DNA from: Terriglobia bacterium
GTDB lineage: Bacteria; Acidobacteriota; Terriglobia; UBA7540
DNA: 64,000 nt
Direction: 5' to 3'
Assembly: GCA_050010015.1 (NCBI GenBank)
Contig: JBEKLY010000001.1
Location: 1,883-65,882 of the forward strand
Shown piece by piece: positions 1 through 64,000 of this stretch. Position numbers and translations under genes: made by a program. The stretch's first letter is position 1. Each line of letters opens with the position of its first letter. Under the pieces are notes generated by a model that did not search any database, was not told the origin of the DNA, and was given only the letters and a program-made list of their open reading frames with translations.

Positions 1-2
1 CC

Positions 3-104
3 TTCTCCATGCTGCTGTGTCTCAAGGCAGAGCCGCGCCTGGACCCTCTGCGTGCGGACATTCGTTTTCAGGATTTGCTTCGGAAGGTAGGTTTGCCGCT
101 TTAG
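3..104 (+). CDS. 3' end of a CDS entering from upstream (last 33 aa, ...EPRLDPLRADIRFQDLLRKVGLPL*)
   Basis: Frame 3 is open from the window edge to TAG at 102-104. The tail resembles C-termini of TPR-type proteins but is too short to assign. Confidence 0.35.
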   Translation, partial: FSMLLCLKAEPRLDPLRADIRFQDLLRKVGLPL

Positions 105-239
105 AGCCCCTGCGCAAACCTTCTTTGGACTGTAGAGCGTCGTGGAGTGCGGCAGCGAAACTGCCGCCGTGGAATGCGAAGAGACGGCGGTAGCTGGCGC
201 TGCCGCACTCCTAAGGTATGCACCTTGCGGCGCCACATC

Positions 240-599
240 TTATTCGCTGAAAACCAGCACCTGGCTTGATCCGGCGAACCGAATTTCGCTGATGGTGTTC
301 GATCCATCCGGGTTGGTGGCGTAGATTACCGTGCTCGAATCGTACTTCTTCCCGCGATCCTCGAATTTGCACTGAGCGGAAGCCACGACTTTCTTGTCTT
401 TCACAAATTGGACGCTGGCTTGGGCGCTCTGAGCCTCCCAGCGCACAGCGTATTGACCGGCCGGAAGAGTTGTGCCACTCACAACGATCGGGTGCTCGAT
501 CGCTACGTTCCGGGAGTTCTTTGCAAAGCCAGAGATTCCACACACTAGAAGCAATAACGCGGATGCGACGAGTATGCCAAGATACCTTCTGACAGACAT
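240..599 (-). CDS. small secreted protein, paralog 1 of 3 (119 aa)
   Basis: Signal peptide (LGILVASALLLLVCGISGFA). AAGGGGGAA Shine-Dalgarno before the ATG. Shares LPAGxYxVxW and PDGS..EIRFAGSxxVLVF motifs with ORFs 1016-1378 and 1546-1911. Confidence 0.75.
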   Translation of the reverse strand: MSVRRYLGILVASALLLLVCGISGFAKNSRNVAIEHPIVVSGTTLPAGQYAVRWEAQSAQASVQFVKDKKVVASAQCKFEDRGKKYDSSTVIYATNPDGSNTISEIRFAGSSQVLVFSE

Positions 600-631
600 A
601 GAGTTCCCCCTTGGAAGATGATTGGCCTGCC

Positions 632-720
632 GGTAGGGGCACCGTTTGAGGATGTAGCGGCGAGTTTAACTCGCCAAATGGCGGCGTAAATCCGCCTCTA
701 AATCAAACTGTACCACTGCC
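632..720. repeat. degenerate copy of the ~88-bp palindromic MITE-like element also found at 31219-31305
   Basis: The 46-nt core GTAGCGGCGAGTTTAaCTCGCCAAATGGCGGCGTAA..CCGCCTCT matches the 31.2-kb copy with 3 mismatches. The outer arms pair only about 14/20. Confidence 0.6.
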
Positions 721-730
721 GGTATGCCTC

Positions 731-760
731 TTGCATTTCAGTTGCAAGTACTTCTAATAT
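731..760 (+). promoter_or_regulatory. sigma70-like promoter of RNA candidate copy A (TTGCAT-18 nt-TAATAT)
   Basis: The same -35 hexamer, the same 18-nt spacing and the same distance to the RNA as at 2919-2948. CTCTTGCATTTC is conserved in both. Confidence 0.5.
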
Positions 761-765
761 CAAAT

Positions 766-870
766 GGGGTTAAATGAAAGGCCATGGTCACACGACTCCC
801 CCGGCCTTTCCGTGGGGATTCTCTTCGCCCAGGCCCCTAAACCTACAGCGACGAGAATCCGTTTAACCCC
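766..870 (+). ncRNA. 105-nt structured RNA candidate, copy A (unassigned family)
   Basis: Closing stem GGGGTTAAATG/CGTTTAACCCC. Internal hairpin AAAGGCC...GGCCTTT. Conserved hairpin GGATTCTC...GAGAATCC. Paralogous to 2954-3058. Confidence 0.5.
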
Positions 871-1015
871 ATCTGTTTCTTTCTCGCAACCATTCTCCTA
901 GACGAACGGAGCCTCCTCCGAGTTACTGAACTCCCTGCGGCCCGCGGCTCCGGTTCGTTTATCTTAGACGCCCACGCGGCATTTTAGTTAGCTCTTCCCT
1001 CAGTTTCGAGCGGTA

Positions 1016-1378
1016 CTAATCGAACACGAGGACCTTGTTCGAGTTAGCGAAGCGAATTTCGATAATGAACAGCGATCCATCCGGCGCGGTGTCATAAACG
1101 ACCGAATTCTGTTGGTAAGTTCTGGCGCGCCGTTCGACCCTGCCCTCTGCGAACAGAGCCACCTTGAAGCGCTGCGAGAATTGTACGGTTGCCTCGGGGC
1201 TATGAGTCTTCCACTCCACCATGTACGTGCCTGCCCGCAGAGTTTTTCCATGCAAGGCCGCGTCGTGAAGAAGGGTTATAGTCCCGGAGTTCTTGGCCAA
1301 GGCGGGAGCGCCCGCGGCCAAGAGCAGTCCCAATACCAGGATCACAGTTTCGAAATCCTTTCTGAAATTCCTCTTCAA
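1016..1378 (-). CDS. small secreted protein, paralog 2 of 3 (120 aa from TTG at 1378)
   Basis: GGAGGAG Shine-Dalgarno 5 nt before TTG 1378. Signal peptide ILVLGLLLAAGAPALA. C-terminal PDGSLFIIEIRFANSNKVLVFD. The track ORF start at 1456 is an upstream extension. Confidence 0.7.
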   Translation of the reverse strand: MKRNFRKDFETVILVLGLLLAAGAPALAKNSGTITLLHDAALHGKTLRAGTYMVEWKTHSPEATVQFSQRFKVALFAEGRVERRARTYQQNSVVYDTAPDGSLFIIEIRFANSNKVLVFD

Positions 1379-1545
1379 GTGCTCCTCCCCTCTGGTCTGA
1401 TTTTCTCTGCATGACCTTGATTGATCCGGCTTGCACGAGCCGTCGACTGGCCGCACTACATTTGGGCACCCGCAAAGCGGGCAGAGTGGATTGAGTGGTC
1501 CGCCCGCCCAATCGTCCGGCGAAACTCACGCTGTGCCTCTCCCTG

Positions 1546-1911
1546 TCAGTGATTGAAAACGAGAACTTTGTTGGAACCGGCGAAACGAATCTCAAGGAGG
1601 GTCAGCGACCCGTCCGGCATGGTTTCGTAGAGGACGGAGTCGCAGGAATTCGTCCTGTCGCGGAGCTCGAGTCTGCCCTCCGTGGCGACGACGAGCTTAT
1701 GCTCCTGCAAGAGATGCACAGTTGCCTCGGGGCTGTGGGTCTGCCACTCGACCTTATACCAGCCGGCGGGCACTTTCTTGCCCTGTACGACAATCGCGTG
1801 TTCAAGATCGATCCTCCGCGATTCCTTCGCCGAAGCGGGAATGCCGGCGGCTAGCAGCAGCCCCAATGACAGAGCTCCTGTTCCAAACCATTTTCTGGTT
1901 ATCCTCTTCAT
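1546..1911 (-). CDS. small secreted protein, paralog 3 of 3 (121 aa)
   Basis: AGGAGG Shine-Dalgarno. Signal peptide ALSLGLLLAAGIPASA. VPAGWYKVEW and PDGSLTLLEIRFAGSNKVLVF motifs. Confidence 0.8.
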   Translation of the reverse strand: MKRITRKWFGTGALSLGLLLAAGIPASAKESRRIDLEHAIVVQGKKVPAGWYKVEWQTHSPEATVHLLQEHKLVVATEGRLELRDRTNSCDSVLYETMPDGSLTLLEIRFAGSNKVLVFNH

Positions 1912-1987
1912 CTTTACCTCCTCTTCTGTTTTCTCTTACGCTTGTTTAACTTTGTTGCTAAGCCTTCCGAGCCGTCGGAGGCTGTGG

Positions 1988-2833
1988 TCATTTCTTTTGC
2001 CCGTCGATTGAGTCAAGGGCTTCTTGAGAATCCCCAGCGCCGGCGTTTTGCGCTTGGTTTTGCTGGTCCGAGTTCAGCTCAGACACCTCAGCACGCATGC
2101 GTTTGGACTGCTCATCGGTGAAAAAAAGATACGCTCTGGCAATGGTGTACAACTCTTCCTGGTGCCAATGGGCGCGCATAATTCCATTGACACTGTGGGA
2201 GCGCGCACCTAGCAGCAGGTGGCCGATTTCATGTGCCAAGGCGTGGCCCAGGAGTTGAGATTCGCTCACATCCCCGTCTCTTGCCAGTTCCCGAACCTCG
2301 CGATAGAAGACGTACGCAGAGCATCCGCTGTGATCGCCGATGCACTCAAGAGCCTGGCCCAAATCATCGCGATGCATGGCGATTAGCTGAGCCTCTGCCG
2401 CGCTGAGGATCTTGATTGTGAATTCCGCGCCGCCCATGTCGTTCCGACACGCGGGATACGATGCGGATTCTTCTGAGCTGAGAGGGCAATCGACCCAGCC
2501 GGCCTCGAGTCCGGCGTGGTTTAAGATGGCCGTGGCCTCGCGTTCAGCCCTCACCAAAAGAGCATGTGAAACGCTGTGGTTGTACACTCGCAGTGTGATC
2601 ATGGGTCTGGCTCGCTCAGCGGCGGGTGAAAGGACTTGCGCAGGGGCTTGCTGGCTCACGCCCATGACGGTCAGGATCAGGGTTAGTCCCCAGGGCAAAT
2701 CGCGCCGTCTCCTGCCTGCCTCCGGGTTGGACCGTTGCCCGCTCGTATCGGCCTCCGTTTCGTTCGTCGGCTGATCTTTGCTGCGGTACCGCGCTTCCGA
2801 AACCACCCCGAACTGTCCAGTTGCGACCTTCAA
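1988..2833 (-). CDS. secreted zinc metalloprotease, metzincin-like (HEIGHLLLGARSH ... GIM)
   Basis: HExxH embedded in HALAHEIGHLLLGARSHSVNGIM. Hydrophobic signal-like segment WGLTLILTVMGVSQQAPA. The start is uncertain (TTG at 2833 or downstream). Confidence 0.65.
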   Translation of the reverse strand: MKVATGQFGVVSEARYRSKDQPTNETEADTSGQRSNPEAGRRRRDLPWGLTLILTVMGVSQQAPAQVLSPAAERARPMITLRVYNHSVSHALLVRAEREATAILNHAGLEAGWVDCPLSSEESASYPACRNDMGGAEFTIKILSAAEAQLIAMHRDDLGQALECIGDHSGCSAYVFYREVRELARDGDVSESQLLGHALAHEIGHLLLGARSHSVNGIMRAHWHQEELYTIARAYLFFTDEQSKRMRAEVSELNSDQQNQAQNAGAGDSQEALDSIDGQKK

Positions 2834-2918
2834 GCCGCGTCTTTAGAGACACTTATTGCGCCTGCTTCTTAGCCTCGTTCAGCCCCATTCAAGGGCGAGG
2901 CTAAGTTTTGAATCTCTC

Positions 2919-2948
2919 TTGCATTTCTTTTGTGAAAGCCCTTACAAT
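2919..2948 (+). promoter_or_regulatory. sigma70-like promoter of RNA candidate copy B (TTGCAT-18 nt-TACAAT)
   Basis: See 731-760. Position and spacing are conserved relative to the RNA. Confidence 0.5.
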
Positions 2949-2953
2949 CAGGT

Positions 2954-3058
2954 GGGGTTAAATGAAAATGCCGGGACCGAAAGGTCCCCAAGCCTTTTCC
3001 CAGGGATTCTCTTCGCCCAGGCCGCCAAACCTTCAGCGGAGAGAATCCATTTAACCCC
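2954..3058 (+). ncRNA. 105-nt structured RNA candidate, copy B
   Basis: Closing stem GGGGTTAAATG/CATTTAACCCC. GGGACC-GAAA-GGTCCC hairpin inside stem AAAATGC/GCCTTTT. Hairpin GGATTCTCT...AGAGAATCC. Confidence 0.5.
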
Positions 3059-3186
3059 TTACCTTCTTGCCGCTTCTTCCCCCGATACGCCCGTTAGACG
3101 CACAGATCCACGTCCGAGTTAGCCAGCCGGAAGTAACATCTTTGTAACAACGTTGTCATCGGCTTATTAAGCCCTCTCTACGATCT

Positions 3187-3606
3187 CTAAGACGTCTGCG
3201 CGAGATTTTTGTTAGCTACCATTTGTAAATACGGAGATGCCCTGCGCGAAGTTCCAAAAAAGCTCGGAATATCCGCAGTACCGCGAACGAGGCAATTCGA
3301 ATCCGTCTCTGCACCCTGCCCACCACTTGCTGCTTTTTGCAGCACCACTTTTTTGGGCAATTCTTGTGCCATTCGAGCCTTGTGGCCAAGGAACTGAATC
3401 CATAGGTTCTTGGCCGCGAATCCAATAAACAGTATGGCTGCGGAGTGTCCGCTTTTGAGACGATGTTTCCCAAGATCGAACACTTCACGAACAGAATTGT
3501 TGAAGCCCCGTTCTGCAAATGCCACATAGCTCATTACCCATGCAGCTTGGCGACACATCAATGCGAATCCTGCTCCATCATTGGTTAAGAAGATGCGTAG
3601 GGGCAA
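3187..3606 (-). CDS. hypothetical protein (139 aa), possibly a gene fragment
   Basis: Only an ORF with protein-like composition. No motif recognised. Flanked by repeat clusters. Confidence 0.25.
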   Translation of the reverse strand: MPLRIFLTNDGAGFALMCRQAAWVMSYVAFAERGFNNSVREVFDLGKHRLKSGHSAAILFIGFAAKNLWIQFLGHKARMAQELPKKVVLQKAASGGQGAETDSNCLVRGTADIPSFFGTSRRASPYLQMVANKNLAQTS

Positions 3607-3659
3607 CCCGAATCTTGCTGCCCTGTCTAACTCGCACTGCGAACCGCGCTTCGGACATT

Positions 3660-3844
3660 GTCATTCCGAGCCCTCCGCTTTCATTCCGAGCCCTTCGCTG
3701 TCATCCTGAGCCCTTCGCTCGTCATTCTGAGCGGAGCGAAGAATCTCGCTCTGCCGCTCAGGGTAAACTCCGCGAGGAATCTCGCACTGAGTAGTTTCAT
3801 GGGCGGTGCAAGATTCCTCGTCGCCTGCGGTTCCTCGGAACGAC
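3660..3844. repeat. composite cluster of GTCATyCyGAGC-type palindromic units
   Basis: Four head-to-tail GTCATTCCGAGCC/GTCATCCTGAGCC/GTCATTCTGAGCGGAGCGAAGAATCTCGC units, followed by the inverted partner GATTCCTCGTCGCCTGCGGTTCCTCGGAACGAC. Confidence 0.8.
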
Positions 3845-4044
3845 AGGTCAGGCCGGCTACCTCCGGAGGCTGTAAATGTCGGCACACGAGTCACATTAGG
3901 ATACTTGCAAGTGCGGTGCGTTGACGCTCTCCGGGAAGGTCGATATACTCATTTTGCGGGGCCAATCGACTGCTAGTCGCCGGGTGAGGTTGTTATTCCC
4001 CTGTGCCCTCATGCAATTACAAGTCTCCCGCGGGATCCTAGTCC

Positions 4045-5472
4045 ATGAAGCTCGCCGCTTTGGTCCGCGAACTCGAGAAAACCTTGGGACGCGAGGCTGT
4101 ACTGTGGCGGCCTAATGACGTCATGCTCTATGAGTACGACGGCCTTTCCTCACTGCGCCCACCGGATGTTGTGGTTTTCCCACGAAATACGCTGGACGTC
4201 GTCCGCATCGTGAAATTTGCAGCGCAACATAAGCTCTTAGTTGTTCCTCGCGGCGCGGGAACTGGTCTGAGCGGAGGCTCGGTTCCTTGGCAGGGGGGCA
4301 TCCTGGTTGGTTTCGCGCGCATGAAAGAAATCGTTGAAATCGACCTCGAGAATCAGCGTGCCAGGGTACAGCCTGGCGTAGTCAACCTCGATCTTTCGCT
4401 TGCGGTTTCGGACGCCGGGTACTACTACGCGCCCGATCCTTCCAGCCAGAAGGCCTGCACCTTGGGCGGAAACGTTGCCGAGAACGCGGGCGGGCCGCAC
4501 ACTCTATTGCACGGTGTAACGACCAATCACGTCTTAGGACTCGAAGTTGTATTGCCGAGTGGAGAGGTGATTCATACTGGCGGCAAATCTCTGGACCGTC
4601 CCGGTTACGATCTCACCGGACTCTTCGTGGGTTCGGAGGGTACGCTCGGGATCGTGACGGAGATAACCGTGCGCTTGATGCGCAAGGCGGAGGCTGTGGC
4701 CACATTGCTGGCCGTCTATGACCGGATCATCGACGCCACACGCACAGTGGTGGCCATCACCGCGCGCGGCATCACTCCGGCCGCCTTGGAAATGATCGAC
4801 GGTTTCACGCTGCGCGCCATCGAGGAAGCTACCCACGCGGGCTATCCAATGGATTCCGCCGCCGTTCTGCTGATCGAGATTGAAGGGCTAAGAGAAGCCG
4901 TGGAAGAAAACGCCCAGCACATTGAATCCGTGTGTCAGGAAAATCAGGTGCGCCAGGTGCGGCGGGCAAAATCGGCGGAGGAACGAGAGCTTTTCTGGAA
5001 GGGAAGGAAGAACGCCTTCGGAGCCCTGGGGCGAATCAGCCCCAGCTATTACGTGCAGGACGGAGTGATTCCCCGCACCCGTCTGCCTGAAATGCTGGAA
5101 TTTATTGGACAGATGGAAATCAAGTACGCTGTCAAGATCGGCAATATTTTTCACGCCGGCGACGGCAACCTTCATCCCATCATCCTCTTTGATCGCCGCA
5201 ACGAAAACGAGTCCAAACGGGTTCGCGAGGCCGCCGCGGAAATCCTTTTCCGATGCATTGAGATGGGTGGTTCAATAACCGGCGAGCACGGCGTGGGAAT
5301 CGAGAAGATTAACCTGATGCCGTATCTTTTCTCCGCAGACGACCTGGACATGATGCGAAGGATCAAAGAAGTCTTCAATCCGGATGGGCGCTTCAACCCT
5401 GGCAAAGTGCTTCCAACCAGTAAGATGTGCGGCGAACTTCGAGCCGAGGCGAGTGTGGGAGGCATATTGTGA
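4045..5472 (+). CDS. glcD: glycolate oxidase subunit GlcD (FAD-linked oxidase)
   Basis: 475 aa. FAD-binding PCMH-type region (VVPRGAGTGLSGGSVP) and C-terminal GEHGVG motif. Followed by glcE and glcF homologs. Confidence 0.85.
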   Translation: MKLAALVRELEKTLGREAVLWRPNDVMLYEYDGLSSLRPPDVVVFPRNTLDVVRIVKFAAQHKLLVVPRGAGTGLSGGSVPWQGGILVGFARMKEIVEIDLENQRARVQPGVVNLDLSLAVSDAGYYYAPDPSSQKACTLGGNVAENAGGPHTLLHGVTTNHVLGLEVVLPSGEVIHTGGKSLDRPGYDLTGLFVGSEGTLGIVTEITVRLMRKAEAVATLLAVYDRIIDATRTVVAITARGITPAALEMIDGFTLRAIEEATHAGYPMDSAAVLLIEIEGLREAVEENAQHIESVCQENQVRQVRRAKSAEERELFWKGRKNAFGALGRISPSYYVQDGVIPRTRLPEMLEFIGQMEIKYAVKIGNIFHAGDGNLHPIILFDRRNENESKRVREAAAEILFRCIEMGGSITGEHGVGIEKINLMPYLFSADDLDMMRRIKEVFNPDGRFNPGKVLPTSKMCGELRAEASVGGIL

Positions 5473-6815
5473 CGGTGGCTGCGGATTCCGCACAAATGGC
5501 GCTGGCCGCAATCCTGGGTGAATCGCAGGTTGTTTCAGAACCTGCAGCCTGCGCGGCGTGGGCGGTGGGAGGCAAGGTTCCCAAGTATGGTGTAGAGCCG
5601 CCTACCGCGGAATGCGTTGCCGCAGTGTTGAAGATCGCCGCTGACCATGATCTCGCCGTGATCCCTCGCGGCAACGGGACTCAACTCGACTTGGGCAGCC
5701 CGCCCAGCCGCTATGATCTTTCGGTGTCGCTCCGGAAATTGAATCGAGTTCGGCATTTTGAACCCGCCGATTTGACGATCGGTGTGGAAGCGGGAATGAA
5801 ACTGGGTGAGCTACAGGATTTCCTGGGCCGCGAAGGGCTTTGGCTTCCGCTCGATCCCCGAGGCGGCGCCACTGCGACCATCGGCGGCATTCTGGCTACG
5901 AATTCCACGGGACCATTGCGGCTCCGGTTTGGCTCCGCGCGCGACATGTTGTTGGGCATCAAGGTTGCCACCACGGAAGGGAAACTGATCAAGAGCGGCG
6001 GGCGCGTGGTGAAGAATGTGGCGGGCTACGACCTTTCGAAGCTGTTCGTAGGATCGTTCGGAACGCTGGGGCTGATTGTGGAAGCCAGTTTTAAACTGTT
6101 TCCGCGACCCGCCTCACGCGCCACCTGGGTGCTCGAGCCGGGGACACTCGGGCGGGCGCGTGATTTACGCGGACGAATCCTGAACTCGCCTCTAGAGCCT
6201 TTGCGCATGGTCCTTCTCGACAGCGGGGCAGCGGGCCTGTTCCGCCAGGGGATGCACTCGGGAGGAGAACCGGAACTCTGGATCGAAGCCGGCGGCTCGC
6301 CGAAAATCCTCGAGAGGCACGCCAAGGATCTGGCTGAGATAGGACGATCCATGGGCATTGCGTGCCGCACGATGGACGAGCTGGCGGAACAACAGTTATG
6401 GGATCAGTTAATAAATTTTGAACGATCGCTTCCGGCTTTGCACTCTGAAGTGATGATTATGAAGGCTGCATTGCCCATTGCCTGCAGCGAGCAGTTTCTC
6501 AGCCTAGCGCGGCAGGCGGCTGAGGGCGATGGAATTAGTATCGCCGGTATTGCCCAGCCGGGAGTCGGCATCGTGCATTTGGGAGTGTGGGGCGTGAAGC
6601 TCGGGGAAATTGCGGCGCCCCTGGTTACGAATGCCCGCAAGTCGGCTGAGAGCCTTGGCGGCGCCCTGGTGGTCGAGCAGTATCCGGCGGGCTTCGAGGG
6701 CGAACGCGATGTGTGGGGTGCGCCGGGCGACCTTCTGCCATCCATGCGAGGACTGAAAGCCGTGTGGGATCCGCGCGGCATCCTTTCGCCCGGGAGGTTC
6801 GTGGGGGGAATTTAG
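5469..6815 (+). CDS. glcE: glycolate oxidase FAD-binding subunit GlcE
   Basis: GTG 5469 overlaps the glcD stop (GTGA). VIPRGNGTQLDLG and KNVAGYDLSKLFVGSFGTLG motifs. Confidence 0.8.
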   Translation: MTVAADSAQMALAAILGESQVVSEPAACAAWAVGGKVPKYGVEPPTAECVAAVLKIAADHDLAVIPRGNGTQLDLGSPPSRYDLSVSLRKLNRVRHFEPADLTIGVEAGMKLGELQDFLGREGLWLPLDPRGGATATIGGILATNSTGPLRLRFGSARDMLLGIKVATTEGKLIKSGGRVVKNVAGYDLSKLFVGSFGTLGLIVEASFKLFPRPASRATWVLEPGTLGRARDLRGRILNSPLEPLRMVLLDSGAAGLFRQGMHSGGEPELWIEAGGSPKILERHAKDLAEIGRSMGIACRTMDELAEQQLWDQLINFERSLPALHSEVMIMKAALPIACSEQFLSLARQAAEGDGISIAGIAQPGVGIVHLGVWGVKLGEIAAPLVTNARKSAESLGGALVVEQYPAGFEGERDVWGAPGDLLPSMRGLKAVWDPRGILSPGRFVGGI

Positions 6816-6920
6816 AAAGCAGAAAGCAGAACGCTGAAGGCGCTTCGCAAGGCGCGAAACAGCTTGTCAATCCGAGCGAAGATTCCATGATCTTTCGTTT
6901 CACCACTCGTCGCAGAAATG

Positions 6921-6992
6921 CCCTCTCCCCCTTGAGGGGGAGGGTGGCCCGCGACGGCGCTTTCATCAGCCGGCTCGGGTCGGGTGAGGGGG
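6921..6992. repeat. palindromic repeat family CCCTCTCCCCC..GGGGGAGGGTGG ... GGGTGAGGGGG
   Basis: Hairpin CCCTCTCCCCCTTGAGGGGGAGGG. Related copies lie at 11558-11624, 31904-31955 and 49224-49279. Confidence 0.8.
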
Positions 6993-7005
6993 CCCGGGTT
7001 CGCGA

Positions 7006-8340
7006 ATGAGCACAATGGATTCGTCACCAAAAGTCGAGCCCCAGCGTAGCTGGTACGGCCCGGGCGAGGCCCCCCGCTGGGCAGATTATTCGCGGTGTAT
7101 CCGCTGCGGGCTCTGTTTGAACGCCTGCCCGACTTATCGCGAGCTTGGCCTGGAAATGGATTCGCCGCGCGGGCGCATCTACCAGATAATCCAGGTGGAA
7201 AGCGGCCGCTTGTCTCTGGGTGAAAGCTTCGTGCGGCACATCGACCTTTGCCTGGACTGTCGCGCCTGCGAAACCGCATGCCCGTCGGGTGTCGAGTACG
7301 GAAAGCTGGTAGAGGCCGCGCGGGGGCAGATCGAAAGGTATTACAAAAGGCCGCCTGTCGCAGGGCTTCTGCGGAAGCTCTTCTTCCGCGAGATCCTTCC
7401 TCACCGCCAACGCCTGGAAGTGGCGGGGAAGATTTTGCGATTCTATCAACAGTCCGGCCTGGAGAAGCTGGTCCTCGCCTCCCGGCTGCTGAAGATCTTG
7501 CCGTGGAACATGGAACGCGTGGCCGCACTCGCGCCACGCATGGAAAAGCCGTTTTTCACGGAGCGGCTGGGCACTGTAGTTCCGCCCGTGGGGACGCGCC
7601 GGTACAAGGTGGCGTTCTTCGCCGGCTGCATCGCCAACCTGTCCTTTGCGCGTCTGAACGATGCGACGGTGCGCGTGCTTGCCAAGAACGGCTGCGAGGT
7701 GGTCATACCCGCCGACCAGGGATGTTGCGGCGCGCTGCATGTTCACGCCGGGATCCGGGACGTGGCGCGAGAGCTGGCCAAGAATAACATCCGCGCCTTC
7801 GGGACCGATGAGTTCGATGCGGTCATCACGAACGCCGCGGGCTGCGGCTCGGTTCTGAAGGAGTATCCGCTGCTCTTTGAAGAGGAAGAGCGGGATTACT
7901 TCGAGCCCGCGCGGGCTTTTTCCAGCAAAGTTCGCGACGTCACGGAATTCCTGGCGGGAATTGAGCTGAACAAGGACTTCGCTGTGACACGAGCGCGCGC
8001 CACTTATCAGGATTCCTGCCACCTGGGCCATGCGCAGAAGATCCGCTCGGCGCCGAGGAAATTGCTCGCAGCAATACCGGGCCTCGAGTTCGTGGAATTG
8101 AAGGAATCGGAGATCTGTTGCGGCAGCGCCGGGATTTACAACGTGGTGCACAACGATCTGGCGGAAAAAATCCTCGTTAGCAAAATGCGGCGGATCGACG
8201 AAACCAAAGCCGACCTTGTTTTGACGGCGAATCCCGGCTGCCTGCTCCAGTTGCGGGCCGGCGTGTCGCGCGCGGGAGGCAATCGCCGCGTATTACACGT
8301 GGTGGAATTATTGGATGAGGCATATCGCGGTCGTAAATGA
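7006..8340 (+). CDS. glcF: glycolate oxidase iron-sulfur subunit GlcF
   Basis: Two ferredoxin-type motifs (CIRCGLCLNACP, CLDCRACETACP) plus two Cys-rich CCG-type halves. Confidence 0.85.
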   Translation: MSTMDSSPKVEPQRSWYGPGEAPRWADYSRCIRCGLCLNACPTYRELGLEMDSPRGRIYQIIQVESGRLSLGESFVRHIDLCLDCRACETACPSGVEYGKLVEAARGQIERYYKRPPVAGLLRKLFFREILPHRQRLEVAGKILRFYQQSGLEKLVLASRLLKILPWNMERVAALAPRMEKPFFTERLGTVVPPVGTRRYKVAFFAGCIANLSFARLNDATVRVLAKNGCEVVIPADQGCCGALHVHAGIRDVARELAKNNIRAFGTDEFDAVITNAAGCGSVLKEYPLLFEEEERDYFEPARAFSSKVRDVTEFLAGIELNKDFAVTRARATYQDSCHLGHAQKIRSAPRKLLAAIPGLEFVELKESEICCGSAGIYNVVHNDLAEKILVSKMRRIDETKADLVLTANPGCLLQLRAGVSRAGGNRRVLHVVELLDEAYRGRK

Positions 8341-8361
8341 CCATCGGGGAGGTTGACAATC

Positions 8362-10107
8362 ATGGCTACCAAAGCGCAGTTGAATGCGACCCACGTATTG
8401 GAACCTACGGATGCTCCAGATCGGCATAACCTGGTGGATTACGACCCCACCTACAGGGGTTTCCAATGGGAGGATGTCCACAAGGAGTTTGATTGGAGCC
8501 GCACCGGCAAAGTTAACATGGCGCACGAGGCCATCGATCGGCATCTGACCCGAGGCCGTCGAAACAAGCTGGCCTTGATTTACACCGACCGCGATCGGAC
8601 TTCGCGATTCACCTTCGAGGACATGTCGCTTCAATCGAATCGCTTTGCAAACGTCCTGAGGAAGCTGGGAGTTGTAAAGGGCGACCGCGTCTTTGTGTTT
8701 TTGGGGCGGCGGCCGGAACTCTATGTTGCCATCCTCGGAATTTTAAAAATCGGAGCCATTCCCAGCCCGCTTTTCGAGGCGTTCATGGAGGACGCGGTTC
8801 GCGATCGCATGGCGAACGCCGAAGCCGTAGCGCTGGTGACATCTCCCGCGCTGCTGGACCGGGTGCCTCAGTGGGAATTGCCGACGCTCAAGCACGTGAT
8901 TCTCGTTGGAGCAAGCGCCGACGGTCAGCCCGCGGGACACTACAGCTACGACGCCTTGATGGACGGCGCGGAGGACAAGACGGAAATCGAGTGGCTGACC
9001 CTGGATGATCCGCTGATCATCCACTATACGTCAGGTTCGACCGGCAAGCCCAAAGGCGTGCTCCACGTGCAGCGCGCCATGCTCGGCCACATGATGACAG
9101 GCCGGTGGGTGCTCGACTTTCAGGAAGACGATGTTTATTGGTGCACGGCGGACCCAGGCTGGGTGACGGGCACGTCCTACGGAATTTTCGCGCCCTGGCT
9201 GAACGGGGCGACAAACCTGATTCGCGGCGGACGCTTCAATGCCTCGGAGTGGTACGGCACGATCGAACGCTTCCGGGTGAACATCTGGTACAGCGCTCCT
9301 ACAGCGTTTCGGATGTTGATGGCCGTCGGCGACGAGGTGTCGAAACGCTACGATCTTTCCTCACTCCGGCACGTCTTGAGCGTGGGCGAACCGCTGAACC
9401 CGGAAGTCGTTTGGTGGGGTTGGAAGACCTACGGACGAAGGATTCACGACAACTGGTGGATGACGGAAACGGGTCATATCCTGATATCGAATTACGCGTC
9501 GATGACCATCCGGCCGGGCTCCATGGGCAAGCCTGTCCCGGGCGTCAAGGCGAGTATCGTCGACGACGACGGTAAGGAGTTGCCACCCAACACACTGGGA
9601 AATCTCGTGGTCAAACCCGGTTGGCCCGGTATGATGCCGACCATCTGGAAACAGCCGGAGCGCTACCGCGCCTATTTTCGTATCCCGGGATGGTACGTGA
9701 CCGGGGATAGCGCCTACTACGACGAGGATGGCTATTTCTGGTTCCAGGGCCGAGTGGACGATCTCATCATTACGGCGGGCGAGAACGTGGGACCGTTCGA
9801 GGTGGAGAGCTGCCTCCTCGAGCACCCGGCCGTAGCGGAGGCGGGCGTCATCGGTAAGCCGGATGCCCTGCGTGGCCACATCATCAAAGCCTTCATCTCG
9901 CTCCGGGAAGGATACGAGCCCAGCGACGAACTGAAAGACGAGATCCAGAAGTTCGTCCGCCAGAAGCTGGCCGTGCACGCCGCGCCGCGTGAAATCGAGT
10001 TCAAACAAAAGCTCCCCAAAACACGCAGCGGCAAGATTATGCGGCGAGTCCTCAAAGCTTGGGAATTGGGATTGCCCACCGGCGACTTGTCGACACTCGA
10101 GGAGTGA
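8362..10107 (+). CDS. AMP-forming acetyl/acyl-CoA synthetase
   Basis: YTSGSTGKPKGV, WWMTETG, GDSAYYDEDGYFWFQGRVDD and PKTRSGKIMRR motifs. GGGAGG Shine-Dalgarno 9 nt before ATG 8362. Confidence 0.85.
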   Translation: MATKAQLNATHVLEPTDAPDRHNLVDYDPTYRGFQWEDVHKEFDWSRTGKVNMAHEAIDRHLTRGRRNKLALIYTDRDRTSRFTFEDMSLQSNRFANVLRKLGVVKGDRVFVFLGRRPELYVAILGILKIGAIPSPLFEAFMEDAVRDRMANAEAVALVTSPALLDRVPQWELPTLKHVILVGASADGQPAGHYSYDALMDGAEDKTEIEWLTLDDPLIIHYTSGSTGKPKGVLHVQRAMLGHMMTGRWVLDFQEDDVYWCTADPGWVTGTSYGIFAPWLNGATNLIRGGRFNASEWYGTIERFRVNIWYSAPTAFRMLMAVGDEVSKRYDLSSLRHVLSVGEPLNPEVVWWGWKTYGRRIHDNWWMTETGHILISNYASMTIRPGSMGKPVPGVKASIVDDDGKELPPNTLGNLVVKPGWPGMMPTIWKQPERYRAYFRIPGWYVTGDSAYYDEDGYFWFQGRVDDLIITAGENVGPFEVESCLLEHPAVAEAGVIGKPDALRGHIIKAFISLREGYEPSDELKDEIQKFVRQKLAVHAAPREIEFKQKLPKTRSGKIMRRVLKAWELGLPTGDLSTLEE

Positions 10108-10116
10108 CGGTGACCT

Positions 10117-10640
10117 GTAGGGGCGGCCCTGGTGGCCGCCCCGTAAGCGTTAACCTAATACCTCGACGGACGGCAAGCCAAGCCTGAATGACTGCTAGTA
10201 CAGGCCCGGAGGGCCGACAGAGAGTAGCCCACGGCGCAAGCCGTGGGTGCGAGGAGCAATCCTGACCTTACCTTAGCCCCGGAGGGGCGGCAGAGGCTCC
10301 CGGAGGATTTCTGTCGCCCCATCCGGGGCTTTGAATATTAACGCGCATCGGCTCCCACGGCTCAGAAGCTGTGAAAAAATCGGCGAAAGGCAAAAATATG
10401 CACGCGCTGTCATTCTGAGCGAAGCGAAGAATCTCGCTTTGAGTTCCTTCGCCATCAGCCAGTTCCATCGGCAGAGCGAGATCCTTCGCTTCGCTCAGGA
10501 TGACAGGCTGGCTGATTTTTTCACACCTTCTCACGCCGTGGGCTATTATTTGCCGCCGCTCCGCGGCTCTACGAGTGCTCACTCTTTAGGTTAACGCCCA
10601 TGGGTGGCCGCCCTTGGGCAATCACAAGGATTGCCCCTAC
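10117..10640. repeat. nested pile of palindromic elements filling the whole spacer, bounded by inverted termini GTAGGGGC...GCGTTAACCTAA
   Basis: Left terminus 10117-10158 and right terminus 10586-10640 are inverted copies. Inside are the 10368-10526 MITE and CCCACGG..CCGTGGG hairpins. Confidence 0.6.
10368..10526. mobile_element. ~160-bp MITE-like palindrome (outer arms GCTGTGAAAAAATC/GATTTTTTCACAC, inner GTCATTCTGAGC...GCTCAGGATGAC)
   Basis: Same architecture as 17719-17881, 18895-19018 and 52439-52575. Confidence 0.7.
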
Positions 10641-11524
10641 CGCGAGAGAGCCGCTGCTTCTTCGACGCTCCACAAGGGCGTTCCGCCGGGCCGGCTAGCG
10701 ACCAGAGCCCCGACGCGGTTGGCAAAATCGGCGATTTCGAGCGGCGTCCACCCTTGCCCCAGGCCGTGCACAAATGCTGCAGCAAAGGCATCGCCGGCTC
10801 CGACGGTATCGGCGACGTGAACCTTGTAGCCTTTCGCTTCGACGTAGTGGCCGCCCACCGCCAGCGCGCATCCTGATTCCCCGCGCGTCACGCAGACAGC
10901 CTCCCAGCCGAATTTCTCTGCGCCCCCTCGACAGAAGTCCTCGAGCGAATGATAGGACCATCCAAACAGGCTCTGAATCGTGCCAACTTCCTGGTCATTG
11001 AGTTTTACGGCGGTGGCCCGCGACATCAATTCGTTGACCAACGAGGCTTCGTAAGAATTCTCGCGCAGATTCACATCGTAAAAGCGCCGTGCTTTTGGAT
11101 TGGCGCCGATGAGCTTCAGCGTCAACGCCTTTGCTTGCGGGCTCATCTGGAACAGCGTGCCGAAGTAAATCCAGTCGGGCTGCTGGGAGCTGAGTTCTCG
11201 AAGGCTCGCCTCTGAAATCTCGGGGAAGTCGTAGGCGGCGGGCCGGTGGATGGTGAAGTGCGGCTGGCCCGAAACGTCGAGGCTTACAGTGACGATGCCG
11301 GTCGGGTATTCCTTAACCCGGTGAAGGAAGCTCGTCGGCAGGCCCAAAGCTTCCATCTTCTCGATGACGCGTTGCCCTCGCTGATCGTCACCCACGGCGC
11401 TGATGAAGGATACGGAGTGGCCCAAGATCCGCGCGTGCGCGGCAAAATTGAGGGCCGCTCCACCCAGGTGTTCGGTGTCACCGAACACGTCCCATAACAC
11501 TTCGCCAATGCTCAGTATGTTCAT
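10637..11524 (-). CDS. PfkB-family sugar kinase (fructokinase/KDG-kinase-like)
   Basis: MNILSIGEVLWD N-terminus and DTVGAGDAF motif. The 45-codon upstream extension in the track only translates a repeat element. Confidence 0.8.
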   Translation of the reverse strand: MNILSIGEVLWDVFGDTEHLGGAALNFAAHARILGHSVSFISAVGDDQRGQRVIEKMEALGLPTSFLHRVKEYPTGIVTVSLDVSGQPHFTIHRPAAYDFPEISEASLRELSSQQPDWIYFGTLFQMSPQAKALTLKLIGANPKARRFYDVNLRENSYEASLVNELMSRATAVKLNDQEVGTIQSLFGWSYHSLEDFCRGGAEKFGWEAVCVTRGESGCALAVGGHYVEAKGYKVHVADTVGAGDAFAAAFVHGLGQGWTPLEIADFANRVGALVASRPGGTPLWSVEEAAALSR

Positions 11525-11557
11525 GATCACGCCCTCAGCGCCGCGCCGTGCGACGGA

Positions 11558-11624
11558 CCCCCTCACCCGGCCCGCACCGATTGATGAAAGCGCCGGTGCG
11601 GGCCACCCTCTCCCCCAAGGGGGC
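11558..11624. repeat. inverted-orientation copy of the CCCTCTCCCCC/GGGTGAGGGGG repeat family
   Basis: CCCCCTCACCC ... CCACCCTCTCCCCCAAGGGGGC. Confidence 0.75.
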
Positions 11625-11926
11625 ATAGGCGCCACAATAAGCTCGTTACCCGAAGCCAAGCCGCATTAGCGGCGCAAGAATGTGGCCCACGGCGCCAGTC
11701 GTGGGATGACGGCACACAGAGAGCACGCTGATCCACGCAGTGGCGACAGAGGATCTGCGATTATGAAGACCGCTCTGTCGTCCCTCCCGGGGCTTGTCAG
11801 GCGCATCGGTTCTGCTTTCTCCCCACGGCTGTCGCCGTGGGCCACATTCTTGCGCCCGCCGGCTGACGGGCTCCGGAACCCGATCGAATTTGCTCTAGCG
11901 CCTATGTCCCAAGGGCGAGAAAGCAA

Positions 11927-11958
11927 CTCGACTCTCGACTTTTGACTTTCGACTCTTG
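11927..11958. repeat. 7-nt-period tract (CGACTCT/CGACTTT/TGACTTT/CGACTCT)
   Basis: Direct reading. Abuts the stop of the ABC permease gene. Confidence 0.7.
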
Positions 11959-13380
11959 TCAATAGAATCGAATCTCGTCGATGTCCAAGGCGAACTCACC
12001 GGACGGGCCGGTCACTGAGATCTCCAGTATCCATGGGCCCTCCGCCAGTCCGTGTTCCGTGGGGTTCGCCAACCACGCGATGGGCACGCGCACGTTCTGC
12101 CAGGTCCCGCCTGGAACAAAACTGATCGCGGGCAAGGGGACGGGAAGACCCGACGAGCCAAGCTGCGCTACGTTGGGCGGCCGAAACGCCACTTGGTAGA
12201 CGCGCGAGTCACCGCGAGTTTCGAATTTGATGCCTTCGAGGCCTCTCGAATTCACCGGGATCTTCACTTCATATCGCGCCGCGACTTTGCCTGGGGTGTT
12301 CTTGGGGCCTGCCGCCAAGCGTCCTGCGAAGCGCATAGCGCGCCGAGTGCCTTCGGCGCCCGGCGTCACAAGGGAGAGTTCGACTACGGAGTGGTTGGCG
12401 GCGCCAGAATCGGCGGTGACGCGCCATCGGTTCGTGAGTTCTTCGGAAGTCTGAACGCCTTCGAAGTCTTCGATCGAATTGTCCTTCGCTGCTTTTGCGT
12501 TCGCGCCGGCGGAGGAACCCTGGTCCATGGCGTTGTAGGAACGGGACCATGCGGCCGTGGGATTGGCGCGGGTGTTCATCCACACGCCCATTACCAGGAA
12601 GGGCAGCACGAAGACGCAGGACCACAGTTTGGCCCGTGTGGATATCCGCTCTTCTTTCTCCCAACGGAAAAGCTTCATGGCAAAGAGCAATCCGAAGAAG
12701 CCCGAAGTCACCAGGACCAGCATTTCCGGCCAGTGCCTCAGTAGCGGGTCGCCTTGCGCCGCAATACTCTGAAAGGAGCTGACGAGATAGGTGGAAGGGA
12801 AGAACATGGCCAGCCGCTGAATCGTGCGGGGAAGCATGGGCAGGGGAAACGTGACGCCGGAGAGAAACAACAATGTGAACCAGGCGATGTTGTTGTAGAC
12901 CTGGGCCTCCTGCATGGTGTTCGCCACGCTGGCTATGGTGAGTCCGAAACCCGCGAAGGCGAACGTCCCCACAGTAACCAAAACCAGCAACGTTACCCAG
13001 CCGATTTTCATCGGCATGTGAAAGATGGCCACCGCGCAGAAAAGCAACAGGCCGAGGGTGGGAAGTTGAAGCAGGTAATTCGCCAGCAGATTGCTCAGCA
13101 GTATGGTGCGCGGGCCCAACGGGGCCAGGCGGTAGCGCCGCAGGCTGCCCCGCTCGCGCTGCATCACGGATTGTATGCCCAGTCCAAAGAAGCCGCTGCC
13201 CATGATGTTCAGCGTAACCACGGGCCCAAACATGTACGCCACAATTTCGGGATTGCCGTGAGCGATCAGTCCGGCATAAGCGAAGAGGAAGACCAGCGGA
13301 AAAACAAAGGTGAAAAACAGTGCCACCTTGGTGCGCATCACCAGGCGGATGGTCAGCAGCGCGATGCGGACGGCGGCCAT
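11959..13380 (-). CDS. ABC-2 type exporter permease fused to a C-terminal ~200-aa soluble beta-sandwich-like domain
   Basis: The N-terminal ~260 aa are multi-TM (ABC-2-like). The C-terminal part (IEDFEG..WRVTADSGAANHS...LDIDEIRFY) looks CIA30/CBM-like (tentative). Confidence 0.7.
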   Translation of the reverse strand: MAAVRIALLTIRLVMRTKVALFFTFVFPLVFLFAYAGLIAHGNPEIVAYMFGPVVTLNIMGSGFFGLGIQSVMQRERGSLRRYRLAPLGPRTILLSNLLANYLLQLPTLGLLLFCAVAIFHMPMKIGWVTLLVLVTVGTFAFAGFGLTIASVANTMQEAQVYNNIAWFTLLFLSGVTFPLPMLPRTIQRLAMFFPSTYLVSSFQSIAAQGDPLLRHWPEMLVLVTSGFFGLLFAMKLFRWEKEERISTRAKLWSCVFVLPFLVMGVWMNTRANPTAAWSRSYNAMDQGSSAGANAKAAKDNSIEDFEGVQTSEELTNRWRVTADSGAANHSVVELSLVTPGAEGTRRAMRFAGRLAAGPKNTPGKVAARYEVKIPVNSRGLEGIKFETRGDSRVYQVAFRPPNVAQLGSSGLPVPLPAISFVPGGTWQNVRVPIAWLANPTEHGLAEGPWILEISVTGPSGEFALDIDEIRFY

Positions 13381-13382
13381 CG

Positions 13383-14318
13383 TCAGGCCTCCATCCTTCG
13401 CCCGGTCATCTCCACAAAAACGTCCTCGAGGCTGGGCCGGGCGATGTGCAGATCGACGAGAGCATTGTCATCAGCCTCGAGGAAGCGGACCAGGGCGGCA
13501 ATGGTCACGGCGGGCGGTTGGGCGCGAAGGAAATAGGCGCCCTCCGCCTCGTGGCAGTCAATCACGCCGTCGATCACTTTCAGACGCTCGAGGCCGACCG
13601 GTTTAGCGAGGCGAAGCTCGAGCCGTGTGCCCTGGCCGGAGCGCGTGATCAACTCCCGAGGGGTTCCGAGGGCCACCAGTTGGCCTCGATCCATGATCGC
13701 CACGCGGTCACATAGCCGCTCGGCCTCTTCGATGTAATGGGTCGTCAGCAGTACGGTTCGCCCCTCGCTGCGAAAACGCTCGATGAGGGCGTAAATATCG
13801 CGCCGCAATTGCGGATCGAGGCCCACCGTGGGTTCGTCCAGCAGAACCATTTCGGGCTCATTCACCAGCGCCAGGGCGAGCGCCAGGCGCTGCTTTTGCC
13901 CTCCGGATAGCTTCTCGAAGAAAGTGTGGCGTTTCTCCTTCAGGCCGAAGCGTTCCAAGAGCGCCTCGACAGAGGCGGAGCGCCGATAAAAACCGGCAAA
14001 CAAGCGGAGGGCCTCATCGACGCGCATTTTATCAGGCAGGACCGTAGACTGGAGCTGCGCTCCAATGCGTTCCTTGAGCGACATGCTCTCCTGGGCCGGG
14101 TCGAGGCCGCAGACGCGCACCCGCCCGCCGTCGGGTTGGCGCAAGCCTTCGATGATCTCGATCGTGGTGGTCTTTCCCGCTCCGTTGGGGCCCAAAAGGC
14201 CAAAGACTTCGCCCTGAAAAATGTCAAAGCTCAGGCCGCGCACGGCCGCCAAATCACCATAATTCTTGTGCAGATTCTGCACACTGACGAGAACCGGCTT
14301 CTCCGCAGTCTGGTTCAT
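13383..14318 (-). CDS. ABC transporter ATP-binding protein
   Basis: Walker A GPNGAGKTT, signature LSGGQKQRL, Walker B VLLDEPT. ATG at 14318. Confidence 0.9.
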   Translation of the reverse strand: MNQTAEKPVLVSVQNLHKNYGDLAAVRGLSFDIFQGEVFGLLGPNGAGKTTTIEIIEGLRQPDGGRVRVCGLDPAQESMSLKERIGAQLQSTVLPDKMRVDEALRLFAGFYRRSASVEALLERFGLKEKRHTFFEKLSGGQKQRLALALALVNEPEMVLLDEPTVGLDPQLRRDIYALIERFRSEGRTVLLTTHYIEEAERLCDRVAIMDRGQLVALGTPRELITRSGQGTRLELRLAKPVGLERLKVIDGVIDCHEAEGAYFLRAQPPAVTIAALVRFLEADDNALVDLHIARPSLEDVFVEMTGRRMEA

Positions 14319-14363
14319 GGGCGAGTGGGAACATGATAGCACAGGAGGGCGAACCACCCCTGA

Positions 14364-14484
14364 CCCCTCCTTAGCCAAGGAGGGGAATCACGAAGTCCCC
14401 TCTCTCTGTAAATCGGGAAACGGCGAACTTCCCTCTCTGGATAAGTATCGGGACCACGGACTCCCCTCCTCAATTGAGGAGGGG
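14364..14484. repeat. four tandem ~32-nt units in a divergent promoter region, ending in a perfect 22-bp palindrome
   Basis: Each unit starts CCCCTC(C/T). Unit 1 is CCCCTCCTTAGCCAAGGAGGGG. Unit 4 is CCCCTCCTCAATTGAGGAGGGG (14463-14484). Confidence 0.7.
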
Positions 14485-14560
14485 CCGGGGGTGGTGGCTC
14501 GGCGGGCCCTTGCCGAAACCCGGCTTGACGAATGTCCAGCGCGGCGTTAACGTTCAGTCT

Positions 14561-15838
14561 ATGGATAACAAAACCAACGGTCATCTTCCACTCGCCGGTT
14601 TTTATCTTCTGGAGCGCACCCGCCCGGGGCTCGGGAAACTGGACGACCTCAAAGGCTCGATCGTGGGAATCCTGAATGGGCTGGGAGTACCGGCAGAAAA
14701 GCTGCGCGGCAAGCGCATCGCCGTTGCGCTGGGCAGCCGCGGGATTGCCAGCTTGCAAGAGATCGTAGGCGCGGTGTGCGGTTGGCTGAAGTCGCAAGGT
14801 GCTGAGCCGTTTGTCTTCCCTGCCATGGGGAGCCACGGAGGAGGAACCGCGGAAGGGCAGCGCAAAATTCTCGAGGGCTACGGCGTTACAGAAGCCGCTC
14901 TCGGTGTCGAAATTCGCTCGTCGATGGAAGCAGTGAAAGTTGGAGTAACCCCGGAAGGGTTCAACGCTCACATGGATCGGAACGCCTGGGAATCCGACGG
15001 CGTGGTGGTGGTGAACCGCATCAAGCCCCACACGGATTTTTCCGGGAAGGTCGAAAGCGGCGTTTTGAAGATGATCACGATCGGCATGGGCAAGCTCGAG
15101 GGCGCGAGCGAAGGCCACCGGCGAAGTTGGAAATACGGGTTCGAGACCACCATCCGCAGCGTCTCCGCCAAGGTCCTCGCCACCGGCAAGATTCTGTTCG
15201 GGGTAGCCGCCGTGGAGAACGAACTTCACCAGATCGCCGCGGTCCGCGCCGCGCTGCCGGAAGGCCTGGTCGAGCAGGAGGAAACCACGCTCAAACTTGC
15301 CCGCACTCTGGTGCCGCGCATTCCTTTCCCGGACTTCCAGATGCTTGTGGTGGATGAAATGGGCAAGAACATCAGCGGCACGGGAATGGATACCAAAGTG
15401 ATTGGGCGTGGTGTGGAACTGCCACGAGGTGAGGCGCCTTCGATCGGCATGATCTACGTTCGCGACCTCACCGCCGAAAGCGGCGGCAACGCCGTGGGCA
15501 TGGGGTCCGCGGATGTCATCCATGACCGACTTTTTCAGAAGATCGACTTCCAGAAGACCTACCTCAACGCGCTCACTGCTCTGAGTCCTCGCGGCGGACG
15601 GCTGCCGATTCATTTGCCCTCGGACCGCCAGGCTTTTGACTTGACCCTCGGCCACTTGGGAAGTCCTGAGCCTGCAGAACAGCGCATCATCTGGATTCGA
15701 AACACTCTCAGCCTTGAGAGGATTGCCATCTCAGCTCCGTTGGCTGGCGAGGCCAAGGCACTCGAAAGCTGGCGGCTGCTGGAGGGTGTTCGTTCGGCTG
15801 AGTTTGATGCGGCGGGGAATCTTCAGTCCCTCCCGTGA
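14561..15838 (+). CDS. LarA-like / DUF2088-like protein (tentative)
   Basis: 425 aa. The KPHTDFSGKVESG segment is reminiscent of the EPHxxAGFSGG region of lactate racemase-type proteins. The assignment is from memory only. Confidence 0.45.
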   Translation: MDNKTNGHLPLAGFYLLERTRPGLGKLDDLKGSIVGILNGLGVPAEKLRGKRIAVALGSRGIASLQEIVGAVCGWLKSQGAEPFVFPAMGSHGGGTAEGQRKILEGYGVTEAALGVEIRSSMEAVKVGVTPEGFNAHMDRNAWESDGVVVVNRIKPHTDFSGKVESGVLKMITIGMGKLEGASEGHRRSWKYGFETTIRSVSAKVLATGKILFGVAAVENELHQIAAVRAALPEGLVEQEETTLKLARTLVPRIPFPDFQMLVVDEMGKNISGTGMDTKVIGRGVELPRGEAPSIGMIYVRDLTAESGGNAVGMGSADVIHDRLFQKIDFQKTYLNALTALSPRGGRLPIHLPSDRQAFDLTLGHLGSPEPAEQRIIWIRNTLSLERIAISAPLAGEAKALESWRLLEGVRSAEFDAAGNLQSLP

Positions 15839-16204
15839 CCATCCCCGTTGTCAACCTGAGCGCAGCGAAGAATCTCAGCAGTTCTTTCCACAACTGCAGA
15901 GATCCTCTGCTGCTCTCTAAACGTGTAGGGGTAGGGCTTGCCCTACCCGGGATGTTGCAAGATTGATCCAGACAGGGGACGGCAAGCCGTCCCCCTACAG
16001 TCGTGTTTTCATGGTTTCCGGGTGCCGGTCCGCCGACGGGCATGCGCGACCGCTTTATAGCGGCCCCGGGTGCTCTTTGCCGACCTGAAGGTCGACGCTT
16101 CTTATTTAACGTGCCGCCGTACAGCTTGACTCACTTCATTTAAGGCGTCAAAATGTTTTTCTGGGGTGTTTGGAATCTCGCATAGGGTATAAGGTTTAAA
16201 AACA

Positions 16205-17146
16205 ATGTTTGTACTTTGGCGCAGTCGCTTGAAAGCGGCCGCATGTTTACTCGCTGCGGCCTTAATCTTGGGCAGCGCTCAGGCGTTTTGCGGCTCGCCC
16301 CGCCCGGAAGCTTCCGCAAGAACCGAGTGCGCGACTGTCTCCAGCGCAATCCTGGGACGCTCCGTAGATTATTGCGTAGCGTTCCCTCCCGGCTATGACC
16401 CGTCATCCAGCAAGCGCTACCCAACCCTCTACTTCCTCCACGGGCTTTTTGAAGACGAGCACAGTTGGCTAGACCGGGGAGGTGAGCAAGTTTGGGAAAG
16501 TCTCGCCAATCAGGGCGCGATCGGGAATTTCATTGTGGTCTTGCCTGCCGGAGGGCGGACTTTCTACGTCAACTCCGCAGACTGCCACGACCGCTACGAG
16601 GATTTCTTCATTCAGGAACTGGTGCCCGAAATTGACCGCAAGTATCGCACCCGGGCTGTTGCGAGCGAACGCGGCATCAGCGGTGTCTCCATGGGCGGCT
16701 ACGGCGCTCTGCATCTGGCCATGCGCCATCCGGACGTTTTCGGCTCCGCCAGCGCCCACAGCGCGGCTTTGCTGCCGAAATTCCCCGACCCGCTCCCCAC
16801 CGAAGGCCGCTGGGGTTTTTATGCGCGAGTTCTCCAGGGGCCTTTCGGGTCGCCACTGAACGAGACCTATTTCGACGCCAACAACCCTCTTACCCTCGCC
16901 GAGCATCCCGAGCGCTTCCCCCACCTCGCGCTCTACTTCGACTGCGGCGACCATGACCGGTATGGTTTCAACGAAGGAGCCGAACTGCTGGATCGCATCC
17001 TCACCCAGAAGAACTTTCCGCACACCTTCGCCATCCGCCCCGGGGGACACGGCTGGGACTACCTCCACGAGTACATGCACTTCTCTCTCGAGTTCGAATC
17101 TAAAGCATTCACGCAGGCTGAGAAAGCAAGCTTGACGGCTCACTAA
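16205..17146 (+). CDS. secreted alpha/beta-hydrolase, esterase family
   Basis: Signal peptide. YPTLYFLHG motif. Nucleophile elbow GVSMGG. Confidence 0.8.
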   Translation: MFVLWRSRLKAAACLLAAALILGSAQAFCGSPRPEASARTECATVSSAILGRSVDYCVAFPPGYDPSSSKRYPTLYFLHGLFEDEHSWLDRGGEQVWESLANQGAIGNFIVVLPAGGRTFYVNSADCHDRYEDFFIQELVPEIDRKYRTRAVASERGISGVSMGGYGALHLAMRHPDVFGSASAHSAALLPKFPDPLPTEGRWGFYARVLQGPFGSPLNETYFDANNPLTLAEHPERFPHLALYFDCGDHDRYGFNEGAELLDRILTQKNFPHTFAIRPGGHGWDYLHEYMHFSLEFESKAFTQAEKASLTAH

Positions 17147-17159
17147 AGGAGACAACGCT

Positions 17160-17675
17160 ATGACGAAGATTCGTCAATTTCTGATCGGAATCGCCACGGC
17201 CGCGCTTGTGCTCTTGACCACCAACGCGGGTGTCGCTCACGGGGCCGAACGGGGGAGCGCGAAGGCCACCATCAGCGGCGCTCGCATCACCATCGACTAC
17301 GGCCGCCCAGTGCTGAAGGGCCGCGACATGCTTGGGCAACTCAAGCCGGGTCAGGTTTGGCGAATTGGCGCGGATTCGCCGACCACCCTTGAATCGGACA
17401 AAGACCTGAATTTTGGCGGAACCGTCGTTCCGAAGGGCAAACATATTTTGCTGGCGAAATTGGTCGAGCCGGGGAAATGGACGCTGGTATTTTCCAGGAA
17501 GTCAGTCTTCCAGTACGACGAGAGCGCAAAGATAGCGGAAGTTCCGCTGCAGTTCGAGGAAGCGAACGACTCCGACGAAATGGTAACCCTGAAACTCACC
17601 GAGCAAGGCGGGACGGGCGTTCTCGAGATCGCCTGGGGAAAAATGCGGCTGACGGCCTCGTTTAAGCCTGCGTAG
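17160..17675 (+). CDS. DUF2911 family secreted protein
   Basis: Signal peptide. ITIDYGRPVLKGRDMLG..VWRIGAD..G..VPKGKH pattern typical of DUF2911. Confidence 0.75.
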   Translation: MTKIRQFLIGIATAALVLLTTNAGVAHGAERGSAKATISGARITIDYGRPVLKGRDMLGQLKPGQVWRIGADSPTTLESDKDLNFGGTVVPKGKHILLAKLVEPGKWTLVFSRKSVFQYDESAKIAEVPLQFEEANDSDEMVTLKLTEQGGTGVLEIAWGKMRLTASFKPA

Positions 17676-17718
17676 GCGTCATCGCGGCGACACCGTTCCA
17701 CCTCGGAAGGGGGGTTGT

Positions 17719-17881
17719 AGACTCTGTGTGAAAACCTCAACTGGCGTGTCATTCCGAGCCCTTCGCTGTCATCCTGAGCGCAGCGAAGGATCTCGCTCTG
17801 GAAGTTTTCAAGGCAGTGCGAGATTCCTCGTCGCCTGCGGCTCCTCGGAATGACACGAAAAGCAGCGTTTTCACACAGACT
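17719..17881. mobile_element. 163-bp MITE-like palindrome, most complete copy of the family
   Basis: Outer arms AGACTCTGTGTGAAAAC / GTTTTCACACAGACT. Inner GTCATTCCGAG...GTCATCCTGAGCGCAGCGAAGGATCTCGC ... GCGAGATTCCTCGTCGCCTGCGGCTCCTCGGAATGAC. Confidence 0.75.
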
Positions 17882-17996
17882 TTGAATCCTCGCCCTTCCG
17901 AAGGTCTTTCGAAATTGCGCTCATTAAACCATCTGGCTCCTAGGTCCATCCCACAGCCTCAGGGGGAAACAGAGGGCTAATTCCCCTCATTCCTTC

Positions 17997-18047
17997 CGGC
18001 TCTTGACTCCCGGCTCTTGACTCTTTACTCTCGACTCTCGACTTCTC
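17997..18047. repeat. 7-nt-period tract (CGGCTCTTGACTCC x2, then TTACTCT/CGACTCT/CGACTTC)
   Basis: Direct reading. Lies immediately upstream of the PIG-L gene. Confidence 0.7.
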
Positions 18048-18065
18048 AATTCACAGGAGCCCCGA

Positions 18066-18845
18066 ATGTCCGAACCGCTTCGTGCGCTTGCACTCTTCGC
18101 TCACCCTGACGACGCAGAATTTCTTTGCGCCGGCACCTTGTTTCTACTGGCTGAGCGTGGCGCCGCCATTCACGTTGCTACGCTGACGGCGGGCGATTGC
18201 GGAAGCACAATTTTGCCGGCCGCGGAGATTTGCCGAGTTCGCCTGAAGGAAGGCGAACGAGCCGCAGCCCTTCTGGGCGCGCAATTCACGTCTTTAAAAG
18301 AGAAGGATCTGTTGGTCCTTTATGATCGGCCGACCATCCGCAAAGTGATGGAATTAGTCCGCCGCGTGGACCCTGCCCTGGTTTTCACGCACTCGCCTTC
18401 GGACTACATGCTCGATCACGAGACCGTGAGCCGCCTGTGCCAGACGGCATGTTTCGGCGCCATGGCGCCCAATTTCCGCACCGGCGCGGGAAATCCGTCG
18501 AAGCCAGTGCGAGCGATTCCACACCTTTATTACGCCCAGCCTGCCGGAGGCACCGATATTCTTGGTAAAGAGGTCATGCCGAGCCTCTGTGTAAACATCG
18601 GCTCGACCCTGGAACGTAAGGAGCGGATGTTGGCCTGCCATGAGAGCCAGCAGGCCTGGTTGAAGTCACAACAAGGGATGACGGGCCCTGTGGACAACAT
18701 GCGAAAAATTGCTGCCTGGACAGGCGCGCTCGCCGGTTTCGAGTGGGCCGAAGGATTTCGCCAGCATCTCGGGCAGGGGTTTCCATCGGATGACAAGTTA
18801 AGCGAACTGCTGGGTAAATCTATTATCAGGAGAAGAGAAGTATAA
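18066..18845 (+). CDS. PIG-L/LmbE family deacetylase
   Basis: AHPDDAE motif near the N-terminus. 259 aa. Confidence 0.8.
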   Translation: MSEPLRALALFAHPDDAEFLCAGTLFLLAERGAAIHVATLTAGDCGSTILPAAEICRVRLKEGERAAALLGAQFTSLKEKDLLVLYDRPTIRKVMELVRRVDPALVFTHSPSDYMLDHETVSRLCQTACFGAMAPNFRTGAGNPSKPVRAIPHLYYAQPAGGTDILGKEVMPSLCVNIGSTLERKERMLACHESQQAWLKSQQGMTGPVDNMRKIAAWTGALAGFEWAEGFRQHLGQGFPSDDKLSELLGKSIIRRREV

Positions 18846-18894
18846 TATCTTGGTCGGGATTTCTCGCCAGGCCGGGGAAGGGCGAGGCTATACG

Positions 18895-19018
18895 GGCTGC
18901 GGAAAAACCTATCGGCCTTGTCATCCTGAGCGCAGCGAAGGATCTCCGCAGTTTGGACCGGTCCAGCAGATCAAGCAACTGCAGAGATCCTTCGTCGCCT
19001 GCGGCTCCTCAGGATGAC
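18895..19018. mobile_element. MITE-like palindrome lacking the right outer arm
   Basis: GGCTGCGGAAAAAC ... GTCATCCTGAGCGCAGCGAAGGATCTC ... GAGATCCTTCGTCGCCTGCGGCTCCTCAGGATGAC. Confidence 0.7.
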
Positions 19019-19027
19019 ACCGGAGAG

Positions 19028-22000
19028 ATGGATTCCCTGGTGAGAGGCCCAGGCCAACGAAATCGAGCACATGAGAATCTGAGATTGTCATTCGACCCTG
19101 TCACTTTGCTCGCAAACCCTCGGCGTTACCCGAGGGAGATAACAGTCGAGGGTGCGGTTTTCTGCCTTGCACTGTGGGCCGCCCTGCCCATTGCGCTTTG
19201 GCTTACCGTTCCCGCCTACCTCAGGGCGCAGACGGCTGAATCCGGAGTTAAACTCTGGGGCCAGCCGGTGTTGGATATGCGGCTCCGATGTGACGCGCGC
19301 CTCACGCTGGCCGGTTTCCCCGGCGTTGTCACTCAGGAGGCTGGCCAGCCTCTCGACCCTTCGAAAGTGAGCGAGAGTTTGAAGAGGCTTTTCGCAACCG
19401 GCCACTTTACCGAGCTTCGCGCGGAGGGAGAACCTGGCCCGGGAGGCGTTCACTTAGTCTTCGTTGCGCGTGCGCAGTATTTTGTGGGAGTAGTGCAAGT
19501 GGAGGGAACGCCCAGCACAATGGAGCCTCGAATCCTGCTCACTTCCACCCGCCTGCGCTTGGGAGAGCCGGTTTCAGAGGAGATTCTTGTTGCGGCCCAG
19601 CGGCACATCTCAGACGCGCTGGCCTCGAACGGGTATTATCGGGCGACGGTTCGATACCGCCTTCGTCCTGACCCGGCAACGCTCGAGGCGGGAGTGATCT
19701 ACTTGATATTTCCGGGTAAGCCCGCGCGCTTGAGCGGCGTGGAATTCCAGGGCCAGCCCGGCTTCCCCATCACCAAGCTTACAAAAGTGGCCGGCTGGAA
19801 GCACGGAGTGCAGCTCACCTCAGCGCGCGTCGAGCGAGGCGTGTTCAAGCTCCGCCAGTTCTATGTATCGCGCAGGCGGCTTCAGGCAACCGTCAGCGTT
19901 CTCAGGCGGCAATACGATTCCAGTCTCGATACTGAAAAGCTTTTGGTGAAAGTTGTAACCGGGCCGTTGGTCGAGGTGCATGTGCAGGGCGCCAAGATTG
20001 CACGCTCCCAACTCAAGACTCTTCTGCCCGTCTATCGTGACGGCGTGGTAGATGCGCCGTCGCTCGACCGCAGCGACAGGATTCTGGAAGATCATTTCGA
20101 ACAGAGAGGTTACTTTTCCGCCTCCGTCACGGCAAAGCAGGAGTTTCATGCCGAGTCTCAGAGGCTGGACGTCACCTTTCAAGTGAATCGCGGCCGGCAG
20201 GGAGAGTTTGACGGATACGGCTTCGAAGGCAACAAGGCCATTCCAATTGCGCAGCTCATGGCGGCGGTATCACGTCCCGCACAGGGGCTCATCACGCGCA
20301 CGCCGCTCTACAATCGCACCCTTGTCGAGAACAAGGTCAGCGCTCTGACCGCGCTCTATCAATCCAGGGGCTTTCTGGAGGTGAAGGTCTCTCCTCTCAT
20401 CAACGACCATTACCGCGATCAGTCCGGTCATCTGTTCGTCACCTTCCGCATCGAAGAGGGCTTCCAAACAACGGTTCGCCAACTCGATCTCCAAGGAATC
20501 TCGGCGGACATGCAAAAAGCCCTCTGGCCTTCCTTGCAGACGAAGCCAAACCAGCCGTATTCGCCCGGCCGGGCCGCCTCGGACCGAGACGTCATTTCGG
20601 ACTACCTTGCGAATCTCGGGTATGTTCAAGCGGAGGTGAACTGGCGCGCCTCGCCGCTCGGCGAACAGCACCAAGTTGATGTGGACTTCACGATTGAGCT
20701 CGGGAGGCAGGAGCGAATCCGTCGCATTGTGCTGCTTGGTAACCAGCACACGCGCGCCGGTGTGATTCGCCGGGAACTGGCGATCCGCCAGGGGCAGCCC
20801 TTGAGCCAGGACAACGTCGCCGAGTCGCAAAGCCATCTCTATGAGCTGGGAATGTTCAGTCAGGTGCAAATTGCGCCTCAGGCTCTGCCCAGTTCGGAGA
20901 CGGAGAAGACCGTTTTGGTGGCTGTCGACGAGGCGCGGCGATGGACTTTAGGATACGGCGGAGGCCTCGAGGTCCAGAGGTTGGGCAGCAATAACCCGCA
21001 GGGCAGCTTCAGCGCCAGCCCGCGCCTCTCTCTGGACCTTCGCCGGATCGATGTCGGCGGGCGCGATCAAACCTACACCTTGTGGGGCCGGCTATCGTAC
21101 ATCGATACCGGCGCGGGAACATCCTACGTGATTCCTAACCTGCTTAATCGACGCGACCTCAGCCTGCGCATCAATGGAATAGCAGACGTCAGTCGCGACG
21201 TGCTCACCTTCACGGATGAACAGGAGGGCGCCTCGGTCACGGTCGAAAAGCGTTATAGCGCCGCCACGGCCATCTCCGCGCGCTATAACTTCTCCCGCGT
21301 TCAGGCTCTCGACCTTTCGGGCCGCATCTCGCCGGCAGAGGCGCAGTTGCTCAGCCAGCCGGCGCGGGTGGGAGGTTTTGGCGGCAGTTTTATCCGCGAC
21401 CGCCGGGACGATCCCTTGGACGCTACGCGCGGTTCTTACACTCTGGCCGACGCCGGAATCATGTACAAAGGCTTCGGCTCGCAGGCCAATTTCGTTCGCC
21501 TGATGGTTCAAAATGCGACCTATCATCAAGTGAACTCGCATCTGGTTTTTGCCCGCAGCACTCGAGTCGGCATGGAATCTCCCTATGGCAGCCTGGAAAG
21601 GATCTCAGTCGGGCCGGACCAGTACATCTATACCGACAGTCTTCCACTGCCGGAGCGGCTGTTCATGGGGGGGACTAACTCAGATCGCGGTTTTTCCATC
21701 AACCAGGCGGGGCCGCGAGACCCCACAACGGGTTATCCAATCGGCGGCAATGCTCTATTCCTAAACTCGGTCGAGCTTCGATTCCGGATGGCGCAGCAAG
21801 GGCTGGGCCTGGTTCTTTTCAACGATACAGGCAATGTCTTCACCACCATCCGACGCATGCGCTTGCTGAAATTCAGCCAGACTCGCCCGCTCACCGATGA
21901 GGACACGCTTGATTACGATTCAGACGCAGTAGGGATCGGCCTCCGGTACAAGACGCCTGTGGGGCCCTTGAGTTTTGATGTGGGCTACAATCTTAACCCC

Positions 22001-22090
22001 CCGCGGTACAACGTGACGACCAACGGGGTAACAGGGGTGCAGCGATTAGCGCGCTTTCAGTTCTTCTTAAGCGTCGGGCAGAGCTTCTAG
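19028..22090 (+). CDS. Omp85-family outer membrane protein (BamA/TamA-like) with multiple POTRA repeats
   Basis: About 1020 aa. Repeated POTRA-like segments and a C-terminal barrel ending ARFQFFLSVGQSF. The start is trimmed to ATG 19028 because upstream codons translate the MITE. Confidence 0.8.
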   Translation: MDSLVRGPGQRNRAHENLRLSFDPVTLLANPRRYPREITVEGAVFCLALWAALPIALWLTVPAYLRAQTAESGVKLWGQPVLDMRLRCDARLTLAGFPGVVTQEAGQPLDPSKVSESLKRLFATGHFTELRAEGEPGPGGVHLVFVARAQYFVGVVQVEGTPSTMEPRILLTSTRLRLGEPVSEEILVAAQRHISDALASNGYYRATVRYRLRPDPATLEAGVIYLIFPGKPARLSGVEFQGQPGFPITKLTKVAGWKHGVQLTSARVERGVFKLRQFYVSRRRLQATVSVLRRQYDSSLDTEKLLVKVVTGPLVEVHVQGAKIARSQLKTLLPVYRDGVVDAPSLDRSDRILEDHFEQRGYFSASVTAKQEFHAESQRLDVTFQVNRGRQGEFDGYGFEGNKAIPIAQLMAAVSRPAQGLITRTPLYNRTLVENKVSALTALYQSRGFLEVKVSPLINDHYRDQSGHLFVTFRIEEGFQTTVRQLDLQGISADMQKALWPSLQTKPNQPYSPGRAASDRDVISDYLANLGYVQAEVNWRASPLGEQHQVDVDFTIELGRQERIRRIVLLGNQHTRAGVIRRELAIRQGQPLSQDNVAESQSHLYELGMFSQVQIAPQALPSSETEKTVLVAVDEARRWTLGYGGGLEVQRLGSNNPQGSFSASPRLSLDLRRIDVGGRDQTYTLWGRLSYIDTGAGTSYVIPNLLNRRDLSLRINGIADVSRDVLTFTDEQEGASVTVEKRYSAATAISARYNFSRVQALDLSGRISPAEAQLLSQPARVGGFGGSFIRDRRDDPLDATRGSYTLADAGIMYKGFGSQANFVRLMVQNATYHQVNSHLVFARSTRVGMESPYGSLERISVGPDQYIYTDSLPLPERLFMGGTNSDRGFSINQAGPRDPTTGYPIGGNALFLNSVELRFRMAQQGLGLVLFNDTGNVFTTIRRMRLLKFSQTRPLTDEDTLDYDSDAVGIGLRYKTPVGPLSFDVGYNLNPPRYNVTTNGVTGVQRLARFQFFLSVGQSF

Positions 22091-22317
22091 GCAAGGATGG
22101 CGTGAAGCGCGCGCAACACGCGGCTGTGCCGCCTTGTCTTGCGGAAAGGCTTTGCCTTTCCGGCCCTCGGCAATCCATTTCCTGCTTTTTCGGCGAGGCT
22201 CTGCCTCGCCGGTTGAGGCGTAGCCTCAACCTTGGAACGCCATCTACGGCCGAGCCCGGAAAGGCGCAGCCTTTCCGCAAGTCGGGCGGCAGAGCCGCCG
22301 GTGGAGCCTCGCTTTCG

Positions 22318-23004
22318 GTGTTACTGAGGTCCCCCTGGCTCCTCGCCGGATTAGTCATGCTCCTGCTGGCAGGCGTGAACGCGCTTGGTGCACACGCCGA
22401 AGTGCTGGATCGCGTGGTGGCGTCGATCGGCGAGGTTGCCGTTACCCAGAGCGACGTGGAGCGCGAATATCGCCTGGAGCGTTTCCTCGACGGGCAATGG
22501 CAGCCTCCGGCCCCCGACGCCAAGGCGCTGGATTTGGCGCGTGAGCGCTTGACCTATCAAAAACTTCTTCTGGAAGAAGAAACTCAGGACCTTTCCCGCG
22601 ACCCCGCGCTGGAAAAGACAGCGACCGAGGAACTGGCTGGGGTTCGCCAGCGCTTCCCGTCAGAGAAGGACTTCCAGGCTGCTCTCGGCGCTTTGCACAT
22701 GGACGAGAAACAAGTTCTCACGACACTTGTCGAGCAGCAGAGAATTCTGAGAGTTATCGAGGAGCGGTTGCGATCGGAGGCGGCGCCTGCTACTCCCCAA
22801 GTTGAAACGTACTACCGCGACGTGTTTACACCTGAATATACGCGCACGCGCGGGCTTCCCGTGCCGCCTTTGACGGAAGTGCTAGGGCAAATCCAGGAAA
22901 TCCTGGTGCAGCAGAAGATCAATCAGCTCCTCGCCGATTGGCTGGCGGAGCTGAGACCCAGCCGCCGGGTGCGGTTTTATGGTGCAGTGACGAGTGACAA
23001 GTAA
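22318..23004 (+). CDS. periplasmic SurA-N-terminal-domain-like chaperone (tentative)
   Basis: Signal-like LLAGLVMLLLAGVNALGAHA, then a helical domain. The upstream part of the track ORF covers palindromic repeats. The start is uncertain (GTG 22318 or ATG 22357). Confidence 0.5.
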   Translation: MLLRSPWLLAGLVMLLLAGVNALGAHAEVLDRVVASIGEVAVTQSDVEREYRLERFLDGQWQPPAPDAKALDLARERLTYQKLLLEEETQDLSRDPALEKTATEELAGVRQRFPSEKDFQAALGALHMDEKQVLTTLVEQQRILRVIEERLRSEAAPATPQVETYYRDVFTPEYTRTRGLPVPPLTEVLGQIQEILVQQKINQLLADWLAELRPSRRVRFYGAVTSDK

Positions 23005-23009
23005 GGAAA

Positions 23010-23165
23010 GGTGTCAGGTATCGGGTGTCGGGTGCCAGGTGAAGAGCGCGGTGCATTGACAGCTGTCGCGTAACAACGAAAGATTTGGTTGACTCAAGCG
23101 TGACAGATAACACCCGAAACCTGGAAGACGACACCTTACACCTGAAACCTGACACCTGAAACCTG
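23010..23165. repeat. two 7-nt-period tracts in mutually inverted orientation flanking a ~68-bp core
   Basis: Left arm is GGTGTCA/GGTATCG/GGTGTCG/GGTGCCA. Right arm is ACACCTT/ACACCTG/AAACCTG/ACACCTG/AAACCTG. GGTGTCAGGT is the reverse complement of ACCTGACACC. Confidence 0.7.
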
Positions 23166-23170
23166 CAGTT

Positions 23171-26100
23171 ATGTCGAAACCTTTTAAGATCACGCTCGCT
23201 CTCATCTTGATGGCGGTCGCCCCGGTCTCAGTGGCGATTGCGGTCATGAGCACGTCGTGGTTTCGCCAAGCCCTGGAGCGCCGGCTGATTGTGGCGCTCG
23301 AAGACGCGACCGGGGGGAAGGTTGAAGTTCAGAGCTTCCGCTTCCACCCCTTCGTGCTGCAAGCGATTTTCCAAGGGCTTGTCCTGCACGGAAGCGAATC
23401 GCCCCAGTCGCCGCCTCTTTTCTCTGCCCGCACCATCGTGCTTCGTCTCAGTCCCGCGAATTTACTGCATCGCGAAATCCGCATCATGGCACTCGATTGG
23501 GACGGTGCCGAATTACACCTCACGACGAAACCCGATGGCTCGACGAACCTGCCCGGTCCGCTGACCCGCTTTGATCCCGGTCAGGCCATGAGGCAGTTGG
23601 TCGATCTGCGCATTGGCAGGGTAACGATAGCCCACTCCACCTTCTTTTGGGACAACCAAGCGGTCCGATTGGATCTGAGCGCCCGCGACGTGGCGCTGCT
23701 TCTCCACTTGCGAAGCGGGCGCCGCTATGAGGGTAGTCTCACTGCCTCGGCCGTGAACGTTCGCATGCCCGGGCGCGTGCTGCCGACTCTGGCTTTTTCA
23801 TCTCGGTTTGGATTATCGCAAAACGAGTTTGCGGTGCCGTCGCTCGCCTGGCAATTTCACGGCATGGCGGGACAGGCGTCGTTCTCGTTCCACCCACTTC
23901 CCGCGCCTCAAGCCTACTTCTCCTTTCAAACCAGCCTGGACGTGGCGACGCTCAAGCCGCTGCTGAGGCTTCCCGGTTTGCAGACGGGGAACGTGCGCCT
24001 GGAAGGTCAAGGGATCTACCGCCAGGGCGAACTCGCGGTGCGAGGGCGAGTCCAGTCCCATCAAATCCTTTATCGCGATGCTCAATTCGATTCCGGGCCG
24101 GTCGAGGCCTCGGCTGATTATTCCCTGGACCACTCGCGTGTAACGCTTTCCAATTTGAAGGTGGCCGGCTGGGGAGGCAACGCGCAAGGAGACGGCCAGG
24201 TCCGTCTCACCGGGGCCGCGCCTCAGGTCGACCTGCGCCTCCGCCTGCGTAATATGAATCTGCCGATGTTAATGCAGAGTTCCAAAAGGCAACCTCGGCT
24301 GATTGCCCAAGTGCCGCCGGCTTGTTTGGTCGATGGAACAGTGGAGCTGACCTCGGCTGGCGAATTCCAAAACCTCAGGTCGAAATTTGATTTGCATTTG
24401 TCGCCACTCGCCGCGCCTCCTTCGGGCGCTCTTCCCATTACCGGCAGCATGCAGGGATCATTGGAAATCAATCGCGGCTTCTCAGTAAACCTGGAGAGTT
24501 CGAGTCTGGCGACACCGCATTCGCTTCTTAAAGCTAAGGGAACACTGGTCGAATCGACGGAGCGCGGTGAACCGCCGGGCCGCCTCGAAATCCAGCTCGA
24601 GACGACGCAACTTCAGGAATGGCGGTTTCTGCTCGGGGCGCAATTCGTGTCAGACTTTCGCCTTCCACTCACGCTCGATTCGCAGGCAGCCATGGATGGC
24701 GAACTCCTGGGCTCGATCGAGAGTCCCGAAGTGCGTGGCTCGGTGCGCGTGGGCAAGTTCGAGTATCGCGGCGGAACCTGGGACGGCCTGAAGGCCAACA
24801 TCGACGTTTCGCCGGACTCCTTGCACGTGTCTTCCGGACAGCTTTCACGCGGACCGAGCGTGCTCAACATCGACGGCTCTGCGCAGCTCGAGGATTGGGG
24901 GATTTCTCGATCCTCTCAAGTGCGTTTATCGGCCCGGGCAGAACGTACGCCCTTGGAGGGCCTCAAAGCAGCATTCGGCGTCGACGAACCTGTCTCCGGC
25001 GAGGCTAGCGGGAAGGTTAACTTTCGAGGCACGGCATCGAATCTCGCCGGAAGCGGCGATGTCAAATTGGAAAACGCCGACATCGCAGGGGAGAGCTTCA
25101 ATTCTGTTTCGGCTAAAATCCGAATCCACGGAACTTCTTTGGACCTCAGCGCGCTTGAGGTTTTGAAGGGCCGCGGCAAGATCACGGGAAAAGCACAGGT
25201 CGATACTGCTACTCGAGCCATGTCGTGCCAGCTTCACGGAACCGGTCTCTCTCTTGCTGACTTCAGGCGACTGGAACCGCTCCGAGGGGCAGGCCTTGTG
25301 CCTGCCCAGGGCGTCCGCGAGGGGCGCCCGCCGAGCCCACTGGAAGGCCAGGCAAGCTTTGACCTGGAAGGCAGCGGCACTCCCGACCATCTTCACTTTC
25401 ACTCCACGGGACTCCTCCAAGACATCAGAATTGACGGCGTCGAGGTCGGCAACCTCCGCCTTCAAATGAACGCCGAGGGCCGCGACATTCAATTCCAAGG
25501 CGTGGCCTCCGGAACCGCAGGGCCGTTCAGCCTGGAGGGCAATGCCCAGGCCACGGGTGACTGGCCGCTCCAACTGCAAGGCCAATACGTGTCTCTGCGC
25601 CTGGATCCATGGGCTCGCCTGCTCGCGAACGCCAAGTTCGACGCCCAGGTCACCGCCAGCGGCTCCTTCAAGGGAACTGGTTCTCTCCGTGATGCTTCGA
25701 AGCTCGATGTGCATAGTGAGATTGGGACGCTGGAGGTGAGCTTTCCCTCTCTGAAATGGCGGAACGAGCATGCCGTCGAAGTCCGCTACGCCGATAATCG
25801 CATCTCCGCTCAGCCCTTTCGCATGCAGGGCCCCGCCACGGACCTGGTTGTTGACGGCTCTCTTCTGCTTGCGGGCGCGCCGTCGCTCTCCTTGAACGTG
25901 CAAGGGGTTGCCGACGCCACCATTCTGAGCCTGGTTGAGCCGGGCTTACAGGCCTCCGGGCAATCGCGGATCAGGTTGAGCGTGTCGGGTTCGCCCGCGA
26001 GACCTCAGATGAACGGAACGCTTGACATCCGCGACGTGGGCCTCGAATACCCGGGCCTGCCCCTTCGCTTGAGCGGCCTTAACGGCGAGGTCCAACTCGA

Positions 26101-27187
26101 GGGAGAGCGGGCGACCGTGAAGTCTTTGCGCGGGGTGAGCGGCGGCGGCCCCGTCACTTTAGATGGTTTTGTGACCCTGGCCTTGCCGCCACGCTTCGAT
26201 TTGCGCGTCGAACTCGATCAAGTCAGGGTGCGCTACCCCGTGGACTTCATTTCCATTCTGGGTGGGACTCTGCGGTTGGAGGGAACGTCGGAGCGCTCTC
26301 AGCTCCACGGCGACCTGGCTCTCAGCCAGGTGCTGGCCAGCGGGAGCAAGCCCTGGCTTAACCAAATCATGCAGAGTGCGAGCCCCTTCGAACCTCCGGC
26401 GCCGTCGGCGACTTCTTCCCTGGCCAACTCCATCCGGCTGAATATTCGAGTGGCCACGCCTACTCCGGTGAGATTACAGATGCAGGATATGCGGTTGACT
26501 GCGGATGTTGATGTGCGCGTCGAAGGGAGCTTGGCGAACCCCGTGGATCTGGGCGACGTGCACTTCCTGGATGGCGAAGCAGTGGTTCGAGGCAATCGCT
26601 TCACCCTCACCCGTGGTGATCTGAATATGACCAATCCCCTGCGAACCCAGGCCACCCTCGATTTGGAGGCTCAGACCCGCGTCCAGCAATATGACCTTAC
26701 GGTTGATGTCTCGGGCCCGCCGGGAAGGCTGAAAATCACGTACCGTTCTGATCCGCCGCTCCCTACGGAAGAAGTTTTCTCGCTGCTGGCGCTCGGCTAC
26801 GCGCCGCAACAACAGCAGGGATCCACATCCGGAATTGTCAGCTCCTTCGCCGCAGGCAACCCGACGCAATCCGTGGGAGAAAGCGCCCTGCTCTCTCAAG
26901 CCCTCTCGACCCAGGTGGGCGGCCGCATCCAGCGGCTCTTTGGCGTTAGCCGCATCCAGATCGATCCCAACGTGGGACTGCCGGGATTCAATAACGGCGA
27001 GCGCATAACCATCGAGCAGCAGGTGACCAAAGACTTGACGCTCACCTATATTACCAACACTGCTTCTTCGCAATATCAGATTATCCAGTTTGAATATGCC
27101 TTCGGTGAAAACATCTCGCTGCTCGGCGTCCGCGACCCGAACGGAATTGTGGGAGTTGAGTTGAGATTCCGGCGGCGATTCAAGTGA
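23171..27187 (+). CDS. tamB: translocation and assembly module protein TamB (AsmA-like, DUF490 C-terminus)
   Basis: 1338 aa. N-terminal membrane anchor, long beta-rich body, and C-terminus ...QIIQFEYAFGENISLLGVRDPNGIVGVELRFRRRFK. Adjacent to the Omp85 gene. Confidence 0.8.
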   Translation: MSKPFKITLALILMAVAPVSVAIAVMSTSWFRQALERRLIVALEDATGGKVEVQSFRFHPFVLQAIFQGLVLHGSESPQSPPLFSARTIVLRLSPANLLHREIRIMALDWDGAELHLTTKPDGSTNLPGPLTRFDPGQAMRQLVDLRIGRVTIAHSTFFWDNQAVRLDLSARDVALLLHLRSGRRYEGSLTASAVNVRMPGRVLPTLAFSSRFGLSQNEFAVPSLAWQFHGMAGQASFSFHPLPAPQAYFSFQTSLDVATLKPLLRLPGLQTGNVRLEGQGIYRQGELAVRGRVQSHQILYRDAQFDSGPVEASADYSLDHSRVTLSNLKVAGWGGNAQGDGQVRLTGAAPQVDLRLRLRNMNLPMLMQSSKRQPRLIAQVPPACLVDGTVELTSAGEFQNLRSKFDLHLSPLAAPPSGALPITGSMQGSLEINRGFSVNLESSSLATPHSLLKAKGTLVESTERGEPPGRLEIQLETTQLQEWRFLLGAQFVSDFRLPLTLDSQAAMDGELLGSIESPEVRGSVRVGKFEYRGGTWDGLKANIDVSPDSLHVSSGQLSRGPSVLNIDGSAQLEDWGISRSSQVRLSARAERTPLEGLKAAFGVDEPVSGEASGKVNFRGTASNLAGSGDVKLENADIAGESFNSVSAKIRIHGTSLDLSALEVLKGRGKITGKAQVDTATRAMSCQLHGTGLSLADFRRLEPLRGAGLVPAQGVREGRPPSPLEGQASFDLEGSGTPDHLHFHSTGLLQDIRIDGVEVGNLRLQMNAEGRDIQFQGVASGTAGPFSLEGNAQATGDWPLQLQGQYVSLRLDPWARLLANAKFDAQVTASGSFKGTGSLRDASKLDVHSEIGTLEVSFPSLKWRNEHAVEVRYADNRISAQPFRMQGPATDLVVDGSLLLAGAPSLSLNVQGVADATILSLVEPGLQASGQSRIRLSVSGSPARPQMNGTLDIRDVGLEYPGLPLRLSGLNGEVQLEGERATVKSLRGVSGGGPVTLDGFVTLALPPRFDLRVELDQVRVRYPVDFISILGGTLRLEGTSERSQLHGDLALSQVLASGSKPWLNQIMQSASPFEPPAPSATSSLANSIRLNIRVATPTPVRLQMQDMRLTADVDVRVEGSLANPVDLGDVHFLDGEAVVRGNRFTLTRGDLNMTNPLRTQATLDLEAQTRVQQYDLTVDVSGPPGRLKITYRSDPPLPTEEVFSLLALGYAPQQQQGSTSGIVSSFAAGNPTQSVGESALLSQALSTQVGGRIQRLFGVSRIQIDPNVGLPGFNNGERITIEQQVTKDLTLTYITNTASSQYQIIQFEYAFGENISLLGVRDPNGIVGVELRFRRRFK

Positions 27188-27382
27188 CAGGGGCTAGGGA
27201 CTGGGGGCTAGGGGCTGGGGATTTGCGATTTGTGATTTCTGATTTGTGATTATCAGTGTGGGTTTCGAATCGGGTTTGCAGTTTTGGTTTTTGAAATCTG
27301 CGATTTGCAATCTGAAATTCCCCGCCGCCCAGCGCCCACTTCCTACTGCCTACTGCGTACTGCCCACTGCCTACTGCCTTCT
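27188..27382. repeat. three successive 7-nt-period tracts (GGCTAGG-type, GATTTGT-type, CTACTGC-type)
   Basis: Direct reading between the tamB stop and tRNA-Ser. Confidence 0.75.
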
Positions 27383-27423
27383 TACCTGACCCGGACACTG
27401 TGCTATACTCCGGAGAAGGCCAA

Positions 27424-27513
27424 GGAGAGGTGTCCGAGTGGCTGAAGGAGCACGCTTGGAAAGCGTGTTTGGGGGAAACTCCAACGTGGGTTCGAATCCC
27501 ACCCTCTCCGCCA
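27424..27513 (+). tRNA. tRNA-Ser (anticodon GGA)
   Basis: Acceptor stem GGAGAGG/CCTCTCC plus G-CCA. Anticodon stem CACGC/GCGTG with loop TTGGAAA. Long variable arm. T arm GTGGG-TTCGAAT-CCCAC. Confidence 0.95.
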
Positions 27514-27768
27514 CCCTACGCTAAAGCTTCGGGTGGCCGGCCACCCGGAGGTTTAGCGTAGGGTGTCTCCCGAAGCTTCAGCGCAGGGAGACTGGCGTTC
27601 ATGTGGTATGTCTATTTTCTCCAGCTTAAAAACGGCGATATTTATGTCGGGTCGACAAACGATCTGAAGCGCCGTTTCTCTTCGCACCAATTGGGACAGG
27701 TCCTCTCAACAAAGCGGAATCTCCCGGTTAAACTAAAGAGCTACGTGGCCGTTGAATCTGAGGCTCTG
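27491..27768 (+). repeat. left 278-bp direct repeat (tRNA 3' end, two hairpins, GIY-YIG codons 1-56)
   Basis: Colinear, gap-free match to 37450-37727. 16 mismatches by hand count. Confidence 0.9.
27514..27563 (+). terminator. long hairpin immediately 3' of the tRNA (possible terminator or processing signal)
   Basis: CCCTACGCTAAA...TTTAGCGTAGGG gives a perfect 12-bp outer stem plus an inner GGTGGCC/GGCCACC stem. No clear U-tract. Confidence 0.35.
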
Positions 27769-27840
27769 GCAAGAGAGCTTGAGAGATATTTCAAATCCGG
27801 CTCCGGTAAGGCTTTTGCGAACAAGCGCTTTTGGGAATAG
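27601..27840 (+). CDS. small GIY-YIG nuclease-domain protein (79 aa)
   Basis: YVYFLQLKNGDIYVGSTNDLKRRFSSH matches the GIY..YVG..R core of GIY-YIG/UPF0213-type proteins. Confidence 0.8.
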   Translation: MWYVYFLQLKNGDIYVGSTNDLKRRFSSHQLGQVLSTKRNLPVKLKSYVAVESEALARELERYFKSGSGKAFANKRFWE

Positions 27841-28288
27841 TCTGAGGTGGAGGAGAGGATATGAACGGAGTTCCTCCGGATTTGGAATGCGTAGCGCCAA
27901 TGAGTAGTCCGCGATCTCCGGGCATTACGACTCCGCTCATCGCAGAGCTTAGCTCTGCGCCAGCCGGCGGTATCCTGACACGGTCCACGATCAAACCCCA
28001 ACGTTTCTCTTGCTCCTCGGCGCTCATACCGGCGTACTCGTTGTAGCTCGACCATCGCCAATCTTCCGGGCGGCTGACCAGCCCGGCCCTGACCGGGTTA
28101 AGGTGGATGTACTCGACCTTCTCGTTGTATTCCTTGACGGTGCGCAGGGCGCGGTCGAAGAACCGGGGCTGCCACACCTGGTAGCGCGGACCGCCGCTTC
28201 TTTGGTCCGCGGCTTTTTCAAACGAAGAACCGCGGACCGCAAAAACGGCGGTCCGCGCTTTATTGTGGTAGACTAGGCGAAGCTGGGG
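27791..28288 (-). pseudogene. remnant of a REP-associated tyrosine transposase (RayT/IS200-like Y1), C-terminal half only
   Basis: WQPRFFDRALRTVKEYNEKVEYIHLNPVRAGLVSRPEDWRWSSY is the typical C-terminal signature. The frame is open to 28288 but has no HUH-containing N-terminal domain, and the upstream sequence is REP hairpins. Confidence 0.7.
28181..28259. repeat. REP pair with GCGGACCGC/GCGGTCCGC stems next to the RayT remnant
   Basis: GTAGCGCGGACCGCC...GGTCCGCGGC ... CCGCGGACCGCAAAAACGGCGGTCCGCGC. Near-identical to 31749-31836. Confidence 0.75.
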
Positions 28289-28347
28289 CTATTACACCGA
28301 GAACCGACATAGTGACGAATTCCGCCACACTCTCCAGGTGGTGAACT

Positions 28348-29178
28348 GTGAATGCCAAGACCGTAGTCAGCAATGTGCTCAACAAGATCCGGGTCAAGTG
28401 CTCAGCCTGGTTTGTCCGGCTGTCGGTTGGCTCCTGGCCCAGAGGGCTTTCGCCCGTTGCCGGCGCGTTCACATTTGGGGTGGCGATGACTTTCGTACAG
28501 GTCGAAGAATATGCCCTCGCTCTCCTCCTTCTCGTCTTCTGCCCAATAGTTTTGCCTCGGGATGACCGGCTGAACGCATACGTAAATCAGCGCGGGGCGG
28601 CTCACTGGTTCTTTGTGGCGTGGGTGGTGTGGGCGGCGGCGGCATCAGCATGGGTCAACGAAAGGAGAGGCGACAATAGTTGGTCAAATTTTTCTCCTCC
28701 TTCGAGTTATGGGAAGCTTGGCGGGGTGTCGTTGGAGCCTGATCCGGCGCCAACCGCGAGCCGGGAGGATGGATTGTTTGGCGTTCGTACCAAGGTTTTC
28801 TTGACTGAGCCACGCGTCGAGAACGCCCAACTCAGGGTCCGTGGCGGCGCGATGGAGGGCAATGTTGTTTGGGCGTTACGCCCTACGGGGAAAGAAACTC
28901 CAGTTGTTCCTCCTTTAACTCGCGTTGTGACTTTGCAGATAAGATCGGGTACGACGCCGGTCGTAACCTGCCTGAATCTGCAATTAAAAAACAAGAAAAT
29001 GCTTGGTTTGGCATTGCCGGGCTGGATTTGGCCAACAGACTATTGCGTAAGACAGGTTTTCCAGCCGCATATTGCGTATTCGGACATCGTTCCGGTCCTG
29101 GAATTTGATAAGGTCAGCGACGAATTGCTGAAGCGTGAAAAGAGTGAGGACTGCGCGTATGAAGCTAAAAATAAATAG
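28348..29178 (+). CDS. hypothetical membrane protein (276 aa, or 230 aa from ATG 28486)
   Basis: Two to three hydrophobic helices (YALALLLLVFCPIVL, WFFVAWVVWAAAASAWV), then a soluble domain. No motif recognised. Confidence 0.5.
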   Translation: MNAKTVVSNVLNKIRVKCSAWFVRLSVGSWPRGLSPVAGAFTFGVAMTFVQVEEYALALLLLVFCPIVLPRDDRLNAYVNQRGAAHWFFVAWVVWAAAASAWVNERRGDNSWSNFSPPSSYGKLGGVSLEPDPAPTASREDGLFGVRTKVFLTEPRVENAQLRVRGGAMEGNVVWALRPTGKETPVVPPLTRVVTLQIRSGTTPVVTCLNLQLKNKKMLGLALPGWIWPTDYCVRQVFQPHIAYSDIVPVLEFDKVSDELLKREKSEDCAYEAKNK

Positions 29179-30787
29179 GAGAGTTAAATTCCGGCTCTCA
29201 TGCTTCCTGTTGGGTGCCGGCTTGCTCCTCCTCTGTATTGTGCAGACGATTAATACGGCTAATGGACAAGTGCCTAAGGAACGGGAGGCTGCCTCCGGCT
29301 GCGAAAACGCCACGCTGTCGTTCAAAGGGGACACTGGGATTGTGACGATCTGTTCGGCCGCCTCGGCGGCTGCGCCCGCGGTCCTGCAACGCCTTTCGAC
29401 TCTGGCCAAACAAAGCGAAAAGTTAGACCAGATTGAAGACTTCGTCAAAGAGATCAACAAGGCGGGACACCTTCTGGACAAGCGCGTCAATGCTTTTGCA
29501 GAGAAGCTAAACATCGTTCTCGAGAATGAGCAAGGGCGTTCCGATGCCCAACTGATGAGGGACGTCGAAATGCTCACCATGCAGTTGCAGGATATCCGGG
29601 AACGAATCGACACAGAAAAACAGAATCCGGCGTCGGCGGCGAAAGTGCAAACAGCGATCGCCGGTCCAGTTGGCGATGCCATCGCCCAACTCGATCTCAC
29701 AAAGGCGCGCGATCTCCTGGAAGACATCCGGGTACAATTGCACGACATCAAGGGCGACACCAGCGCCATCCTGGGCACGCTTAAGGACCAAGAGGAACTC
29801 CGGAAAAAGGCGGACAATGATCCCAATCTGTTCGCGCGGGCCACGATGTATGGGAACAAAAACGCCTATACATTTGGTGGAAAATGGCGACTCATGTCAA
29901 CCATAGTTGTTTCCCACCCGTTTATCGATCCCACCTTGCGAATTGCTTTCAGGGGCAACGGCCGGGCCTGGGTAGTGAACGTGGTTGAGCGCATGAATGC
30001 ACCGACAGGTGGCGACTACTGGCAGTTCACCACGGAGGAGCTTGGCGACACGGCGGTCGCGTGTCTGGCGGGAAATGACACTACGGCAGGAACGCGGCGG
30101 CAGTGGACGCAGAAATTCGCTGTCCGACAAAGTGGGACTATGGCCACTTTCGCCTCGATCGGCGAGCCAACTCTGACCCCGGGGGAGACACCGCTCTGCG
30201 ACGGAGTAACCGAGGTGCGCGAGGCTGCCACCGACTTGCCCAGCGCCCTCGCGCCGGGTCAAAAAACTGCGGAGCAGAGGGCCCAGGAGATAATGGCCAA
30301 AAGTCAGCAGCAGATGAACGATATGCTGGCGCAGGCTGCAAAGAATCGGGAGACGGACCCAAGACTATTCGGTCGCATCTCGGTCTCTGCAACCAGGAAG
30401 GATAACTCAAACGGTGGTAACTGGCTGCTGGAAGTAACGACAGCCCCAGCCCGCATCGGGCAAACCTACTACGATGTCAACGTGCAGGTCGCCCTGAAGA
30501 GCGCCGAGAACAAGGTTCGGCCTGTACAGCTTTCGAACCGCGAAATATTCGTCAACATGGAGAGCCGCTACGCATGGGTCGATAATCTGGGAACTGAAGC
30601 GGTGGTGTGCTACACGGCCCGCGACCCTTCGCGGCCGGGGCCGATGCGCATGACGCAGTGGTTCACCGTGGAAACTCGCCGGGTAATGTGGACGGATCAG
30701 CAGCCCCCAACGCCGGGCGGAGCCGCAAGTTTTGTTCCCTCAAAGCCGGCGGCTTTGGCGCCCGCAAGCAACGCGGCCTGCCAGTAA
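29159..30787 (+). CDS. hypothetical secreted or membrane-anchored protein with coiled-coil regions and an internal domain duplication (542 aa)
   Basis: N-terminal hydrophobic segment FRLSCFLLGAGLLLLCIV. Two helical stretches, each followed by a related domain: DPNLFARA..GGKWRL..QWTQKFAV and DPRLFGRI..GGNWLL..TQWFTV. Confidence 0.6.
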   Translation: MKLKINRRVKFRLSCFLLGAGLLLLCIVQTINTANGQVPKEREAASGCENATLSFKGDTGIVTICSAASAAAPAVLQRLSTLAKQSEKLDQIEDFVKEINKAGHLLDKRVNAFAEKLNIVLENEQGRSDAQLMRDVEMLTMQLQDIRERIDTEKQNPASAAKVQTAIAGPVGDAIAQLDLTKARDLLEDIRVQLHDIKGDTSAILGTLKDQEELRKKADNDPNLFARATMYGNKNAYTFGGKWRLMSTIVVSHPFIDPTLRIAFRGNGRAWVVNVVERMNAPTGGDYWQFTTEELGDTAVACLAGNDTTAGTRRQWTQKFAVRQSGTMATFASIGEPTLTPGETPLCDGVTEVREAATDLPSALAPGQKTAEQRAQEIMAKSQQQMNDMLAQAAKNRETDPRLFGRISVSATRKDNSNGGNWLLEVTTAPARIGQTYYDVNVQVALKSAENKVRPVQLSNREIFVNMESRYAWVDNLGTEAVVCYTARDPSRPGPMRMTQWFTVETRRVMWTDQQPPTPGGAASFVPSKPAALAPASNAACQ

Positions 30788-31037
30788 GCTGCCAATTCAG
30801 CCAGTTCACCAAGTTGAGATCGCCTTCGCCCCGGCGACTCCCAAGCCGGCTAGAGAGATAACCCCGGCGGCTGGCGCGAAGCTCTGCGGTCTTGATGCAT
30901 CGCAACGATTGGAACGTAGCGCTTCGCCCTGCGCGTGCCCCGCGCTTGGTCATGTTTGGTTGCGGCTCTGCCGCACTGCGTGACGTACGGGGCCAGCGAA
31001 GTCGCAGAGATTCTCGACAAGCGTGGAACTCCTTCTG

Positions 31038-31380
31038 TTAGCTGCGCGCGGGATGCAATGCCCGCTCGACACCTCGGGGATCGCGCGCGATGACGGTGAG
31101 GTAGGCTTTGGCCGGTTGGTCGGGCTCCGAGCGGCCCTGTTCCCAATCCCGCAGAGTTCCAAGAGGGATTTTGAAGCGTGCGGCAAATTCCTCCTGGGTC
31201 AGCACGAGGGCGCGGCGGGTAGTGTCTCAGTTTGAATTCGTAGCGGCGAGTTTACCTCGCCAAATGGCGGCGTAACGCCGCCTCTACTTCAAACTGAGAC
31301 ACTACCGCGCGGCAAAGTGTTTTGACACGCTGGCTGGCGCAGACCCCGAACCGAGGAGTCTGCGTCCGCCGAGGTGCCAT
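31038..31380 (-). pseudogene. XRE-family HTH antitoxin-like gene interrupted by a MITE-like element
   Basis: Downstream part reads LVLTQEEFAARFKIPLGTLRDWEQGRSEPDQPAKAYLTVIARDP. Upstream part reads MAPRRTQTPRFGVCASQRVKTLCRA. Removing 97 nt (element plus one GCGCGGC copy) joins them in frame. Confidence 0.65.
31219..31305. mobile_element. 87-bp palindromic MITE-like element with perfect 18-bp terminal inverted repeats
   Basis: GTAGTGTCTCAGTTTGAA ... TTCAAACTGAGACACTAC encloses two small hairpins. Flanked by direct GCGCGGC at 31210-31216 and 31307-31313. Confidence 0.75.
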
Positions 31381-31404
31381 CGGAGTGGTTAACTGCGTTA
31401 ATAC

Positions 31405-31433
31405 TTGACAAATCGTATGAAATAGGCTAGAAG
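31405..31433 (+). promoter_or_regulatory. candidate promoter pointing into the repeat array (TTGACA-17 nt-TAGAAG)
   Basis: Perfect -35 and 17-nt spacer, but a weak -10 lacking the final T. Confidence 0.25.
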
Positions 31434-31557
31434 TGTTATGTGAGGTTGGGCAGGGGGTTGAGCCCTGCCGGGTACGCTATGCCAGAAAGTCCTCTTTTGT
31501 TTTCGTCCGTAGTTCCTGCGTGTGGTTTCTGGCTCCAAGTACAGTCGAGAAGTCGAG

Positions 31558-32048
31558 GTAGCGCGGAGGTACGCGTTCTTCGCGTTCCTCCGCGGTTCTT
31601 CGCTTCCGCTTGCGCGATCCGGAATGCGCGTTCGGCCGAAAGGCCGCGGAGGAAGCCGGACTGCGGCTACCTCCGCGCTACGTGTTCCAGAATCGAGGGA
31701 ACAAAGCGAGAATGCCTATGAAAACAAAGGATAAGTACAAAACGTTTGGTAGCGCAGACCGCCGGTTCTGCGGTCTGCGGCTTTTCCATGATAGCTGGGA
31801 CGGGCCGCGGACCGCAAACACGGCGGTCCGCGCTACACCATAATCGAGGGAACAAAGCGAGAATGTCTATGAAAACAAACGAAGAGGTCAAAAAGTCGAG
31901 AAACCCCTCACCCGGCTCGCTACTCTCGCCACCCTCTCCCCCGCTGGAGAGGGGCCGTTGATGACGTTTGATTTCGGCGCACAAAAATTGGGGGAACAAA
32001 GCCAGAATGTTCATGAAAACAAAGGACAAGTACAAAATGTCCTCCTAG
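31558..32048 (+). repeat. array of three ~145-150-bp units, each a different palindromic REP followed by a conserved 54-nt module
   Basis: Modules at 31691-31744, 31842-31895 and 31986-32039: AATCGAGGGAACAAAGCGAGAATGyCTATGAAAACAAAGGAyAAGTACAAAAyG. Confidence 0.8.
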
Positions 32049-32293
32049 AGCGAGGTCCCGGCGAGGACTTCGAGCCCTTTCTCGAAGCCGTGGGCGTCGA
32101 AGGCTTCCTCGCGCTTGCGGTTGTCGAATGGGTCATTCGTCTAAAGCCAGCGGGTACCGGGCCATGCCTGACGATTCGCCCAGGCGCGAGGCGGAATCGG
32201 GTTTCGAGCAGCGGTGGTTTGCTTTTATGGTGTTCAATGTATTGTGCCAAAACTCCTTAGCCGGACAGGACCTCCCAAAGCATGATTGGAAGC

Positions 32294-32410
32294 ATGGCAT
32301 TAACCTCAGGGACCAAGCTCGGTCCCTATGAGATTAAGGATAAGCTGGGCGCGGGCGGGTGTAGGAGGCAGCCCAAGGATACCGCCTGGCCCACGGAAAC
32401 GAACCGGTAA
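32294..32410 (+). pseudogene. stub of a Ser/Thr protein kinase gene (first 22 codons only)
   Basis: MALTSGTKLGPYEIKDKLGAGG is the canonical start of Hanks-type kinases up to the Gly-rich loop. Homology ends after GG and a stop follows 16 codons later. Confidence 0.6.
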
Positions 32411-32592
32411 CTCTGGCGCCGCCGATTTCCAAAGCGTAGATGGCGATTCCCCGACGTCGCTGATTCGCCACAAGGGCGGCGCTTCATGGAACACACGACT
32501 GCCGTTGACGTCCGAGGCGAAGGTGGTCTATAACCCTAACGGCCTTTGGCAGTCGTCCGAACGACAGACACCGAGGCCTTTGCCGAACCAAG

Positions 32593-33795
32593 ATGGTCAT
32601 TGAAACCCTACGTCAACTGAAGGAGTTCTGCGAGAGTCTCGACGATTGCCGTGAGATCTGCGTTGACACAGAGTTCTTAGGTGAGGGTCGCTACTATCCC
32701 GAACTTGGGATTATTCAGGTAGCCGCGGATGGCCACGCAGTGCTCGTCGACCCGCACGCGATCACTGACCTATCGCCGCTTGTTCCCATCCTCACACGCG
32801 GTACAACCGAGAAGATTGTCCACGCCGGCCTCTCCGACCTGAGAATCCTATTCCGCTCGCTGGGACATGCGATCTCACCGGTCTTTGACACCCAGATTGC
32901 GGCAGCACTACTCGGCTACGGCGATCAGCTTTCCCTCAAGAACCTCGTTCACCAGGTCTTGGGTATACAGCTTGACAAACAGGAGCGGTACACTGATTGG
33001 TCTCGGCGGCCGCTCTCAACCGCCCAAGTTGATTACGCTTTGAATGACGTCCGCTGGTTGGGAGAATTGCGCGATAAGCTCACAGCTAGCCTCATAAGCC
33101 AATCTCGCCTGGATTGGGCAAAGGGCGAATTTCGGCTTCTTGAGGATGCACAGAGCGTGTGGGGAGACGACCCGGTGGAAGTCGCGTCCAAAACCCGTGG
33201 CGCGGGCCAACTGGACCGTGGGCAAATGGCTCGGCTCGTCGAGCTGATCTCTTGGCGCGACAAAGTTGCGGAGCAGCTCAATCTTCCGGTAGGCCGAGTG
33301 GCGCGTGACGAAGTGCTATTCGAGTTAGCCCGACGCCCAAGGAACTCGCTACGTCAGCTCGGCGAGATCCGCGGCTTCACTTACCGCCAGGTCGAGCAAT
33401 TTGGCGAGGATCTTGTCAAAGTCTTGCGGCGTTCGCCGAGCAGTGCGGACCAGGCTCGCGGAGAGGCGGCCTTGCTCGCCATCGCAGCGCGGACCCCTCC
33501 CACGCCGGACCTGGAACTGAAGGCGGACTTTCTGGAGCTCTGCTTGAATGTGGTGGCGCAGGAGAGTGCCGTCGCGAGGAGAATGCTGGCGACCCGCAAT
33601 GACCTCCTGGCCCTTGCAACCCGTGGTGATGAAGCGCCAGTGCAGCTGCTCCAGGGCTGGCGTCGCGGCCTTGCGGGCGACAAGTTGCTTGCGGCTCTGG
33701 CGGGTCGGGCGGAGGTGCGCGTCGATGCTGACACGCGCCGTGTAGTGGTCAACTGGCTGACTGGAACACAGGTAAGTCAAACGACCAAAGACTGA
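32593..33795 (+). CDS. rnd: ribonuclease D (DEDDy 3'-5' exonuclease plus HRDC)
   Basis: ICVDTEF, KIVHAGLSDL, YALNDVRWL exonuclease motifs and an HRDC-like middle domain. 400 aa. Confidence 0.8.
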   Translation: MVIETLRQLKEFCESLDDCREICVDTEFLGEGRYYPELGIIQVAADGHAVLVDPHAITDLSPLVPILTRGTTEKIVHAGLSDLRILFRSLGHAISPVFDTQIAAALLGYGDQLSLKNLVHQVLGIQLDKQERYTDWSRRPLSTAQVDYALNDVRWLGELRDKLTASLISQSRLDWAKGEFRLLEDAQSVWGDDPVEVASKTRGAGQLDRGQMARLVELISWRDKVAEQLNLPVGRVARDEVLFELARRPRNSLRQLGEIRGFTYRQVEQFGEDLVKVLRRSPSSADQARGEAALLAIAARTPPTPDLELKADFLELCLNVVAQESAVARRMLATRNDLLALATRGDEAPVQLLQGWRRGLAGDKLLAALAGRAEVRVDADTRRVVVNWLTGTQVSQTTKD

Positions 33796-34312
33796 GACTC
33801 CAGGAGAAACAAGACAGCTCCCAGGAACAGTAGCGGTAGTAACGGTTGTGAACCTTGAGCTAGGTTGAACTTGCGGGAGCGGAGCGTTTTTGTCGTTCCC
33901 TTTGGCTATCCAGCAACCGTCTTCAAGCAAGTCGACCGCGACCCACAGCCGAAGCCGCACAGTGAGGCAGGCTTCACTTCGAGAATGGGCTGGCTAGGGC
34001 GGCGCCTTTGAGCGGTTTTCGGCCACTCAACCGTAGCGTCCGCAACCGGCAGGAGAAAACCTGGGGAAACAAGCAGGGGAGATGGCGAGCTGTCCGAGAA
34101 ATCGGTTGGGAAACGGGTCAGGGTGCCGATTGACTCCATCTTGAAGGCGCACACCTGGCTGCCAGACGGCGCGCTTGCAACTGAGGCGTGAAATTGCGGC
34201 TGCGAATGAGCCGGTGGGTGTATACTGCCTGGGTTCAGGATGCCAAAATGGAAATCTCGGCTTACATTCGTGGGAGGGGCGGGATCCAATCCAGAGAGCT
34301 TCACGACAGACG

Positions 34313-34519
34313 ATGGACGTCAACGGCCAAGCAGGAGAAACGGCAGGGAATGTCTGGAAAGCGCTTTCGAGCGCCGGGCCGCAGACTCTGGCCCAACTGA
34401 AGAGGCTCAACGGATCCGTTGAGCTTGTGGGCTTCGGCCTGGGATGGCTGGCCCGCGAGGACAAAATCGAGATCATCCTGGAGAAGAAGAGCTTTCGCGT
34501 GCGGTTGAAGCAAGAGTGA
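34313..34519 (+). CDS. small winged-helix protein (DUF2582-like, 68 aa)
   Basis: AGNVWKALSSAGPQTLAQLKRLNGSVELVGFGLGWLAREDKIEI pattern. ATG at 34313 is preferred over the TTG at 34175. Confidence 0.55.
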   Translation: MDVNGQAGETAGNVWKALSSAGPQTLAQLKRLNGSVELVGFGLGWLAREDKIEIILEKKSFRVRLKQE

Positions 34520-34556
34520 ATGTCTCCCCGCCCCGCAACGGCTGCATCTCAAGAAC

Positions 34557-35543
34557 ATGCGAACCATAACCCTCGAAGAACATTTCGCAACTCCAGGTTT
34601 CCTCGACAGCCCCTGGGGGCGCGAACTCAAGGCGCGGGCCTCGAAATTCGGAGGGGCGGCCGCAAAGCTCTTGGAACGACTCTGCGACGTCGGCGAGGGG
34701 AGAATCGCCGAGATGGATGCCGCAGGGATTGATGCGCAGGTGCTTTCGCTCACCTCTCCTGGCACCGAACAGGCCGAAGCGGCCGATGCGGTGGCGCTCG
34801 CCCGTGAAGCAAACGACTTCCTCGCCGATGCCGTCAAGAAGAATCCGGCACGCCTCGCGGGATTTGCCGCGCTCCCAACGGCAGCGCCGGACAAGGCCGC
34901 CGAGGAATTGGAGCGGATGGTCCGCGAGCATGGCTTCAAGGGAGCGCTCATCAACGGCCACAGCCGGGGACGCTATCTCGACGACAAATTCTTCTGGCCG
35001 ATCCTCGAACGCGCCGAGGCGCTGAACGTCCCCATCTACCTCCACCCCACGCAGCCTCCCAGGCCGGTGATTGAAGCATCCTATGGCGGTTTCTCGCCGA
35101 TCGTCACCGAACTCCTCGCGGGGGCGGGCTGGGGCTGGCACATCGAGACCGCGATTCATGTCCTCCGGCTCATCCTCGGGGGCGCGTTCGACAGATATCC
35201 GAAGCTCCAGATTGTGATCGGCCACATGGGGGAGGCCTTGCCCTTCATGCTGCAGCGGCTTGACGTCATGCCAATGGCAATGACAAAGCTCAGCCGCCCC
35301 ATAAGCGCCTACCTCCGCGAGAACGTGCATTACACCTTCAGCGGCTTCAACTTCACGCCGACATTCCTGGATCTGATGCTCCAGGTCGGCGTCGAGCGGA
35401 TCATGTTCTCGGCCGACCACCCGTACGCATCGATGGCGGAGGCGCGGGGATTCCTGGACCGACTGCCTGTGAGCAGCGCCGACAGGCTGCGGATCGCGCA
35501 CGGAAACGCGGAACGTCTCTTCGGGTTCGGAGCAGCTGGCTAA
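34557..35543 (+). CDS. amidohydrolase-2 family protein (ACMSD-type metal-dependent hydrolase/decarboxylase)
   Basis: ITLEEHF N-terminus, MDAAGID.QVLS, FKGALINGH, and a C-terminal FSADHPY-type motif. Confidence 0.8.
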   Translation: MRTITLEEHFATPGFLDSPWGRELKARASKFGGAAAKLLERLCDVGEGRIAEMDAAGIDAQVLSLTSPGTEQAEAADAVALAREANDFLADAVKKNPARLAGFAALPTAAPDKAAEELERMVREHGFKGALINGHSRGRYLDDKFFWPILERAEALNVPIYLHPTQPPRPVIEASYGGFSPIVTELLAGAGWGWHIETAIHVLRLILGGAFDRYPKLQIVIGHMGEALPFMLQRLDVMPMAMTKLSRPISAYLRENVHYTFSGFNFTPTFLDLMLQVGVERIMFSADHPYASMAEARGFLDRLPVSSADRLRIAHGNAERLFGFGAAG

Positions 35544-35730
35544 GGGTGCCTAATCCCACTCGGCGGCAGTCTGGCCCTGGCTCCTTCCGCCGCCTTACAC
35601 CTTTACCTCCCCGTCCATTGCGGCCGCCACGAACCTGTTCGTGTTCACGCCTTTGAACTGGCCGACCTGGCGGCCGCTCCGCAGAGGCTTGTTGAGTAAC
35701 TGTCCGCAGCTTTTCCAACGGAGGTCTCGA

Positions 35731-37062
35731 ATGGGCCCGCAACTTCAGACCGAACCAATCCAACCCCAGACGGAGAATCCAAAGTGGAGCCTGGCCGTCC
35801 GGATTGGCTTTCGATTCTGCCTTATATACTTGGGGCTGTATTGTCTTGCCACGCAAATCATCACCAGCCTGTTCTCCAGCACCCAGGGAGCAGACATTCC
35901 CGACCCGTCCACGCTTTGGCCTATGCGCCCCGTCGTCTTCTGGACCGCCACCCATATCCTCCACGTCAGGGCGCCTTTGTCTCTCGGCGGCAATAGTGGC
36001 AGCGGCGACTGCATGTTCGGCTGGGTCCTGGCCTTCTGCTTGCTCGCGATTGCCGTCTTCGCGACCGGCATCTGGTCCCTTGTCGACCGCAGGCGGGAAA
36101 ACTACGTCGGGTTGCACAAGTGGTTTTGGATTTTTGCTCGTTTCGCGCTCGCCGGACAGATGATTAACTACGGCATGTTTAAAGTCATCCCGTTGCAAAT
36201 GCCGTATCCGACATTAACCAGGTTGCTTCAGCCTTTCGGCACGTTCTCTCCCATGGGGGTCCTCTGGTCTTCGATCGGCGCTTCCCCGGTTTATGAGATC
36301 TTCGCCGGGTGCGCGGAAGTAGTCGGTGGACTGCTGCTCATCCTTCCTCGCACGGCCAGCTTCGGCGCCCTGATCTGCCTCGCCGACATGATCCAGGTCT
36401 TCATGCTAAACATGACCTACGATGTGCCGGTGAAACTGTTTGCCTTCCACCTCATCCTGCTCGCCTGTTTCCTCCTGGCCCCCGACCTTCCACGTCTCGT
36501 CAGCGTCCTCTTCCTGAATCGTGCCACCGCGCCTTCCCCCCAAGCGCAACTCTTCCGCGCTGCCCGCGCCAACCGGTTCGTGCTCGCCGCGCAAGTCGTA
36601 TTGGGTCTCTGGCTCGTAGGTATGAACGTATACAGCGCTCGGGGGGATTGGAGCGTCTTCGGCGGCGGCAGACCGCACTCGCCGCTATACGGCATCTGGG
36701 AGGTGAGCCGGATGTCGATTGACGAACAACCGCGTCCGCCGCTCCTGACCGACTACGGCCGCTGGCGGCGGGCCATCTTCGATTTCCCCGCCCAGATGGC
36801 ATTTCAGCGGATGGACGATTCGTTCGCTTATTATTCCGCCTCCATCAGTCTCACGGACAAAATTCTCGCCCTCACCAAGAGGGGCGACGAGAACTGGACA
36901 GCGAACTTCACCTTTCAGCGGCCTGCCCGGGAGCAGCTTATCCTGGATGGTCGGATGGACTATGATCAGGTTCACATCGAGCTTCAACTGACTGAGAGCA
37001 ACAAGTTCCTGCTCGTCCGAAGAGGTTTTCACTGGATCCAGGAGTTTACCTTCAATCGCTAG
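35731..37062 (+). CDS. DoxX-like integral membrane protein with a C-terminal extra domain
   Basis: GGAGG Shine-Dalgarno before ATG 35731. Multiple TM helices. AGCAEVVGGLLLILPRTA motif typical of DoxX-like proteins. Confidence 0.65.
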   Translation: MGPQLQTEPIQPQTENPKWSLAVRIGFRFCLIYLGLYCLATQIITSLFSSTQGADIPDPSTLWPMRPVVFWTATHILHVRAPLSLGGNSGSGDCMFGWVLAFCLLAIAVFATGIWSLVDRRRENYVGLHKWFWIFARFALAGQMINYGMFKVIPLQMPYPTLTRLLQPFGTFSPMGVLWSSIGASPVYEIFAGCAEVVGGLLLILPRTASFGALICLADMIQVFMLNMTYDVPVKLFAFHLILLACFLLAPDLPRLVSVLFLNRATAPSPQAQLFRAARANRFVLAAQVVLGLWLVGMNVYSARGDWSVFGGGRPHSPLYGIWEVSRMSIDEQPRPPLLTDYGRWRRAIFDFPAQMAFQRMDDSFAYYSASISLTDKILALTKRGDENWTANFTFQRPAREQLILDGRMDYDQVHIELQLTESNKFLLVRRGFHWIQEFTFNR

Positions 37063-37449
37063 CTTGGAGGCATACAGCAGTGGCCGACGCCGAAGCCGGT
37101 CACTTCCGTGTAGCGGGCATAACCCGAAAGTATTCCACTCGGCCCTGCTCGTACAAGTACCGTGCAACTGCGCAGAATCTGAGTGAATGAGCTTGTCCTC
37201 GACGATTACCCGCGATTAACGGCGAAGGGTTTGCCTATGCGACGCCGCCGATCTGTCTCCGAGCAGCTAACTAACGCCAGTTGGATACCTGGGCTGTTCC
37301 CTTCCTAAGCCTTCCTAAGACAACTCGCGAAAATGTCGGTGGCAAATCTTGCGGGAAAACCTACAAAAACTCCAACCCGGCGCAAAACGCCATTGACATC
37401 AGGCACCTGAGAATTTACGAAATTCTCCGGGAAAACCACGATGGACGAC

Positions 37450-37727
37450 TTCGAATCCCACCCTCTCCGCCACCCTACGCTAAAGCTTCAGTTGGCTGGC
37501 CACCCGGAGTTTTAGCGTAGGGTGTCTCCCGAAGCTTCAGCGCAGGGAGACAGGCATCCATGTGGCATGTCTATTTTCTCCAGCTCAAAAACGGCGACAT
37601 TTACGTCGGGTCGACAAACGATCTGAAGCGCCGTTTCTCTTCGCACCCATTGGGACAGGTCCTTTCAACAAAGGGGAATCTCCCGGTTAAACTAAAGAGC
37701 TACGTAGCCGTCGAATCTGAGGCTCTG
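37450..37727 (+). repeat. right 278-bp direct repeat (displaced tRNA-Ser 3' end, hairpins, GIY-YIG codons 1-56)
   Basis: Starts exactly at TTCGAATCCCACCCTCTCCGCCA. There is no T-stem partner or rest of the tRNA upstream. Confidence 0.9.
37560..37727 (+). pseudogene. truncated GIY-YIG gene copy (56 codons)
   Basis: MWHVYFLQLKNGDIYVGSTNDLKRRFSSHPLGQ... is colinear with 27601-27768. Homology stops at 37727, and the remainder of track ORF 37560-38081 is read-through. Confidence 0.8.
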
Positions 37728-37974
37728 TGCGCCCTACGGAGCTGGAATGGACGCGCTCTATGCGCAGGCACGGATGAGAAAATCGCGGACCGGAGTTCCG
37801 ATGACCCGCACGGAGCATTGCACGAGGCGAAGAACGCTGCGGCGCTTTCGGCAACGAGTTTGAGGGCAGAGGGGGCCAGAGGGTCCCAAAGAGGGGACCG
37901 CAGCCAAAGGGCCGCCGTGAACGGGATGACAAAGAAAGGTGAGCGAAAGGAAGCTGAGTTTGATTCCCGTATGC

Positions 37975-38660
37975 TTATTGTTCGGGTGTCTCGTCTCCGC
38001 CTCGGGCATCGTCCCGGCTGCCCATGGCGTAGAGTAGCAGCTCGGCACGACTGGAAATCCCGAGTTTATTGTAAATGTTAAACAGGTGATTCTTGACAGT
38101 GTGCGAGCTCAGGCCGAGGGAGTGCGAATCTCGCCGTTCGGAAGGCCTTCGGCGACCATGCGAACGATTTGCTCCTCTCGCTCGGTAAGGATGGGTTTGC
38201 CTTTGGCGTTGGCGATGTGGATCTTTCCTCTGCTTTCCAACGCTTGCATGATCCAGTGTAGTTGGCCGCTGTCGGCCCAGATCTGCCCCGCATGCACGCA
38301 CCGAATGCATTTGCACAATGCCGGGAAGTCCTCGTTCAGGCAGAAAACGCCTCGTGCTCCGTGCGAGAAGGCATCGACCACCTGCTCAGCGTCTACACAA
38401 TCCAACAGGACAATAACACGCGCTGATGAGCCGATCAGGTTGAGCTCTCGCAAGCCCCGCAATCCCCCAGTCGCTTCGTTTTCCAGGTTCGCGCTTATGA
38501 GAACCACGTCGGGCTGATGCTCCGCCACCTTTTCGAAAAAATCCTTCCGATTATGCACTGTAGCAACCACATTAAAGTGCTTGCGGCGCTGGCCGAGTGC
38601 CAGACCAAGTAGGTGATTCGCCAAGGTGTTTGAAGCGGCGATCAGAATTGATATGGTCAT
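37975..38660 (-). pseudogene. NarL/LuxR-family response regulator with a degenerate receiver domain and an apparent -1 frameshift near 38120-38130
   Basis: The REC-like part lies in ORF 38109-38660. The LuxR HTH (HSLGLSSHTVKNHLFNIYNKLGISSRAELLLYA) lies in ORF 37975-38316. The two frames join if one base is restored at ...GAGATT^CGCACTCC... Confidence 0.7.
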
Positions 38661-39034
38661 CGCTGCGCCTCCCGCGCCGCTGAACCGGAGGAATCCAATC
38701 TGCGGGCATTGTCCAGGCCGGATTATAACGTCAGCCGCGGAAAAAACAATCCGAAATCAGACATCATTACTTCTTCATACACTACTAGACATACAGTATC
38801 CGCTTATGTATAGCGTCCCGCTTCCTTAAGAAGATTAGCGGCCTCCGATGAGACGATCATGCCCGCCCGCGTGGGCCCGCTTAACAAGCCGATATAAGAC
38901 TTCCGACTCAGGTTTTTTCCTACCAAAGATGACATTTGTCCATGAGGAGTTCCGCCTATTGCAAGGCCTTCGCCTGTAACCTACACTGCGCATCCGATTC
39001 CAGCGCACGCCAGTCAGCAGGAGCCGCGTGGAGC

Positions 39035-39475
39035 ATGGAAAAAATGCAACGAACAACCGGACGCACCAATCAAGAGCGTCGAAAACACAACCGCTACCGG
39101 CTGGAAGTTCCCGTTATCTTTTCGTGGCGGGACGCGCAAGGTGAGCGGCGTGAAGGGGTGGGCCTTACGCGCGTCCTCAGCACGCATGGAGCATTCGTCT
39201 TGACGGCGACTCCTCCGCCCGTGAACGCCAGCATTGCACTGAAGGTTCTCATCCCGCGGGTCGGCGCGGCAGGCCCGCACATGTTCCTTCTCGGCGAGGG
39301 AACCGTGGTTCGCGTGGATGCTTTTTCGTACCCCGACGCCAGCGCAAGTTTTGCGGTGGCGGGTAGATCCTTCGTCTTGAACCGAGATGAAGCGGCGCTG
39401 AGTGAGCGCGCTGTGATTAAGTCCAGGGCGCTGACCTCAGGCGTAGAGGTCAGCGCTAGGCAACGTCCGAGATAG
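39035..39475 (+). CDS. PilZ domain protein (putative c-di-GMP receptor)
   Basis: QERRKHNRYRL (RxxxR) followed by GLTRVLSTHGAFV (D/NxSxxG-like). The start is ATG 39035 or 39044. Confidence 0.65.
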   Translation: MEKMQRTTGRTNQERRKHNRYRLEVPVIFSWRDAQGERREGVGLTRVLSTHGAFVLTATPPPVNASIALKVLIPRVGAAGPHMFLLGEGTVVRVDAFSYPDASASFAVAGRSFVLNRDEAALSERAVIKSRALTSGVEVSARQRPR

Positions 39476-39613
39476 TCCGAATCCGTTTTCTTAGCTCTGC
39501 GGTTCTAGCCAACAGACGCACACCTAGTTAATTCAGTTGTTGAGTTCCAGAAATGTGACTCACAGGGCGGAGCTACGTTCTGAGATACAGACCAAGTTAG
39601 GCACCCAGATAGA

Positions 39614-39928
39614 ATGAACAACCCAACGAACGGCAGGCGCTGCCGCCCGCTCTCGACGATCGGAGAAACGCCATCGAATGAAGCTCCCAGGATGCATGCT
39701 AAAACGGGAGATCGGTCGAAGGGACGTCATCAGACACGCGACCTCGGCCGTGAGCGCCGAGTTCCGGCAGTGATTCAGCCCAGGTGGAGGCTATCGAAGG
39801 AATACGTGAATGTTGCGACTCCACTTGCTTTCTTGATCGAGGAAGATGATGTGATTGCCAAGGACGTGGCACTTGGGAGAGATACCATATTGGCCCTCGC
39901 CCCTACTCGGGGCATGAAGGAGGCATGA
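39614..39928 (+). CDS. hypothetical small ORF upstream of the Cys-rich gene (doubtful)
   Basis: ORF only. The basic, low-complexity N-terminal half is unconvincing. The stop sits 2 nt before the next ATG. Confidence 0.2.
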   Translation: MNNPTNGRRCRPLSTIGETPSNEAPRMHAKTGDRSKGRHQTRDLGRERRVPAVIQPRWRLSKEYVNVATPLAFLIEEDDVIAKDVALGRDTILALAPTRGMKEA

Positions 39929-39929
39929 A

Positions 39930-40469
39930 ATGAGCGCAGTTTTGGACGACATAGCGCGAATAATTGCCAGGCCCATCCCGCGAAGACAAGCGTTGAGGCT
40001 TGTCGGCGGAGTAGTGGGCGGCACAATAGCTGCGGCCCTCGGCAAAGCGAAGGGTTTGGGTAGCTGGGCGGCGCAGGTTGGGGGCGCATCGGTTGGGAAG
40101 TCCCCAAAATGTGGGCGTGGCCAGTTCGCCTGCGGCACCGGCAGCCGCGCGGTATGCTGCTCATCAGGCAAGACCTGCTGCGGCAACACCACCGTCGGGT
40201 TCACGTGTTGCGGTTCGAGTCAAGGCTGCTGCACGGACGCAAAGACAGCTTATTGCGCTCCTCCGCGGTCGACGTGTTGCAAAGGCGCACACTGCGGCTC
40301 AACCCAGTCCTGCTGCAATGGGAAGTGCTGCGACAAACTCTCACACGAGACGTGTTGCGGCACCACCAGTAGCGGCGTATGCTGCAGCTCGGGCAAGGTA
40401 TGCTGCGGTGGCAGGTGCTGCAGATCGGGCCCGTCTGCAAGCAATCCCTGTACAAGCGCCCGATGCTAG
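39930..40469 (+). CDS. Tat-signal, cysteine-rich secreted protein with granulin-like CC-doublet spacing (179 aa, 28 Cys)
   Basis: GAAGGAGG Shine-Dalgarno 6 nt before the ATG. PRRQALRLVGGVVGGTIAAALG is a twin-arginine-type signal. Eleven CC doublets. Confidence 0.7.
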   Translation: MSAVLDDIARIIARPIPRRQALRLVGGVVGGTIAAALGKAKGLGSWAAQVGGASVGKSPKCGRGQFACGTGSRAVCCSSGKTCCGNTTVGFTCCGSSQGCCTDAKTAYCAPPRSTCCKGAHCGSTQSCCNGKCCDKLSHETCCGTTSSGVCCSSGKVCCGGRCCRSGPSASNPCTSARC

Positions 40470-40525
40470 AACTGAAGTTAGTTCTTTCGGGGGGCAGTGT
40501 TTGCGCGCCCGTGACCCAGGAGTCT

Positions 40526-41362
40526 TCACGTGTCATCGTTGACGGCTTCGACGGAGGCTCTTAATCTTAGTTCATACCGCTTCTTGCGGAGTTTGACCTT
40601 CAGGAAAAGGCGCTCATCGAAGAAATCAGCGAAAAGGGGTGGCCGCGGGCCCAAGAGCAGGGTGCGTAGTTCCGGGTCCGGTGAGTCGGGCGCCAGGATG
40701 TGATCGGCGTCTCTCGAGAGCACCAGCAGCAGCGAGCGGTCGCCGGCATCGGCTTTCAGGCTGGCTATGCGCGCATAAGCGCGATGATATCCTGCCCAGA
40801 GCAGCGTCCGGTCCTCGAACTCGGTGGCGCTGACATGGGCTGCAAGTTCTTCGATGCCGAATGAGTTCCCGGGTTCGAAATTAACCGCAAACTCCCGGTG
40901 TGGAATTTCAATTTCGGCTGAGTTCCTCCTGAAATTCCCTTGCAGCATTTTGGATTCGTTGGGCCTCACGGTGAGGCAGTGCCGAATGCACCAGGACCGC
41001 GCCGTGGCATAGTCCATGTACTCCCGGGCTATGTCGAGCGTCATGTATAGCTGGTGTATCACCAGCCCCATAGGATCAACTTTGATTACGTCCCGGATGT
41101 GTGAATTTCCCGCCAAGCGGTGCGGGGCCAGGAACTTCTCGGCGGCGTCTTCCTCCTCACCCGTCAGATTCAGCCTTTCCGGTGAGTTCGCGGCTCGCGC
41201 CGGGAGCGCGCGAGCGACGGCGCGATACTCGTTCCAGAGACTCTCCGCCTCGGTTTCAGAATATGGGGGAAGGTCAACGCAGTCCTTACAGAGGTATGAG
41301 AGTGCGACGTCTCGTTCCATCCAGCCCAAGAGCAGGATTGCTTCCATTGACGCTGTTGCCAT
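40526..41362 (-). CDS. hypothetical protein (278 aa from ATG 41362)
   Basis: Protein-like composition over the C-terminal 280 codons. The upstream 170 codons of the track ORF are Arg/Pro/Gly-rich and overlap the divergent gene. No motif recognised. Confidence 0.45.
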   Translation of the reverse strand: MATASMEAILLLGWMERDVALSYLCKDCVDLPPYSETEAESLWNEYRAVARALPARAANSPERLNLTGEEEDAAEKFLAPHRLAGNSHIRDVIKVDPMGLVIHQLYMTLDIAREYMDYATARSWCIRHCLTVRPNESKMLQGNFRRNSAEIEIPHREFAVNFEPGNSFGIEELAAHVSATEFEDRTLLWAGYHRAYARIASLKADAGDRSLLLVLSRDADHILAPDSPDPELRTLLLGPRPPLFADFFDERLFLKVKLRKKRYELRLRASVEAVNDDT

Positions 41363-41673
41363 CGATGCCTTGCGGCCTCCCAAATCAGATGTGGCGAGAA
41401 TTCCCGGCTGCCCGCGAGCTCTTTCGCACGCCTCGAAAGCGCGGAAGCCAGGCGCCGGATCAGCTTCCGACCGGTGCTTCATTGCGGCTCGCGATATGCA
41501 AGTATACCCACACTTCGGCTCGGCGGGAAGGCAGCGAAGGCGTTGGGCGAGATCCGAATGTGTGGGGGCGGGAACGAGCTCCCTACTCGATGATGGCTCG
41601 CGGATGATTGCTGTTTGCGGGCCACGGCGCCGTCCTTGCGAGTCCGCCGGCGGACACGCAGGTTGAAGTCCTG

Positions 41674-43083
41674 ATGCCCAGCACCGTTTCAAAGCCATTC
41701 GGAATGTCGATTCAAAACAAGCGACTCGGAAGACTTCTCCACATGCTGCCCCCTTTACGTGAGAGCCTCCGCCCGTGCGGTACCCGAGCAGAGATCTCCC
41801 TTCAAGCGGGTTCTCGATCACTGGTTCTCCTGCTGGTGGTCGGCGGCGCAAGCCTGCTGTTAGCAGCGGAAACAGCACTGGTGGGGGTGACTTCGTCGTT
41901 CGAGACGCCTTCTCAGGGTCGCGTGATCCTGGCCCTCGAACCAGACGACGCCGCGGCTCAGCACTGGCTTGGGTGTGTTTACGAAGATACCGATCCGGCC
42001 CAAAGCGTCGTGCATTTGCGCCGTGCGACCGAGATCAACCCTTATGGCCGGCTCTATTGGTCAGACCTCGCCTCTGCCTGCCAGTCAATCGACGATACGC
42101 AGTGTGTCGATCAGACTAGAAGGCGCCTGTTGACGCTGTGTCCCATGGTGCCTCTTTACCATTTGTATGCTGCCCGATCTTCTTTGAAGGCAAGCCGGCT
42201 TGACGAGTCGGCGGCGGAATTCCGGCGCCTGTTGCAACTCGACCCGACATACGCCCCCAGCGCTTGGTTTTCTCTTCGACCTGTGCTTGAGCCCGACCGC
42301 ATCTTCCAACAAGTGCTGGCTGACAGCCCCAGTTCCGAAATCAAGGTTGGGTACGTCGAATTCTTGAGCACGCAAGGTGAGGACGCCGCCGCCTATCGAA
42401 TCTGGAAGCGAGTCGCGGCAAATTCTCGCATCTTTCCGTTCTCTTTAGCGCAGCCCTACCTGGACCACCTGATTGGCCTGGGCAGAATCGATGAGGCCGC
42501 GGACGTCTGGCACGACCTCAGGCGGTTGGGAATTGTAGAAGCCTCCGGCAAGGAGAAAGAAGGCAATCTGGTCTTCAATGGCGATTTCGAGCAATCGCCG
42601 TTGAACGCCGGGTTCGATTGGCGGTCTGGCCCGAGTATTTATCTAGGAGTCGATTTCTCAGCCACCGGCGCTTACCATGGGGCTCGATGCCTGCGGGTTG
42701 ATTTTACGGTTAAACGTAACGAAGAGTATGAGCCCGTGTACCAAATTGTGCCCGTTCTTCCCAATCGATCCTACAAGCTAGAAGCTTATGTGCGCTCAGA
42801 GGAGATCACCTCCAACACCGGCCCTTGCTTGCGCGTGCGTGATGCCAGGCAACCCGGCTTTCCGGACGCTGTAAGTGAGACGACAATCAAGACGACCCCA
42901 TGGCATCCTGTTCGGCTGTACTTTTCGACCGGAGCGGAGACCCGGTCTGTGCGGGTCTCACTCTGGCGACCTCGCGGCCGGGTTTATCCCACCGAAATCT
43001 CCGGAAGCTTCTGGTTAGATGCCGTTTCACTCCAATGCATGGATTGTCCTGGCGGGAAGAGCGCCCTGGAGAGTCAGCTTTGA
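41674..43083 (+). CDS. membrane-anchored TPR protein with a C-terminal carbohydrate-binding-module-like domain
   Basis: TM segment LVLLLVVGGASLLLAA. TPR-like helices. C-terminus NLVFNGDFEQ...FWLDAVSLQC resembles CBM4/9-type sandwiches (tentative). Confidence 0.6.
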   Translation: MPSTVSKPFGMSIQNKRLGRLLHMLPPLRESLRPCGTRAEISLQAGSRSLVLLLVVGGASLLLAAETALVGVTSSFETPSQGRVILALEPDDAAAQHWLGCVYEDTDPAQSVVHLRRATEINPYGRLYWSDLASACQSIDDTQCVDQTRRRLLTLCPMVPLYHLYAARSSLKASRLDESAAEFRRLLQLDPTYAPSAWFSLRPVLEPDRIFQQVLADSPSSEIKVGYVEFLSTQGEDAAAYRIWKRVAANSRIFPFSLAQPYLDHLIGLGRIDEAADVWHDLRRLGIVEASGKEKEGNLVFNGDFEQSPLNAGFDWRSGPSIYLGVDFSATGAYHGARCLRVDFTVKRNEEYEPVYQIVPVLPNRSYKLEAYVRSEEITSNTGPCLRVRDARQPGFPDAVSETTIKTTPWHPVRLYFSTGAETRSVRVSLWRPRGRVYPTEISGSFWLDAVSLQCMDCPGGKSALESQL

Positions 43084-43085
43084 GA

Positions 43086-44462
43086 ATGGAGTTTTCCCCG
43101 ATGTGGCCGGCCGACGCAGTCATGTACGGGGAGGTTCACGCAAAAGCTAATAGGAATCCGACGGGGATCAGCGTAGCCCGAGTTTTGGTTGTCGCTGCTC
43201 TAATAGGCGCGCCATTGGCCATCGGGGCTGTGGATCCTTGGGCCTGGACCTCGGTAGGCCTACTAGCTTATCTTGCCCTCTTCTTGTGGGCATTGGGAAG
43301 TGTTCAGCAAGGAGCACTGAGATTCGTCTGGTCGCCGCTTTATATACCCATCATCGTGTTTCTTCTTTGGGGACTTGTTCAATATTGGGGGCGACTCACG
43401 CTCGACCGATCGGCTACCCGCGAATCCCTCGTGCTGTTGGCGGTTGATGGGACATTGTTTTTCCTCACCGCCCAACTTTTCGCCACAGCGGGCAAGCAAA
43501 CCTGGCGCTGCTTGGGTCTTGCGGTGGTGGCATTCGCGGGCCTGTTGGCATTGTTCTCCATTCTCCAGTTCGCTTCCGGGACGCACAGAATTTACGGAAG
43601 GATCGACACACCCGCTTATCTCTTTGGCCCGTATGTTAATCCCGACCACTACGCGGGCTTGATGGAAATGCTTATTCCGGTAGCGGCCCTCTACATTGTC
43701 GGCCAGAGGAAGAGGCTCCCTTATGCGACTCTGGCTTTGCTGCTCTTTGCGGCAGCAGTCGCGCTCGCCTCACTGCTGCTTTCTGGTTCTCGTGGCGGCC
43801 TGATCGCACTCTCTGTAGAGGTCGCGATACTATCTGTCATCTTCGGCTTCTCGAGTCCTCGGAAAACTGAGGGCGCCCGACTGGCGATGGTTGTTGCCAC
43901 CACACTCTTGGCGGGCGCGCTCTTGTTCGCTTGGGAGGACCCCGGCTGGGTCTTGAACCGCTTGAGCCTGCTCGCTCACGTCAAGGGTCACGCTTGGGCC
44001 GATGAAATGGCCACGCGCAGAAGCTTCGCAAAGGATTCACTGCGCATGTTGCTGCGTCACCCTGTGTCGGGTGTTGGCTTAGGAAGTTTTAAGACCGCTT
44101 ATCCAAGCTATCAGAGTTACCCCGGTGATTGGTGGGTTTCTCACGCCCACAATGATTACGTCGAGGCTGCGGCTGAAACCGGGATCATCGGCATGGCCGC
44201 GGTGCTGACAGCACTGGCGCTCTTCTTCCGCACTGCCTTCGCAGGTCTGGCCCGCCGCGTGGGAACTGAAGACGGATGGATCAGGCTCGGCGCCGCCATA
44301 GGGTGCTGTGGTTTGCTCGTACACAGTTTTTTCGATTTCAACCTACACATCCCGGCGAACGCGGCCTGGTTTGCAGTCCTCGCCGGACTGGCCACCACGG
44401 CAGATTTCGCTGGAGCGAAGAAAAACTTTCGGGATCAGGAGCAACACCATGCGGCGATTTGA
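43086..44462 (+). CDS. O-antigen ligase/polymerase family membrane protein (Wzy-like) 1
   Basis: More than 10 TM helices. HAHNDYVEAAAETGIIG motif of the Wzy_C family. Confidence 0.75.
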   Translation: MEFSPMWPADAVMYGEVHAKANRNPTGISVARVLVVAALIGAPLAIGAVDPWAWTSVGLLAYLALFLWALGSVQQGALRFVWSPLYIPIIVFLLWGLVQYWGRLTLDRSATRESLVLLAVDGTLFFLTAQLFATAGKQTWRCLGLAVVAFAGLLALFSILQFASGTHRIYGRIDTPAYLFGPYVNPDHYAGLMEMLIPVAALYIVGQRKRLPYATLALLLFAAAVALASLLLSGSRGGLIALSVEVAILSVIFGFSSPRKTEGARLAMVVATTLLAGALLFAWEDPGWVLNRLSLLAHVKGHAWADEMATRRSFAKDSLRMLLRHPVSGVGLGSFKTAYPSYQSYPGDWWVSHAHNDYVEAAAETGIIGMAAVLTALALFFRTAFAGLARRVGTEDGWIRLGAAIGCCGLLVHSFFDFNLHIPANAAWFAVLAGLATTADFAGAKKNFRDQEQHHAAI

Positions 44463-45540
44463 GGCAAAACACAAAGATTGTACAAGGGTCGGCCTGAAGA
44501 CCTTAGCTCATTTAGGCTGGGCTCTGCTCGCGGGTTGCTTGGCTTGCCAAGCCCCTCTCTGGCCGGCGCAAAAGCCTGGTTCCACTCAAGTCGTATCACC
44601 CGTACAGGCGTCGAAACCTGCTGCCCCTAAATCGTCACCAGCCAGTCGTACGGGTAGCAGTTACGTCGTCGCAAAGGACGACCTCCTGGATATCTACGTG
44701 GTCGGAGTCCAGGAGCTTTCCCGCGAGTATCGCGTGAATGCCGATGGGCTGATCACTTTGCCGATGGTTCAGCATCCCGTCATGGCCGCCGGATTAAGTC
44801 TTGAAGAGTTAGCCAAGGCGATTCGCAAAGAACTTCTGGACGGCGCCATACTCACCGACCCCGACGTCGTTGTCACCGTGAAATCGTCCACACTGAATTC
44901 CGTGGTCCTTTCCGGAGCGGTCAAGAAACCCGGGGTTTACCCCATCTACGGTCACACGATGCTGCTTGAATTGCTGACACAGGCTGAAGGGCTCAGGGAC
45001 GACGCCGGCAGCATAGCGATCATCACGCGCGGTGACAGAGCGTTGATCGGACGCAGTCAGGACGCTGCCCAGGCGGAAGGTGATACTGCTCACGCCGGCT
45101 CCCGCATGGTGGAAGTGGACGTTTGGCGGCTCTGGCAAAACGGTGACGCCAGCCTCGACCTCGAGTTGTACCCGGGGGACCGAGTCCTGGTCCAACATGC
45201 AGGAATTGTGTATGTCATGGGCGCCGTGAACCGCGCCGGTGGCTTTGTCCTGTCCAACGACCAGGAGAAGATGACCGTACTGAAAGCCGTGGCGCTGGCA
45301 GGCAGCCTCACGCGAGATGCGAAACCCAGCAAAGCGGTGATCATGCGGAACGCGATGCAAACGGCGGGAGGGGGGAAGGAAGTCCCTATCGACCTCAAGC
45401 TCATCCTGTCGAAACACGCTCCCGACGAACTGCTGCTGGCGAGTGATATTCTCTACGTCCCTGAGAGCGGGGCTAAGAGGACTCTTCACAGCGTCATCGA
45501 CGCCGCAGTCTACACAACTCTCTGGCACGTGCCTTATTAG
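44449..45540 (+). CDS. polysaccharide export outer-membrane lipoprotein (Wza-like; Poly_export plus SLBB)
   Basis: Lipobox-like LLAGCLAC. DLLDIYVVGVQELSREYRVNADGLITLPMV. SLBB-like repeats. Confidence 0.8.
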   Translation: MRRFEAKHKDCTRVGLKTLAHLGWALLAGCLACQAPLWPAQKPGSTQVVSPVQASKPAAPKSSPASRTGSSYVVAKDDLLDIYVVGVQELSREYRVNADGLITLPMVQHPVMAAGLSLEELAKAIRKELLDGAILTDPDVVVTVKSSTLNSVVLSGAVKKPGVYPIYGHTMLLELLTQAEGLRDDAGSIAIITRGDRALIGRSQDAAQAEGDTAHAGSRMVEVDVWRLWQNGDASLDLELYPGDRVLVQHAGIVYVMGAVNRAGGFVLSNDQEKMTVLKAVALAGSLTRDAKPSKAVIMRNAMQTAGGGKEVPIDLKLILSKHAPDELLLASDILYVPESGAKRTLHSVIDAAVYTTLWHVPY

Positions 45541-45565
45541 GTGAGTCAATGCGCGGCCTGCGCGC

Positions 45566-47926
45566 ATGGAAGGAAGCTACACATCAATGTCCAAAGAAGA
45601 GCGTCGAGAAGCATGGGGAGATCGGAGAAACGAAATGACTGCTCAAGATAATAAGCCAGTTCCCACCAATCCAGGCGTGCCCGCCCGGCAAACTCAGCTT
45701 CGATCCCCGGTCTTCGACATGGTGGCTGCCACTTCCGAGACCGTCTCCTTGGGAGCTTACTGGGAGATTCTCAGGAAGCGCCGGGCCACCATCCTCGCCG
45801 CGACCGTGATCACCACGGGTCTCGTGGCCCTGGTGGTTTTCCGCATGAGACCGATCTACCAGGCCACCGCCCGCATGGAAGTTCAGGCCGAGACACCTCA
45901 GCTCCAAACTCTTAATAATCTAAACCAGCCTTCGGCTACCGATGACGCGTTCCTGCAAACCCAAGTGGATCTGCTGCAAAACAACAACCTGGCCTGGGAA
46001 ACCGCCGAGCAACTCAAGTTGGCCACATTGCCGGAGTTCCAGCGACCGACAACGATTTCCTCGTTACAGCCGACGCCCGCTTCCACGGAGGCTCAAGCAG
46101 CCGTCATTCGAGCTCTCAAGGGCCGCCTGAAAGTCAATCTACTCCCCAATAGCCGCCTGATCGAAGTCAGTTTTGAAAGCACTGATCCAAAGCTGGCGGC
46201 AAGTATAGCTAATACTCTGGTGAGCAATTATGTCGAGCTAAGTTTCCGCTCAAAATACGATGCCACCCGGCACGCTACATCCTGGATGGAACAGCAACTG
46301 GACGAGCTAAAAGAAAAGGTGGAGAAATCCCAGCAGGATCTGGTCGATTATGAGCGCGTAAACTCCATTGCCGAAGTCGGCGACAAACAAAACATCGTGC
46401 AGGAACGCCTTTCGGACCTGAGCAAAGACTTAACGGGAGCAGAAACCGACCGGGCCAACAAGGAGTCAATCTACGACTCGATTCAGAGCAACATCGCCGA
46501 TGCCGCCCTGGTGACCAATGATCCTCTATTGCAGCAATTAGATTCCAAATACGCGGAACTCAAAACCGAATATGCCGCGTCGACATCTCAATACGGCCCC
46601 GGTTTCTATAAGGTCAAGGAGCTTAGCAATCAGCTCAGCGAGGTTGAATCGCTCATGGATCGGGAGAGGAAGCATGTCGCGGAACGGATTGGGAGCGACT
46701 ACAGAACTGCTCTCCGCCGGGAGAAGCTTCTTTCCCAGGAGGTGACCCGGCAAAAAGCAGAGGTTGAGAAGCTCAACCAACTCCTTATTCAGTACAATTT
46801 GCTGAAGGGGGAATTCGAAACCAATCAGGAACTCTACCGGGACCTTCTGAAGCGCCTCAAAGACGCAACCATTTCCGAGAGCTTGCGTGCGACGACCGTC
46901 CGGCTGGCTGACGAGGCCTTGGTGCCCACTGCCCCCATCCGTCCGAACCGCAAGGCGGACGTGGCCACGGGGTTGATTGTGGGGTTGATTCTAGGTGTGA
47001 CGCTGGCGTTTATTCAGAACAGTCTGGATCGCTCCATCAAGACGGCACAGGATCTGGAGCGGATTGTCGCCCTTCCCACCCTGGCCATGATTCCGCAAGC
47101 GGCCAAATCGCGGAGGCGGTATGGCCGCCTTTTCCCGCGCGGGCCTTCGAACGGCACAGGAGATGCAACCGTGGCGACGATGGTTCTGAACCAACCCTCG
47201 TCGGAAATTGCGGAGTCTTTCAGGATCTTGCGGACCTCCATCCTGCTATCCACGGCCCCGCGACCGCCTCAAATGCTGCTGGTCACCAGCTCAAATCCTC
47301 GCGAAGGAAAGACTAGTACGAGCGTCAACCTGGCTTTGGCGCTTGCGCAGCGGGGAAGTCGCGTTCTCCTGGTCGACGCCGATCTCCGCAACCCAGGCGT
47401 CTCTAGAGTTCTGGGGTTGAACGGGAACGGTGCTAAGGGCTTGAGCAGCTATCTCACCGGGGCGCATGACTTTGACTCCGCTATCCATCCCCACGAAACC
47501 CTGCCCAATATGTGGGTGCTTCCCTCCGGGCCTATTCCTCCCAATCCGGCCGAATTGCTTTCATCCCCAACCATGGAAGGGTTGGTGCGTGACCTCCGAG
47601 GCCGTTTTGACCACATTGTGATTGACTCTCCACCGCTGCTGCTGGTTACGGACGCGACCCTGCTATCAGCGTGGGTGGATGGCGTTGTCCTGGTGGTTGA
47701 AAGTGGCGTGGCGTCGCGTGGGGGAGTAAAATGGGCGCGTCGCATCCTGGATCAGGCTGGAGCCAGGGTACTGGGTGTGGCTCTCAACAAGCTCGATCAA
47801 AAAGTCGACGGGTTCTACGGCTCGCGTTATCGTTACTATGGCTATTATTACCACCGCGGGTTTATGACTTCTGAGCTCCCTGGAAAGCCGGCGTCACAGG
47901 ATCACCCGCCCAGCGTTGCGAACTGA
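45566..47926 (+). CDS. polysaccharide co-polymerase / BY-tyrosine kinase (Wzc/GumC-like)
   Basis: Wzz-type N-terminus with two TMs and a coiled coil. P-loop region SSNPREGKTSTSVNLA, VLLVDADLR, and a C-terminal Tyr cluster YGSRYRYYGYYYH. Confidence 0.85.
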   Translation: MEGSYTSMSKEERREAWGDRRNEMTAQDNKPVPTNPGVPARQTQLRSPVFDMVAATSETVSLGAYWEILRKRRATILAATVITTGLVALVVFRMRPIYQATARMEVQAETPQLQTLNNLNQPSATDDAFLQTQVDLLQNNNLAWETAEQLKLATLPEFQRPTTISSLQPTPASTEAQAAVIRALKGRLKVNLLPNSRLIEVSFESTDPKLAASIANTLVSNYVELSFRSKYDATRHATSWMEQQLDELKEKVEKSQQDLVDYERVNSIAEVGDKQNIVQERLSDLSKDLTGAETDRANKESIYDSIQSNIADAALVTNDPLLQQLDSKYAELKTEYAASTSQYGPGFYKVKELSNQLSEVESLMDRERKHVAERIGSDYRTALRREKLLSQEVTRQKAEVEKLNQLLIQYNLLKGEFETNQELYRDLLKRLKDATISESLRATTVRLADEALVPTAPIRPNRKADVATGLIVGLILGVTLAFIQNSLDRSIKTAQDLERIVALPTLAMIPQAAKSRRRYGRLFPRGPSNGTGDATVATMVLNQPSSEIAESFRILRTSILLSTAPRPPQMLLVTSSNPREGKTSTSVNLALALAQRGSRVLLVDADLRNPGVSRVLGLNGNGAKGLSSYLTGAHDFDSAIHPHETLPNMWVLPSGPIPPNPAELLSSPTMEGLVRDLRGRFDHIVIDSPPLLLVTDATLLSAWVDGVVLVVESGVASRGGVKWARRILDQAGARVLGVALNKLDQKVDGFYGSRYRYYGYYYHRGFMTSELPGKPASQDHPPSVAN

Positions 47927-47937
47927 AAGACGAACCG

Positions 47938-49095
47938 ATGCAAAGATGCGATATCGCAGTGGTTGGAGCAGGCCCCGCGGGATTGTTTGCCGCCTCTCGC
48001 CTTGCCGCTGCCGGTTTTCGTGTAGCTGTGTTCGATGGACAGATGCGGATCGGCGAGCATGCTGTCTGTTCCGGGGTGATTGGCGAAGAGGCGTTTCTCA
48101 GGTTTGGCCTGCCCTCCCGTTCCGTCTTGAATCGGATCTTTTGCTTCCAGGCTATCTCGCCTGCCGGCCTAAGGTTGGAGCACCGCTCGCCGACGCCCCT
48201 GGCGCGCGTGGTGGATAAGGCGGCGTTCAATCAGGACCTTGCAGATCTGGCGAGGTCCGCCGGAGCAAATATCAATCTTGGCTCGTTCGTCGCTGCACTC
48301 AGGCGCGAGAGATACGGGGTCAGCCTGGTCGCATCGGGCCGGGATGGAACCACGAGCGAACTGAAGGCGAAGGTGGCGCTCGTCGCCTCAGGCGTAAACA
48401 GTGGCCTCAACGCGGAACTGGGCCTTGTTAAACCTCGGGAATTTCTTCGAGCCATGCAAGCGGATATTCCGTTCGGCAAAGATGGCGCCGCCAATCCCAC
48501 CGAGTTGTACGTGGGGCGCTCTGTGGCGCCCGGCGCCTTCGGATGGAAGATTCCGTTGGGCCAGGGCCGCGTCCGACTCGGATTGATGGCCGACCGCGAT
48601 CCTCGCCCGTATTTCGAAGCCCTCGCGCGGCGCGTTGCCCCTGAACTCGACCTCGACCGCATCACCCCCAGACAGAAGGCCATCTGCCAGGTGCCCGTTG
48701 GCGGAAGCGTGACGGACCGAATCGTGGCCATCGGCGAGGCCGCTTGCCACGTCAAAACCTCGACCGGCGGTGGGATTTATTACGGTCTTCTGTCAGCTGA
48801 AATGGCGGCGGATGTCGTCATGGGCGCCTTTCGGAAGGGCGACTTCAGCATTTCGACGCTGGGTCGGTTTGAACGTCTTTGGCGGTCGGCGTTCGGAATC
48901 GAATTGACGGCCGGTTATCTCGCCCGCAAAACCGCCGCCCACTTCTCAGACAGCCTCATCGAGAAAACCTTTGAAAGCGCCAACACCATGGATCTGATCC
49001 GGCGATTGAACGGGCGCCTCAAATTCGACTGGCACCATCAAGCGATTGCTACCTCCATTCGCAGCCTCTTCGCTCGGGAAAGCACTCTCGGCTAG
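47938..49095 (+). CDS. FAD-dependent oxidoreductase of the geranylgeranyl-reductase family
   Basis: DIAVVGAGPAGLFAA dinucleotide fold. GEAACHVKTSTGGGIYYG matches the GDAAG..P.TGEGI region of the family. Confidence 0.7.
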   Translation: MQRCDIAVVGAGPAGLFAASRLAAAGFRVAVFDGQMRIGEHAVCSGVIGEEAFLRFGLPSRSVLNRIFCFQAISPAGLRLEHRSPTPLARVVDKAAFNQDLADLARSAGANINLGSFVAALRRERYGVSLVASGRDGTTSELKAKVALVASGVNSGLNAELGLVKPREFLRAMQADIPFGKDGAANPTELYVGRSVAPGAFGWKIPLGQGRVRLGLMADRDPRPYFEALARRVAPELDLDRITPRQKAICQVPVGGSVTDRIVAIGEAACHVKTSTGGGIYYGLLSAEMAADVVMGAFRKGDFSISTLGRFERLWRSAFGIELTAGYLARKTAAHFSDSLIEKTFESANTMDLIRRLNGRLKFDWHHQAIATSIRSLFARESTLG

Positions 49096-49223
49096 GTGTC
49101 CTGCCCAACGGTGCTGTCCTAATTTGGTCGCAGCGCCGCCATCTTGGCGGCTCCATTGCCGGCTGGAAGCCGGCGTTACGGGCCAACTTAGGGCACTACC
49201 TGCCCAACCAAGCTCTTGACAAT

Positions 49224-49279
49224 CCCCTCTCCCCCTTGGGGGAGAGGGTGGCGAGCCTAGCGAGACGGGTGAGGGGGTC
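49224..49279. repeat. copy of the CCCTCTCCCCC/GGGTGAGGGGG palindromic repeat family
   Basis: CCCCTCTCCCCCTTGGGGGAGAGGGTGGCGAGCC...GGGTGAGGGGGTC. Confidence 0.75.
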
Positions 49280-49325
49280 GGCCGGACACCACATTCGGTT
49301 TCTTCAGCCATCAAAAGGAAACTCC

Positions 49326-50015
49326 ATGCTGAAACGTGGCTTTGATGTTTTGCTTTCAGCGCTTGGTCTGATCGTGTCGCTCCCGGTTTGGGCCGTCATC
49401 GCCCTGGCAATAAAACTTCAAGACAACGGCCCTGTCTTCTACCGGCAGCAACGAGTGGGAAAGGACGGGCGCCTGTTCATGGGTTTGAAGTTTCGCTCCA
49501 TGGTCTTCGACGCGGATAAGAGGTGGGGCGCGGTACCCGCCAAGGAGAACGATCCGAGGATTACCAAGGTGGGCAAATTGCTGCGGGCGACCGCCATGGA
49601 CGAACTTCCGCAACTCTGGAATATTCTTCGGGGCGACATGAGCTTTGTCGGTCCCCGGCCGGAATGGATCGAGTTGGTCAAGCAGTTCCGTCGCGAAATC
49701 CCGTGTTTTGATTTGCGCCACAAGGTCAAACCTGGGCTCACCGGCTTGGCGCAGGTTTACGGCCACAGCGAAATATCGCGCCGGCACAAGCTTCGCTATG
49801 ACTTGCTCTATGCCCGGCGGCAAAGCTTCTGGATGGACATCCGCTTGGTGCTCTTATCATTTGCGGTCACTTTCGCTGGCAGGTGGGAAGTCCGGGAAGG
49901 AAAAGCCCCGCGCCGGCGTCCGCTGTTGCGCGCCAAGAAAGCCATCGCCCGATCTGTCTGGGCCGCCCAGACCTCGCTCCCCAAAGGCGCCTCCGAGCTG
50001 CCGCCTTCCCTGTAG
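49326..50015 (+). CDS. priming phosphoglycosyl transferase (bacterial sugar transferase family, small EpsL/WbaP-C type)
   Basis: One TM, then DPRITKVGKLLRATAMDELPQLWNILRGDMSFVGPRP. Confidence 0.85.
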   Translation: MLKRGFDVLLSALGLIVSLPVWAVIALAIKLQDNGPVFYRQQRVGKDGRLFMGLKFRSMVFDADKRWGAVPAKENDPRITKVGKLLRATAMDELPQLWNILRGDMSFVGPRPEWIELVKQFRREIPCFDLRHKVKPGLTGLAQVYGHSEISRRHKLRYDLLYARRQSFWMDIRLVLLSFAVTFAGRWEVREGKAPRRRPLLRAKKAIARSVWAAQTSLPKGASELPPSL

Positions 50016-50078
50016 CACTGGCCTTCAGCTTCTTCTCGCGCCGCGATGATTTCTACTGCGCGTTCTGTGAGGTTCTTT

Positions 50079-50107
50079 CTTGAATTTGGAATCTTGAATT
50101 TTGAATC
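50079..50107. repeat. 7-nt-period tract (TTGAATT/TGGAATC/TTGAATT/TTGAATC)
   Basis: Direct reading. Confidence 0.7.
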
Positions 50108-50132
50108 GCGCCGCCGCCGCGCTGAGGTGCGT

Positions 50133-51005
50133 ATGCCCATGACGATTCACAATCAACTCGCGGTCACATCCAATTGTTCTTACCGAAATGTCCGTGGGGT
50201 TCCGAGCGCCCGCATCATTCCTCCCCCTGACGCCAGCACCGCTAATATTCCCTGTGCCCGCGTCCTGGGCGTTCCCGTGCACGTGATCGACGCGCCGGGC
50301 GTGGTGCGGCAAATGGATGCATGGATTCAAGGACGGTATCGACAACGCTGGATTGCGGTGACCAGCTCCCACGGCATCGTGGAAGGATTCAAGCATCGCG
50401 AGTTCAGGCAGATCCTCGAATCGGCCGCCCTCTCGGTTCCTGACGGCGAGTGGACCGCCCGCGCCGCCGCCGCCCGCCTCTCCCTCTCGCCCCTGCGGGT
50501 CCGGGGAGCTGACTTGATCCTGGCGTTCTGTGCGCTTGCTGCCGAACGGGGCTATAGCGCGTATTTCTTGGGTGACACCGTCGACGTGCTGGAGCGTCTC
50601 ACCTCGAAACTCCGCAGCCAGTTCCCGGGCATGCGGATTGCCGGCGCCTATTCTCCTCCCTTCCGTCACCTTGGCGGCGACGAGAACGACCGGATCATCA
50701 AGAAGATCAACGACGCGAAGCCGGATGTCGTCTGGGTGCTTCTGGGCCTGCCGAAACAGGAGCTGTGGATTTACGCCAACCGGCCCAGGCTGAACGCGCC
50801 CATTGTGGTCGCCGCCGGCGCGGCCGCCAAGTTTGTGAGCGGCAACGTCACCGCCGCTCCCGCCTGGATCAGCCGGCACGGCCTCGAGTGGCTCTGGCGC
50901 CTCGCGCGCGAACCCCGCCGCTGCTGGCATCGCGCCATGGTTTACGGCCCGCAATTCGCGCTCTACACCCTCCTCGAGCTGAAGGGCCTGCGCCGGTTTG
51001 ACTAA
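50133..51005 (+). CDS. WecB/TagA/CpsF family glycosyltransferase (GT26)
   Basis: VLGVPVHVID..., DVVWVLLGLPKQELW and GLEWLWRLAREPRR are typical of the family. Confidence 0.8.
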   Translation: MPMTIHNQLAVTSNCSYRNVRGVPSARIIPPPDASTANIPCARVLGVPVHVIDAPGVVRQMDAWIQGRYRQRWIAVTSSHGIVEGFKHREFRQILESAALSVPDGEWTARAAAARLSLSPLRVRGADLILAFCALAAERGYSAYFLGDTVDVLERLTSKLRSQFPGMRIAGAYSPPFRHLGGDENDRIIKKINDAKPDVVWVLLGLPKQELWIYANRPRLNAPIVVAAGAAAKFVSGNVTAAPAWISRHGLEWLWRLAREPRRCWHRAMVYGPQFALYTLLELKGLRRFD

Positions 51006-51119
51006 CGAAGATGCCAAGCTTGTCATCCCCGCGCCAGCGGGAATCCATTTTCTGGAATCTGGGATCGAGCACGATAAGCCACGGACAAAGGACGACAGGC
51101 AGAACTGAGGAATAGTCAA

Positions 51120-52346
51120 TTGAGAATCGCCAATCGAGCATCGAAGACAAACACGTTTCTCCCTGCACTTTTGCTTTTTGCCATTTGTCTTTTGGCTTTT
51201 GCTTTGGTTCTGGGCGCCCATCCAGTCTCCAGCCCTCGTTCCGACGCGTCCCCCAAAGTCCTGGGCCTGGACAAGGTGATCGCCTTCACCTACAGCCCCG
51301 GGAAGGATTTTGATCCGAAGCAACTGCGCTCGGTCACTCTGATCGGCCCGGGCAAGCCGCAGGATTGGCAGTACTGGCAGGCGCGCGGTGTGGTGCTGGG
51401 CGTGGGTCACACGTGGTTTGACCTGTTGCACCCCCCGCTCGAGCAGGGTGTGGAGAACCTGCTCAGTCAGGACTTCGGCGGCAACCCCCATCCGCTGGTC
51501 ATGATCGACGAATTCGGTTTCGACTTGGGCGGCCACATGGACCAGAAATCCGCCCAGCTTCTCCGCCGGGTGAAGCTCCGCAAGCCGGAACTCGCGCTCG
51601 CGGTTTTCGAGATGCGCGGCCCCATCCCGCAAGTCCTGGCGGAAGCTTACCGCGACACCGCCGACCTGGTGATGATGGAGAGCTACCTGGGCGGCAAGAG
51701 CCAGTACTGGTGGCTCGCCTGCCAACTCTGGTCCGCGCGCTGCTACGGCATCCTGCCGAAGACCATCGCCGTCCTGGGCGTGGGCAAAGGCGGCAATCCC
51801 GGCGAGAACTGGGCGGGGACCAAGGAGGAACTCGAGCAGCAGATCCGCTTCGTCCGCTTGATTGCCCCCGAGTCGCCCGGCGTAGGCTTCTACGGCGGCA
51901 CCCCCGAACTGCTGGCCCACGCGGACGCCCTGTGCGCGCGCTTCTCTGCTCTGCCCACTGACGGCTCCGGCCTCCCGGCGGACCTGCGCACCCTTGCCGC
52001 TGTTTTCTCCGACCGGCATGAGAAGCCCACCCTGATCGTCTCGCCCGACATGGTCGAGCCCGACTACAACGAAGACGGCAAGGGCCTGGCCGAGCCCAAA
52101 ACCTTCCGCCCTTACCTGATCAACCTCGGCGACGCGGCCGCGCACAACGTCCGAGTGCGCCTGCGCAACCCGCCCGACAAAGGCGACAACGTCTTTGCCG
52201 AAGGCGTCGTTCCCCTTATCCCGCCCCACAGCGAAGCCGTCGGCGCCATCCCCGTCACCGCCGAGTGGCACGTGTGGGTCGGCGAATGGATTATCGAAGT
52301 CGACGCCCCCGGCTGCACCGTCCTCCCCTTCCGTATGCGCCGCTGA
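51120..52346 (+). CDS. hypothetical exported protein inside the EPS cluster (408 aa)
   Basis: N-terminal anchor/signal FLPALLLFAICLLAFALVLGA. No recognised motif. TTG start is uncertain. Confidence 0.55.
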   Translation: MRIANRASKTNTFLPALLLFAICLLAFALVLGAHPVSSPRSDASPKVLGLDKVIAFTYSPGKDFDPKQLRSVTLIGPGKPQDWQYWQARGVVLGVGHTWFDLLHPPLEQGVENLLSQDFGGNPHPLVMIDEFGFDLGGHMDQKSAQLLRRVKLRKPELALAVFEMRGPIPQVLAEAYRDTADLVMMESYLGGKSQYWWLACQLWSARCYGILPKTIAVLGVGKGGNPGENWAGTKEELEQQIRFVRLIAPESPGVGFYGGTPELLAHADALCARFSALPTDGSGLPADLRTLAAVFSDRHEKPTLIVSPDMVEPDYNEDGKGLAEPKTFRPYLINLGDAAAHNVRVRLRNPPDKGDNVFAEGVVPLIPPHSEAVGAIPVTAEWHVWVGEWIIEVDAPGCTVLPFRMRR

Positions 52347-52351
52347 CCCGT

Positions 52352-52432
52352 CGATTTTCGAATTTCGATTTTCCGGTTTCCAGTTTCAATTTTCCATTTT
52401 CGCTTTTCAAATCTCCAGTTTCCGGTTTCTCC
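52352..52432. repeat. eleven-unit 7-nt-period tract (CGATTTT/CGAATTT/CGATTTT/CCGGTTT/CCAGTTT/CAATTTT/CCATTTT/CGCTTTT/CAAATCT/CCAGTTT/CCGGTTT)
   Basis: Direct reading. A shorter tract of the same type lies at 52578-52600. Confidence 0.8.
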
Positions 52433-52438
52433 GTAGCT

Positions 52439-52575
52439 GGCTGCGGAAAAACTCGCTGGCACTGTCATTCTGAGGAGCCGCAGGCGACGAAGAATCTCGC
52501 ACTGCGTTGAAAATACACAGAGCGAGATCCTTCGCTCCGCTCAGGATGACAGCTTGGAGGGGTTTTCCCGCAGCC
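52439..52575. mobile_element. 137-bp MITE-like palindrome, opposite orientation to the 17.7-kb copy
   Basis: GGCTGCGGAAAAAC ... GTCATTCTGAGGAGCCGCAGGCGACGAAGAATCTCGC ... GCGAGATCCTTCGCTCCGCTCAGGATGAC ... GTTTTCCCGCAGCC. Confidence 0.75.
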
Positions 52576-52603
52576 CGCTGGTTTCCAGTTTCCATCTTCT
52601 AAT

Positions 52604-54157
52604 ATGACAACCGCCGAATTCCCTGCCGTGCCGCTTGCCCGGCCGATCTTCCACGTGGGCGGCAGAACCATCGCCCGCAACACGGTTTTGAACATTGTCG
52701 GCCAAGTAGCGCCGCTCGCGGTGGGCATCGTCACCACGCCTTACGTCATCCACCGCCTGGGGCCCGACCGCTACGGCCTCCTGGCGCTCGTCTGGATCGT
52801 GGTGGGCTACTTCGCCCTTTTCGATCTGGGGATCGGCCCCGCTACCACCAAGTTCGTCGCCGAACTTCTGGGCCAGGGCCGCACTGAGGACCTCCCCGCC
52901 ATGGTCTGGACCGCGCTCGCCACCCAAACGGGCACGGGCCTTGTGGCGGGGCTTATACTGGCTGCCGCCTCGCCTGCCCTGGTCAATCACCTTCTCAAGA
53001 TTCCTCCCGCCCTGCGCACCGAGGCCCTCTGGGTGTTCTTTATTCTGGCGGTCTCTTTTCCGATCAACTTCGCCACCGGCTCGTTAAGGGGCGTCCTCGC
53101 AGCCTTTCAGAGGTTTGACCTCGTGAACGCCGTCGGAGTCCCTACCGCCATGCTCTGGTATGTCATACCCGTCGGCGCGTTGATGCTCGGATTCGGCCTT
53201 CCGGGAATCGTGCTGTTCCTGGTCGTCAGCCGGGTCGTAGCGCTCGCGGCCTTCTTCGTCTTCTGCCTGCGAATCTGCCCGGAGCTCGCACACCGCTGCG
53301 CCTTCGACCGCTCGCTCATCCGCCGCCTGCTCGGCTTCGGCGGCTGGGTTGCCGTCTCCGCCACCCTCGCCCCGATCCTGATTTATCTCGAGCGATTCCT
53401 CATCGGCGCGCTCATCTCCGTCGCCGCGCTCGCTTACTACACTCCCGCTTATATGATCTCGAGCAGACTGGTAATAATCCCCGCCAGCCTTGGCGCCACG
53501 CTCTTCCCCGCCTTCAGCGCTTCCGCCGGAAGGGGAGATAGCGAATGGATCAGAAATGCTCTCGGCCGTTCCCTGAAGTCCCTGATTCTTCTATTGGGAC
53601 CGACTTCCTTGGTACTCGCCTTCTTCGCCAGACCTCTCCTTACACTTTGGGTGGGACCAAAGTTTGCGGCCGAGAGCACGCTTGTGCTTCAGATCCTGGC
53701 GTTCGGCGCATTCCTCAACTGCCTCGCACAGGTACCGTACAACCTTGTGCAGGGCATCGGCCGCCCAGACCTGACCGCCAAGTTCTACGCGGTTGAAACG
53801 CCCCTCTACGTGGGTCTGGTGTGGCTTCTGGTCAGCCGGTTCGGCCTTCCCGGGGCAGCCCTCGCCTGGGCCATTCGAGTGAGCCTTGATTTTGTTCTTC
53901 TCACCCTAGCGGCCTGCTGGTTGACGCGTACTCCTCTCCGTTCGCTTGCGAGCAGAGATTTGTTACGAAGCCTATGGGCGCTGGCGGCGTTCGCCACTGG
54001 CCTCGCAATTCTGTGGAAGTCACCCCATGTGCTGATCACCAATGCTTGCTTCACACTATTGCTTGGGACAGGGTTTCTGCTGAGCGGTTGGCGTTACGTT
54101 TTGGACGGGGAGGAAAGATGGCACATCAGACAGTGGCTCAGGGGAGCGCGCGGATGA
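52604..54157 (+). CDS. Wzx-type polysaccharide flippase (MOP superfamily)
   Basis: About 14 TM helices. N-terminal NTVLNIVGQVAPLAVGIVTTPYVIHRLGPDRYGLL is typical of polysaccharide biosynthesis protein flippases. Confidence 0.8.
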   Translation: MTTAEFPAVPLARPIFHVGGRTIARNTVLNIVGQVAPLAVGIVTTPYVIHRLGPDRYGLLALVWIVVGYFALFDLGIGPATTKFVAELLGQGRTEDLPAMVWTALATQTGTGLVAGLILAAASPALVNHLLKIPPALRTEALWVFFILAVSFPINFATGSLRGVLAAFQRFDLVNAVGVPTAMLWYVIPVGALMLGFGLPGIVLFLVVSRVVALAAFFVFCLRICPELAHRCAFDRSLIRRLLGFGGWVAVSATLAPILIYLERFLIGALISVAALAYYTPAYMISSRLVIIPASLGATLFPAFSASAGRGDSEWIRNALGRSLKSLILLLGPTSLVLAFFARPLLTLWVGPKFAAESTLVLQILAFGAFLNCLAQVPYNLVQGIGRPDLTAKFYAVETPLYVGLVWLLVSRFGLPGAALAWAIRVSLDFVLLTLAACWLTRTPLRSLASRDLLRSLWALAAFATGLAILWKSPHVLITNACFTLLLGTGFLLSGWRYVLDGEERWHIRQWLRGARG

Positions 54158-54846
54158 GATCTTCACCTAGTCGGGCCCTGCATTACGTGCGGAGGATGGC
54201 AAATGTCTGGATCTTCGGGTGGTGTTCCATCCGTTATTTGCTCGCGGGGTCACGCCGCGGCGTGCAAGGGGTCATCGACCTTGTCCTCGGGAACCACTCC
54301 TTCAGGGCAGGGCAGGTGGCAGAAGAGCTAAGGGGCCTTGGGGAGATCGTTGCTTCGCGGCCGCCGCAACGCGCCTTGGAGATCGGGACTGCCGATGGGG
54401 GCACTCTCCTCTTCCTAACCAGACTGGCGGCCCCACGGGCCACAATCGTAAGCGTCGACCTGCCTGAAGGCTACGACGGCCTGCGCGCCTGGTTCTACAA
54501 GCGGTTTGCTCGCCGTAACCAACAACTGCTACTCGTTCGTGGAGATTCGCATAACAGCAAGACACTGGACCGAGTCAACGATGCCCTGATGGGCCAGCAA
54601 GTGGACTACCTATTCATCGACGGCGACCATTCATACGAGGGCGTGAAGCGCGATTTCGAGATGTACACTCCCGTCGTCAGGAAAGGTGGGTTGATCGCTT
54701 TTCACGACATTGTCGACGGCGTCCCTGAGTTGGTCGGAGGTGTGCCTCGCTTCTGGCGCGAAATCAAATCGCAATTCCGCCACATCGAGTTGATCAAGGA
54801 ACCGCATCAGGGAGGATACGGAATCGGAGTGTTGTATGTCGACTAG
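54154..54846 (+). CDS. class I SAM-dependent methyltransferase (CmcI/Methyltransf_24-like)
   Basis: The ATG overlaps the flippase stop (ATGA). LEIGTADGG motif I. FIDGDHSYEGVKRD. Confidence 0.7.
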   Translation: MRSSPSRALHYVRRMANVWIFGWCSIRYLLAGSRRGVQGVIDLVLGNHSFRAGQVAEELRGLGEIVASRPPQRALEIGTADGGTLLFLTRLAAPRATIVSVDLPEGYDGLRAWFYKRFARRNQQLLLVRGDSHNSKTLDRVNDALMGQQVDYLFIDGDHSYEGVKRDFEMYTPVVRKGGLIAFHDIVDGVPELVGGVPRFWREIKSQFRHIELIKEPHQGGYGIGVLYVD

Positions 54847-55954
54847 CCTGGTCGCCGAGCGAGCTCGCGCAGCCCAAAGTGATTCCGCCACGTCAGTTAA
54901 TCCCCTGGTAGTCATCAGCATTCTAAACTGGAACGGCTGGCAGGACACGCTGGCGTGCCTCGAATCCGTAAGGCGGCTCCAATACCCGAACTACCTGACT
55001 GTCGTCGTGGATAACGGCTCGTGGGACGAGTCAGTGGAAGGGATTCGCGCCTGGGCCAAGGCGACTCTATCTGACCAAGATCCCTTTATCGAATATACCC
55101 GTGCGGAGGCCACGAGCGGAGGATGTGGAGCCGCTGAGGCCCGCCTCGACTCGACTAATTCGTCGAGCAGACTCGTGCTTGTTGCCAACGAGACAAACCT
55201 TGGCTTCACGGGAGGAAACAACCTCAGCATCTCGTACGCGCTCTCCCGAACGACACCTGCAGACTATTTGTTCCTCCTAAACAACGACGTGCTTCTGGAG
55301 CCCGACTGCCTCACGCAGCTCGTGGCGGCAGACCGGGCCGCCGACGCCGGGCTAGTGGGGGCAGTGCTGAGACCCAGGTCAGAACTCGCGCCTGAGAAAC
55401 CTGAGCGGCACGGGGCCGAAGCGAACGAGCAAGTCGACGGCGCGCGCGCAAACGCACAGGGAGGCGGTGCCGGCTCACGAAATGCTTGGAAGCCCATGGG
55501 ATATGTATCCGGAGGAGCGGTCCTGGTGAGGAAGGACCTCCTCGAGGCCGTGCGGAAGGTTCAGGGCACTTATCTAGATGACCGCCTGTTCTTGTACGTC
55601 GAAGATGTTGCTTTATCTTTAGCCGCGCAGCAACTGGGCTACAAGACCGTTCAAGCCACTCGCGCGGTCGGCTACCACACAGCCGGAACTAGCTCGGGGG
55701 GTCGTTACAGCCCAATTGAGTACTACTACGGAACGCGCAATTCGATTCGCGTGGCTGCGCTCCGACCACGGAGCGAACGGCTTCGCTTTCACGCTATGTT
55801 CCCCTGGGAAGCCGCAGGCCGAGTGGCCAAAAGCCTTATTTACGCGAGGCCCAGGTCCGCGCTTGCTGTGGTCCTGGGCTTCCTCGATGGATATCGTGGC
55901 GTTACGGGAAGGTGGCAGGACCATGACCGACAAGCGCTGAAAGGACCTCGCTAG
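54836..55954 (+). CDS. GT2 family glycosyltransferase (paralog A)
   Basis: VVISILNWNGWQDTLACLESVRRLQYPNYLTVVVDNGSWDES, LLNNDV, YVEDVALS. Confidence 0.85.
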   Translation: MSTSLVAERARAAQSDSATSVNPLVVISILNWNGWQDTLACLESVRRLQYPNYLTVVVDNGSWDESVEGIRAWAKATLSDQDPFIEYTRAEATSGGCGAAEARLDSTNSSSRLVLVANETNLGFTGGNNLSISYALSRTTPADYLFLLNNDVLLEPDCLTQLVAADRAADAGLVGAVLRPRSELAPEKPERHGAEANEQVDGARANAQGGGAGSRNAWKPMGYVSGGAVLVRKDLLEAVRKVQGTYLDDRLFLYVEDVALSLAAQQLGYKTVQATRAVGYHTAGTSSGGRYSPIEYYYGTRNSIRVAALRPRSERLRFHAMFPWEAAGRVAKSLIYARPRSALAVVLGFLDGYRGVTGRWQDHDRQALKGPR

Positions 55955-56089
55955 CCCTCGAGACCGGCACCCGACTTGGCCTGGCCGCCGGAACGCGACG
56001 CAGCACCAAGAGGCCAGGCTTAAACGGAGCCGCGACGACGCTGGTAGAGGAAACGGCTTGTGGGCGGAGCGGATCCAGAGGGTACTAGA

Positions 56090-57181
56090 ATGACGAAGAC
56101 TATTACCGAAAGCCTTGAGTCCTGTCAGCTTCGAGCCGCGCACCAGCCCCTGGTGGTGATCTCTATTCTCAACTGGAACGGCTGGCAGGATACGATCACG
56201 TGCCTCGAATCCGTGCGGCGGCTCGACTACCCGAACTACCTGACTGTCGTTGTGGACAACGGGTCCAAGGATGAGTCTGTGCCTGAATTGAGGGCCTGGG
56301 CCAGGAAGAACCTTGGTGAGGCGCGCGGCTTTGCCGATTATTCACGCGAAGCCGCCCTTCAAGGCGGAACCGCCGAAGTCGAGGGGGGCACCTCCAACGG
56401 AGACCCGCCGACGCAGCTTGTGCTAATCCGCAACCCGGAAAACCTGGGTTTCACCGGGGGCCATAACACTGCAATCGCCTATGCAATGCGACGCGAGCTG
56501 CCCGCCGAATACGTTTTCCTACTCAACAATGACGCCGAAGTTGATCCGGAATGCTTAACCCATCTGGTTTCAGTGGGCCGTAAGTCAGGGGCGGGAATTG
56601 TAGGTGCGATAGTCAGGAACGAAGCGGGAACGGTTTATTTCGCGGGGAGCGGATCGTTTCGGCGCCACCTGTTCCGGTCGCTAATCTCGCAGCCCGCGCA
56701 TCCCAGGAGTGAGGAATTCTGGGAGAGTCCGGTCGCCTATGGCGCGGCCATGCTCGTCAGCAGGCCGGTCCTCGATGACGTTTACCTACAGCGAAGCATG
56801 TATTTGAACGATGGCCTGTTCGCATACGGCGACGAATTGGAATTTTGCTACGTCGCTAACCGTCACGGTTACAGGACTGCGATCGCGCGCGACGCCACTG
56901 TTTGTCACGATTCTAGGAGCCGAGTCGAGCGCGTGTACGACCCGCGCTATTTCTTCTACTATTCCGCGAGAAACCTCCTTCACGTTGGGAAGGCCATGCT
57001 GTCTCCTCCATGGAGGGCGATGTTTTACGCTGCCTACCTGCCGCTTTGGATACGACGAATGGCGAAGCGGCTCATCGCGGGCCAGCCTCATTTGGCTCGA
57101 GCCATTGGCTATGGATTGCTGGATGGGTACCGAGGTGTTGTCGGAAAGTGGAAGTACCACGACCGCCGCGCGAACCCCTAG
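56090..57181 (+). CDS. GT2 family glycosyltransferase (paralog B)
   Basis: VVISILNWNGWQDTITCLESVRRLDYPNYLTVVVDNGSKDES, LLNNDAEV. Confidence 0.85.
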   Translation: MTKTITESLESCQLRAAHQPLVVISILNWNGWQDTITCLESVRRLDYPNYLTVVVDNGSKDESVPELRAWARKNLGEARGFADYSREAALQGGTAEVEGGTSNGDPPTQLVLIRNPENLGFTGGHNTAIAYAMRRELPAEYVFLLNNDAEVDPECLTHLVSVGRKSGAGIVGAIVRNEAGTVYFAGSGSFRRHLFRSLISQPAHPRSEEFWESPVAYGAAMLVSRPVLDDVYLQRSMYLNDGLFAYGDELEFCYVANRHGYRTAIARDATVCHDSRSRVERVYDPRYFFYYSARNLLHVGKAMLSPPWRAMFYAAYLPLWIRRMAKRLIAGQPHLARAIGYGLLDGYRGVVGKWKYHDRRANP

Positions 57182-57215
57182 TTGCGGAGCGCTCTGCCCA
57201 AGGAGAACCGATTAA

Positions 57216-58055
57216 GTGACTGGACTTGCTAATCAAGCCGTCCGCAGTCTGACTACCAATGGGTTTCTGGTCAGTCTGGCCCGACATCTTCGCCTGGCCG
57301 CCCCTCTTAAATCGCTGGAGTTTCGGTTGAGAGGCCCCTCGGACGGGGTCGTTCACCATAAGACCGGGGGCGTCGAGGTCGTGTTCGCGGCGTCGAATGC
57401 CACTGAATTTCGCACGCTTGAGTCGTGCTATGCGGATGAAGCGGACTTTATTGACGCACTGGCAAAGAAACTCCGGCTGGGCGGGGTCTTTTACGACGTT
57501 GGAAGCAACGTCGGTCAATTCCTAATCCCCGTGGCGAAGATGGTCGGCGAACGCGGGGAAGTGATTGGGTTCGAACCTCACCCCGCGAATCATGAAGGGC
57601 TGTTGAAGAACATCGCGCTTAATCGCCTCGCAAACGTCAGAGTATTCCAGGTGGCTCTCGCCGACTCTGCCGGCGAAATCCAAATATACGGTACGAGAGG
57701 GACCGCAACCGTCGTGGCCCGCGCCGCAGCGACGCATCCGAGTACGGAAGTGGCCGCCGTGCGGGCAATGCGGGGTGACGACCTGCGGGCGGAGGCGCAG
57801 TTACTGGTTCCGAAAGGCGTAAAGATCGACGTCGAGGGCGCGGAATTCGGGGTCCTGAGGGGCCTGAAGGAAACCCTATCCAGTCCGCTCTGCGAACTTC
57901 TGTGCCTCGAGATTCACCCTAGCTTTCTTCCTCCTGAAGTTTCGACTGGGATGGTGCTCTCCCTCGTACGTGCCTTTCGGTTCGATCGCATTCAGACCCG
58001 GACCCGCGGAAGTGAAATCCATCTGATAGCCAAAAAGGTGAGGGAACAAGCTTGA
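57216..58055 (+). CDS. FkbM family methyltransferase
   Basis: FYDVGSNVGQFLIP...GEVIGFEPHPANH...ALADSAGEIQIY. Confidence 0.75.
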   Translation: MTGLANQAVRSLTTNGFLVSLARHLRLAAPLKSLEFRLRGPSDGVVHHKTGGVEVVFAASNATEFRTLESCYADEADFIDALAKKLRLGGVFYDVGSNVGQFLIPVAKMVGERGEVIGFEPHPANHEGLLKNIALNRLANVRVFQVALADSAGEIQIYGTRGTATVVARAAATHPSTEVAAVRAMRGDDLRAEAQLLVPKGVKIDVEGAEFGVLRGLKETLSSPLCELLCLEIHPSFLPPEVSTGMVLSLVRAFRFDRIQTRTRGSEIHLIAKKVREQA

Positions 58056-59269
58056 GGCGACCCCACGTAGCGGTAATCCATCCGCAACTGGCGTACGGCG
58101 GCTCCGAGACCGGAGCCCTCTGGACCATCGAGGCACTGAAGCGCGACTGCGAGGTCACGCTGATTACGGGTGGTAGGGCTGACTTGAAGCGCCTCAACGC
58201 CTACTATGCCACTGACCTCCGGCCGGGTGAGTTTGCCATCAACGAGGTGCGGATGCCGCTCGGACTACACCGCACAGCGAAGTTTGCGGGGTTGCGAGGC
58301 GCGCTTTTTACACGCGAATGCCGCCGCCTGGCGCCATATTTTGACGTCATTACGACCCACTACAATCCCTGCGACCTCGGCGTGCCGCTCATTCAGTTCA
58401 CAGCGGATTTCACTTTTGCTCCCGGCCTGCAACGCACGCTTGATCCCAACATTACAAGCGACCGGCGGTGGTGGTATGGCGATACGGTGTTGCGCAAGGC
58501 CTATCTCGGGGTTTGTAGTTGCGTTGCGCGTCCCCGCGCTGAGAACTGGAGCAAGAACGTCACCGTAGCGAACTCGCGCTGGACGGCCTCCGTCCTGGAG
58601 AGAGAGTTCGGAATCGTAGCTCAGCGCGTCCAGTTCCCGCCAGTTCCCGGCGAATTTCCCGCCGTCCCGTGGAATGAGAGAGAAGACGGCTTTGTGTGCA
58701 TTGGACGGGTCGTCCCGGAGAAGCGCATGGACGCCGTGATCAGAATCCTGGAGCGGCTACGCCGACAGGGTCACAACGTTCACCTGCACATTCTCGGAGG
58801 GCTCGAGGATTCTCCGTTTGGACGAAAGATCGAGCAACTTGCCGGGCGCCATCGCGAATGGGTTTTCCTCGAAGGGCGTACGGTTGGCGACAAGAAGAGG
58901 GAAATCATCGCCACCCACCGCTACGGCATTAACGCTCGCGACAATGAGCCCTTTGGGATTGCCCCGGCGGAGACGGTCAAGGGCGGCTGTATTACCTTCG
59001 TCGCGAACGGCGGCGGTCAGACTGAAATCGTCGATCACCCCGTGCTCACCTTCGCGGACGAGGATGACGCGGCGAGGAAAATCGAGACCGTTATCTCGAG
59101 CGTCAGCCTCGAGGAGAATTTGCGTCGGCACCTGGAGGCACGAGCCCAGGAGCTTTCCACTGAGAACTTTATGCGAACGGTGCGTGATCTCGTCTCCGGA
59201 TTCTTGCGGCAGAAGGAATACCCCATCGAAATTAACCCCGAGAGACCAGTTGTTACCTCGGCTATATGA
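58052..59269 (+). CDS. GT4 family glycosyltransferase
   Basis: C-terminal GT-B half with NARDNEPFGIAPAETVKGGCITFV (EX7E-type region). Confidence 0.75.
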   Translation: MRRPHVAVIHPQLAYGGSETGALWTIEALKRDCEVTLITGGRADLKRLNAYYATDLRPGEFAINEVRMPLGLHRTAKFAGLRGALFTRECRRLAPYFDVITTHYNPCDLGVPLIQFTADFTFAPGLQRTLDPNITSDRRWWYGDTVLRKAYLGVCSCVARPRAENWSKNVTVANSRWTASVLEREFGIVAQRVQFPPVPGEFPAVPWNEREDGFVCIGRVVPEKRMDAVIRILERLRRQGHNVHLHILGGLEDSPFGRKIEQLAGRHREWVFLEGRTVGDKKREIIATHRYGINARDNEPFGIAPAETVKGGCITFVANGGGQTEIVDHPVLTFADEDDAARKIETVISSVSLEENLRRHLEARAQELSTENFMRTVRDLVSGFLRQKEYPIEINPERPVVTSAI

Positions 59270-60198
59270 CCCCACCCTCTCATAAACTCGCCATCGTTAT
59301 TCCGACTATCGGACGCCGTGCGGAACTGAGGCGCATGCTCGCAAGCCTCGCCGCGCAGACACGCCTGCCGGAGCAGGTCTTGATCGTTGGCGAAGGCGAA
59401 GGCTTGGCCGAGCTTGCGCGCGAGTTCTCCCAACTGGCTGCGGAATTCATCAGCCTGCCAGGTTCGTCGATCTGCGATGCGCGGAATCGAGGCACGCAGC
59501 TGGCGCGGCCGGAGTGTACTCTGATTGCGTTCATGGACGACGATATCGTGTTGGAGCCGCAAGCCATCAGGGCCTTGCTGGATTTTTGGGAACATGCGTC
59601 GGACGATCTTGGCGGCACGGGCTGCAACCTGGTGAACTACCCCTCACTTCAAGCCGGTCGGCTGAAGGCTCTGCGGCTGACCTCACGCCTTGAACTCTAC
59701 GATTCCAGCAAAGGGGCCGTACTCCGTTCCGGCGTCCACACGATGATGCCCGGGATTAATGAAAATACGTACGTCCGGTGGCTGCCCACTTACGCGGTGG
59801 TCTACTCCCGGCAGGTGCTGGATGAGTTCTGGTTTGACGAATGGTTTGTGAGTTACAGCTACCTCGAGGACCTCGACCTAAGCTACCGGATCGGTAAGAA
59901 GTACAAACTCGCCGTGGTCGCGGATGCGCGCTTCTACCACTACCCTTCCGCAGTTGGACGGCCCAGTGCCTATCTGTTCGGAAAGAAAGAGGTACTCAAC
60001 CGTCTTTACTTCGTGTCCAAACACCAGGAACTCTCCCGGCCTCTCTGCTGCTTAGCGCTCTCCATCCGCGGGGTGATCAGCATGTTTCTGGGGATTACAC
60101 GCCTGCATGGATACTCCCTCAAGCGCCTCGCGGGGAATATCACCGGCTTCCTATCAGCAATCAGCCACAGAGACTCTTTCTGCGTGCGCCGCCAATGA
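59266..60198 (+). CDS. GT2 family glycosyltransferase
   Basis: LAIVIPTIGRRAELRRMLASLAAQT, FMDDDIVL. Confidence 0.75.
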   Translation: MTPPSHKLAIVIPTIGRRAELRRMLASLAAQTRLPEQVLIVGEGEGLAELAREFSQLAAEFISLPGSSICDARNRGTQLARPECTLIAFMDDDIVLEPQAIRALLDFWEHASDDLGGTGCNLVNYPSLQAGRLKALRLTSRLELYDSSKGAVLRSGVHTMMPGINENTYVRWLPTYAVVYSRQVLDEFWFDEWFVSYSYLEDLDLSYRIGKKYKLAVVADARFYHYPSAVGRPSAYLFGKKEVLNRLYFVSKHQELSRPLCCLALSIRGVISMFLGITRLHGYSLKRLAGNITGFLSAISHRDSFCVRRQ

Positions 60199-61222
60199 TG
60201 CCCAAATCCGAGCGTCTACGCGCTGCCCTGATGGTAAAGTCTATGAGGCGTTCCTCAACTTCTGCAAATCCTGGTGGCGGATCGACGAACGGGAAAGTGG
60301 CCGTCGTGATCCTGAACTGGAACACGGCCTTACTCACGACACAATGCGCCGATGCGCTCTTAAGGTCTGATTACCACCCCCTGGAGATTATTGTCATTGA
60401 TAACGGCTCGACAGATGGGTCGGCGGACACGATCGCGGCTCGGCATCCTGAGATTGCCCTCGTACGTAACTCGGTCAACGTGGGATTCGCCGAGGGATCT
60501 AACCAAGGGATCCGGCTAGCGCTTAAGAAAGATGCGGCGTACGTGATGCTCCTGAATAATGATGCGATCGTTGATTGGCGCAGGTCTCTCGCCTTGTTGA
60601 AACCGCTACCGCCCGCGGCAACAGGATCGTCGTTAGCCCGAAAATGTATGGTGGCTACGAGCCGAGCCGACTTTGGTTCGTGTACGGGAGGGCAAGCCTC
60701 TGGACGGGAACCTTCTGGAATCCGGCTTACAACGCCCCGGCCACTAAGCCTTTTGACCCAATCGTTCCCATGGAATACGCCTCGGGGTGCTGTGTACTTA
60801 TCCCCAGGGACGTCCTAAACACCGTCGGTGGCCTCGACCCCCGCTTTTTTGCCTATTGCGAGGACGTGGAATGGTCCATTCGGGCCCGCCGGGCGGGCTT
60901 CGATCTGCTTTGTGACACGCGTGCCGAACTCTGGCACTACGTATCCTCTACCGGCGGGAAGAACCCAGCCCGAATGCGCTACCTGATGACTCGAAATCAC
61001 CTCTGGACCATGCGCAAGCACGCGACCCCAGCTCAATTTGCGGTATTCGCTATGGCGTTCTACCCCATGCGTTGTCTGCTGCGGCTAGCGCGGGCAACCC
61101 GTCATCGGCACTGGGCCTGCATTCCCGCGGAATTTCGCGGCGCTTTCGAAGGCTTCTTCGCCCCACTCGACCCTTCAAAGGCCACGTCGGGCGCGCCAAA
61201 GGTTTGGAAAGGAAATGCGTAA
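60195..61222 (+). pseudogene. GT2 glycosyltransferase split by a frameshift near 60570-60578
   Basis: ORF 60195-60818 carries VAVVILNWNT...IVIDNGSTDGS...LLNNDAIVD. ORF 60575-61222 continues in the +1 frame with ..LAQVSRLVETA...GCCVLIPRDV..FAYCEDVEWS. Confidence 0.7.
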
Positions 61223-62615
61223 CTCGATGGCCGCTCTGGTCCCTTCCGACCCGAAATCACACCTCCTGGTATGCGCCTATGCCTGCGGGTCCGACCCCAG
61301 CACGGAATTTTTCGGCGGCGGAGACGTGATGTCCTGGAATTTGGTCAAGCGTCTGGGGTGTCAACATCGTTTGTGGGTCCTCACCGCCGCTCAGAACCGT
61401 CAGGCGATTGAGACATTCCTAGCGAAGGAACCGCTTCCGAACGTCGAGTTCGTTTATGTGGACCTGCCGGGGCGGTTGCAGGCGCTCTTGCGGCATCAAG
61501 GAGCGCTCCAGTTCTACGCTTACCTGTGGCAATGGAAAGCCTATTTCGCCGCTCGGAGGCTGCATCGCCGGATTCGCTTTGACGCCTTCCACCACCTCAC
61601 TTACGAGAACGACTGGATGGCCAGCCCCACAGGGGCCCTCTTGCCTGTTCCTTACCTGCGCGGCCCGGGCGGGGGCGCGCACTTTGTGCCGGCGGAGTTT
61701 CGAGTCAAGTTCGGCGCAAGCTCGCGCCTGTGGGAGTACTTTCGCATCGGCATGCAGTGGGTCTTTCGCCACGACCCGTTTTTTGCCCTGGGGCAGGAGC
61801 GCGCGCGGGTGCTGCTGATGGCCAACCGCGAGGCGCTCGAGGCGCTGCCCGGGCGCTGGCGGCGAAAGGCCCAGCTTATGTCAGTAAACGGCGTTTCGCT
61901 GGCTGAGGCGGAAAGGGCAAAAGAAGGCGGGAGCGGGGACGCTCCCGCGACCGCGGGCGGAGCCTGTCCTGAGCGTAGCGAAGGAACGCCCGCGCCACGG
62001 ACTGCGCGGTTTCGCGTGCTGACCGCCGGCAGGCTGGTGCCTATCAAGGGGTTCGACTTGGCGGTGAGAGCGTTTAGCAGCTGGATTCAGGATTCAGGAT
62101 TCGGGATTCAGGGGAAGAACTCGGACGGGCACGCGTCGCCTCGGGCTGAACTGGTTGTGGTGGGTGAAGGGCCGGAGCGGGCGCGGCTCGAGGCGCTGGC
62201 GCGCGGACTGGGGCTTAATGGACAGGTCAAGTTTCCGGGCTGGATGGCGCGAGAAAGCCTCCTGAAGGAAATGGCGGCTTCGGACGTTTTCCTTTTTCCC
62301 AGCCTGCGTGACGGCGGCGGCCTGGTGGTGGTGGAAGCCATGTCAGTGGGCAAGCCGGTCGTCTGCCTCGACCTCGCGGGGCCGGGACTGCATGTGACGC
62401 CGGAGTGTGGCGTGAAGGTGCCGGCGCATTCTCCGGAGCAGGCCGTCCAGGACCTCGCCGGCGCGCTCGAACGGCTTTACGCGGACTCGGCTCTTCGCCT
62501 CCGGATGGGCCAAGCGGGCCGCGAGCGCGCCCGAGAGGTCTACGATTGGGACCGGATCGCGGAGCGGATTTCCACCCTCTACCGCGACATTGCGGTTTCA
62601 CCACAGAGGCACTGA
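61215..62615 (+). CDS. GT4 family glycosyltransferase with repeat-derived inserts in the interdomain linker
   Basis: GRLVPIKGFDL, VVVGEGPERARLE, FLFPSLRDGGGLVVVEAMSVGKPVV. The inserts are described in the findings. Confidence 0.8.
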   Translation: MRNSMAALVPSDPKSHLLVCAYACGSDPSTEFFGGGDVMSWNLVKRLGCQHRLWVLTAAQNRQAIETFLAKEPLPNVEFVYVDLPGRLQALLRHQGALQFYAYLWQWKAYFAARRLHRRIRFDAFHHLTYENDWMASPTGALLPVPYLRGPGGGAHFVPAEFRVKFGASSRLWEYFRIGMQWVFRHDPFFALGQERARVLLMANREALEALPGRWRRKAQLMSVNGVSLAEAERAKEGGSGDAPATAGGACPERSEGTPAPRTARFRVLTAGRLVPIKGFDLAVRAFSSWIQDSGFGIQGKNSDGHASPRAELVVVGEGPERARLEALARGLGLNGQVKFPGWMARESLLKEMAASDVFLFPSLRDGGGLVVVEAMSVGKPVVCLDLAGPGLHVTPECGVKVPAHSPEQAVQDLAGALERLYADSALRLRMGQAGRERAREVYDWDRIAERISTLYRDIAVSPQRH

Positions 62616-62618
62616 GAC

Positions 62619-63950
62619 ATGGAGTCGGCTACACAAGATCTAACGGCGTGGGATATGGCGGCGAGAATCCGGAGCCTGCGCGCCCCGCGCAGCCGCGCCG
62701 CTTTGTACATGGGGCTCTGGATGCTGGTTTGGGCCGCGTACAACACCGGTCCCTGGATTGTCCTTGATCCTTCCTTCCCCAAGAGCACGGCGCAGCTCAT
62801 CAATGGAATCCGGGCTTTTTCCCCCATGCTGGCAGGTTGGCTGGCGCTGATGCTGATCCTGCACCGCGGTGGCGTCAGCAAGCTGGGGCTGATGGGTCCG
62901 CTCGGTCTTTTCAGCTTCTACACGATCATCGGGTTGGTTTCGTCGCTGCTTCTTTCAACAAACGTCTTTCAAGCGGTGTATTTTGCCCTGGCCTTCGGCT
63001 CTCCCCTCCTGATCCTGATGCTTGCTTTGTCCGATAACCAGCCCGAGCAATCCATGTCGCAACTGCTTACCCTGAGCTGGCTGGTGGCCGTAGTGATGAT
63101 GGTAGGCATTGTGCTGGCACTGCCCTTCATCGGCGGGCCGTCGCTTCTGCCCACGGATGGTAACTTGTTTCATGTCAAGGGCGGCTGGGGTGTACAAAAC
63201 GTGGCATTCGCCGACATGCCGGGCCCTCGCGGTACCGGGCTTGCCCGTTATGCCGCAGTCGCCGGATTGGCTTCCCTGGGCGGAATCAGCCAGGGGAAGC
63301 TGGTGGCGCGGCTTTTCTGGGTGGCGATGGTCCCGGCATCCATCTATGTCTTGCTCGCAGCCCAGGGGCGCACCGAAATCCTGGCATTCATCATCGCCGC
63401 CGGCGTGCTTCTGCTGGTCCGCCACAGCTCAAGGTATATCTTGTTGACTTGGGGATTGGCGGGCGCCCTGCTGATGGCGCGGGCGGGCCTTTTCGCGCGT
63501 TTCTGGGAGTTTGGCAGCCGCACGGGACAGTTTGACCCTACCTTGACCGGCCGGACGGTGACCTGGCAGCAAGGCTGGGAATTGCTCGGCAGTTCGCCCT
63601 TGGTAGGGCTGGGCTTCTTCGCCGACCGGATCTTCCTGCAAATGCAGCACATTCATAATGGCTTGCTCCATGCCCTGATTCAGTCGGGAATTCTCGGAAG
63701 CGCGGCATTCGTGGGCGCCTTTGTGGTGGCGTGGCTGATGGTGCTGCGACTGTACCTGGTGCGGGGTTCAACCGCGTTTTTTCTCCACCCCGAAGTTCCC
63801 GCCGTGCTGCTTTTCTTCACGCTGATGAACGTCACCGAATCGACGGCTCAATTTTCCTCCAATTGGCTGTTCCTGGCCCCGGTGATGGCCTGGATCCAAC
63901 TGGCGTTCTGGAAATCCTACGCGGGAAAGACCGCGCCGCCTGGCGCGTAG
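62619..63950 (+). CDS. O-antigen ligase/polymerase family membrane protein (Wzy-like) 2
   Basis: More than 10 TM helices. HIHNGLLHALIQSGILG motif. Confidence 0.75.
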   Translation: MESATQDLTAWDMAARIRSLRAPRSRAALYMGLWMLVWAAYNTGPWIVLDPSFPKSTAQLINGIRAFSPMLAGWLALMLILHRGGVSKLGLMGPLGLFSFYTIIGLVSSLLLSTNVFQAVYFALAFGSPLLILMLALSDNQPEQSMSQLLTLSWLVAVVMMVGIVLALPFIGGPSLLPTDGNLFHVKGGWGVQNVAFADMPGPRGTGLARYAAVAGLASLGGISQGKLVARLFWVAMVPASIYVLLAAQGRTEILAFIIAAGVLLLVRHSSRYILLTWGLAGALLMARAGLFARFWEFGSRTGQFDPTLTGRTVTWQQGWELLGSSPLVGLGFFADRIFLQMQHIHNGLLHALIQSGILGSAAFVGAFVVAWLMVLRLYLVRGSTAFFLHPEVPAVLLFFTLMNVTESTAQFSSNWLFLAPVMAWIQLAFWKSYAGKTAPPGA

Positions 63951-63951
63951 C

Positions 63952-63991
63952 GCCGGCCTTTAGGCCGGCAAGTGCTGACCTGAAGGTCAGC
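63952..63991. repeat. two adjacent 7-bp-stem hairpins after the last gene (REP-like, possible terminator)
   Basis: GCCGGCC-TTTA-GGCCGGC and GCTGACC-TGAA-GGTCAGC. A related GCCGACCTGAAGGTCGAC lies at 16079-16096. Confidence 0.6.
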
Positions 63992-64000
63992 GCTACACTT

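Follow-up and report, generated by a model that had tools for sequence, protein, structure and literature searches.

A 64,000-nucleotide stretch of Terriglobia bacterium DNA (the window) carries two copies of a tRNA-linked module at the ends of a mosaic segment of about 10 kb, and the reading that we somewhat favour is that this segment is gained and lost by host homologous recombination between the copies. The turnover appears to use ordinary homologous recombination and not an integrase. The module, made up of a tRNA end, two hairpins and a tiny GIY-YIG gene, is widespread and, it appears, undescribed.

The copies, 27491-27768 and 37450-37727, form a gap-free alignment of 278 nt in which 16 positions differ (94.2% identity by MAFFT; blastn E=8e-123), and their homology ends sharply on both sides. 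Each opens with 23 nt that correspond to the T-loop-to-CCA end of tRNA-Ser. The left copy belongs to tRNA-Ser(GGA), the sole tRNA in the window (ARAGORN), and in the right copy the tRNA body is missing. Since at least three independent assemblies (L002, L003, L012/L013) have both copies on one contig, the repeat is not an assembly artefact. The features of the two copies and their immediate neighbourhood are:

23171-27187, tamB, upstream neighbour of tRNA-Ser(GGA)
27424..27513, + strand, intact tRNA-Ser(GGA) with encoded CCA (ARAGORN; Rfam RF00005, 57 bits)
27491..27768, + strand, left repeat copy: tRNA tail 27491-27513, spacer 27514-27600, GIY-YIG codons 1-56
27512..27592, + strand, structured spacer: hairpin 1 (27512/27514-27563) and hairpin 2 (27565-27592)
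27601..27840, + strand, intact 79-aa stand-alone GIY-YIG nuclease-domain gene, UPF0213/COG2827-like (PF01541 E=2.4e-13)
27716..27746, no strand, exchange interval of 31 bp identical in both copies (right-copy equivalent 37675-37705)
37450..37727, + strand, right repeat copy: orphan tRNA-Ser tail 37450-37472, spacer 37473-37559, GIY-YIG codons 1-56 (37560-37727)
37560-38081, + strand, right ORF of 173 aa, GIY-YIG for its first 56-57 codons only, then unrelated sequence
37975..38660, - strand, response regulator (receiver and GerE) of the right flank, in two ORFs (183 aa and 113 aa) owing to a frameshift

An earlier note, made from the letters alone, had described a colinear imperfect repeat of this length with 16 mismatches, and computational alignment gave the same result, the similarity standing at 94.2%. 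The note had also placed an intact tRNA and an intact 79-aa gene in the left copy, on which ARAGORN, Rfam and PF01541 agree; it had found no tRNA body and no homology past codon 56 in the right copy, as alignment and ARAGORN confirm, and two hairpins in each copy, both of which are present. Its view of the repeat as some ten times longer than a normal att core was not borne out, the length instead reflecting a conserved tRNA-linked module that is present twice.

The 54-nt palindrome at 27512-27565, hairpin 1, abuts or overlaps the CCA and has 27-nt arms that are 93% complementary. The predicted folding energy is -60.8 kcal/mol for the left spacer (z=-6.9) and -54.4 kcal/mol for the right one (z=-6.4). 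The 3' arm of hairpin 2, GGGAGAC, includes a Shine-Dalgarno-like GGAG located 10 nt ahead of the ATG. Hairpin 2 may thereby mask the ribosome-binding site of the left GIY-YIG gene, which is probably co-transcribed with tRNA-Ser(GGA). The hairpin blocks are conserved across phyla: 90% of the cells in the spacer alignment are paired, against 40-50% when the alignment is slid, and compensatory change at 5 spacer pairs was reached by 0/500 shuffles. Rfam 15 covariance models gave no match in the window spacers at E<=1 and none in the spacers of 13 other loci at the gathering score. The hairpin motifs are confined to tRNA-GIY-YIG spacers (323 matches inside versus 13 outside in 636 kb), which rules out dispersed REP/BIME palindromes as their identity.

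In its motifs, residues and fold the 79-aa protein belongs to the GIY-YIG superfamily (PF01541). The AF2 model (pLDDT 85) has the element order E-E-H-E-H-H, and its best PDB matches are the UPF0213 proteins 1zg2 and 1ywl. Neither family alignment (A3, A7) shows any variation at R25, H29 and Y48; Y15 and E54 do not vary in A3 either and reach at least 90% conservation in A7. Pfam and NCBIfam assign the protein to generic GIY-YIG families only, and no extra or DNA-binding domain was found in it by Pfam or in the AF2 model. Similarity to homing-endonuclease families is weak (TIGR01453 E=7e-5; phrog_5123 E=1.5e-3), and PADLOC defence-system models gave no match. A protein identical to the left one was found on 22 contigs. 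With a dN/dS of about 0.1, saturated synonymous sites and a GC3 adapted to the host, the gene is, as judged from sequence comparison, under strong purifying selection. Plasmids lack it, and it is virtually missing from viral contigs.

Like the window, genomes of several phyla carry the module next to tRNA genes. Of 80 genome loci with a gene for a GIY-YIG protein of 78-79 aa and 73-85% identity, 68 have a same-strand tRNA that ends 66-236 nt (median 100) upstream of the gene, and all 68 show the CCA|CCCT junction and the same hairpin blocks. The linked tRNAs are mostly Ser, with Met, Val, Ala, Arg, Asp and Tyr as others, and the module occurs behind 13 tRNA species altogether. Orphan tail-only copies were found in L040, L079, L088, L089, L092, L096 and L098, and truncated copies are nested behind a full one in L051, L085 and L060. 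A tRNA-tail copy lies downstream of the module in 9/69 loci versus 0/69 in the upstream control, and degenerate tRNA tails bracket modules in L060, L071, L078 and L086. New module copies are always tRNA-proximal. An integrase is encoded within 3 kb downstream of only 7 of 78 other modules; the six of these seven loci that were traced are all from Mesorhizobium, with the integrase beyond a porin gene. No description of the module was found in Rfam or in the searchable literature.

The DNA between the copies was compared with L001, a sister haplotype that is 96-97% identical. It consists of the following parts:

27791..28177, - strand, RayT C-terminal fragment (128-aa ORF; NF047646 E=7e-15)
28181..28259, no strand, REP-like palindrome pair (inverted-repeat search)
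28260..31026, + strand, window-haplotype cassette with orphan ORFs 28348-29178 and 29135-30787 (blastn against L001)
31027..33848, no strand, backbone common with L001 (blastn, 83-97.6%)
31038-31205, - strand, HTH_3/HigA-like remnant (Pfam)
31558-32040, 59-nt repeats with REP-type palindromes (repeat search)
32593-33795, RNase D (Pfam)
33849..37206, + strand, window-haplotype cassette with DUF2582, Amidohydro_2 and a 473-aa membrane-like ORF
34175-34519, DUF2582 (Pfam)
34557-35543, Amidohydro_2 (Pfam)
35641-37062, the 473-aa membrane-like ORF
37343..37811, + strand, 469-bp block missing from L001: the right repeat copy, with 107 nt before it and 84 nt after it

In L001 the order GIY-YIG-RayT, HigA remnant, 59-nt repeats, RNase D, 37207-37342 is preserved, but the cassettes that separate these parts are different. 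L001 replaces 28260..31026 by the RayT N-terminus, DUF6585 and HigB, and 33849..37206 by DUF4357 and a methyltransferase. Its homology to the window stops exactly at 28259, the end of the REP palindrome (blastn), and its match to 31027..33848 is interrupted at 31218-31367 and 31962-32335. L001 joins 37342 directly to 37812 (alignment and blastn), which is compatible with gain as well as with loss of the 469 bp, and with integration as well as excision. The RayT fragment of the window overlaps the 3' end of the left GIY-YIG gene; RayT is full-length (245-246 aa) in L001 and L104, the L001 version matching NF047646 at E=1e-18. The response regulator of the right flank is likewise intact in L001 (228 aa), and L009 is a further recombinant haplotype. 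The two orphan ORFs of the first cassette have no family matches.

The earlier note had seen no recombinase between the repeats, and a search for PF00589, PF00239, PF07508 and DDE domains found none at E<=0.01 in any of the 96 stop-to-stop frames of 60 aa or more in 27514-37449. Its calls of RayT, an HTH_3 (XRE) fragment, RNase D and an amidohydrolase (Amidohydro_2) hold; the DoxX that it placed at 35641-37062 falls away, with no Pfam or NCBIfam match. The insertion that it had proposed finds no echo in the composition: GC is 0.587 between the repeats versus 0.591 and 0.601 in the flanks, and tetranucleotide z is at most 1.3. Since L001 keeps the backbone with other cassettes and the composition equals that of the flanks, the DNA between the repeats is a mosaic accessory region. 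What survives of the integrated element of that note is a repeat that begins in the T-loop and alleles, L001 among them, that lack the right repeat; a single insertion does not survive the L001 backbone. A single presence/absence unit with att-core junctions was rejected on the L001 backbone without right repeat and on the exchange at 27716-27746.

Three short metagenome contigs (L104, L105 and L170; 767-1566 nt) carry two reciprocal recombinant junctions. L104 and L105 hold 37172-37449 and the tRNA tail, followed by the right-copy state at 14 mismatch positions and the left-copy state at two, and run on into the GIY-YIG C-terminus and RayT. L170 has the left-copy state at 14 positions and the right-copy state at two, followed by 37728-38161. 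The crossover lies inside the GIY-YIG ORF and outside the tRNA tail, where an integrase would act. All four left/right junction combinations were observed, and the H1 arrangement is present on long contigs from several samples. The module itself had been suspected of taking part in the rearrangement, and it does so as the homology in which the crossovers map. L170 comes near to the expected empty site, with a collapsed single copy and then the sequence right of 37727; what precedes its truncated module and right flank, however, is the 3'-terminal 78 nt of a tRNA-Ser(CGA) gene and not tRNA-Ser(GGA). This start of L170 is not predicted from a window-like chromosome and counts against a simple unequal crossover. 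Over the first 225 nt the copies are 6% apart, and past this point L104 is identical to the left copy, so an extra conversion or recombination step is needed. The recombinant contigs cross identical stretches, one of 31 nt and one of 34 nt that lies at the tRNA tail, and assembly chimeras are possible in principle.

Synteny of tamB and tRNA-Ser(GGA) was found in at least 50 related loci (TamB identity 53-100%), and the sequence past the CCA differs in almost every lineage. Islands at the same tRNA in relatives are bracketed by GGTTCGAATCCCACCCTCTCCGCCA, direct repeats that begin at the same place in the T-loop as the 278-bp repeat. In L107 (TamB 98%) a tyrosine integrase directly follows this tRNA, and L129 has a 13-nt scar. 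Two distant Terriglobia genomes (L021 and L035) contain the module, as does one of about 50 metagenome loci of this kind (L106). No filled allele could be paired with an empty one that has the same downstream flank.

From these observations the following account may be proposed. The repeat unit comprises the 23-nt tRNA-Ser end, a two-hairpin spacer of about 90 nt right after the CCA and the start of the 79-aa gene. The left copy would be the intact resident, attached to tRNA-Ser(GGA), and the right copy a second, displaced unit that lost its tRNA body and everything past codon 56; it looks like the scar of a DNA insertion at the T-loop of a tRNA-Ser, possibly a neighbouring tRNA-Ser(CGA). Between them lie 9.7 kb of mosaic accessory DNA without a recombinase, part of an integration hot spot at a tRNA gene. 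This DNA contains RayT/REP, remains of toxin-antitoxin genes, orphan genes and some metabolic genes, and strains of one species swap its cassettes. The two module copies would act as portable homology; unequal crossing-over between them, for example, could duplicate, delete or circularise the segment, presumably in a RecA-dependent manner. More tentatively, and with less than even confidence, the double hairpin and the GIY-YIG gene may form an ancient, undescribed element whose role across phyla is to target tRNA genes or to guard them. The nuclease, if catalytic in this setting, would then act with the hairpins at the tRNA 3' end, by homing-type insertion immediately after the CCA or by interference with integrases. 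Because its copies lie at many tRNA genes and at island ends, such an element would also offer homology through which DNA could enter and leave tRNA sites without a site-specific recombinase.

That the GIY-YIG protein is a homing-type endonuclease which cuts tRNA genes near the T-loop or CCA, with donor repair copying the module, seems unlikely. The previous occupant would be pushed downstream, and the right copy, possibly also the loss of an integrase, would be by-products of invasion. The invariant junction behind 13 tRNA species, the degenerate tails that bracket modules, the tRNA-proximal position of new copies, the patchy distribution with the 13-nt scar in L129, a dN/dS that element-level selection could produce and the weak homing-endonuclease similarity all fit it. 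Yet the protein is just 79 aa without a DNA-binding domain, the gene is missing from plasmids and nearly so from viral contigs, a filled allele leaves the tRNA target complete, a search for a clean empty/filled pair found none, and the only crossover mapped here is inside the ORF. Synonymous saturation and host-adapted GC3 also mean that the spread of the module is not recent. We rate as quite improbable a classical island, in which a tyrosine integrase acted at the T-loop of tRNA-Ser, attL and attR were formed from an attP that carried a module copy, and the integrase was later deleted. The T-loop start shared with the islands of relatives, the integrase after the same tRNA in the 98%-TamB relative and the decayed mobile genes inside (RayT and a HigA fragment) speak for such an island; against it are the backbone of L001, which includes RNase D and 37207-37342 without the right repeat, the lack of any recombinase remnant of at least 60 aa, the native composition, the exchange outside the tail and the scarcity of integrases near other modules.

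A recent intragenomic segmental duplication, or an assembly artefact with the recombinant contigs as chimeras, is very improbable. The short contigs L017, L020 and L176 do end at or near the repeat, and the recombinant junctions are known from short contigs only. However, both copies lie on long contigs of independent assemblies, and they are 6% apart, more than the 3-4% between strains, so a duplication would not be recent. In all three recombinant contigs, each from a different sample, the switch falls within one shared 31-nt block, despite three longer identical blocks (40-43 nt), and L104 runs into sequence missing from the window, including the RayT N-terminus.

tRNA genes are classic landing sites of genomic islands, and the usual account needs an integrase. 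Williams (2002) reportedly described tRNA-targeted elements with tyrosine integrases and an att sublocation from the T-loop to the 3' end. Like such islands, the window has a repeat from T-loop to CCA, an intact tRNA on the left, a displaced tail on the right and a hot spot whose occupants stack in tandem. Unlike them, it has no integrase, a mosaic and compositionally native content and an exchange outside the tRNA tail, and its repeat runs 255 nt past the tRNA because it includes the conserved module. Remnants that have att sites at their ends but no integrase (cis-mobilisable elements) are also known, as are accretion arrays at ICE attachment sites, and the window resembles these as a decayed element with attachment-region repeats, stacked occupants and no recombinase of its own. 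Here, however, the exchange fits homologous and not site-specific recombination, the nuclease gene within the repeat is conserved across phyla, and no helper integrase was identified.

The Seg proteins of phage T4 are free-standing GIY-YIG homing endonucleases, and SegB is located in the T4 tRNA gene cluster (PMC2330249). Like these, the window gene is a small GIY-YIG ORF between conserved genes beside a tRNA gene, where neighbouring markers could be co-converted. Seg proteins and I-TevI exceed 200 aa and have DNA-binding domains, whereas the 79-aa protein is a catalytic core only; its type is bacterial-chromosomal, occurs in several phyla and always comes with two hairpins abutting the CCA. 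Small 'UvrC-like' endonucleases have been noted in Caulobacter (PMC1839093). The 79-aa protein shares fold and size class with UPF0213/YhbQ/COG2827 proteins (1zg2 and 1ywl) at about 24-32% identity only, and no tRNA linkage or hairpin motif is described for these in searchable papers. As in REP/RayT systems, RayT (a fragment here, intact in sister haplotypes) stands beside REP-like palindromes, but this adjacency is lineage-specific and the module hairpins are not dispersed REPs.

The window departs from the integrase account in that a 10-kb segment was apparently turned over via two conserved module copies, and the module in that its hairpins are conserved at the nucleotide level next to an ORF with saturated synonymous sites. 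Should the module prove to act on tRNA precursors or tRNA-gene DNA, a new player would be added to the best-known bacterial integration hot spots. Mesorhizobium is a culturable carrier of the module.

The direct repeat described in the earlier note is real and its anatomy was read correctly. In a computed alignment the two 278-nt copies are gap-free and differ at 16 positions (94.2% identity), and several independent metagenome assemblies carry both copies on single long contigs. The window itself comes from a peat Terriglobia MAG. Its relevant features are as follows.

27424-27513: tRNA-Ser(GGA), the sole tRNA gene of the window
27491-27768: left copy of the repeat
37450-37727: right copy of the repeat
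Both copies, part 1: the final 23 nt of the tRNA (T-loop through encoded CCA)
Both copies, part 2: roughly 87 nt of spacer forming two strong hairpins (in the left copy, CCA-proximal hairpin 1 at 27512-27565 and hairpin 2 at 27565-27592)
Both copies, part 3: codons 1-56 of the GIY-YIG ORF

The left GIY-YIG gene is intact (79 aa; PF01541, E=2.4e-13), and the right one continues into unrelated sequence to give a 173-aa ORF. The spacer folds at -60.8 kcal/mol (z=-6.9) in the left copy and at -54.4 kcal/mol in the right copy. Between tamB and tRNA-Ser, immediately upstream of the tRNA, heptamer tandem arrays (AGGGGCT, 4.6 units; GATTTGT, 4.6 units; GCCTACT, 6.6 units) occupy 27189-27251 and 27334-27379; a promoter or regulatory role for them is possible.

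The tRNA end, the spacer starting after CCA and the 78-79-aa GIY-YIG gene form a module that recurs elsewhere. Among the 80 best loci on one-genome-per-species contigs, a same-strand tRNA ends 66-236 nt (median 100) upstream of the GIY-YIG gene in 68. The linked tRNAs are Ser in 53 loci (four anticodons), Arg in 5, Met in 3, Val, Asp and Ala in 2 each and Tyr in 1. All 68 have CCCT directly after the CCA, a junction shared by 13 tRNA species. The near-invariant spacer blocks CCCTNCGC, GCTTCGGGTGGCAGGCCACC, TCTCCCGAAGC and GCGTAGGGAGAC form the two hairpins, and conservation of these non-coding blocks exceeds that of synonymous sites. Pairing held in 90% of cells of the spacer alignment versus 40-50% in slid controls, with compensatory changes at 5 pairs, a count attained by none of 500 shuffles. 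Pairing of the hairpin-1 5' arm with the hairpin-2 interior was considered as an alternative fold and is unsupported, since covariation tracks hairpin-1 pairing only. Nor are the hairpins dispersed REPs: their motif matched 323 times within tRNA-GIY-YIG spacers and 13 times outside, in 636 kb. The spacers of the window and of 13 other loci matched no Rfam family.

Some variation was seen within this plan. In the hairpin 2 stem (columns 74/103 of spacer alignment A9), a G-G mismatch replaces U-A in half of the sequences (TCGCCC...GGGGGAC type), a departure from pairing that is conserved and uncompensated. Spacers of up to 236 nt at L023, L030, L085, L090 and L101-L103 (L numbers denote loci in other genomes and metagenomes) hold 2-5 tandem extra hairpin units, so the unit can amplify locally. 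The order tRNA-Ser(GCT), GIY-YIG, porin is conserved throughout Mesorhizobium (L024, L029, L031, L034 and others). An IS-like terminal sequence (GTGTTACC[CA]ATGTGTCCG[GA]TAC...CACCTATCTCTC) abuts or truncates the module at two unrelated loci, upstream in L039 and downstream in L096.

Some 2,000 proteins are related to the 79-aa one, and the best matches, at 73-92% identity, come from Terriglobia, Mesorhizobium, Caulobacteraceae, Rickettsiales, Binataceae and others. Selection on the family is strongly purifying (median dN/dS 0.11), synonymous sites have reached saturation between phyla and GC3 is host-adapted, from which we take the family to be old and constrained rather than recently spread. 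Recent cross-phylum transfer as the source of the roughly 80% protein identity is ruled out by the same saturation and host-tracking GC3. A phage or plasmid vehicle is likewise excluded, as the gene was found in none of 72,556 plasmids and is virtually absent among 2.9 million viral contigs. An integrase lies within 3 kb downstream of the module at only 7 of 78 loci, and in the six cases traced, all in Mesorhizobium, it lies past the porin gene, which rules out a linked integrase. AF2 models the protein as a minimal GIY-YIG core (pLDDT 85), closest in structure to the uncharacterised UPF0213 proteins 1zg2 and 1ywl. Neither a known defence system nor a specific NCBIfam model was found for the protein. 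The tRNA-hairpin-GIY-YIG module appears to be undescribed; the literature searched (GIY-YIG with tRNA, islands, RNA motifs) contained no description of it.

The earlier note had proposed a single integrated island of 10 kb with no recombinase inside. The latter point was borne out: a Pfam search of the inter-repeat DNA, covering every stop-to-stop frame of 60 aa or more (96 in all), returned no integrase, resolvase or DDE transposase. The families matched were GIY-YIG, HTH_3/HTH_31, RNase D (DNA_pol_A_exo1 and HRDC), DUF2582 and Amidohydro_2, together with a marginal and probably spurious Endotoxin_mid (E=0.006). The ORF overlapping the GIY-YIG gene end corresponds to the last third of a REP-associated tyrosine transposase (RayT). 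The island itself is not supported. GC content and tetranucleotide usage between the repeats are indistinguishable from the flanks, so the composition comparison gave no foreign signature, and look-ups of exact proteins recovered the following haplotypes of the window species.

H1: the window
H2: L001, L004 and L106
H3: L009, a further recombinant
H4: L104 and L105
H5: L170

H2 matches the window at 96-97% identity across tamB, tRNA, GIY-YIG and RayT to 28259, the end of a REP-like palindrome pair (28181-28259) and one haplotype breakpoint. Past it, H2 has different genes (full RayT, DUF6585, HigB, DinB), and shares with the window 31027-31217, 31368-31961, RNase D (32336-33848) and 37207-37342, with DUF4357 and a methyltransferase between the last two. 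The equivalent of 37342 is then fused directly to 37812, so H2 is without the 469-bp block 37343-37811 and, with it, the entire right repeat. With the same backbone carrying different cassettes and no right repeat, the 10 kb between the copies is, on this haplotype comparison, a mosaic and not a single insert. Near the RayT gene, 31558-32040 is a BIME-like array, partly common to L001, in which three 59-nt direct repeats (31687, 31838 and 31982; spacing 144-151 nt) interleave with REP-like palindromes (31558-31681 and 31804-31836) resembling the pair at 28181-28259.

Exchange between the two copies is recorded in other haplotypes. L104 and L105 encode the protein P0003, a full-length GIY-YIG with the private residues H3, P30 and G39 of the right copy. 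Both contigs run from 37172-37449 through the tRNA tail, are right-type at 14 of 14 SNP sites in 27531-27715 and left-type at 27747 and 27753, and then match the left-copy downstream to 28259 (L104 exactly, L105 with few private SNPs) before entering a full RayT not present in the window. L170, which encodes P0122, is the mirror image, with 14 left-type sites and two right-type sites followed by 37728-38161. Given these mirror junctions, each type of 5' block is found with each type of 3' block and its flank, four combinations in all. The exchange interval is 31 bp (27716-27746, ORF codons 39-49) and lies outside the tRNA tail. These are the two junctions that a reciprocal crossover between the repeats would give, and the crossover could be an unequal sister exchange (duplication and deletion), an excision (circle and deletion) or its reverse, a Campbell-type integration. 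In all three contigs, from three samples, the switch falls in the same block despite three longer identical blocks, which argues for a single real exchange and against chimeric assembly, but the contigs are short and the case is provisional at read level. The idea of a module active in rearrangement is supported in one sense, as the homology in which exchange occurs. At its start L170 carries the last 78 nt of a tRNA-Ser(CGA) gene, identical to that of L103 and, over the last 30 nt, to tRNA-Ser(GGA). From this one contig, the right copy may descend from a tRNA-Ser(CGA)-linked module; the window holds no tRNA-Ser(CGA) body.

Scanning metagenomes with the C-terminus of TamB recovered 62 loci. 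The order tamB-tRNA-Ser(GGA) is kept across 53-100% TamB identity, and the sequence after CCA differs in nearly every lineage; by this comparison the site is an integration hot spot. The window right of the tRNA has no sequence in common with these relatives. Among the 62 loci the module is limited to the window species, and two distant Terriglobia genomes (L021 and L035, TamB 56-58%) also carry it at this locus. A 13-nt scar, CCCTACGCTAAAG, remains in L129, and GGTTCGAATCCCACCCTCTCCGCCA brackets islands in relatives at tRNA-Ser(GGA). A clean empty/filled pair for the module was not obtained. The closest relative, L107 (TamB 98%), has a different, phage-like occupant here (11312-14379): a tyrosine integrase immediately follows tRNA-Ser, and 2 kb farther along lies an anti-defence-like protein carrying an Acb2/Tad1 hairpin domain. 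In several lineages (L127, L143, L144, L145; divergent and shorter in L152) the tRNA-Ser tail is followed by CGTACCGTACGGTACGTGGCTCCGCCA, a palindromic mini-insertion of about 27 nt that ends in a second CCGCCA tail and is another tiny occupant of the site.

Displaced and nested modules occur elsewhere. An 8-15-nt tRNA tail alone precedes the module at seven loci (L040, L079, L088, L089, L092, L096, L098), and a full module is followed by a truncated second one at three (L051, L085, L060). At L060, L071, L078 and L086 a degenerate tRNA tail 8-74 nt after the gene brackets a unit of 0.4-0.6 kb; downstream tail copies were found in 9 of 69 loci versus 0 of 69 for the upstream control. Judged from these loci, the window has the same architecture with 9.7 kb between. 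In M. carmichaelinearum (L040) the porin flank is the same and only 14 nt of tRNA tail stand before the module, as an element that had integrated in tRNA-Ser would show at its attR side.

We favour, with confidence only slightly better than even, a joint reading of these results. The left copy would be the resident module, and the right copy a second module, displaced and decayed, that marks the place of an old insertion in a tRNA-Ser T-loop. The DNA between them would be the mosaic accessory region of a tRNA hot spot, and the two copies would serve as portable homology for host recombination. We infer that the module is co-transcribed with the tRNA; the spacer showed no sigma-70-like promoter, and a Shine-Dalgarno-like GGAG is contained in hairpin 2. 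If it is catalytically involved, the nuclease could home to CCA or the T-loop, cut att or Holliday intermediates, or process precursor RNA. The strongest hint of recognition of the tRNA 3' end itself is the CCA-CCCT junction, invariant across 13 tRNA species, and the module is the part of the locus worth following up.

Beyond the right copy, a cysteine-rich 179-aa ORF with many C-x-x-C motifs (39930-40469) and a large exopolysaccharide or O-antigen-type cluster (41600-64000; Wzy_C, Wzz, Poly_export, several glycosyltransferases) are both absent downstream of tamB-tRNA-Ser in relatives. A response regulator (receiver and GerE; 37975-38660, minus strand) is split by a frameshift into ORFs of 183 and 113 aa in every H1-type contig, and the L001 version is a single 228-aa gene.
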